A stretch of DNA of 32,000 bases, taken from assembly GCF_000017305.1 (NCBI RefSeq), contig NC_009664.2, forward strand, positions 4,410,001 through 4,442,000. The letters are read 5' to 3'. This document shows, piece by piece, positions 1 to 32,000 of this stretch. A model generated the notes under the pieces. It was given only the letters and a program-made list of their open reading frames with translations. It did no database searches and was not told the DNA's origin. Origin of the DNA: Kineococcus radiotolerans SRS30216 = ATCC BAA-149. GTDB lineage: Bacteria > Actinomycetota > Actinomycetes > Actinomycetales > Kineococcaceae. The translations under genes were made by a program, and so were the position numbers. Within the stretch, counting starts at the first letter, position 1; each line of letters begins with the position of its first letter.

Positions 1-1214
1 CGCAGCAGCTCGTCGCCCACGGCGTGCCCGAAGCGGTCGTTGACCTCCTTGAAGCCGTCGAGGTCGATGAGCATCAAGCTGACGGGGCGCCCGGTGCGGA
101 GGTGCTCGTCCAGCGTGCGGTCCAGGGCGCGCCGGTTGGCGAGTCCTGTCAGGTCGTCGGTGAGGGCTTCACGGCGGGTGGTGACCAGATCAGCGAGGAG
201 ACGGATCAGCTGCACTCCGCGCACCGAGACGCTCAGGCCCCCCAGGACACCGGCCACCACGCCCGCTCGGACCGCGTCCCCCGGGAGGTCGGCACCGATC
301 GTGCCGGCCGCCGCGAGCACCGCGATGGAGGCCAGGAGCACGACGAACGAACCGGTGGTGGGGGCAGCAGTGGTCGCTGGTCGCGACAGCGGGGGAGCTG
401 CGTGCACCACTGCGGCCACGGCCAGAGTCGTGATGGTGACGGTCCAGCCCACCTCCGAGAGCGGGCCGTTGCCCGCGGCGGCGACCGGGTCGTGGACGCC
501 GGCCAGGTCGATGACCACGACGAGGCTGAAGGAGAGCACCAGCGCCCAGGCACGCGCGTCGCGGACCAGACCACCGAGGTTGAGCACGGTGGCGGCGCTG
601 CCCAGCAGCACGATCTCCGCTGACGTCCGCAGCAGCCACAGCTGCTCCTGCCACATCGGCCACTGCGCGATGGGAGAACCGAGCACGGGCAGGAGCAGGT
701 TGCCGATCGCGGTCAGGGTGAACGTGGCGCCGACGCCGTTGAGCCAATCGCCGGGCTCGGACAGCAGGGTTCCGTGGCGGTTCCAGCGCACGAGCCCCTG
801 GTAGATCAGCGGACACGCGCTCAGGACGCCCAGTCCCAGGATCAGCCCGCCCGCGCCGGTGGCGCTCGAGGATCCGGTCAGGGAGAGGCAGTCGGCGATC
901 CCCGCGCCGGCAGCCGCGGTGGTCGCCACCCAGGCCGCCCGGGAGAAGTAGCGCCAGACGGCCTCCTCGGGAGCGACGGTCCGGGCCCGCCACGTCAGCA
1001 CCACGGCGGCGGCGGCGAACATCACGACTCGACCCACCCCGCGCACGACCAGCACCGGCAGGGCCCAGGGATCCCCACCCGCAGGCGGGGCCAGCACCGT
1101 CCCGGTCGGCACGGCCACCTGGGTGACCAGTGCGACGACCGCTGTCGTCACGCACAGCAGCACCAGACGCACGGGTGCGTGCTCGATCGATCGACGTCGT
1201 GCGGACTCTTCCAC
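1..1214 (-). CDS. Membrane-anchored GGDEF-domain diguanylate cyclase (C-terminus runs off the left window edge)
   Basis: Minus-strand frame missing from the ORF track because it is open at position 1. GTG at 1214 directly follows an in-frame TAG (1215-1217). A long hydrophobic high-GC3 N-terminal region ([16 protein letters not shown]...) is followed by [59 protein letters not shown], the start of a GGDEF domain. Confidence 0.85.
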
Positions 1215-1859
1215 CTAGGAACGATCGGAGGACGGACGAGGAGGCCCAAGGGGCTGATCGGGTCACGGCCTCGCCCGGAGTCGGAGGCGACTTCGACCCG
1301 GATGCGCTGGCCGAGGCTGAGGTCGGTGCCGGCACGGTGCTCCCGATGACCGGTGCTGCTCGAGGAGGCCCGCCGGCAGGGTCAGACCGGCCCTGGACGC
1401 CGCTGAACGTGCAGTCGGCGCGGCTGCTGTGGAGTTGCTCCCCGCCTCGGTGCTGCCGCAGGGGAGCACCACGACGCCCCCGCCCAGCGGGATCGGGTCC
1501 TCAGTGACCGTCTCGATGCCTGCGGGGACCGCCGTCGCTTCGCTGGCGATCGCGCTGCGAGCCGGCACGCGGGTGAGGGGCCCACCGCTGAGCGGGCCCG
1601 TGCGGAAGCGCTGCGTGCTGAGCGCAGCACTCGAGCTGGTCGCCTGCTGAGGCCACGACGGCGGCCCCGACGCCCCGACCTGCGTCATCGCCTGCGGGGA
1701 CCTGCTGCGGCTCGCTGGTTCTGCCGGTGATCAGGGATGCGGTCGCGCTGACAGGAGCAGGCCGGACCGGTGCGCTCAGCGCGATCGTGGACCCTGGACC
1801 CGGTTCACGGCGGTGACCTGTGCTCATCGACGTCCCGGGAGGGTGGAGTGGCGCAGCGC

Positions 1860-2173
1860 GTGTCCACGTTGCACCGGGAGCCAGCACAGCTCGCCGCCGG
1901 TGTTCGCCTGTACCCCGACGGCGCCGCTCGGCTGGGCGCGGTGTCCGACCTCAGGCTGGTCCACACCGGTCTCGGTCACGACCCGCGCCGCAAGGCCGTG
2001 GTCGCTGCGGTGGTGACAGTCGCCCACAGCCTGGACCTGCGGGTGATCGCCGAAGGTGTGGAGACCGAGGCCAAGCCCATCGAGCAGCTGATGCGGGGTG
2101 TGACTACCTGCAAGGTTTCCACTGCGGCCGCCCACGGTCCGCGGACGACCTCACCGCCCAGTGGGCTCACTGA
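1860..2173 (+). pseudogene. EAL-domain (c-di-GMP phosphodiesterase) C-terminal remnant, truncated and frameshifted
   Basis: Frame of ORF 1770..2231 reads AVVAAVVTVAHSLDLRVIAEGVETEAKPIEQLMRG. Frame of ORF 1820..2173 continues GCDYLQGFHCGRPRSADDLTAQWAH*. Together these form the conserved EAL C-terminus (AEGVET...GCD.LQGF...P), joined by a 1-nt shift at the G-run 2095-2098. The upstream part of the domain is missing or degenerate. Confidence 0.6.
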
Positions 2174-2529
2174 CCTGAGCGGACAGGCGCGACCGCACCA
2201 ACGGCCCAACGCCACCGGGACTGGATCGTGACGACAGTGGCTGGCGCCCACCGCCAGCCGCACGTGCGCCTGGGGGCCTGATCGCACTGGCTGCCTCCAC
2301 GGCGACGTCAACCGCCACCTCGAGTCGCGATCGCGATCGGCGGGGAGGACGGCCCGCGCAGCAGTCACGGAGAGGTTCCCGCAGGGCCAGCGGAGAGCAG
2401 CCGGTGAGGAAGGCGCGGGATCCCCGTGCCCCCTCCAGGGCTCGCTCGCGACGCATCCGCCCTCGGCCTCGGCGTTCTCGGCCCGCACCGGTCGTGCGCA
2501 GGTGTCGCTGGGCCCGTGCTCCGAGGGGT

Positions 2530-3660
2530 TCACGTGCTGTCGCGCACGACCAACCTGATGGGGGACAGCACAGTGCGAGGCGCTCGCAGGGGCGGTGACC
2601 CCCGCGACGGGTCGAGGACGGCTGGACCCTCTCCCTGCGGGAGTCCCCGCTCCCGAGAGCCCGTGCTGGTCCCGAGGTCGTCCGTACCCGTGTCCACAGT
2701 GGTGTGCGGGCTGGTGTCCGTGATGAGGGACACGGCGAAGTCGGCCATCGCGGGCCGGTCGAGAGCCACGGTGGTCAAGGGCGGGCTCGCGTACGCGGCG
2801 GCTCGGATGTCGTCGATGCCGACGACCGCGACATCGGCGGGGACCGTCCGACCCAGAGAACGCAGCGCCCGCAGGGCACCGAGCGCGGCGGCGTCGTTGC
2901 CGACGACGAGGGCGTCGATCGCCGGTTGTTCTGCGATCAACGCTGTCGTGGTCTCGAAGCCGCCCGCCTCGTCCCAGGCGGGCAGCTCCCGCACGGTGTC
3001 GGGTGAGAGCACCAACCCGGCGCCGTGCAGCGCCTGCCGGTAACCCTCCAAGCGCTGCACGGCGCTGGTGTGAGGCTGAGCGCCCTGCGCGCCGAGGAAG
3101 GCGATGCGCCGGCGGCCACGATCGATCAGGTGCTGGGTCGCGAGGCGGCCGATCTCGACGGAATCGATGTAGACGTGGTCCAGCGGTGACCCGCGTCCGT
3201 GCTCGCCGATGAGGACGACGGGCAGGTCGCGCTGGCGACGCAGGAGGTCGACGGGTACTCCGATGGGGGCGAAGATGAGCCCGCGGCTGATGCCCGTGAC
3301 GCGGTGGGCGACCACGTCCCGTTCGAGGTCGAGGTCGCCGCCGGTCTGTTCCAGGAGCAGGCGCAGTCCACGCCGGCGGGCGCTGTCGGCGACGGCGTGG
3401 GCGAGTTCACCGTAGAAGGCCGCCTTGACGTCGGGGACGACGAGGGTGAGGAGGTCGCTGCTCCGCTGCCCGCTCTGGAGGGAGCGACCGCCCCAGGCGG
3501 GGCGGTAGTCCAGTTCGGCGATGGCGGTCCGGACGCGAGCGCGCAGCTTCGGGCTGACGTGGGGGTGGTCGTTCACGACGTTGGAGACGGTTCGCGCGGA
3601 GACACCGGCGACTCGGGCGACGTCTTGCAGCGTCGGCGCGTGCCACCCACGGGAGATCAC
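2530..3660 (-). CDS. LacI-family transcriptional regulator
   Basis: N-terminal HTH PTLQDVARVAGVSARTVSNVVNDHPHVSPKLRARVRTAIAELDYRP, followed by a periplasmic-binding-protein-like sugar-binding fold (VVLIGEH..., IAFLGA..., ALVVGNDAAALGALRAL). GTG start at 3660. Confidence 0.9.
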   Translation of the reverse strand: MISRGWHAPTLQDVARVAGVSARTVSNVVNDHPHVSPKLRARVRTAIAELDYRPAWGGRSLQSGQRSSDLLTLVVPDVKAAFYGELAHAVADSARRRGLRLLLEQTGGDLDLERDVVAHRVTGISRGLIFAPIGVPVDLLRRQRDLPVVLIGEHGRGSPLDHVYIDSVEIGRLATQHLIDRGRRRIAFLGAQGAQPHTSAVQRLEGYRQALHGAGLVLSPDTVRELPAWDEAGGFETTTALIAEQPAIDALVVGNDAAALGALRALRSLGRTVPADVAVVGIDDIRAAAYASPPLTTVALDRPAMADFAVSLITDTSPHTTVDTGTDDLGTSTGSRERGLPQGEGPAVLDPSRGSPPLRAPRTVLSPIRLVVRDST

Positions 3661-4169
3661 CGCGCCATTGTGGCACCGGAGGTGGTCCGCTGCGGTGGGC
3701 CCGGCGATGCGGTCGGGGAGGACCGCTGTCCTCGTCCGCGGGCGCTCGTCGATCTCCGCAGCTCGCGGGCCGTTCCTGCTCGACCAGGGCCACGGGCACC
3801 AGGAGGGTCGAGCTGTGCTGCCCCCGCGACCTCGGTCGTCGCTCTCGGCTGGTGAGGTGCCTCTCGTCCGGCGGCGTGCGCTTTCGTGCTGGTCGATCGC
3901 ACCGCATGCACCGCGCGATGAGGGGCAGGTCCGAAGTGCTCCACGATGAGGGATCGTCCCACGAGGTCGTCGGCGGTGTGGTCGGCGAGGTAGCCCGCTC
4001 CTCCGGCGGTCCTGACCTTCCCCTGGAGGGTCAGGAGGCGGTGCTTCGAGGTCTCTTCGATGCGCTGCTGCAGCGCAGGCCAGTCATCGACTCGCGTCCT
4101 GGACGTCGTGATCGGGTTGCAGCAGCCGTCACCCGCTCTGCGCCTCACCTCTGGGCCACGCGCCACCTG

Positions 4170-4188
4170 CGGGATGACCGTGAGCCAG
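4170..4188 (+). repeat. Boundary repeat core, copy 1 (outlier, 3' side of the binding-protein gene)
   Basis: GCGGGATGACCGTGAGCCA, preceded by CGCGCCACCT. Confidence 0.7.
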
Positions 4189-4372
4189 CCCGCTCCCGGT
4201 CAGGCGGGCCGGGTCTGACTCCCGAGCGACGGCGGAACGTGAGCGGCTTCGACCGAGCGGCGAGCCCTGGAGCCGACACACGGCGGTCCTCTCCATCAGC
4301 GCAGCGGCAGCCGTGGACGCAGGAGGCTGTCAGCGGTGAGGCGCTGGGCGAAGAACCGCGCCGCCTGAGGTG

Positions 4373-5623
4373 TCAACCGTTCTGCGCCTGCTCGAGCGCA
4401 TCCTCTGGCGTCATGCCGCCGACGAGTGCCTCCTGGACCGCCGTGTGGATCCTCGTGGCCGCCTCGGGCCAGTCCGGCCCCAGCTCGCCGGTCCGAGCAC
4501 GCAGGTTCGGGACCTGGTCGGTGAAGGCCCTGAAGTGCGGCTTGCGGGATGCGATCTGGTCGGCGAGGGCAGGCTTGGTGGGCACGGTGCCGGTGCGCAG
4601 AGCGAGTTCGACTTCGATGTCGTCCCGGTTGAGGCACTGGACGAGTTCGGCGGCCTTCTCCTGCTTCTCCTCGTCGCCGGTCTGCGGAACGGTCCAGGCC
4701 TCACCGCCGAACGGCAGGACGATCTCACCGCCGGCCCGCGGGGCGGGGATCGGGACGACGCCGTACTCGAGCTCAGCGGTCCGTTCGAGGGCCGGGAAGC
4801 TCCAGGGGCCGTTGATCATCATCGCGGCGTTGCCGGCGATGAAGTGGTCGGTGACCTCGTCCTGCGGCCAGTTCACCGACGACTGGGACAGTGAACCCGA
4901 CGTCATGAGGTCCTTGACCAGCTGCAGTGCGGCCGCGGTCTGGGGCGTGTCGATGTTCCTCTCGTCTCCGCCGTTGGACCACATGAACGGCAGGAACTGC
5001 CACGTCCCCTCGAAGGTGCCGATGTTCGACATGGCAAACCCGTACCGGTCGCCCTGGGTCAGCCTCGCTGAGGCGACCTCGAGTTCCTCCCACGTGGTGG
5101 GCGGCACCACGCCCGCGGCATCCAGGAACTTCTTGTTGTAGAACAGCGCGACCGTGTTGGTGACTGGCTGGAGCCCGTAGAGATCTCCCTCGTACGTCGA
5201 GGCCCGCAGCACGCCATCGGCGACACCAGTGGTGTCGATCCCCAGGTCCTCGAGCGGGGTCAACGCGCCCGAGGCCGCGACCTGCTGGACGTCGGGGTTG
5301 TCGAGCATCAGGACGTCGGGCAGCGTCTTGGAAGAGCTCCGCTGCAGCACCCGCTGCATCAACGCGTCGACGGGAACCGACTCCCGGTCGATCTCCACCC
5401 CCACGACCCGCCCACAAACGTCCAGTGCACGCTCCCACGGAACGTTGTTCGTCGTCGACGTGTAGTAGTCCAAGATCCGCAGTTCGCTCACCGCACCTGC
5501 GGCTGTCCCGTCGTATCCGCCGGTGCAGGCCCCGAACGCGAGCGGCAGGATCAATCCCGTGACCAGCCCGGCGCGAAAGCGCCCCGTCCTCGATCTCGAC
5601 GGCTCACGCGACTCACACCTCAC
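4373..5623 (-). CDS. ABC-transporter extracellular solute-binding protein (family 1, sugar type), probable lipoprotein; orphan with no adjacent permease or ATPase genes
   Basis: ORF 4373..5698. The preferred start is GTG 5623, preceded by purine-rich GAGAGAAG. It gives a signal peptide RFRAGLVTGLILPLAFGAC with Cys lipobox. The body (LRILDYY..., ALFYNKKFLDAAGV..PPTTWEEL, NGPWSFPAL) is typical of sugar-binding SBPs. Confidence 0.85.
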   Translation of the reverse strand: MRCESREPSRSRTGRFRAGLVTGLILPLAFGACTGGYDGTAAGAVSELRILDYYTSTTNNVPWERALDVCGRVVGVEIDRESVPVDALMQRVLQRSSSKTLPDVLMLDNPDVQQVAASGALTPLEDLGIDTTGVADGVLRASTYEGDLYGLQPVTNTVALFYNKKFLDAAGVVPPTTWEELEVASARLTQGDRYGFAMSNIGTFEGTWQFLPFMWSNGGDERNIDTPQTAAALQLVKDLMTSGSLSQSSVNWPQDEVTDHFIAGNAAMMINGPWSFPALERTAELEYGVVPIPAPRAGGEIVLPFGGEAWTVPQTGDEEKQEKAAELVQCLNRDDIEVELALRTGTVPTKPALADQIASRKPHFRAFTDQVPNLRARTGELGPDWPEAATRIHTAVQEALVGGMTPEDALEQAQNG

Positions 5624-5730
5624 TGGATCGCTTCTCTCATTCGTGTTCTCGGTCGACGACGGGCAACGGTGCGGAGGGCTGCAGTTTAGTCCCCGCAACA
5701 GGGCAGATCCGCCGCGACTGCGCCCGGGGC

Positions 5731-5748
5731 ACGGATGACGGTGAAGTG
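5731..5748 (+). repeat. Boundary repeat core, copy 2 (degenerate, 5' side of the binding-protein gene)
   Basis: ACGGATGACGGTGAAGTG; 14 of 19 core positions kept. Confidence 0.45.
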
Positions 5749-5838
5749 GTCGTCGGTCGCTCGGAGGTGCGGGGTGACTGCTGGGGGAGTGCGGTCACGT
5801 GGCAGGTGTGGGACCTCGTGTCCCGCTCGGCGGGCGGG

Positions 5839-6514
5839 TCACTCGTGGGCGGCGAGTTCCTCCGCCAGTTCCAGGCGCCGCGAACGGGCGGGGGAGAGGT
5901 CGTGCGGCATCCTCCCGACGGCTTCGGCGGCGCTCGCAGGTCCTCGCCTCGGGTCCTCGCCCCGGCCTCGGCGGGTCTCGTCCTCCTCGCCGTCAGGGGT
6001 CGCGGGGCGCGGGTCCTCCCAGGCGTCGAGGAGTGCCCCCTCGCTCTGCGCGAGGCCGGACTCCTCGATGACGGCGTGCAGCGCCCGTTCGAAGGCGTGT
6101 CGCTGCGCAACCACTCGCGCGACAGGGGGTCGTCGATCGCGCTCGTGTCGTCGAGGGCATCCTCGGCGGCGTCGACGCGGTCGGACGCCACCTGCAGATC
6201 CGGAGGGGCGGCCAAGGCGATGAACCGGGTGGCCTGGACGGCCGCACCGAGGGACCGGAGATCTGCTCGGTGATCAGCAGGGTGTTCAGGTCGTCACGGA
6301 TGTCGCCCATGGCCATCCCGGCGTCGGCCGTCTTGCGGATCCACAGCGGCCGGATCACCTCGTCGTAGCCGTGGAGGCGGCGGCCGTCGCTTCCCTGCTG
6401 GGGCTCGGGGAGCAGGCCGATCTGGTGGTGGCGGATCGCGCGCGGTGTGGTGCCGACGAACGACGCCGCGTCACCGATCTCGACCCGACGCGGGGGAAGG
6501 AGGGACGGGTGCAC
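5839..6514 (-). pseudogene. MerR-family transcriptional regulator interrupted by two frameshifts
   Basis: GTG 6514, then the MerR HTH VEIGDAASFVGTTPRAIRHHQIGLLPEPQQGSDGRRLHGYDEVIRPLWIRKTADAGMAMGDIRDDL. High-GC3 coding then continues in a second frame (ADLRSLGAAVQATRFIALAAPPDLQVASDRVDAAEDALDDTSAIDDPLSR). It continues in a third frame (VVAQRHAFERALHAVIEESGLAQSEGALLDAWEDP...ELAAHE*) ending at 5839. The shifts lie near 6262 and near the G5 run 6125-6129. Confidence 0.7.
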
Positions 6515-6711
6515 GGGTGGGGCCTTGCTCCGTCAGGCGGTACGTGGGTCCAGGGACCCCGTGATGCTGCGGGAGGTGCAAGCCCGGGCCCTGCTGACGG
6601 TGCGCCGCGCACCGTCACGACCCGAGGACGTGGTGGAGGACGGGATCGCCGGTGGACCGCGATCCTCGAGCTCGTGCCCCACCGCAGGCTGAGCCTGACC
6701 TCTTCCCGGCT

Positions 6712-7512
6712 TCAGGCCGAGCGGGTCGCGGTGATGCCGCCGTCGACGGCGATCTCCGCGCCGTGGAGGTATCCGGCGCGCTCGGAGAGCAGCCAGGCCA
6801 CCGCGTCGGCGACCTCCTCGGGCGTGCCCGGGCGCCCGGCCGGGGTCGGCTTCGTCATGGCGTCGATGACGTCCCCGGCGGCGGCGTTGACCGGGGTGCG
6901 GGTGGCGCCGGGGGAGACGGTGTTGACCCGCACCCCGCGGGGACCGAACTCCGCCGCCCAGCTGCGGGCGAGCTGGATCTCGGCGGCCTTGGTCGCGGAG
7001 TACAACCCGACGAAGGGGTGCCCGACGTGGGCCATCCAGGAACCGACGACGACGACGGCGCCGGCGCCGCGTTCGGCCATCGCCGGGACCAGGGCGGCGG
7101 TGAGGACGTGAGGGGCGCGGACGTTGACCGCGAGGGTGGCTTCCAGGTCGGCGTCGCTCAGGCTCACGGTGTCCACCGGCGGGCATAACGCCGCGTTGTG
7201 CACGATGGCGTCCAGCCGCCCACCGGCGGCCTCGACGGCGGCGGCCGCGAAGTTGCGCAGCGCCGCGGGCGCGGCGCTCAAGTCGGAGGCGAGGAACACG
7301 GCTCGTCCTCCGACGTCCTCGATGTCGGTGACGATGGCGTCGCCGCGGGCCCGGTCGCGCCCGGTGACCACGACCTGCCATCCCTGGGCGGCCAGGGTGC
7401 GGGCGGTGGCAGCGCCGATGCCGCTGGTGGAGCCGGTGACCAGCACCGTCCGGGTCGGCTGGGTGCGGGTCGGCTGAGCCTGGGTCTGCTGAGGGGTTCT
7501 GGGGGTGGTCAT
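6712..7512 (-). CDS. SDR-family oxidoreductase
   Basis: VLVTGSTSGIGAATARTLAAQG (TGxxxGIG Rossmann motif), NAA..., YSATKAAEIQLARSWAAEFGPRGVRVNTVSPG (YxxxK active site). Confidence 0.9.
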   Translation of the reverse strand: MTTPRTPQQTQAQPTRTQPTRTVLVTGSTSGIGAATARTLAAQGWQVVVTGRDRARGDAIVTDIEDVGGRAVFLASDLSAAPAALRNFAAAAVEAAGGRLDAIVHNAALCPPVDTVSLSDADLEATLAVNVRAPHVLTAALVPAMAERGAGAVVVVGSWMAHVGHPFVGLYSATKAAEIQLARSWAAEFGPRGVRVNTVSPGATRTPVNAAAGDVIDAMTKPTPAGRPGTPEEVADAVAWLLSERAGYLHGAEIAVDGGITATRSA

Positions 7513-7627
7513 GTCCTCACTGCACCGCAGGCGCGCAGCGGGTGCCAGGACGCGCGGTGCCTGGTCACCTGCTACCTGGTCACAGCGCGACCAGGTTCGC
7601 GGTGCCGGGTGCTCCTACGCTGGCCGG

Positions 7628-8497
7628 GTGCCTGCCGACCGTGCTGCCCTGGGAGCCTTCCTGCGTTCCCGGAGGGACCGCTTGACCCCCGCGCAGGCCG
7701 GGATCGCCGCCTTCCCCGGCCCGCGGCGGGTGCCGGGGTTGCGCAAGGAGGAGCTCGCGGTGCTCGCCGGGTTGAGCCCGGACCACTACAGCCGGTTGGA
7801 GCAGGGGCGCCAGCACACCGTGACCGACGAGGTCGTGCACGCGCTCTCGCGGGCGTTGCAGCTGGACGAGGTCGAGCGTGCGCACCTGCGTGACCTGGCT
7901 GTTCCGTCCTCGCGTCGCCGGTGGTCGGGGCCCGAGGCCGCGCAACGGCCCGACCCGGGGATGCTGCGCCTGATGGGGGTGCTGGACCACGTCCCCGTGC
8001 TGCTGCTGGGGCGGCGTTCGCAGGTGCTGGCGCGCAACGCCCTGCTCACCGCGGTGCTGGGGGCGCAGGTGGAACCGGGGTCGTCGTTCGCGCGGTGGTT
8101 GTTCCTGGACCCGGACGCGCGGGTGCGGATCGTGAACTGGGCCGACTTCGCCGCGGCCGCGGTCGGGGCGTTGCGCTACGAGGTGGGGCGCCACCCCGAA
8201 GACCGTCGCCTGGCGGAACTGGTGACGGAACTGCGCCGGGCTGACGCGGACGTCGCGCAGTCGTGGGAGGACCAGCGGGTCACCTTCCGCACCTCGCTGA
8301 CCAAGCACGTGGCCCACCCGAGCGCGGGACCACTCACCTTCGGCATCGAATCCGTCGTGGGCCCGCACGACCCCGAGCAGCGCTTGGTCGTCTACACCGT
8401 CGAGCCCGACTCGCCCACGGCGCGGGTCCTGCCGGTGGTGGCGGCGTGGACGAGCGCGGTGCAGGAGTCGAGCAGGCCGGGTGGGGCCAGCGGCTGA
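7628..8497 (+). CDS. MmyB-like (XRE-type HTH plus C-terminal ligand-binding domain) transcriptional regulator
   Basis: LGAFLRSRRDRLTPAQAGIAAFPGPRRVPGLRKEELAVLAGLSPDHYSRLEQGRQHTVTDEVVHALSRALQLDEVERAHLRDLA. The track ORF begins at 7505, but the N-terminal 41 codons look non-coding. GTG 7628 is the nearest start to the HTH. Divergent from the SDR at 6712..7512. Confidence 0.8.
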   Translation: MPADRAALGAFLRSRRDRLTPAQAGIAAFPGPRRVPGLRKEELAVLAGLSPDHYSRLEQGRQHTVTDEVVHALSRALQLDEVERAHLRDLAVPSSRRRWSGPEAAQRPDPGMLRLMGVLDHVPVLLLGRRSQVLARNALLTAVLGAQVEPGSSFARWLFLDPDARVRIVNWADFAAAAVGALRYEVGRHPEDRRLAELVTELRRADADVAQSWEDQRVTFRTSLTKHVAHPSAGPLTFGIESVVGPHDPEQRLVVYTVEPDSPTARVLPVVAAWTSAVQESSRPGGASG

Positions 8498-8877
8498 ACG
8501 GGGCGACGAGCATCCCGGCGCCGACCCGGCGCGACGGCACGTGGTCCCACGTGGTCCGCCGCTCACGTGCCGGCTTCCCCCGCGAGGGCTCGCCGCAGGA
8601 CCACGACCTCGTCGACGCCCTGGTCGACGGTCTGGGCGGGTGCAGGGCTGACGCTGCCGGCCCCAGTGCCCGCCGGGTCTGCACCGGGAGACGGTGACTG
8701 CTGTCCCACGTGGTGTGCGAGGCGGGTGGGTCTCGACGAGGAGGACCACGCGGTCCAGTCCGGTGACGGAGGACGGTGGCCGCAGGTGGGGGCAGGGCGC
8801 CCCGCATCGCCGACGGCGTCGATGTGGATCATCCTGGGGGTCACCGTTCGCACCCTCGACTCGCAGGAGAGTCCCTC

Positions 8878-10083
8878 GTGAAGATCGCTGTCATCGGCAC
8901 CGGCCAGTTCGCCCGGAGCTTCATCGCCCTGTGGCAACTGCACCCCGACGTCGAGGAGGTGTGGGTCACCGACATCGTCCCCGAACGCGCGCAGCAGCAC
9001 GTCGAGACCCACGGCCTGGCCGGGTCCTTCGCCAGCTTCGAGGACGCCCTGGCCTCCGACGTCGACGCCGTCGCGATCATGACCCAGCGCTGGTCGCACG
9101 GCCCCCTGGTGCGCCAGGCGCTGGCCGCCGGCAAGCACGTCTACTCCGCGGTGCCGATGGCGACCACCGTCGACGACATCGAGGCCATCGTGGCCGCGGT
9201 GCGGGAGACGGGCCTCATCTACATGATGGGCGAGACCAGCTACTACAACCCCGCCGTCGTGTGGGCCCGCGAGCACATCGCGAACGGTGACTTCGGCCGA
9301 GTCTTCTACGGAGAGGGCGACTACGTCCACGACATGGACAACGGCTTCTACGCCGCCTACCGCTACAGCGGCGGGGAGGACTGGAAGGAGACCGCCAGCT
9401 ACCCGCCCATGCTCTACCCCACCCACGCCATCGGCGGCGTGCTGGGAGCCTGGCCCACCCACGCGGTCAGCGTCAGCTGCACGGGCATCAGCGACACCCG
9501 CGGCGACGGTGTGTTCGACAAGGCGGTCTCGCGCTGGGACAACGACTTCTCCAACATGTCGGCGCTGTTCGAGCTCGCCGACGGTGGGGTCATGCGGACC
9601 AACGAGTTCCGCCGGGTCGGGTACTGGAACGGCCCGGAGTCGCGGTTCCGCTTCTACGGCACCGAACAGGTCATGGAGCAATCGGTCACCAGCACGGTCG
9701 TCACGGTCAAGACCGAGGGCGAGGACTACCGCAAGGGCAAGACCCTCGACATCAGCGACGAACTGCGGGCCGGCGAGCACTCCGACGTCCCCGAGGACCT
9801 CACCGACATCGATCCTGCGCTGCTGAGCAGTTTCCGCTCCGGCACCGCGAAGGTGCACGACCGCAGTCGGCTGCCGGAGGAGTTCGAAGGAGCCCCCAAC
9901 GGTCACGAGGGGGCGCACCACTTCCTCGCCGACGACTTCGTCGTGGCGGTGCGTGACCGCGTCCAGCCGCCGGTCAACGCCTGGGTCGCCGCCCGGTTCA
10001 CCCTCCCGGGGATCGTGGCCAACGAGTCGGCCAAGCAGGGCGGGGCGCGACTGCCCGTCCCGGACTTCGGCGACCCGGTCTGA
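8878..10083 (+). CDS. Gfo/Idh/MocA-family NAD(P)-dependent oxidoreductase
   Basis: VKIAVIGTGQFARSFIALWQLHPDVEEVWVTD... Rossmann N-terminus, then AIMTQRWSHGPLVRQALAAGKHVYSAVPMA. GTG 8878 is preceded by AGGAGA. The track ORF starts earlier at 8776. Confidence 0.85.
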   Translation: MKIAVIGTGQFARSFIALWQLHPDVEEVWVTDIVPERAQQHVETHGLAGSFASFEDALASDVDAVAIMTQRWSHGPLVRQALAAGKHVYSAVPMATTVDDIEAIVAAVRETGLIYMMGETSYYNPAVVWAREHIANGDFGRVFYGEGDYVHDMDNGFYAAYRYSGGEDWKETASYPPMLYPTHAIGGVLGAWPTHAVSVSCTGISDTRGDGVFDKAVSRWDNDFSNMSALFELADGGVMRTNEFRRVGYWNGPESRFRFYGTEQVMEQSVTSTVVTVKTEGEDYRKGKTLDISDELRAGEHSDVPEDLTDIDPALLSSFRSGTAKVHDRSRLPEEFEGAPNGHEGAHHFLADDFVVAVRDRVQPPVNAWVAARFTLPGIVANESAKQGGARLPVPDFGDPV

Positions 10084-10089
10084 TCAGCG

Positions 10090-10127
10090 CACCCCCACCC
10101 GGGCGAGCGCACGTCCGGGTGGGGGTG
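10090..10127. terminator. Bidirectional stem-loop between convergent genes
   Basis: Perfect 13-bp inverted repeat CACCCCCACCCGG (10090-10102) / CCGGGTGGGGGTG (10115-10127) with a 12-nt loop. It lies 7 nt after the stop of the + gene and upstream of the stop of the - gene at 10238. Confidence 0.6.
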
Positions 10128-10237
10128 GATCCACGGAGGCCGTCCCGTCCAGGGGCGGGGTGGAGACGGCGCCAGTCGCTGAGGAGGTCGAGGATCGGGC
10201 CGCGTGCCTCAGCGTGGTGACGGGGTCGAGGACGACC

Positions 10238-11188
10238 TCAGATTCGCGCGGTGGTCGTGAAGGAGACGCCGGCCAGGGCCTGGGACACCGTCCAGACGCG
10301 GTCGGCTTCGGTCTGGTCGCGCAGGGGGCGGTACAGCGGCTGCTCACCGGGGCCGCCCCCGAGGTTGCCGGGTCCGGTGGGTCCGTAAAGCCGTCCCCCC
10401 TGGGCCTGCGGTGCGGTGGCCGCGTGGAGGGCCGGCAGCTGGGCGCTGTCGACGGTGCCGACCAGGATGCCTGCGCGGGAGAGCCTGCGGATGACGGCGA
10501 TCTGGGGGGTGTTGCGTTCGCGCTGCAGTTCCGGTCGGGCGGCGAGCAGGCTGGTGGGGGCGACACCGGGGTGGGACAGGTTGCTGGTGATGCCCCAGCC
10601 TTCGGCGCGGCTGCGACGGTCCAGTTCGAGACCGAACAAGCCCAACGCGATCTTGGAGGAGCTGTAGGCGCGCATGCCGTGGTAGCTGTCCTCCCAGTTC
10701 AGGTCCTCCCAGTGCACTGCGCCGCTGCGGGCGGCGACGCTGATCTGGGAGGTGACCCGGGCCCGCCCGGCGCGCAGCAGGGGCAGCAGGTGGGCGACCA
10801 GGGCGACGTGGCCGAGGTGGTTGGTGCCCAGCTGCAGCTCGAGGCCGTCGACCGTGGTCTGGCGCTGCGGTGGGGTCATGACCCCGGCGTTGTTGATGAG
10901 CAGGTGGATCGGGCTCCCCTCGGCCCGCAGCTCGTCGCCGAGTGCGGCGACGGAGGACAGCGAGGACAGGTCGAGGTCGTGCAGGGTGACCTTGGCCGTG
11001 GGGTGCTGCTCGCGGATGCGGGCCAGGGCGGCTTCGCCCTTGGTGCGGTTGCGCACGGGCAGCAGCACCTCGGCGCCGGCGCCGGCGAGCCGGCGGGCGA
11101 TGCCGAAGCCGATGCCGTCGCTGGCGCCCGTGACCAAGGCGCGGCGTCCGGACAGGTCGGGCAGGGACAGCTGGGGAGTGCGAGGCAT
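10238..11188 (-). CDS. SDR-family oxidoreductase (retinol-dehydrogenase-like subgroup)
   Basis: [36 protein letters not shown]..., [27 protein letters not shown]. Confidence 0.9.
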
Positions 11189-11295
11189 GACGTTCTCCTA
11201 CGGGGTGAAGGGTTCCGGTCGTGGGGGTGCAGGGAGGTCGGGCGCGACGGGGTGATGGACGGGGGACGTTCCGGGGGGAGCGGTCCCGTGGGCGG

Positions 11296-12063
11296 CTAGC
11301 GGGCAGCGCCGGCGTCGACGGGTCCGCCGGCGCTGCGGCGGGCCAGCACCACGGTCGCGGCGAAGTGCAGGGCGAAGCTGGTGGTGGAGGCGACTTGCAC
11401 CACCGCCAGGGCTGCCGGCTGGTCGGCGAGGTAGAAGACGACCCGTGCGGCCAGGGTCAGCCCCGCCAGGCTCAGACCCACCAGCGTGCTGGCGGTGTAC
11501 AGCCGCCGCAGCCGCCGGTGGGTGCGCCAGGTGCGCGGCCCACCGGAGAGCGGGTTGACGACGAACCCCATCAGGGGGCGCCGGGCGAGCAGGGAGGCGG
11601 TGTAGGCCAGGACGAACAGGATCGGCACCACCATCGCCGGCAGGAAGAAGTCCCGGGCCTGCCCGGTCACCGCTGCGACCCCGGCGCACACCGCGGCCAC
11701 CAGCAACCCCGCCGCTGCGGCCCCGGGAGACTCCCGCCGGACCAGCCGCACGACGCAGGCGGCCACCGCGGTGACCAGCAGGGCGATCAGGGCCGGCACG
11801 AGACCGGCGGCGGCATCGGCGACCACGAAGGCGATCGTGGGCGCTGCGGCCGAGGCCAGCCCGACCGGTCCACCGACGCGCTGGAGGGCCCCGTCCACCG
11901 TCGTGCGGGTCAGGGACTGCTCCACGGCCTCGTCCAGGCCCAGGATGCGTCGGGTGGTGGCGCTGGGGCTGGCGACCGGTTGCTGGGGCTCGGTCCGGTG
12001 GCCTGGGCCGGTGTGTTCGAGGAGCTCGGCTCCGGTGGCTCCGGTCACGGCTCGCTGGGTCAC
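11296..12063 (-). CDS. Multi-pass membrane protein, DUF3159-like
   Basis: High-GC3 ORF with several hydrophobic helices (APTIAFVVADAAAGLVPALIALLVTAVAACVV, LLVAAVCAGVAAV, FFLPAMVVPILFVLAYT, LVGLSLAGLTLAARVVFYL). The family assignment is from memory of DUF3159 architecture. Confidence 0.65.
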   Translation of the reverse strand: MTQRAVTGATGAELLEHTGPGHRTEPQQPVASPSATTRRILGLDEAVEQSLTRTTVDGALQRVGGPVGLASAAAPTIAFVVADAAAGLVPALIALLVTAVAACVVRLVRRESPGAAAAGLLVAAVCAGVAAVTGQARDFFLPAMVVPILFVLAYTASLLARRPLMGFVVNPLSGGPRTWRTHRRLRRLYTASTLVGLSLAGLTLAARVVFYLADQPAALAVVQVASTTSFALHFAATVVLARRSAGGPVDAGAAR

Positions 12064-12265
12064 GGGTCCTCCTGGGTCGGGGTGGTGAGACCAGCCTCAG
12101 CCAGGTCCGTGGTCGTATCCAGGGCCTGGCGATCCGCCCCACCGACCGGCGCCCGCTCGACGGTGGGGTGGCCCCGGCGGGGAGGGTCGGGAGAGGGGGA
12201 TCGTCAGGTCGTGGCTGACCTCGACCGCAGCAGGTAGGAAGGGGGGAGGACGGCGAGGGAGAACC

Positions 12266-13108
12266 ATGGACATCGACAGGACGGGACTGGCGCAGTTCCT
12301 GCGGCAACGGCGTGAGGCCCTGCAGCCTCAGGACGTCGGTCTACCCCGGGGGCAGCGGCGGCGCACCACCGGGCTGCGGCGCGAGGAGGTCGCCGCTCTG
12401 GCCCACATGTCCACGGACTACTACGCCCGGCTCGAGCGTGAACGCGGACCGCAACCCTCGGTGCAGATGATCGCCTCCATCGCCCAGGGGCTGCACCTGG
12501 GCCTGGACGAGCGCGACCACCTCTTCCGCTTGGCCGGGCACCAGCCGCCGGTGCGCGGCGCTCTCAGCGAGCACGTCAGTCCCGGTCTGCTGCGCATCCT
12601 GGACCGACTCGATGACACCCCCGCCGAGATCGTCACCGAGTTGGGGGTGACCTTGCGCCAGACGCCGATGGGCATCGCGTTGACCGGTGATGCCACGCGG
12701 TGGAGCGGCCCGGCTCGCAGCCTGGGCTACCGCTGGTTCACCGACCCCGCGGCCAGAGCGTGGTACCCGCCGGAGGACCACGCGTTCTTGTCCCGGTTGT
12801 ACGCCTCGCACCTGCGCGAGGTCGTCACCCGCCGCGGGCCCGGCTCCCGCGCGGCCGAGCTGGCCGAACTGGCCCTGGCGAACTCGGAGGAACTGCGCCG
12901 GTTGTGGGAGCTGCATGAGGTGGGCGTCCGCCCCCACGACGTCAAGCGCTTCGTGCACCCCTCGGTGGGCCAGATCCAGCTGCACTGCCAGACGTTGCTG
13001 GACCCGCAGCAGTCGCACCTCCTCCTGGTCTACACCGCGGTCCCCGGGACGCAGGACCAGGAGAAGCTGGAGCTGCTCTCCGTCCTCGGTTCACCGTCCT
13101 CGGCGTGA
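12266..13108 (+). CDS. MmyB-like HTH transcriptional regulator
   Basis: ATG preceded by GGGAGA. LAQFLRQRREALQPQDVGLPRGQRRRTTGLRREEVAALAHMSTDYYARLERERGPQPSVQMIASIAQGLHLGLDERDHLFRLAG. Confidence 0.85.
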   Translation: MDIDRTGLAQFLRQRREALQPQDVGLPRGQRRRTTGLRREEVAALAHMSTDYYARLERERGPQPSVQMIASIAQGLHLGLDERDHLFRLAGHQPPVRGALSEHVSPGLLRILDRLDDTPAEIVTELGVTLRQTPMGIALTGDATRWSGPARSLGYRWFTDPAARAWYPPEDHAFLSRLYASHLREVVTRRGPGSRAAELAELALANSEELRRLWELHEVGVRPHDVKRFVHPSVGQIQLHCQTLLDPQQSHLLLVYTAVPGTQDQEKLELLSVLGSPSSA

Positions 13109-13176
13109 GGCGACATCGAGCCGACCGGCGGACGAGAGGGCCGCGCAGAGTTCGCGCCGGTGTTCGTGGGGTCTGG

Positions 13177-13725
13177 TCAGCCCTGGGGCGTGCGCAGTCC
13201 GTCGAGCAGGACCGACAGCAACCGCGGACCCCGCTCGTCGAGCTCGGTGTCGTCCAGGCGTGAGAGCCAGCCGATCAGCACGATGACGTCCCGGGCTTCG
13301 ACGTCGGCGCGGATGCTGCCCTCCGCGCGGCCCGCGGCGAGCAGCAGCTCCACCGCTTCACCGATCGGCCCCAGGCTGTGGGCGGCGAGGTCGCGCCACG
13401 TCGCTGCCTCCACGGCGGCGAACACGTGGTTCTTCACCCGCGCGTAGGCGGCGACCCGCTCGAACCAGCCCGCCAGCGCCTCGACGGGGCTCCTGGTCGA
13501 CACGAGGTCCGATGCGGCCGCGACGAGCTCCTCGACGTCGTGGCGGTAGACCTCGACCAGGAGGTCCTCGCGGGTGGGGAAATGCCGGTACAGCGTCCCC
13601 TGCCCGATGCCGCAGGCCTTGGCGACGGCGTTGAGCTTCAACTCCCCGGGCTCGCGCAGCTGCTCGCGCGCCGCGTCCAGGATCAGTTCGCGGTTGCGTT
13701 GGGCGTCAGCGCGACGGGCACTCAC
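13177..13725 (-). CDS. TetR-family transcriptional regulator
   Basis: ARRADAQRNRELILDAAREQLREPGELKLNAVAKACGIGQGTLYRHFPTREDLL. The maximal ORF reaches GTG 13791. GTG 13725 (GAGGAAG upstream) is preferred because it leaves the two palindromic operators in the intergenic region. Confidence 0.85.
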   Translation of the reverse strand: MSARRADAQRNRELILDAAREQLREPGELKLNAVAKACGIGQGTLYRHFPTREDLLVEVYRHDVEELVAAASDLVSTRSPVEALAGWFERVAAYARVKNHVFAAVEAATWRDLAAHSLGPIGEAVELLLAAGRAEGSIRADVEARDVIVLIGWLSRLDDTELDERGPRLLSVLLDGLRTPQG

Positions 13726-13752
13726 GGTAGGAACAACTTCCTCGACGGAAAC

Positions 13753-13797
13753 GGACACCTGTCCGCTATGGTCGTCGACGTATCCGGACACGTGTCC
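13753..13797. promoter_or_regulatory. Pair of palindromic operator-like sites between divergent TetR and SDR genes
   Basis: GGACACCTGTCC (13753-13764) and GGACACGTGTCC (13786-13797), 33 bp apart centre to centre. Confidence 0.6.
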
Positions 13798-13828
13798 ACT
13801 CTAGCGCCACGCCTCCTGGAGGAGCTCT

Positions 13829-14569
13829 GTGACCATCCACGACAAGATCATCGCCATCACCGGTGCCAGCAGCGGCATCGGTGAGGCCACCGCCCGCCAC
13901 CTCGCCTCCCGCGGTGCCGCCGTCGTCCTCGGTGCCCGTCGCACCGACCGCCTGGAGCAGCTGGTCGAGGAGATCACCGCCGCCGGCGGTCGGGCCGCGG
14001 CCGTGCGCGTGGACGTCACCGACCCCGACGACCTCCACTCGCTCGTGGACCGGGCGGTGGAGGGGTTCGGCCGCCTCGACGTCCTGGTCGGCAACGCCGG
14101 GGTCAGCAGGATCAGCCCGATGACCGACGTCGACGTCGAGGGCTGGTCGGCCATGGTCGACGTCAACGTCAAGGGCGTCCTGAACGGCATCGCCGCTGCC
14201 CTGCCGGTGTTCCGCGCTCAGGGCAGTGGCCACCTCGTCACCGTGGTCTCCACCTCCGGTCTGAAGATCGTCCCCACCCAGGCCGTGTACGCGGGGACCA
14301 AGAACGCAGTTCGCACGATCGTGGAGGGTCTGCGGCAGGAGAGCACCGACGGGGTCTTGCGCACGACGTCGATCTCCCCGGGTTACGTCCGCACCGAATT
14401 CATCGACTCCGCTCTCGACGACCCGCGACTGCGTGAGCAGGTGAAGCAGACCATGGCCGAGCTCGGCATCGACCCCACGGCCGTGGCGAGAGCGATCGCC
14501 TTCGCGATCGACCAGCCCGACGACGTCGAGATCGGGGACCTCACCATCCGACCGACGCGCCAAGGCTGA
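13829..14569 (+). CDS. SDR-family oxidoreductase
   Basis: GTG preceded by GGAGGAG. KIIAITGASSGIGEATARHLASRGAAVVLGARR..., LVGNAGV, YAGTKNAVRTIVEGLRQE. Confidence 0.9.
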   Translation: MTIHDKIIAITGASSGIGEATARHLASRGAAVVLGARRTDRLEQLVEEITAAGGRAAAVRVDVTDPDDLHSLVDRAVEGFGRLDVLVGNAGVSRISPMTDVDVEGWSAMVDVNVKGVLNGIAAALPVFRAQGSGHLVTVVSTSGLKIVPTQAVYAGTKNAVRTIVEGLRQESTDGVLRTTSISPGYVRTEFIDSALDDPRLREQVKQTMAELGIDPTAVARAIAFAIDQPDDVEIGDLTIRPTRQG

Positions 14570-14641
14570 CCGCGCGGTTCACCGACTGGACGGACATCGG
14601 CATGACCACGGTGCCGCCGGCCCCCAGGGACCGCCCGTATC

Positions 14642-14660
14642 GCGGGATGTCCGTGCGTTC
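14642..14660 (+). repeat. Boundary repeat core, copy 3
   Basis: GCGGGATGTCCGTGCGTTC, with the related box ATGACCACGGTGCCGCCGG at 14602-14620. Confidence 0.8.
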
Positions 14661-14872
14661 CAACTGCACGCACCACGATGGCGGCCGGTCAGCCCACGTG
14701 GAACTGCCGGTCTCGGCTGCGAACACCGCTGGGACCGGAGTGCCCGCCGGCGCGGTCTCTTCGTGATGCGGCCGCGGGTCCGGTTGCTGTGGGTCCAGTC
14801 GCCAATCTCAGACGGTTGCAGCAGCCCTGACGTGAGTCGGGGACAATTCGGTCGTCCCGTGATCCTGTTCGC

Positions 14873-15499
14873 TCAGGACGGCAGGGGTTCGCGGTGGCGG
14901 CTGCTGAGCCCGTCGAGGGAGATCGTCATCAGCCGCCGCCAGCGGCGCTCGTCGCCGACGGTCTGCACCGTGGTGCACAGCGATCCGCTGAGGGAGAGCA
15001 GGTCCTCGGTGCTCACCCCGGGGCGGAGGACTCCCGCCTGCTCACACCGCTGGCGCAGTGCGTCGATGAACACCCGGCACTTGTGCACGCAGGACTCCGT
15101 CGGGCCGCCGGTCTGGACGTAGCTGTCCATCAGTGCGCGGTTGTGGGCCTGGGTGGTCAACACCTGCTCGAAGAACCCCGACAGCGCCTGCCAGGGGTCC
15201 TCCGTCGCTGCGGCGCGTTCGTGGGCCTGGGTGAGCCAGGCGGTGAACTCCTGCTCCAGGCTCAGGCGGAGCAGGTCCTCCTTGGAAGGGAAGTGGCGGT
15301 AGAGGGTGCCCATGCCCACCCCGCTGCGCCGGGCGATCTCGCGCACGTCCACGTCCGCGCCGTGCTCGGCGAAGACGGCGGTGGCGGCCGTGATGATCGC
15401 GGCCCGGTTGCGTTCGGCGTCGGCTCGTCGCCCACGCGGGGCAGCCGGTGCGCCTGCAGCTGGCGCCGTCGTCGGTGCGGCGGCGCGGGGTTCTCTCAC
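14873..15499 (-). CDS. TetR-family transcriptional regulator
   Basis: RRADAERNRAAIITAATAVFAEHGADVDVREIARRSGVGMGTLYRHFPSKEDLL. Confidence 0.9.
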   Translation of the reverse strand: MREPRAAAPTTAPAAGAPAAPRGRRADAERNRAAIITAATAVFAEHGADVDVREIARRSGVGMGTLYRHFPSKEDLLRLSLEQEFTAWLTQAHERAAATEDPWQALSGFFEQVLTTQAHNRALMDSYVQTGGPTESCVHKCRVFIDALRQRCEQAGVLRPGVSTEDLLSLSGSLCTTVQTVGDERRWRRLMTISLDGLSSRHREPLPS

Positions 15500-15530
15500 T
15501 CCCTCAGGATACGCCCGAGTCGGGAGATGC

Positions 15531-15577
15531 GGAGCAGCTGCTCCGGTCGTGCTACGTTCAAGAGGAGCGCCTGCTCC
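15531..15577. promoter_or_regulatory. Pair of palindromic operator-like sites between divergent TetR and reductase genes
   Basis: Perfect 14-bp palindrome GGAGCAGCTGCTCC (15531-15544) and related GGAGCGCCTGCTCC (15564-15577), 33 bp apart. Confidence 0.6.
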
Positions 15578-15628
15578 GCTTGTCCCGTCTTCGGGGACGG
15601 CGCACCTGCAGATCAGACGGAGAGCACC

Positions 15629-16396
15629 ATGACCACCCTGGGCATCATCGGTAGCGGCAGCATCGGCACCGCCATCGCACGACTCGCCATCGCAGCCGGA
15701 CTGGACGTGGTCCTGTCGAACTCACGGACCCCGGACACCCTGACGGAAACGGTGGCTGCCCTCGGCGCAGCCGCACGCGCGGCCACACCGGAAGAAGCGG
15801 CCCGAGCCGGGGACCAGGTCGTGGTCGCCGTCCCCCTGACCGCCTACCGCTCCCTGCCCGTCGCCACCCTGCAGGGCAAGGTGGTCCTGGACACCATCAA
15901 CTACTACGCCACCCGTGACGGGCACATCGAGGACCTGGACTCCGGACGGATCACGACGTCCGAGCTCGTCCAGGCCCACCTGCTCGGAGCCCGCACGGTC
16001 AAGGCCTTCAACAACATCGCCGCCTTCCACATCCCCGCCCTGGCCCGCCCGGCCGGGGCAGCCGACCGGTCGGCGTTGCCGATCGCCGGGGACGACGCCA
16101 TGGCTAGGGCGGAGGCAGCGGATCTCATCGGTCGTCTCGGGTTCGACACCGTCGATGCCGGTCCGCTCTCGCAGAGCTGGCGCTTCGAACCCGAGACCGC
16201 CGCCTACGCGCCGGCGTACGCCGCTGACCCCGCGGCGGTGCTGCGGGGCTGGCAGCAGATGGTGGACGACTTGCGCGCGGGCCGGGCTCCGCGGCTGCCC
16301 GCCCCCGACGCCGGCTCCCCCTTGTCCGCTGCGCGACTGGGGAAGCTGCTGGCCGGTGCCGAGCGCAAGCTGACCGCTGACCGGATCGTGGCCTGA
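15629..16396 (+). CDS. NADP oxidoreductase, coenzyme F420-dependent-like (NAD(P)-binding Rossmann protein)
   Basis: ATG 15629 preceded by GGAGA. MTTLGIIGSGSIGTAIARLAIAAGLDVVLSNSR..., VKAFNNI..., LPIAGDD..A...A..LIGRLGFDTVDAGPL. The track ORF 14894..16396 has an antisense-of-TetR artefact as its N-terminus. Confidence 0.8.
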   Translation: MTTLGIIGSGSIGTAIARLAIAAGLDVVLSNSRTPDTLTETVAALGAAARAATPEEAARAGDQVVVAVPLTAYRSLPVATLQGKVVLDTINYYATRDGHIEDLDSGRITTSELVQAHLLGARTVKAFNNIAAFHIPALARPAGAADRSALPIAGDDAMARAEAADLIGRLGFDTVDAGPLSQSWRFEPETAAYAPAYAADPAAVLRGWQQMVDDLRAGRAPRLPAPDAGSPLSAARLGKLLAGAERKLTADRIVA

Positions 16397-16551
16397 GCCC
16401 CTTCCAGCGCCACAGACGCGGGCCGGCGGGTCCGAGGAGGCACTACCAGTGGCGCGGGAGCCGGTCGAGCTGTTGTCCAGCACGATGCGCCCGCAGCGCG
16501 CTCATCGGCAAGACCGCGACGTCGCCGGCTGTCCACGACCGCGCACCGAGC

Positions 16552-16570
16552 GCGGGATGACCGTGCGTTC
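16552..16570 (+). repeat. Boundary repeat core, copy 4
   Basis: GCGGGATGACCGTGCGTTC, with the box AAGACCGCGACGTCGCCGG at 16510-16528. Confidence 0.9.
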
Positions 16571-16637
16571 CGGCTGTGTGGTGCCAGGGCGGAGGCGGTG
16601 AACGGCCCCCTGGTGGGCCTGAACCCGACATGATCGG

Positions 16638-17093
16638 TTGATGACCCACCCCGTGACGCGCCCACGGCCGCTGCGGCCCCACCGGCCGGCGCGAGCGGTT
16701 GTCATCGTCTGCGTCCTCGTGGCCCTGGTACTCGGGGGTCTCCACGCCTACCGCGCAGCGCGACCGTGCGGGGTGGGCGTCGGGGACCCGGAGGATGCGG
16801 TGTTCGGGGTGCTGCGGGCCATTGAGGGCGAGGACGAGCGCGGTCTGTGTCAGCGCGTAGGCGCGGGCTACACCATTTCCACCGTCCAGGATCAGACCTT
16901 GCGTCAGCGGATCGAGGCAGCCGGTGGAGCCGGCGCCCTCAGGGTCGAGGACCAGGAGGAGCAGCAGTTGGGAGCTCAGCACCTGCTGTCGGTGAGCACG
17001 CAGGACGGTGAGGTCGTCGCTCAGTTCCAGACCCTCATCGGTGAGCGTGGGGCGATCGTCGTGGCTGTGACCACGTCGCCTGGGCAGTGGTGA
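16638..17093 (+). CDS. Cassette ORF: hypothetical protein with an N-terminal transmembrane anchor
   Basis: High-GC3 + frame. AVVIVCVLVALVLGGLHAY helix, then a soluble domain. The overlapping minus ORF 16443..17162 looks like its antisense shadow. Confidence 0.55.
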   Translation: MMTHPVTRPRPLRPHRPARAVVIVCVLVALVLGGLHAYRAARPCGVGVGDPEDAVFGVLRAIEGEDERGLCQRVGAGYTISTVQDQTLRQRIEAAGGAGALRVEDQEEQQLGAQHLLSVSTQDGEVVAQFQTLIGERGAIVVAVTTSPGQW

Positions 17094-17113
17094 CGTCATC
17101 AACGTGCCGGGTA

Positions 17114-17132
17114 GTGGGATGACCGTGAAGTC
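17114..17132 (+). repeat. Boundary repeat core, copy 5
   Basis: GTGGGATGACCGTGAAGTC. Confidence 0.9.
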
Positions 17133-17165
17133 GCAGGCTGGTCCCGCGCCGTCGCAGCACACCAG

Positions 17166-17546
17166 CTAATCCCGGATCGTGTCGGTGGCTTGCGACCACC
17201 TGCAGCGCCAGGTGCCCTCATCCTCGCGCACGTACACGTCGAGGTGCCAGCACTCCAGATGGCCGCCACCACCTGACATTGCGATGTCGATGACGGACAG
17301 GTACCTGACGACAGCGACGGACTCCGATGCTTCGACCTGGATCTCGGACTGCGGTTCGAAGCGTGCGTAGTCGATGCTCCCGTCGTACAGGCCGCTGAGG
17401 TAGGTCTGTCGGTCCCAGAGGTCGCCGCTGGGGGTGCAGAGCACGAAGTCGGCGTGGTGCAGGTCTTCGAGGACGTGGCGGTCGACGTCGACGATTGCTC
17501 GAAGTCGGGTCCGTTCCAACTCGACGATGTTCACGGCTCGACCCAA
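17166..17546 (-). CDS. Cassette ORF: NTF2-like / DUF4440 (SnoaL-like) small protein
   Basis: LERTRLRAIVDVDRHVLEDLHHADFVLCTPSGDLWDRQTYLSGL...VAVVRYLSVIDI...WHLDVYVREDEGTWRCRWSQAT matches the DUF4440/NTF2-like pattern. The start is TTG 17546 or GTG 17534. Confidence 0.7.
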   Translation of the reverse strand: MGRAVNIVELERTRLRAIVDVDRHVLEDLHHADFVLCTPSGDLWDRQTYLSGLYDGSIDYARFEPQSEIQVEASESVAVVRYLSVIDIAMSGGGGHLECWHLDVYVREDEGTWRCRWSQATDTIRD

Positions 17547-17632
17547 GAGCGGCCCGCTGCGGGCGGACTCTCAGCCGTGGGACGTCCGTAGGGACGTGCA
17601 GACGCACTGACCCAAGGATGATCGCGCGGACT

Positions 17633-17651
17633 GCGGGATGACCGGAAGGTC
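17633..17651 (+). repeat. Boundary repeat core, copy 6
   Basis: GCGGGATGACCGGAAGGTC, immediately preceded by the partial duplicate GGATGATCGCGCGGAC. Confidence 0.85.
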
Positions 17652-17732
17652 GCCAGCTTGCTGCGGGCGCCCCCCCCGTGGGCACCACGGGGTGCCGCAT
17701 CGACCGTCGGGTGCGATCCGTAGGGTCGCGGG

Positions 17733-18248
17733 GTGGCGCACCTGATCAACCCCCGAGCCAGTGTCGCGGTCTCGCTGCGAGCCGTCGCCGCAGAGCCGGG
17801 CTGGGACGAGCACTCCGTCTACGTCGGCGCCGCCGACCGCGACGATGCGGCCTTCGCCGCGTGGGTGGATGAGCTCATCGACGACGCCCGGGCCGGCTCA
17901 CCCCGCCCGGACGGCTTCGTCCCCTCCACGAACCTGTGGTGGGTGGAGGGTGAGCAGTACCTGGGGCGGGTGCAGATCCGGCACCGCCTGACCCCGTTCC
18001 TGCGCGAGTTCGGCGGTCACATCGGCTACTACGTCGTGCCCAGGGAGCGGCGGCGTGGGCACGCGACCGCCATCCTCGCTGCCGCCCTGCCGGTGGCGGC
18101 GGCGCTGGGCATCGAGTGCGCGCTGGTGACCTGCGATGTGGGCAACACCGCCTCGCGCAGGACGATCGAGGCCAACGGGGGCCTGTTCCAGGATCAGCGT
18201 GGACCGAAGCTGCGCTACTGGGTACCTACCGGCCCCACCCTCACGTAG
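17733..18248 (+). CDS. Cassette ORF: GNAT-family acetyltransferase
   Basis: LWWVEGEQYLGRVQIRHRLTPFLREFGGHIGYYVVPRERRRGHATAILAAALPVAAALGIECALVTCDVGNTASRRTIEANGG, a GNAT core with R-x-x-G-x-A. GTG start. Confidence 0.8.
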   Translation: MAHLINPRASVAVSLRAVAAEPGWDEHSVYVGAADRDDAAFAAWVDELIDDARAGSPRPDGFVPSTNLWWVEGEQYLGRVQIRHRLTPFLREFGGHIGYYVVPRERRRGHATAILAAALPVAAALGIECALVTCDVGNTASRRTIEANGGLFQDQRGPKLRYWVPTGPTLT

Positions 18249-18324
18249 CCGTACTCGCGCACGGCTCCGAGGACCACCGAGAGCCTCTGCCAAGGCCCTC
18301 TGGTTCGTGGGAGGAGCGCGCACC

Positions 18325-18343
18325 GCGGGATGACCGTGAAGTC
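18325..18343 (+). repeat. Boundary repeat core, copy 7
   Basis: GCGGGATGACCGTGAAGTC preceded by GCGCGCACC; it abuts the stop codon at 18346-18348. Confidence 0.9.
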
Positions 18344-18345
18344 AG

Positions 18346-18855
18346 TCAGCTCGGAGAGTCCTTCGGTTGAAGCTGGTCCAGTCGGGCTTGAGCGAGCTGG
18401 CGGATGCGGCGGGTGCGCCCGGAGTCGGCGAGGGCTCGTAGGTGCGGCGGTGAGTCGCTGTGGTGGGAGAGCTGGCGCTGGGTCCAGTCGTCGAGCTCGG
18501 CCAGGGACAGGGGCGTCTGCGGGTTCTCCTGCAGGTGTTTGAGGGTCAGCCACTGCTGGGCGCGGTGGTGGCAGTAGCTGTCGGCGGGGAAGAGGTCCTC
18601 GTGCTGTCGCAGCCACGCGGTGAAGGACGCGGCGCTGGATCGCTGCGCGGCGACACGGTCGAGGTGGTCGACAGCGGCGGCGTCACCGGCGAGCTGGTCG
18701 GGATCGTTGAGCGCGGCGGTGAGAGCGGCGTGGTCGTGGTCGATGTCGGCGCTGCGCAGTTCTTGCAGGTGGTGTTGGTGGGTGGCCACGTCGGGTGGCA
18801 CGTCCTCGTCCGTCACTCTTTTCAGCGTGCCTGATGGGCACGAGGGCCTCGACAT
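18346..18855 (-). CDS. Cassette ORF: hypothetical protein
   Basis: 169-codon high-GC3 ORF with no family recognised. An alternative start GTG 18816 is preceded by GAAAAGAG. Confidence 0.6.
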   Translation of the reverse strand: MSRPSCPSGTLKRVTDEDVPPDVATHQHHLQELRSADIDHDHAALTAALNDPDQLAGDAAAVDHLDRVAAQRSSAASFTAWLRQHEDLFPADSYCHHRAQQWLTLKHLQENPQTPLSLAELDDWTQRQLSHHSDSPPHLRALADSGRTRRIRQLAQARLDQLQPKDSPS

Positions 18856-18888
18856 CGCGTGCTCAAGGCGCCCGCAACGTGCTGGCCA

Positions 18889-18907
18889 GCGGGATGACCG
18901 CGAGGTC
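18889..18907 (+). repeat. Boundary repeat core, copy 8
   Basis: GCGGGATGACCGCGAGGTC. Confidence 0.9.
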
Positions 18908-18980
18908 GGCGTCCTGGGCGCCCACCCTTCCCGCTGCGGCAGGGGTAGTCGTTGACGGTCTCCGTGGCTAGCGTGCAGGG

Positions 18981-19361
18981 GTGCGAGGTGAGCGTCTCGG
19001 CATCGTCAGCTTGCGGCTCGACGCGTTCTACTGCGTCCTGGTGGGGCTTCTCGTCGCCGCCTCGGCGGCGGTGAGCGCGCCGCACGTGGGGTTGGCGGCC
19101 CCGGTGGTCGCAACGCTCGGGGTCGTGGTGGTGGCCTGGGGTGTTCTGGTCTGGGTGCTTACCTCCAGGTTGCCGTTGGTTCGTGCGCTGCAGTTGGTGG
19201 CCGCGGCGAACGTGGTGGTTGCGCTGGGGTTGACCGTCGTGTCGACGTGACTGGTGGGTGTCGTCGTGGTCCTGACCGTCGTGGTGGTCGCGGTCGACGT
19301 CGCTGCCTTCGCCGCGACGCAGGGAGTTGCCCGGCGGCGTTTGCTGCAGTCGAGCTGCTGA
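18981..19361 (+). pseudogene. Cassette ORF: small 4-helix membrane protein with an in-frame TGA (19248-19250)
   Basis: GTG 18981. FYCVLVGLLVAASAAV, VVATLGVVVVAWGVLVWVL, LQLVAAANVVVALGLTVVST, then TGA. The same frame continues with high GC3 as LVGVVVVLTVVVVAVDVAAFAATQG...* to 19361. Confidence 0.5.
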
Positions 19362-19413
19362 GCCGTGTGCCACCGATCGTGGCTGCTGGGCCTGGCCGTG
19401 TCGTGTCCGGAGT

Positions 19414-19432
19414 GCGGGATGACCGTGAGGTC
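19414..19432 (+). repeat. Boundary repeat core, copy 9
   Basis: GCGGGATGACCGTGAGGTC. Confidence 0.9.
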
Positions 19433-19444
19433 AGCGGACCGTGA

Positions 19445-19828
19445 TCACCTGCAGAAGCGGATCGGCGTCGGGCCGGGGTCACGGCGGAGAGCTTGCTCCC
19501 AGGCGGCGTCGTCGACATCGATGTGATCGCCGAGGGAGGCGATGAAGATGACCTCGGCCACCGCCGGCTGATGCTCGACCCAGTCGCGGACTCGGCGGTA
19601 GGACCCTTCGGCGCTGCTCATGCGGTTGCCGTCGTCCTGCCAGCTACCGCTCCAGACGTCGTCGTCGTGGGGTGGCATGACCCGTACGGTCCCGTGCCCA
19701 GGACGCGGCGGCGGGTAGATCGTGGGCTGAAGGCCCGTTTCCAGCAGTCGGGTGCGTTCCTCGGCGGTCTGAGCGCGCAGCTCCGGTGGCAGGTAGTCCT
19801 GGTAGAGCGGACCGCTGAACTCGGGCAT
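19445..19828 (-). CDS. Cassette ORF: hypothetical protein
   Basis: 127-codon ATG-initiated high-GC3 ORF (MPEFSGPLYQDYLPPELRAQ...); no family recognised. Confidence 0.65.
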   Translation of the reverse strand: MPEFSGPLYQDYLPPELRAQTAEERTRLLETGLQPTIYPPPRPGHGTVRVMPPHDDDVWSGSWQDDGNRMSSAEGSYRRVRDWVEHQPAVAEVIFIASLGDHIDVDDAAWEQALRRDPGPTPIRFCR

Positions 19829-19912
19829 GTGATCAGGATGATCGCCGAGGGCAGAGACTGCCAGTGCCTGCTCGTGTCGAGGCGATCCCAGCGGCGGCAG
19901 AGCGCGCGGACG

Positions 19913-19931
19913 GCGGGATGACCGTGCGATC
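19913..19931 (+). repeat. Boundary repeat core, copy 10
   Basis: GCGGGATGACCGTGCGATC preceded by GCGCGCGGAC. Confidence 0.9.
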
Positions 19932-19986
19932 GGCTACGGCGTGCGGCAGCCCCTAGGACTGAGGCACTCGGGCAGTGGGGTGGGTG

Positions 19987-20652
19987 TCACCACCACCGGG
20001 CGCCGTGGACGACGCGGTGCGGTGAGCGGCCCGTCCGGGCGTCCTCGAGGAGCTGCTCGACGTGACCGAGACCGTCGCTGTCGTCGGCGGCGTTGGCCTG
20101 CCAGCCGCGACTGTCACCGAAGGCGGTGAGGCGGGGGGTGTTGACGTGGACGAAGTCGCCCGTGACGACGCCGAGGAGGTGCTCGTCGAGCTCGGTCAGG
20201 AGGTGTTCAGAACCGTCGTCGCAGGCATCGCACCCGCAGGCGGGCACAGTGGCCAGGGGGACGGCGGGCTGACCGGCGCTGATGGTGACGAGGTTGTCGT
20301 CGGGGCCGTCGAAGCCGCGGAAGCTCAGCACGAGGGGGACAGCGTTCTGCTGGTGCGGACGCAGTCGGTGGGCGCGGACGGGGGCGATGCCTGAAGGAGA
20401 GCCGTCGCGCCACGTGTCGTGCTCGCGGGTGAGGTCGATGGGCTCGAGAGTGGCCAGTCCTGCCTCGGTGAGGACTCGCGTCCAGGCGTTGGCCCGGGCG
20501 GTGAGGATGCGGTACTTGGCGGGGTCGAGGCAGCGGGAGTACTCCTGCGGGTCGGGCTCGTGGTCGGGGTGGGGGTCGGGCCAGGCCGCCGTGGACGCCG
20601 GGTCCTGCTCGAAGGCGGCGTCGACGGCTGCGCGCAGAGTGTCCTGATCCAC
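19987..20652 (-). CDS. Cassette ORF: hypothetical protein with a CGCDACDDG motif (possibly DUF6226-like)
   Basis: 221-codon very high-GC3 ORF. The conserved-looking VPACGCDACDDGSEHLLTELDEHLLGVVTGDFVHV suggests the family, but that assignment is from memory and tentative. Confidence 0.65.
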   Translation of the reverse strand: MDQDTLRAAVDAAFEQDPASTAAWPDPHPDHEPDPQEYSRCLDPAKYRILTARANAWTRVLTEAGLATLEPIDLTREHDTWRDGSPSGIAPVRAHRLRPHQQNAVPLVLSFRGFDGPDDNLVTISAGQPAVPLATVPACGCDACDDGSEHLLTELDEHLLGVVTGDFVHVNTPRLTAFGDSRGWQANAADDSDGLGHVEQLLEDARTGRSPHRVVHGARWW

Positions 20653-20734
20653 GGCGGGAGCCTAGGACGGATGCTGCGCCGCGGGCCGTTGGTGGTGCCC
20701 ATGCACGGTGCGGGGAGCATCTGGTCCTCGGCAT

Positions 20735-20753
20735 GCGCGGACGATCACCCCGG
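20735..20753 (+). repeat. Possible decayed boundary repeat, copy 11
   Basis: GCGCGGACGATCACCCCGG resembles the copy-10 flank plus core with an internal deletion. Confidence 0.3.
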
Positions 20754-20850
20754 CTCTGGAGACCTCGATCCGGCCTCCCTGCTCAGCACCGCCGCGCTCC
20801 TCCACGTCCACGAGACGCGACCCTGCTGAGGCGGACCGCCAGCCCGCGCC

Positions 20851-21720
20851 TCACGCCCGAGGACGGCGGTACGCCTCCAGCTGCTCGGCCGGGAGCTTGG
20901 GCACCGCGTGGACAGGGGTGGCCGGTGCCCCTCCGCTCACCCGGTCGCCAGCCTCGTCGCGAGCCTCGTCGGGGGCCGGCGGGAGGACCGTCTCACCCGT
21001 CGCCCCCGGTGGTGCCCCGCTCGCGGCACCGGTCGGCGCCGGGTCCACCGGGTCCACCGGGACCGGACCGGCGGTGTTGGCGGTGTCGGTGGTGTCGGCG
21101 GTGTCCGGTCGCCTGTCCTGCACCCGCCACAGCACCAGGGCCGAGGCCAGCGACAGCACCGTTGTCACCGCCAGCAGCGCCAGGACGGGGGCGATCTGGA
21201 GCAACCCGCCGGTGTTCGGCAGCAGGTAGGTCCGCTGCAGGTTCCCGAACGGCTCGCTGAGCGGTTCGTTGGTCAGGTCGAACAGCATCACCAGGCACAG
21301 CGCGCTCTCCACCGCTGTCAGCGCCGCCGCCCCCGCCGCGACCCGACCGGCCCAGCGGGAGGGTACGAGCCAGCCGGGCCGCCCCGCCGCGATCAGGGCC
21401 GCCAGCGCCACGAGCGCCAGCGAGGAGGCCAGCAGGGCCTCCGGCACCGCCACCGTCGCCCACAGCAGGCGGAACCGCACGGAGAAGGTGAAGTCGATCC
21501 GGGTGCGCAGCGTCTCCTCCGAGACGTAGCTGCCGAAGTAGACCGTGTCCGCGCCGCCGGTCAGGAAACGCCGGAACACCTCGGCCAGGACCACCGCGCT
21601 GGCGGCCGCGCCAGCGACGAGCGACCACGGCACCCACACCAGTGGACCCCGCCCCTCCGGCTTTCCCGTCCCCTCCTCGTCGGGCTGGGAGGTCTCGGGC
21701 TGCCCGCTCCGGTCGTCCAC
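20851..21720 (-). CDS. Multi-pass membrane protein with a Pro/Asp/Thr-rich C-terminal tail
   Basis: GTG 21720 with about 4 hydrophobic helices. The C-terminal repeats DTADTTDTANTAGPVPVDPVDPAP are encoded by short tandem DNA repeats at about 21040-21115. TAGGTT (minus strand, 21727-21732) lies 6 nt upstream of the GTG, suggesting a leaderless-type -10. Confidence 0.7.
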   Translation of the reverse strand: MDDRSGQPETSQPDEEGTGKPEGRGPLVWVPWSLVAGAAASAVVLAEVFRRFLTGGADTVYFGSYVSEETLRTRIDFTFSVRFRLLWATVAVPEALLASSLALVALAALIAAGRPGWLVPSRWAGRVAAGAAALTAVESALCLVMLFDLTNEPLSEPFGNLQRTYLLPNTGGLLQIAPVLALLAVTTVLSLASALVLWRVQDRRPDTADTTDTANTAGPVPVDPVDPAPTGAASGAPPGATGETVLPPAPDEARDEAGDRVSGGAPATPVHAVPKLPAEQLEAYRRPRA

Positions 21721-21766
21721 GTCTTGAACCTACGGCGAAGGCGTCGGGCCGTCGCGCCAGGACCGC

Positions 21767-21787
21767 GGGGGGGGGGGGGGGGGGGGG
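21767..21787 (+). repeat. Homopolymeric G21 tract (C21 on the minus strand)
   Basis: 21 consecutive G, located 47-67 nt upstream of the minus-strand start at 21720. Confidence 0.95.
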
Positions 21788-21865
21788 AACCTTCAGGTCC
21801 CGGCGGTCGGCGCGAGGTCCTCTTCCGACCTGGTCGCCGTCGCCGCAGGCGTCACCGGCAGACCC

Positions 21866-21877
21866 GACCGTGAGGTC
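21866..21877 (+). repeat. Partial boundary repeat (3' half only), copy 12
   Basis: GACCGTGAGGTC is identical to the 3' 12 nt of copy 9. Confidence 0.4.
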
Positions 21878-21899
21878 GATGGCGCGAGGTCGATGGCGC
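21872..21899 (+). repeat. Perfect 14-nt tandem duplication
   Basis: GAGGTCGATGGCGC x2 (21872-21885, 21886-21899), starting inside the partial boundary repeat. Confidence 0.9.
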
Positions 21900-21998
21900 G
21901 TGGAGGGCGCCGGGACCGCGACGTCGCGGACGTCGTGTGGACGGTCGTCGACGTCCTGGCTCGCGCCACGACCGCGACGTCGTCCGGAGCGCCGGGGG

Positions 21999-22017
21999 GC
22001 GGCATGACCCTGAAAGA
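21999..22017 (+). repeat. Boundary repeat core, copy 13 (diverged)
   Basis: GCGGCATGACCCTGAAAGA, with the box ACGACCGCGACGTCGTCCGG at 21968; it abuts the stop codon at 22018-22020. Confidence 0.6.
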
Positions 22018-22302
22018 TCAGTCTCCGCTGGGTGCGGCGGCGTCATCGCGAACGCGTGGGCGGCTGAGCCGGAAGAGGCCGATGCAGACGCCCATGAGGA
22101 GGCCGGCAGCGATGATGCTCGGCCAGTGCGGCAGCCGCAGGTCTGTGAGGTATCGCCCCGTGAGCGCTACCACCACAGCGGCCACGAAGCGGAGCCACCA
22201 CGGCCAGCCGCCGACACCGCGAGGACCGTTCCACGCTCGCGCCCACCGTGCGAGCTGCTGTCTGGGCACGACGACACCTGGCCGCAGGCCCTGCTCCAAC
22301 AC
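22018..22302 (-). CDS. Cassette ORF: small two-helix membrane protein
   Basis: WPWWLRFVAAVVVALTGRYL and HWPSIIAAGLLMGVCIGLFRL helices; GTG start 13 nt from repeat copy 14. Confidence 0.5.
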   Translation of the reverse strand: MLEQGLRPGVVVPRQQLARWARAWNGPRGVGGWPWWLRFVAAVVVALTGRYLTDLRLPHWPSIIAAGLLMGVCIGLFRLSRPRVRDDAAAPSGD

Positions 22303-22314
22303 TGCGCGCGCACC

Positions 22315-22333
22315 GCGGGATGACCGCGTGTTC
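22315..22333 (+). repeat. Boundary repeat core, copy 14
   Basis: GCGGGATGACCGCGTGTTC preceded by GCGCGCGCACC. Confidence 0.9.
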
Positions 22334-22359
22334 GTGTCGTGCGGCTGGGGGGCTGACTG

Positions 22360-22680
22360 TCAGGAGGCGGTCGTACCGCGGGCGCTCGCCTGATCGTTGG
22401 GTGGGCTGTCGGGCTTCAGCGGCAAGGCCGGGGAAGGCGCGTTTCCGCCCGCGGTGATTTCTACGGCGATCGAGTCCCACTGGTACACCTCGGCTCCCGC
22501 AGCCGGGTGCTGAGAGGTGATGTAGAACAGACCCGGCCAGGCGAGGGCACCGATCGGTGGTCCATCGGGGTCTGGGTTGGTGAGGGTCACGCCCGCGTCG
22601 CTGGCGACGTCCCGGCCGATGTGGAAGGGCAGTCCCACTACGTCGGGAACGACCACGCGGGGTGCAGCGCGCTCACTCAT
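22360..22680 (-). CDS. Cassette ORF: PASTA-domain-like small protein
   Basis: VVVPDVVGLPFHIGRDVASDAGVTL...ITSQHPAAGAEVYQWDSIAVEI follows the PASTA pattern (vPdvvGl...a...l...G..v......Q.P.aG..v....v.l.v). Confidence 0.55.
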   Translation of the reverse strand: MSERAAPRVVVPDVVGLPFHIGRDVASDAGVTLTNPDPDGPPIGALAWPGLFYITSQHPAAGAEVYQWDSIAVEITAGGNAPSPALPLKPDSPPNDQASARGTTAS

Positions 22681-22840
22681 CTTTGCAGGCTACCCACTCC
22701 GCGTTTCGGATCGAGGGGCGCAGACAGCAGGAGGTCCGTGAGTTATCGCATCAAGAAGTTGTGAGCCCCGCTCATCTGCCGTACCACTTGGCTGTTGACA
22801 TGACCGCTGCGTCGACAGATCAGTCAGGACCGCCCGGGTC

Positions 22841-22859
22841 GCGGGATGACCGTGAAGTC
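22841..22859 (+). repeat. Boundary repeat core, copy 15
   Basis: GCGGGATGACCGTGAAGTC, with the box ATGACCGCTGCGTCGAC at 22800-22816. Confidence 0.9.
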
Positions 22860-22985
22860 GTTGGTCGGCGGCGGTAGTCCTAGTGGTGGTGCTGATGCGT
22901 CTAGCAGCCGCCGCGCCCTTATCGCGTGATCTTCCTGCAGCGGCGGTTCGCCATCCTCTACGGTCAAGCAATGGGAGCCGCCACC

Positions 22986-23495
22986 ATGTCCACGCAGGTC
23001 AGAGCGCACAGCCAGGGACGCAGTAGCGACCTCCCCGCTCGTGGCCTCGGTCTTGCCCTGGCGGCTCTTGCCCTGACCGTCGGCGCGGCCTGCTCAGCCC
23101 AGGAGGAGACCGGTGTCTCCACGACGCAGATGGATGAAACAACGCGGCTCGCTTCCACGGCCGCCAGCACCGCGACGGGCATCACCGCGGCGGACATCAC
23201 GCGTCCCCAGGAAGGGATCAGCGCCGTTGGTGGAGACGCGAGCACCACCACGAGTGTTTCAATCGGGTTGACGGCGAACGCGACTTTCCGCGCCTTCACG
23301 GTGTGCACCGGCGGCGGAGACCTCGAGCTGGACCTGGCGGGCACTGCGCAGGAGCTGGCGTGTGACGGCCAGGTCCGAGAAGTCGCCGAGCTTGTGGTCC
23401 CGGACACCGGGAGCGTCCAGTTCAAGCCGAGTCGTGTCAACGATTTCGCGTCGGCGTCGGCGTCGGCGTGGGCTGTGGCGTTCGCCCCTGCGTGA
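22986..23495 (+). CDS. Cassette ORF: putative secreted lipoprotein
   Basis: ATG 22986 preceded by GGGAG. Signal peptide MSTQVRAHSQGRSSDLPARGLGLALAALALTVGAAC. The track ORF begins at GTG 22926. Confidence 0.6.
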   Translation: MSTQVRAHSQGRSSDLPARGLGLALAALALTVGAACSAQEETGVSTTQMDETTRLASTAASTATGITAADITRPQEGISAVGGDASTTTSVSIGLTANATFRAFTVCTGGGDLELDLAGTAQELACDGQVREVAELVVPDTGSVQFKPSRVNDFASASASAWAVAFAPA

Positions 23496-23683
23496 ACCGA
23501 CGGACCTCAACTGCTGCGGCCACCAGCCCGTGGTCGTCGGCACCCGATGGACCCGGTGGCGGCTCTGGAGGTGGTTCTGCTGATGGCTCGACGCGACTGA
23601 CTCAGGAGCGGTAGCCCTAGCGTGCTCGCACGGCCAGCGACAAGACCGCGACGCCGCAGGCCGCCGGCAACAGCACGCACAAC

Positions 23684-23702
23684 GCGGGATGACCATGAGG
23701 TG
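23684..23702 (+). repeat. Boundary repeat core, copy 16
   Basis: GCGGGATGACCATGAGGTG preceded by GCACGCACAAC, with the box AAGACCGCGACGCCGCAGG at 23642-23660. Confidence 0.85.
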
Positions 23703-23734
23703 CGCCTGAACTCGCCCAGTGGGTGCGTGCGACC

Positions 23735-24169
23735 TCAGTCCTGGTTGGCCCAGATCGTGGCGACCAGAGTGCTGTTCTCATCTCGGCACTGATCTGTGGC
23801 GGCGCGGAAAGCGGCGTCTGCTGCTTGGGGGTCAGCTTCGTCTTCGTAGCTGGCGGTGACGGTGAAGCCCAGCTCTCCATCACCCCAAGCCAAGCTGGAG
23901 GGCTCGTAGCCGGCGGCGCTGACGCAGTCGCGTTCTGCAGTGAGAGCTTGCTCGTACTCACCGCCGCTCACCTGGCCGTCCTCCAGGATTGCCGCCTGTG
24001 GCGCGGGAGCGTCCTGGGCCAGCTGTGCGATGGCCGTGGGGTCGTTGACCGCCTGCAGGGCCCGGGCGGTGGGACTGTCCGGGGCCAGGCCGTTGGAGCA
24101 CGCGGTGAAGGGCAGGAGGGCCGCTCCGGTGAGTACGAGCACAGCGAGGTGTCGCCGGGGGTGTCGCAT
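23735..24169 (-). CDS. Cassette ORF: putative secreted lipoprotein
   Basis: ATG 24169 preceded by GGAGGA. MRHPRRHLAVLVLTGAALLPFTACSNG lipoprotein signal. The track ORF 23735..24667 extends upstream through non-coding sequence. Confidence 0.7.
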   Translation of the reverse strand: MRHPRRHLAVLVLTGAALLPFTACSNGLAPDSPTARALQAVNDPTAIAQLAQDAPAPQAAILEDGQVSGGEYEQALTAERDCVSAAGYEPSSLAWGDGELGFTVTASYEDEADPQAADAAFRAATDQCRDENSTLVATIWANQD

Positions 24170-24324
24170 GGGTCCTCCTGCAGCCAGTGATCTCAGCATC
24201 GTGTCAGCTGGCAGGGCGATCAGGACCACTCCGAGGGGTCGCGAGAACGCAAATCCAGGTCGAATGACCGCCTGGTCATCGGCAGATCCGGTCGTCGTCA
24301 ACCCCCGGGGCGACCGCGCACAAC

Positions 24325-24343
24325 GCGGGATGACCGTGGAGTC
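24325..24343 (+). repeat. Boundary repeat core, copy 17
   Basis: GCGGGATGACCGTGGAGTC preceded by GCGCACAAC, with the box ATGACCGCCTGGTCATCGG at 24264-24282. Confidence 0.9.
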
Positions 24344-24402
24344 GCACAGAGCGCGGCGAGAGGTCTCCGGCCGCGGTTGCGCCAAAGACATGGAGAGGCA
24401 TC

Positions 24403-24854
24403 TCACCTCAGCCCACTCCAGTCGATGTCGATCCAGACGTCGCGCGACGATCGAGGCCATGGCGCTGGCACCAGGCATGCCTGGGTGATGCCTGCAGCGA
24501 GCAGCTCCTCGCGCACCAGGGTCACGATTGCCTGGCCCATCGGTGGGGAGATGAAGCCATCCGCGTCGATGTGGATCCACGGTCCCTGCGGGTCTCGGTA
24601 GACGGGACTGATGTAGCTGGGAGTGTTCAGGGGTCGGGGCGAGAGTAGTTCTGACTCGCCTCCTCAACGGTGAGGAAGACCTGGCCGTTTTCGGCGATGA
24701 GCATCAGGCGTGGCGCTGCTCGGGCTGGAGCGTGAGCAGCCGCCTCGGGGTCCTCGCAACGGATCAGCAGGCTCTCGTCCTCGTTGAGCCACGGCTCGAC
24801 ACCGGGGAGGGGACCGAAGAGGCCGGGAGCGGCTTCGACGTGGTGCGCGGGCAC
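24403..24854 (-). pseudogene. Cassette ORF: hypothetical protein split by one frameshift
   Basis: ORF 24627..24854 (MPAHHVEAAPGLFGPL...TVEEASQNYSRPDP*) continues after a -1/+2 shift at the G-runs 24630-24639. The continuation reads PLNTPSYISPVYRDPQGPWIHIDADGFISPPMGQAIVTLVREELLAAGITQA...IDWSGLR* and ends at 24403. Confidence 0.5.
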
Positions 24855-25055
24855 GTTGTCAGCATGACGCGGTCAGTCCCGCAGTGGGGCCGACTGCGGG
24901 GGGCAGCCGCCTACGCCAGGCAGACGGATGGCTCGTGCTCGCAGCCGAGCGGTGCATGAGGACCTCGCTGCGTGCGGGTGATCATCGCGTCTCGACAACC
25001 ACTTGCTCGTTGACATGAGAGTGACGTTGTAGCCGTCCCCGGTTGCGCCCGTACT

Positions 25056-25074
25056 GCGGAATGACCGGATATCA
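25056..25074 (+). repeat. Boundary repeat core, copy 18 (diverged, last of the array)
   Basis: GCGGAATGACCGGATATCA, with the box ATGAGAGTGACGTTG at 25015; it overlaps the stop codon 25072-25074. Confidence 0.6.
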
Positions 25075-25545
25075 GCGCAGTCGAGGTCGCGGCCGGCTGG
25101 TGGCTCCTGGGGCGGGTCCTCGCCGACGCTCGTCGGCGGGCAGGGGCGGGTCGCCCCACCACCACACTCCGTCCTCGTCGGGGGCCATCGACTCCAGTAC
25201 CGAGCCCAGGGGCTCCTCGATGTCGGAGGTCGCGATGTTGTCGGCGAGGTCCACAGCGGGATCGACGTCGGGTGCGGGCAGGTTCAAGGGGTAGTTCTCG
25301 ACCTCGTCGAGGTGGCGGCGTAGGCCGGTGGTGAAGTCCCACCAAGGGTGGTGGTACACCACGTGCAGCACCGGGTGCCCGTCGTGGACGCCGGCCCAGG
25401 ACCGCACCACGTGGACCCGGCCGCCGGTGGCGGGCAGTTGCCGGGCGGGGTCGGTGAGCTGGCGCAGGAGAGCGGTGTGGACGTCGTCGGCCCACCGCTG
25501 CGGGTCGTCTCGGATGCGGGCTGAGGCTTCTGGTGCGGCGTCCAT
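25072..25545 (-). CDS. Cassette ORF: hypothetical protein
   Basis: 157-codon ATG ORF (MDAAPEASARIRDDPQRWADDVHTALLRQL...HVVYHHPWWDF...); no family recognised. Confidence 0.55.
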   Translation of the reverse strand: MDAAPEASARIRDDPQRWADDVHTALLRQLTDPARQLPATGGRVHVVRSWAGVHDGHPVLHVVYHHPWWDFTTGLRRHLDEVENYPLNLPAPDVDPAVDLADNIATSDIEEPLGSVLESMAPDEDGVWWWGDPPLPADERRRGPAPGATSRPRPRLR

Positions 25546-25554
25546 GGCCTTGTT

Positions 25555-25577
25555 CTACCGGTCAGGCTGACCGGTAG
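25555..25577. terminator. Perfect 23-bp palindrome / hairpin
   Basis: CTACCGGTCAG G CTGACCGGTAG, between the YhcG-like stop (25582) and the start of the next minus-strand ORF (25545). Confidence 0.5.
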
Positions 25578-25581
25578 GTCG

Positions 25582-26720
25582 TCAGTGGTCGTTGCTGTCG
25601 TGGTTGTCGGCGCTCGCGGGCGGTGGGGGTGTCTCGTCGAGGGCGTCGTCCAGGGCGTCGGTGAGGGCGTCGGTGAGGTCGCTGCCGAGCTGGTCGCTGA
25701 GCTGGGTGGGGTTGGCAGGCTGGCTTGTTGGTCGGGGGGGAGGGTGTCGTAGGTGTAGGTGGCCACCGCCATGGGGGCGGGCGCGCCGGCGAGGGCGTAG
25801 CGGACGACGTGTTCGTCGCGGTCTTTGCAGAGCAGGATCCCGACGGTGGGGGCGTGCACGGTGGGGTCGCGCAGGCGGTCGTCGATGAGGGCGACGTAGG
25901 CGCCGAGCTGTCCGGTGTACGCGGGGGTGAAGCGCCCGATCTTGAGTTCGATGACGATGTAGCGGACTTGGGGGATGTGGAAGAGGATTCCACGGCGCAG
26001 GGCGCCGCGGCTCCTGTCGATGATCATCTCTTCTTCACCGACGGTGAAGCGGACTTGGCGTCCGACGAAGGCCATGCCGTGCCCGAACGCGGTCAGCGTC
26101 TGCTGCAGGCGGTCGACGAGGCCTTGCTCCATCGCCCGTTCGCTGGCGCGGTCGGTGAGGGCGAGGTGGTCGAAGACGTAGGGGTCGCGGGTGAGCTGCT
26201 GGGCGAGCTCGGAGTCCGGCTGGGGCAGCTGGGCTTCGAAGTTGGAGGGGGCGGCGCCGATGCGGGTGTGCAGCCCCGAGTCGATCTGGTTGGCCAGGAC
26301 GTCGCGGGACCAGCCCTGCTGGAGGGCGTGGGTGGCGTACGAGTCGCGGGTGGCGCGCTCGTCGAGGCGGCCGAGGAGGACGGTGAGGTGACCCCAGGGC
26401 AATCGTGCAACGGCTTGTTGCACGAAGCCGGCTTCCTCGGGCCAGGCGGTGGCGGCGGCGCGCATGTACTGCAGGTTGCGGCGGGAGAAGCCGCGCTGAT
26501 CGGGGAACGCTCGGCGGAGGTCGTGGGCGAGGCGGTCGATGACCTTCGCGCCCCACCGGCGTCGTGTTGGCGGGTGAGGATGTCGTGGCCGATGGACCAG
26601 TACAGCCGCAGGAGCTCGATGTTGGCGGCGCGCGCGGCGCGCACCCGTGAGGTGGCGACACGGGCCTTGAGCTGCTCGAGCAGCTCGGCGTAGCCCTCGG
26701 GCAGGTCAACTGCGAGGTCG
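25582..26720 (-). pseudogene. YhcG-like DUF1016 PD-(D/E)XK nuclease-domain protein with at least 2 frameshifts
   Basis: Three frames join into one family-typical sequence. N-terminal: YAELLEQLKARVATSRVRAARAANIELLRLYWSIGHDILTRQHDAG. After a shift near 26556: WGAKVIDRLAHDLRRAFPDQRGFSRRNLQYMRAAATAWPEE...VRYIVIELKIGRFTPAYTGQLGAYVALIDDRLRDPTVHAPTVGILLCKDRDEHVVRYAL. After a shift near 25713-25740: NPTQLSDQLGSDLTDAL...NDH*. No clean start codon; possible further extension to ATG 26813 in yet another frame. Confidence 0.7.
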
Positions 26721-27271
26721 ACTGCCAGGGCAGCCGGCGGGGCGCTCGACAGGTCACGGGCTGAGCTGCTGGGTGTGGGGGGCCTGCAGGTCGCGTGCGG
26801 GCACGGGCGGCATCCTGCCGCCCGGCTCGGACAGCGTGGTGATCAGGTGGCGGCAGTGGGCTGGGGCGGACTGGCTTGGAGAGGCCCTTGGAATGGCGAA
26901 ACCCCGCGGGCCGTGGGCCGCTGCGGGGTGATGGTGATGATTGTCCCAAGATCACTTTTGCTTGTCAAGCAGCGCTACCTGTAGGTGCGGGGCTCCAAAG
27001 AGCCGGGGCCGCTGATGCTGGCCGCACCGATGGGGCTAGACCACGATGGGGCCATGCCGAGCCGCCGACATCCGAGCCGGCGGCGTCCCGGGCCGGTGCC
27101 GTTGGCGAGAGGCGCCTCGACCTACCGGGGAAGACCGCTTGTCGCCGCCTGCGTGTACAAGGAAGACGTGACTGCCACCAGCCGAGTGCTGCTGCCCAGG
27201 CGCCGGGGCGGCGTCCGCTGCCGGCGGGCCTGGCGCGAGGTGATCGAGACGAGCAGGGCCAGGGGGCACGC

Positions 27272-28684
27272 GTGAGCGAAGCGACGCCAGACGGACGGGC
27301 GCCGGGACGGTTGGATGGTCGCGCAGTCAGGCCGTCAGGCGGGCGGCCGGATGGGCGGTCCGTTGGGGCGGGTAACACCGGCGAGCAGGCCGGGCCTGTT
27401 GCCGTGGAGCTGATGGCGGCGCTGCTGAGCGAGGCCGGTTCGCTGGCGCAGGAAGCCCACCGGCTTCTCTCACCGGTAGCTGCCTTCCGCAGCACCTTGC
27501 GTGAGCGGCTCCTGGCCGACGGGCAGATCGTTCCCTTCGCTCACCGCGCTGCTGCCCTGGCTCCCCGGCACAGCGTCGCGGCGGTGGACGGTGGGTCGGT
27601 GCGCGAGCACCTGTACGCCGCTGACCTGATGGTCGCGGTCGCTGTCGCTGCTGAGGGGATGACCAGCGTCGGCGGGCACGCCCTGCCGCACCGGCACTGG
27701 GCTCACGTGCGCGAGCACGAGTCGGAGAACGACCGGCTGCTGTCGGCGGCGATGGCGAGTCTGGAGCTGCAGCTGCTGGCGGACCTCTCCCACGAGGTGC
27801 GCATCCTGGACGGCTCGCACAGCACCCCGGTGATCGCCCTGTCCACGGCGCTGGCCGTCCGTAGCCGGGCGGTGGCTGAGACGGCCGCGGAGCTGGTGAC
27901 CGATGAGGTCGTGGCTGCTGTGCGCTCGCTGGCCGATCCGGATCAGCGGACTCATCCCGGGGAGGTGGTGGCCCTGCCGAAGGCGGACTCCGCGCATGCC
28001 TTCGCCGGCCTCTACCGGGCCCGCTACGAGCTGGACCTGCCCGGTGGGGACCGGTTCCTGGCCGCTCAGGTTCTCGAGCCGGGGGAGATGCTCCACCCGC
28101 GGGCGGCCACGGAGGTGGCCGGGGTGCACTTCACGGTCAGTGAGGAGGCCTCGAAGCGGGTGCAGGAGGCCGCATCGAAGCTGAACCAGGCGATCGCTCC
28201 TCTGCGAGATGCGGTCGGCAGCGGGCAGCTCCTGGTCACCTACGTCAAGCCCGCCAGCGCCGACACGGTGCTCAAGGTCGAGTTCCGCGTCTCGGAGCCG
28301 CTGGGGGATGCCAGCACCTCGGTGTCTTCAGGGATGTCCTCGAGCACGTCCTCGCGGGCGCTGGGTGAGGCCCAGCGGCTGGCGGGGTTGTTGTCGGCCG
28401 AGACGCCGGGCCCGCACCTGCAGGAGCCGTTCGCGCAGTACGCGGTGGATCTGGTCGCCAAGAGCGTGTCGGTGGGGGCTGAGGCGTTGAACCAGTCGAT
28501 GATCGCGATGCTGCCGCCAGGGTCGGAGGACTACCTGACCCTGCTGGCCCGCTCGTACCGCACGCGAACAGGTGGCGGCAGTGGTGGTGGTGGGCGTGGG
28601 GGCAGCGCGCACCCCGGTGGCGCAGGACGCGTCGGTGGATCCGGTGGACCCGGTGGGTCCGGTGGACCGGCAGGTGGTCGGTGA
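27272..28684 (+). CDS. nurA: NurA-like 5'-3' nuclease with a Gly/Arg-rich C-terminal tail
   Basis: SVAAVDGGSVREHLYAADLMVAVAVAAEG and VRILDGSHSTPVIAL match NurA catalytic Asp motifs. Sits immediately upstream of the HerA-like ATPase. Start uncertain: GTG 27272 (AGGGGG upstream), GTG 27404 or ATG 27413. The track ORF from 26876 is too long. Confidence 0.7.
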   Translation: MSEATPDGRAPGRLDGRAVRPSGGRPDGRSVGAGNTGEQAGPVAVELMAALLSEAGSLAQEAHRLLSPVAAFRSTLRERLLADGQIVPFAHRAAALAPRHSVAAVDGGSVREHLYAADLMVAVAVAAEGMTSVGGHALPHRHWAHVREHESENDRLLSAAMASLELQLLADLSHEVRILDGSHSTPVIALSTALAVRSRAVAETAAELVTDEVVAAVRSLADPDQRTHPGEVVALPKADSAHAFAGLYRARYELDLPGGDRFLAAQVLEPGEMLHPRAATEVAGVHFTVSEEASKRVQEAASKLNQAIAPLRDAVGSGQLLVTYVKPASADTVLKVEFRVSEPLGDASTSVSSGMSSSTSSRALGEAQRLAGLLSAETPGPHLQEPFAQYAVDLVAKSVSVGAEALNQSMIAMLPPGSEDYLTLLARSYRTRTGGGSGGGGRGGSAHPGGAGRVGGSGGPGGSGGPAGGR

Positions 28685-28833
28685 CCGGCCGTAGGCAGGG
28701 TGCGGTCACGGGCTGCGCCCCGGTGGCCCAGGCCGCGGGACCTGCACCATCGACCTGAGCAGCACGAGCAGCCCGAACGACATGAGCAGTGCACGCAGCA
28801 CGAGCAGGATGAGCAGCGCGAGGGAGTCTTTCC

Positions 28834-30936
28834 GTGGATCCGATCACCACCGCCGAGCAGGTTGCCGTCGTCGGTACGCCGTCGTCGAACTACGAGGTGA
28901 CCCTCGACCTGCTCGACACCGCCATCCACGAGCCTCTGGTCGGGTCGATGCTGCTGCTCACCCAGCCGTCCGGCGGGGGTGAGGAGCTGGCCCTGGGCAT
29001 GGTCACCGAGGTGACCACGATGAACCAGTGGCACTCCCAGCCCCTGCTGCGTGGGGTGGTGAAGGCCAAGGGTCACATCCCCGGCATGTCCGGTGACCTG
29101 GGTGACGTGCGCGCAGCCAGCATCAAGCTGCAGGCCTGCTACAAGCGCAGCGTTCTCGGCCAGCCCCAGTCGGGGGTGCAGGCCGGGCCATTGGTGCAGG
29201 CCGGGCCGTGGGTGCAGGCCGGGCCGTCGCTGCGGATGTCCCCGCCCACCGGTACTGCGGTGCGGCGGGTGACCAACGAGGTCCTCGATGAGCTGATGAG
29301 CGGTGAGGAAGACCTGCACTACCTCGGCCACCTGCACGGCACCGGTGATGTGCGGGTCCCCATGAGCATCCGCGACTTCTCCGGCGACCGCGGCGCCTTC
29401 CACGCAGGCGTCTTCGGGATGAGCGGAAGCGGCAAGACGGCCTTCTCCGCCTACTTCCTGGCCGGCCAGATGCGCAACGCCGACCAGGGTTTCATCGTGG
29501 TGGACCCGCAGGGGCAGTTCTCCTCCGAGACCGGCTTCCCCTTCTCCCTGCAGGCGTGGGCAGCGGAGATGGGCCGCGAGGTCGTCGTGCGCCGCGTGAG
29601 TGAGGACCTGCGGCTGGAGAAGGACGCCCCGCTGCTCGGGGAGTTGCTGAGCAAGACGAAACTGACCGGTGAGATCACCAAGATGGCCCCGGAGACGGCC
29701 GGTCTGTTCATCGACGAGCTGGTCAAGGCCCTGCGCAAGCGCAGCAGCTGGGACACCGAGGACTCCGACGACCTGCTGAGGGAACTCCTGGGCTCGCTGA
29801 CCGACTCCGGTGTGCTGGGTCGCATCTACGTCGACGAAACCCGCCAGGCCCGCCTGCGTGATGCGGTCCTCGAGGTCCTTGACGACGCGGACCGCTTCGG
29901 TGATGTGTTCAGCCAGTTCCAGCCGCTGCACAACCTGTTCAGTCCCGCCAACCCCGGCGGGGGGAAGCGGCACTCGATGTGGGGCACGGTCGCGCACGTC
30001 TTCGACAAGACCCAGCGAGCCGGGGCGCCGGCGCCGGTGCTCATCCTGGACATGTCCACCTCCGGGCAGGTCTCCTGGGTCTCCTCCCTGCTCGCCGGCC
30101 CGGAGCAGGCTGCGGCCGTGGAGGCGCTGCGGGTGCTGGACCAGGACTCGATCAAGGCCGCGATCTTGCGCAAGGCGTGCCGCACCCTGAAGGAGGCCTC
30201 CGAGTCCGCCTTCCGGCTGGGCGACACCCTGAACACGATGGTGGTCTTCGACGAGGCGTGGCGCTACGCCCCGCCGCTGCACCTGGCCGGCGACGAGGAG
30301 ATCAAGGCCCTCTCGGCCGACATCGCCGGCTACTTCCGCGACACCCGCAAGTTCGGTATCGGCTGGACGCTGATCAGCCAGTCCCCCCGCAGCGTGAACG
30401 CGGACTGCTTCGACCAGATGGCGGTGCGCATCATGGGCTACGGCCTCGGTGGTGCGGACCTGGCCAAGGTCGCCGAGCAGATGGACGACCCGGAGCACCT
30501 GAAGCTGTACCGGGCCTTCGCCCCGCCGGACTCCACCAAGCCCAAGGTGTACCCCTTCATGGTGACCGGCCCCGTCTCGCCGCTGTCCTTCACCCGGGCG
30601 CCGGTGTTCCTGGCCGCCTACACCGACTTCGAGACCTTCCGCAGCGACAACCATCCGTGGATCAGCCAGGCCCGCCGCAGTCAGGGTCTGCCGGTCCTGT
30701 CCGGCGTCCCCCAGCTGAGGGGCACCGGGCCGGTCGTGGCCGCCCGGGTCCCACGCCCCACTGCCACGGCCGGTCCTGTGAAGGGTGCTGCGGGGACGAA
30801 GGAGGCGATGGAGCGGGTCCGCGAGAACGCCGCCACCGGTGGGATCGCCCCTGGTGCCTTCGCCGGGCTGGCCGGCGACACCTGGTTCGGCGGGGGACTG
30901 GGCAGCATCGACGACGACGACCCGCCGCCGTTCTGA
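28834..30936 (+). CDS. herA: HerA/FtsK-like hexameric ATPase (HAS-barrel plus P-loop)
   Basis: GTG 28834 preceded by GAGGGAG. N-terminal barrel VAVVGTPSSNYEVTLDLLD...LALGMVTEVTT. Walker A GVFGMSGSGKTAF, Walker B TMVVFDEAWRYAP, and RKFGIGWTLISQSPRSV. Confidence 0.85.
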   Translation: MDPITTAEQVAVVGTPSSNYEVTLDLLDTAIHEPLVGSMLLLTQPSGGGEELALGMVTEVTTMNQWHSQPLLRGVVKAKGHIPGMSGDLGDVRAASIKLQACYKRSVLGQPQSGVQAGPLVQAGPWVQAGPSLRMSPPTGTAVRRVTNEVLDELMSGEEDLHYLGHLHGTGDVRVPMSIRDFSGDRGAFHAGVFGMSGSGKTAFSAYFLAGQMRNADQGFIVVDPQGQFSSETGFPFSLQAWAAEMGREVVVRRVSEDLRLEKDAPLLGELLSKTKLTGEITKMAPETAGLFIDELVKALRKRSSWDTEDSDDLLRELLGSLTDSGVLGRIYVDETRQARLRDAVLEVLDDADRFGDVFSQFQPLHNLFSPANPGGGKRHSMWGTVAHVFDKTQRAGAPAPVLILDMSTSGQVSWVSSLLAGPEQAAAVEALRVLDQDSIKAAILRKACRTLKEASESAFRLGDTLNTMVVFDEAWRYAPPLHLAGDEEIKALSADIAGYFRDTRKFGIGWTLISQSPRSVNADCFDQMAVRIMGYGLGGADLAKVAEQMDDPEHLKLYRAFAPPDSTKPKVYPFMVTGPVSPLSFTRAPVFLAAYTDFETFRSDNHPWISQARRSQGLPVLSGVPQLRGTGPVVAARVPRPTATAGPVKGAAGTKEAMERVRENAATGGIAPGAFAGLAGDTWFGGGLGSIDDDDPPPF
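29176..29229 (+). repeat. In-frame 18-nt tandem repeat x3 inside herA
   Basis: GTGCAGGCCGGGCC(ATTG/GTGG/GTCG), encoding VQAGPL VQAGPW VQAGPS. Confidence 0.95.
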
Positions 30937-31197
30937 CCGCGCCGTGGCGCTCGCGTGCCGCCGCTCGCTGGGACGGTCCGGGACGTCCGCGTCGCCCGGG
31001 CTCACTTCCGTGAGGCTCCGGAGGCCTCGCCTCGTGTCGGTCCGGCATGGGTCCCTGCACGGCGCGGCGCCGCCGGCACGTCAGTGAGCCCGGCGTGCCG
31101 CCTGCCCAGTGAGACATCATGTCCGACGGTGCCCCTACGGTCGGTGCCCTTACGGTGTCGGCCGAGCAAGTGATCACGGTTGAAGGAGCTAGCGCAG

Positions 31198-32000
31198 GTG
31201 AGTGAGCCCGTCTACGAGGTCGGCTTCGTGGCCGATGCCCACCTCGGCTACGCCGCCCGGTGCGGCTCCCACCCGGCCTCAGGACTGAACCACCGGGTTC
31301 GCGACGGCTACCTGAGCTACCGCGCGGTCGTGCGGGACATGATCGCCAAGGAGGTGGACCTGGTCATCGACGGCGGGGACACCTTCCACCAGTCCCACCC
31401 CAGCATCGGGGCCATCGTCTGGGCCCGCCGGCAGATGGAAGCCCTCGCCGCCGCGGGCATCCCCGTCATCGGCAACACCGGCAACCACGACGCCTCGGCA
31501 GACCGCAGCAAGTCCCCGGCCACCGCAGCCATCAACGACCCCGCCCGCGGCATCGACTACGTCACCGAGCCCTACAGGGTCTTCGAGCCCCTCGAAGGTC
31601 TGGCCGTCCACATGATCAGCCACTACGGGCTGGCGCAGAGCGAGCGCCTGCTGCCCGAGCCGATCGACGGGGTCGTCAACCTGCTCTCTGCGCACGGGGC
31701 GGCGATGCTGCCCGGGCACGAGGTGTTCCGCTCGGTGGACTCCCCCGGGGAGGTGCCGATCGGGCTGGACATCCTGGCCGATGACCGGTTCGCGTTCAAA
31801 GCGCTCGGCCACTACCACGGCATGGGGGAGATCCTGCCCAACGTCTGGTACGCCGGCTCGCTGGTGCGGCGCGGGTTCGCCGACCCCGCGGGAGGTCGCG
31901 GCTGGCTGCTGTGCAAGGTGTTCGCCGACGGTCAGGTGGTGGTGGAGCCGCAGTACATCGACCAGCGCCCGCAGTTCGACCTGCCGCGCATCGACGCCAA
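31198..32000 (+). CDS. Mre11/SbcD-like calcineurin-type metallophosphoesterase nuclease (3' end off the window)
   Basis: Not in the ORF track because it is open at the right edge. GTG 31198 preceded by GAAGGAG. Phosphoesterase motifs VADAHLG, IDGGDTFH, GNTGNHDA, SAHG and LGHYHG occur in the expected order. Confidence 0.8.
   Translation, partial: MSEPVYEVGFVADAHLGYAARCGSHPASGLNHRVRDGYLSYRAVVRDMIAKEVDLVIDGGDTFHQSHPSIGAIVWARRQMEALAAAGIPVIGNTGNHDASADRSKSPATAAINDPARGIDYVTEPYRVFEPLEGLAVHMISHYGLAQSERLLPEPIDGVVNLLSAHGAAMLPGHEVFRSVDSPGEVPIGLDILADDRFAFKALGHYHGMGEILPNVWYAGSLVRRGFADPAGGRGWLLCKVFADGQVVVEPQYIDQRPQFDLPRIDA

Follow-up and report, generated by a model that had tools for sequence, protein, structure and literature searches.

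The window, by which we mean the whole 32 kb stretch of Kineococcus DNA that was analysed, carries small genes divided by an oriented intergenic repeat in an array spanning 14.6 to 25.1 kb. We found 13 significant and two diverged copies of this repeat on the + strand (~0 expected), and none on the minus strand in scans of the whole 32 kb window with the 19-mer core, a 9-mer, nhmmer and a long-form model. With up to three mismatches allowed, the 19-mer core had 10 matches in the window against 0.04 expected. The 9-mer, GGGATGACC, had 13 matches rather than the 12 counted earlier, all on the + strand and against 0.37 expected, in agreement with the earlier estimate that it occurs beyond chance; a copy at 27656, within an ORF, was counted as chance.

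The initial annotation had placed the core on the + strand at 16552, 17114, 17633, 18325, 18889, 19414, 19913, 22315, 22841, 23684 and 24325, and all 11 positions were confirmed, as was its claim that no copy in the window is inverted. It had the array start near 16510. A copy at 14642 had been overlooked, and the array therefore begins ~1.9 kb further left and takes in a cassette with a TetR regulator and an F420-dependent oxidoreductase. Among the copies it called diverged, those at 21999 (E=6e-5) and 25056 (E=3e-8) were recovered by the long-form model, the one at 21866 proved to be a right half-site only, and the one at 20735 was unsupported. Rfam models gave no match to the window at gathering thresholds and, at E<=1, one chance miRNA match. 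The sites and genes are as follows.

4157..4188, +: isolated genuine site at 4169 (9-mer at 4171) in array orientation, between LacI regulator and solute-binding protein genes (nhmmer E=8e-5)
14630..14661 (long form from 14582), +: site 1, left array end, core GCGGGATGTCC at 14642 (nhmmer E=4e-4; long-form model E=1.6e-17)
14872..16395: two-gene divergent cassette, TetR regulator 14872-15345 (-) and F420-dependent oxidoreductase 15628-16395 (+) (Pfam; gene calls on Logan contig L256)
16494..16573, +: site 2, long form, upstream module cTCATCGGCAAGACCGCGACGTCGCCGGC then core at 16552 (E=3e-19)
16799..17092, +: cassette ORF, 97 aa, no family
17102..17133, +: site 3, GTGGGATGACC (19-mer scan and nhmmer)
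17165..17533, -: cassette gene, DUF4440/NTF2-like
17621..17652, +: site 4 (19-mer scan and nhmmer)
17733..18248, +: GNAT acetyltransferase cassette gene
18313..18344, +: site 5, perfect 19-mer
18346..18855, -: cassette ORF, 169 aa, no family
18877..18908, +: site 6 (19-mer scan and nhmmer)
18981..19250, +: cassette ORF, 89 aa
19402..19433, +: site 7 (19-mer scan and nhmmer)
19445..19828, -: cassette ORF, 127 aa
19901..19932, +: site 8 (19-mer scan and nhmmer)
19987..21720, -: two-gene interval, DUF6226 gene 19987-20652 and 289-aa ORF 20851-21720, with no supported site between them by nhmmer or the long-form model
21866..21880, +: half-site GACCGTGAGGTCGAT, right half only (nhmmer E=0.13)
21949..22018, +: site 9, diverged long form, core GCGGCATGACC at 21999 (E=6e-5)
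22018..22302, -: cassette ORF, 94 aa
22303..22334, +: site 10 (9-mer scan and nhmmer)
22360..22680, -: cassette ORF, weak PASTA match
22781..22860, +: site 11, long form, perfect 19-mer core at 22841 (19-mer scan and long-form model)
22926..23495, +: cassette ORF, 189 aa, homologue in the L004 array
23623..23703, +: site 12, long form (19-mer scan and long-form model)
24265..24344, +: site 13, long form, GGTCATCGGCAG...GCGGGATGACC (19-mer scan and long-form model)
24996..25075, +: site 14, right array end, diverged long form, core GCGGAATGACC at 25056 (E=3e-8)
25072..25545, -: last small ORF, 157 aa, no family

Anatomy and orientation of the site

The site is about 30-32 nt long and reads aGCGCGCacaac-GCGGGATGACCG-tGAnGTCG (consensus aGCGCGCacaacGCGGGATGACCGtGAnGTCG), with an extra upstream module in about a quarter of copies. 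A 32-nt logo built from 109 exact-core copies in at least 15 Kineococcus species has 12 invariant positions. Two variants are symmetrical: a perfect 13-6-13 palindrome at 3587-3618 of L081, GCGGCATGACCGC-GACGTC-GCGGTCATCCCGC, and a second site class in K. gypseus, an 11-8-11 palindrome with at least 13 direct copies. Judged by sequence, this geometry fits a tyrosine-recombinase core. The strong invariant 13-bp arm GCGGGATGACCGY would bind the recombinase and adjoin a 6-bp spacer, GAnGTC, the second arm would be weak and unconserved, and the module ~45 nt upstream in about a quarter of sites may hold further degenerate binding sites. Two features count against this reading: ordinary sites have just one conserved arm, and the spacer varies at +14 and +15, so that full two-strand exchange should be blocked.

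We found no sign of an attC-type hairpin at the sites. Complementarity to the core was no higher upstream than downstream, arm-to-arm complementarity was at control level, fold z-scores were near 0, RNAalifold gave a 4-bp stem only and no covariation was seen. The boxes RYYYAAC...GTTRRRY are absent from the site consensus, and an inverted GGTCATC box occurs in only ~25% of sites.

Arrays of these sites occur several to a genome. Inside arrays there is one site per intergenic gap and outside almost none, the isolated copies between ordinary genes being those at 4169 of the window and in L025, L055 and L065. The even scatter and colinear relatives expected of a generic motif were not found; the motif is clustered and relatives are not colinear. 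Across loci, 124/126 sites match the majority orientation of their own locus, and a single head-to-head pair, in L081, accounts for the inverted copies. Gene strand does not follow: of 57 Kineococcus cassettes, 31 have the gene on the strand of the motif, and in the other 26 it is on the complementary strand. The earlier description of the core as a 3' gene boundary is thus true within the window but not in general. REP/BIME elements with an associated RAYT were rejected, with no supported hairpin, no HUH match in ~358 kb of Kineococcus DNA around arrays and inverted copies only as the one L081 pair.

Two observations raise the question of single-stranded intermediates. Tandem 'empty' sites lie 26-34 nt apart in L260 (five) and L269 (18), a spacing that cannot stem from double-stranded circles and so counts against the recombinase model favoured below. 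In addition, cassettes are G-rich on the motif strand irrespective of gene strand (+0.069, +0.076, +0.088), and the skew follows the motif strand in 29/34 loci. An HUH-type enzyme (IS200/IS605-, RAYT- or Rep-like) that nicks the conserved core and moves cassettes as single strands would explain the single orientation and the strand asymmetry. All sites of a locus sit on one strand, tandem units of this size would be feasible only through single-stranded intermediates, and the K. gypseus palindrome could form a hairpin. Against such an enzyme, no HUH gene was found with an IS608 TnpA seed in ~358 kb of Kineococcus DNA around arrays, nor in Pfam summaries, a hairpin is unsupported for type-1 sites, and the skew of flanking DNA is itself weakly associated with site orientation (17/25 loci, p=0.11). 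We regard it as very improbable.

Exchange of cassettes between species

All-against-all blastn identified ~45 blocks of single-cassette size common to different species and contigs at 75-97% identity. The neighbourhoods of these blocks differ between species, and neighbouring cassettes of one array have their best matches each in different loci. For example, the GNAT cassette at 17633-18343 is found again, complete from one site to the next, in L035, L259, L260 and L263, each time beside unrelated neighbours. Even the closest relative found, L259, whose GNAT protein is 93% identical, has only that cassette in common, site to site. In K. aurantiacus, a 71% homologue belongs to an ordinary operon that has no sites.

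To locate the breakpoints, we examined 24 (12+12) boundaries of shared cassettes. Identity was ~0.25 outside and 0.6-0.9 inside, and the switch fell between -1 and +13 of the core, within its invariant part, such that the left flank goes with the left cassette and the sequence from +13 onward with the right one. Breakpoints inside the core, which had been proposed as a check, are thus seen in the comparison between species, and these alignments identify the cassettes as discrete mobile units, bounded by the site and exchanged between species. As is usual for cassette platforms, the cassettes carry GNATs, toxin-antitoxin pairs, immunity proteins (WapI and SMI1_KNR4), enzymes of resistance type and many orphans.

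Breakpoints in an identical 12-nt stretch would also be expected from homologous exchange at a repeat. The site could therefore be a REP-like intergenic element with another primary role (protein binding, RNA stability or a polar chromosomal signal), its mosaicism a by-product of homologous or microhomology-mediated exchange with no dedicated recombinase. The isolated copies among ordinary genes fit this view, as do the tandem mini-arrays of bare sites, which look like BIME-like clusters, the resolution of breakpoints in the sole perfectly identical 12 nt, and the lack of a recombinase near most arrays. However, nearly every boundary has been used although identity over 12-30 nt does not exceed the minimum that RecA-dependent exchange requires. 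The one-site-per-gap distribution, the absence of REP-type inverted pairs and hairpins, the distinct palindromic class filling the same role in K. gypseus and the co-occurrence of a tyrosine recombinase with related sites in three genera also argue against a REP-like element, which we consider unlikely.

The invariant 11-12 nt also acts like a target duplication around every unit, and a short inverted motif, GTGCGC...GCGCAC, lies at the ends of empty units. A cassette might then be a non-autonomous transposon that inserts one way into the target GCGGGATGACC and duplicates it. Ordinary cassettes showed end-to-end complementarity no better than controls, and we know of no precedent among DDE elements for an 11-12 bp duplication specific in sequence and orientation. 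Alternatively, the sites could be targets or donors of IS110-family RNA-guided recombinases, since IS110-family transposases with site copies on their flanks lie inside the L265 and L266 arrays; these enzymes move their own element, and they were found in a minority of arrays only. Transposition in either form is, in our estimation, the least credible of the explanations weighed here.

A candidate recombinase

Pfam and profile searches found no recombinase gene in the 32 kb window, as noted earlier from its ORFs, nor in the 5 kb beyond its right end, and most arrays examined had none within +-10 kb. An Xer-like tyrosine recombinase does lie inside arrays of four Kineococcus species (L048, L081, L265 and L267/L268). 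It was rejected as XerC/D (117 bits against a cutoff of 330) and as IntI (TIGR02249, 48 bits against a cutoff of 265, matching its last 60 residues only), and it lacks the IntI insertion. Its homologues from Cellulomonas (81% identity) and Motilibacter (75%) have sites on their flanks whose cores, GCGGCATGACCG and GCGGCATGAGCG respectively, are related; in Motilibacter, GCGGCATGAGCG was found 37 times where 8.4 matches were expected, and 34 of the 37 share a strand. The recombinase thus co-occurs with related sites in three genera, and in 6/6 loci across them its gene runs antiparallel to the sites' top strand. L048 and L081 were picked up through the motif, so independent tests are L265, L267, L266 and L269 only. 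From this association we infer that the Xer-like recombinase is the enzyme acting on the sites. Its family is very large and highly conserved across Actinobacteria (>6400 proteins at E<1e-30) and may therefore serve another role, in which case its presence in arrays may be as cargo.

We think it probable that the region is a site-specific gene-cassette array served by a trans-acting Xer-like tyrosine recombinase. A unit would normally consist of a single gene, sometimes of a pair, read in either direction and presumably from a promoter of its own, and an oriented recombination site of about 32 bp would form its boundary. A 'simple' recombinase of this type, encoded within some Kineococcus arrays and elsewhere than the window, would bind the strong arm in trans and exchange strands at the arm/spacer junction, the likely position of cleavage. 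Two direct sites recombining would release the cassette between them, presumably as a circle, and the same reaction run backwards would place it at any other site of that array or a different one, producing mosaic arrays in which every site points one way.

Relation to known cassette systems

The integron-like layout of single-gene cassettes with co-oriented, non-attC sites proposed initially is supported by the cassette exchange and the failed attC criteria. As in integrons, cassettes are mostly single genes with one site each, all sites are co-oriented, and most of the site moves with one of the two cassettes that meet at the crossover, leaving few conserved bases on the other side. Similar too are the grab-bag cargo, including toxin-antitoxin pairs and acetyltransferases, and the arrays without a nearby integrase (cf. 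CALINs). The intI-attI topology is matched in Cellulomonas and Motilibacter, where the sites lie directly at the 5' end of the recombinase gene and the gene diverges from them. An integron proper was rejected, with no attC hairpin, no RYYYAAC/GTTRRRY boxes and ~50:50 gene orientation. Here, in contrast, no IntI-type integrase adjoins the array, genomes have several arrays with the recombinase within them rather than at one end, and gene orientation in Kineococcus is random, which does not fit expression from a shared promoter of the Pc type.

Among known systems, the nearest precedent is rAID-1 of the Bacteroidales, the clusters for recombinase-associated acquired interbacterial defence (Ross et al. 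2019, bioRxiv 10.1101/471110). In these clusters a conserved tyrosine recombinase of the XerD family accompanies long arrays of small genes, with intergenic repeats 'reminiscent of integrons' and a skewed composition, and the defining arrangement is a recombinase at the 5' end with co-directional low-GC genes behind it; the recombinase criterion is >44% identity to BF9343_RS08045, and its homologues are stated to be restricted to Bacteroidales (bioRxiv 10.1101/471110). Compared by description, both systems have repetitive intergenic sequences between array genes, and WapI and SMI1_KNR4 immunity-type cargo also occurs in the actinobacterial arrays. The latter differ in belonging to Actinomycetota, in having genes both ways and much broader cargo, and in that the recombinase is embedded in the array and absent from most arrays, including the window.

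In the pdif/Xer modules of Acinetobacter plasmids, small gene modules lie between short tyrosine-recombinase core sites of ~28 bp; these sites resemble dif and point in alternating directions, and the gene for the recombinase lies elsewhere. The Kineococcus arrays share the small modules, the short bounding sites and, probably, a recombinase supplied from another locus. A dif-like identity (11-6-11, XerC/XerD) was rejected for the Kineococcus site, all copies of which are direct and show no resemblance to the actinobacterial dif of Frankia, CACGCCGATAATGCACATTATGTCAAGT (PMC3025954). Unlike in pdif modules, the Kineococcus recombinase scores far under the XerC and XerD equivalog cutoffs.

The Kineococcus arrays would thus work like an integron but with a different site and probably an Xer-like recombinase encoded elsewhere. 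To our knowledge, integrons are essentially unknown in Actinomycetota. We tentatively suggest, as a possibility rather than an expectation, that Xer-like recombinases widespread in this phylum run a phylum-wide integron analogue. Its short, double-strand-type sites (13-bp arm plus 6-bp spacer) would have lineage-specific cores (GCGGGATGACCG in Kineococcus, GCGGCATGACCG in Cellulomonas, GCGGCATGAGCG in Motilibacter and the 11-8-11 palindrome in K. gypseus), and promoter-bearing cassettes would be captured into several arrays per chromosome, all polarised alike relative to strand composition.

Site copies in the window and across Kineococcus

The gene cassettes of the array lie between same-direction copies of an oriented ~32-nt repeat (type-1 site, hereafter site for simplicity). 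The 19-mer GCGGGATGACCGTGAAGTC matched the window, whose G+C is ~71%, 10 times at ≤3 mismatches (0.04 expected) and the 9-mer GGGATGACC occurred 13 times (0.37 expected); every one of these copies lies on the + strand, in agreement with the single orientation described in the initial annotation. Searching the window with a site profile made from 109 copies returned 13 significant sites (4159, 14628, 16537, 17116, 17620, 18316, 18887, 19406, 19899, 22303, 22827, 23671 and 24311), and a longer model additionally recovered diverged sites at 21949-22013 and 24996-25068. Two other diverged copies had been listed initially: the one at 20735 found no support in either search of the window, and at 21866 the right half of a site is present but no whole site. 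The array had been placed at 16510-25074. Its right end stands at ~25.1 kb, but a copy at 14642 had been overlooked, so that the array spans ~14.6-25.1 kb. Within it, each intergenic gap contains exactly one site, irrespective of the orientation of the flanking genes. At ~21776-21900, a run of ~12 G precedes a local tandem duplication (two copies of GAGGTCGATGGCGC) that overlaps the half-site at 21866. ARAGORN called a 97-nt tRNA-Ala(TGC) at 21373-21469 (-), within the high-GC3 ORF 20851-21720; this call is probably a false positive.

Features flanking the array in the window
7493-8494 versus 12089-13105, and 13180-13800 versus 14876-15721: left-flank paralogues, along with three short-chain dehydrogenase (SDR) genes
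25284-26705, - strand: YhcG/DUF1016 PD-(D/E)xK nuclease, PADLOC PDC-S02 match, adjoining the array
27413-32000, plus 1-9010 of locus L121: defence-like cluster directly right of the array, comprising a 423-aa protein without family, a HerA/mad8-like ATPase (28834-30936), a 515-aa metallophosphatase, an 829-aa SMC protein like LmuB or mad3, and then a RepA_C protein

In the left flank (6715-14566), genes for MmyB-like regulators, TetR proteins and short-chain dehydrogenases recur as paralogous sets, which suggests local duplication. On the right, the YhcG/DUF1016 frame does not end with the conserved domain but continues for ~140 codons, overlapping ORF 25072-25545, which suggests that its stop is mis-set or that the frame has shifted. 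A 64% identical YhcG/DUF1016 copy borders the array of another locus, L035, with a polarity to the sites opposite to that in the window. We therefore rejected this nuclease as a recombinase candidate in both loci; as a PDC-S02 defence candidate with opposite polarities to the sites, it is probably cargo. To the right of the nuclease come genes similar to components of MADS or Lamassu. Between them and the nuclease lies a gap of ~700 nt (26705-27413) without a convincing gene, where the open frame is Arg/Gly/Pro-rich nonsense and Rfam gave no match.

Scanning one genome per species with the query GCGGGATGACCGYGNRGTC yielded at least 120 loci. Among the matches listed, ~40 loci belong to Kineococcus and come from at least 15 species; the same genome often contributes several contigs, and in several loci exact matches number 2-5 per 8 kb. 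The listed matches outside Kineococcus are single ones in unrelated phyla. Only single chance matches came from a motif scan of viral and metagenome collections, and a PLSDB search for a plasmid origin gave no match. Within the Kineococcus loci, 124 of 126 sites (E<0.05) lie on the majority strand of their own locus, and one genome can contain several arrays. This distribution places the window in Kineococcus; proteins identical to those it encodes were seen only among Logan assemblies of the SRR5887xxx runs.

Mobile cassettes and the anatomy of the site

An all-against-all blastn of the Kineococcus loci revealed ~45 blocks of 250-1000 nt that are common to different species or contigs at 75-97% identity. 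For the window's GNAT cassette (17633-18343), for instance, homology extends from one site to the next in L035 (88% identity), a metagenome relative (L259; 90% nt, 93% aa), Kineococcus sp. SYSU DK002 (L260) and K. gypseus (L263), and its neighbours are unrelated in every locus. Conversely, consecutive cassettes of L260 have their best homologues, in order, in L053/L263, L006, L093, window/L035, L042 and L068, and these homologous blocks meet at sites. A GNAT homologue in K. aurantiacus (71%) sits in an ordinary operon where sites are absent. GNATs and toxin-antitoxin pairs occur as cassettes, as do an APH(6)-like kinase and an AAC(3)-type acetyltransferase. Across 57 Kineococcus cassettes, the gene has the same orientation as the site in 31 cases and the opposite one in 26.

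The initial annotation had proposed looking for breakpoints within the core, and we did so across the Kineococcus loci by comparing 12 boundaries with the shared cassette 3' of the core and 12 with it 5'. Per-position identity was ~0.25 outside the shared cassette and 0.6-0.9 inside it. The flank from -60 to -1 relative to the core moves with the left cassette and everything from +13 onward with the right one. The exchange point, where homology switches, therefore falls either inside the invariant GCGGGATGACCG or at its 3' edge. Exchange at these boundaries could also be passive, with the repeat a REP-like element that offers tracts for homologous recombination, a reading that is less well supported than site-specific recombination.

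A gapless stack of the 109 copies is conserved from -12 to +19 (aGCGCGCacaac / GCGGGATGACCG / tGAnGTCG), with 12 invariant positions and no conservation outside this span. Upstream of about a quarter of sites stands a module, GGnCATCGnCAnGACCGCGACGTCGCCGGC, whose distance is fixed; between -45 and -63, CATCG[AGT]CA was counted 12 times (0 in controls). In L081, a Kineococcus array with a recombinase gene, positions 3587-3618 form a perfect 13-6-13 palindrome, GCGGCATGACCGC-GACGTC-GCGGTCATCCCGC; ordinary sites share the 13-bp arm and a GAnGTC spacer, and their second arm is not conserved. The mapped exchange point falls at the junction of arm and spacer.

The repeat had been said to lack the imperfect-palindrome form of integron attC, and every test of an attC-like hairpin bore this out: single-strand folds of 13 sites gave z-scores of -1.9 to +1.2, inverted core copies were not in excess, covariation was absent, and RNAalifold proposed a stem of only 4 bp. 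For a hairpin with the core in its loop, arm complementarity equalled that of controls. We also rejected a promoter or terminator role (consensus scans found nothing at sites) and a dif-like site (no resemblance to actinobacterial dif, compared with that of Frankia), and Rfam had no match for the site.

A 20-kb array of small ORFs in K. gypseus uses a different site, CCATCTCAGAA-GCGACCGT-TTCTGAGACGG, an 11-8-11 palindrome present in at least 13 direct copies, in which 79% of positions are paired compared with 33-49% in slid controls. There the same boundary of the GNAT cassette is taken by this second-class site, and a single hybrid (n=1) fuses the palindrome with a type-1 core. Sites also occur bare and in tandem, in L035, L093, L052, L060, L036, L260 and Motilibacter; in L035, L093, L260 and Motilibacter they are separated by palindromic spacers of 15-23 nt (e.g. 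GTGCGC-CC-GCGCAC).

Second-class and tandem bare sites
L263 5700-19900 (K. gypseus) and L049 ~6030-6110: second-class site GGnCATCTCAGAAGCGACCGTTTnTGAGACGGCGAC, including one hybrid
L260 12592-12713 (Kineococcus sp. SYSU DK002): five tandem units, 26/29-nt spacing
L269 14954-15560 (Motilibacter peucedani): eighteen 34-nt tandem units
L035 4667/4693 and L093 6273/6299: tandem bare sites

Cassettes are G-rich on the motif strand whatever the gene strand (GC skew +0.07 to +0.09), and T exceeds A on that strand regardless of gene orientation in the Kineococcus array loci and at 18000-21000 of the window. The skew follows the motif strand strongly in array interiors (29 of 34 loci) and weakly in flanking DNA (17 of 25 loci, p=0.11). 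It could stem from replication polarity or from an intermediate that is single-stranded.

A candidate recombinase

No recombinase gene is encoded in the window or within 5 kb past its right end, which extends the initial annotation's failure to see one and takes up the rightward search it had proposed. Using XerD and IntI1 as tblastn seeds, we found one tyrosine recombinase, in the Kineococcus arrays L048 and L081 (the two copies of the gene share 86% DNA identity). It has the Phage_integrase fold, with XerD (PDB 1a0p) its closest solved relative, scores far under the XerC, XerD and integron-integrase cutoffs, and lacks the IntI insertion. Its family is very large, with over 6400 members at E<1e-30. 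When 395 ORFs of array loci were clustered by blastp, no recurrent array-flanking protein family emerged. Serine recombinase and IS200-type seeds had no matches near arrays; an HUH single-strand mechanism is less well supported than the action of the tyrosine recombinase.

Homologues were also looked up independently: the recombinase gene lies within a 19-kb array of ~20 minus-strand sites in K. aurantiacus, and site clusters flank it on both sides in K. endophyticus; in both species a conserved ORF of 176-181 aa accompanies it upstream. Immediately upstream of a homologue in Cellulomonas sp. ATA003 (81% identical) lie two GCGGCATGACCG sites. A second homologue, in Motilibacter peucedani (75% identical), lies in an array-like region of small ORFs, with two GCGGCATGAGCG-type sites directly upstream; matches to this site type number 37 where 8.4 are expected, and 34 share one strand. 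The gene runs antiparallel to the sites' top strand in six of six loci. In three species, a conserved site-like module (read on the strand of the sites as GGTCTTCGGCAGAAGC-GTGAGGTC) directly adjoins the recombinase stop codon.

Features of recombinase-containing loci
L081 2800-2850, L265 11005-11046 (K. aurantiacus) and L048 ~900-950: site-like module at the recombinase stop codon
L265 1264-2577 and 4583-5872: two IS110-family (RNA-guided) transposase genes within the array
L266 2002-3240 and 6143-7213: two IS110-family (RNA-guided) transposase genes within the array

The IS110-family genes of L265 and L266 are mutually homologous, and those of L265 have copies of the array site on their flanks. 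This is reminiscent of IS1111 elements, which target attC. As a source of the arrays themselves, IS110 action or a target-duplicating transposition is less well supported than the tyrosine recombinase.

Mechanism and relation to known systems

The best-supported reading is conservative site-specific recombination, in which the Xer-like enzyme would act on direct sites in trans. Given its weak second arm and variable spacer, the site may undergo exchange of a single strand, which replication would then resolve.

The Kineococcus system works like an integron, but every sequence-level test for membership came out negative, and it differs in its mixed gene orientation (31/26), several arrays per genome and tandem bare sites. 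The rAID-1 cluster of Bacteroidales, in which an XerD-family recombinase accompanies arrays whose genes are set apart by integron-like repeats (10.1101/471110), is the nearest described precedent. It belongs to another phylum and differs in how its genes are oriented, where its recombinase lies and what cargo it carries. Our literature search found no description of a Kineococcus or integron-like actinobacterial cassette system.

Integrons are the textbook gene-capture platform and, to our knowledge, are essentially restricted to Gram-negative lineages. The only other recombinase-associated array type that we know to have been sketched is rAID-1, where site and crossover are undefined. For a high-GC Gram-positive phylum, the present analysis supplies a defined recombination site with a crossover mapped to ~12 nt, clear evidence of cassette exchange between species and a concrete candidate enzyme. 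If confirmed, the system would be a new and simple route by which Actinomycetota trade accessory, defence and resistance-type genes, and it could also provide a compact pair of recombinase and site for use as a tool in high-GC hosts.
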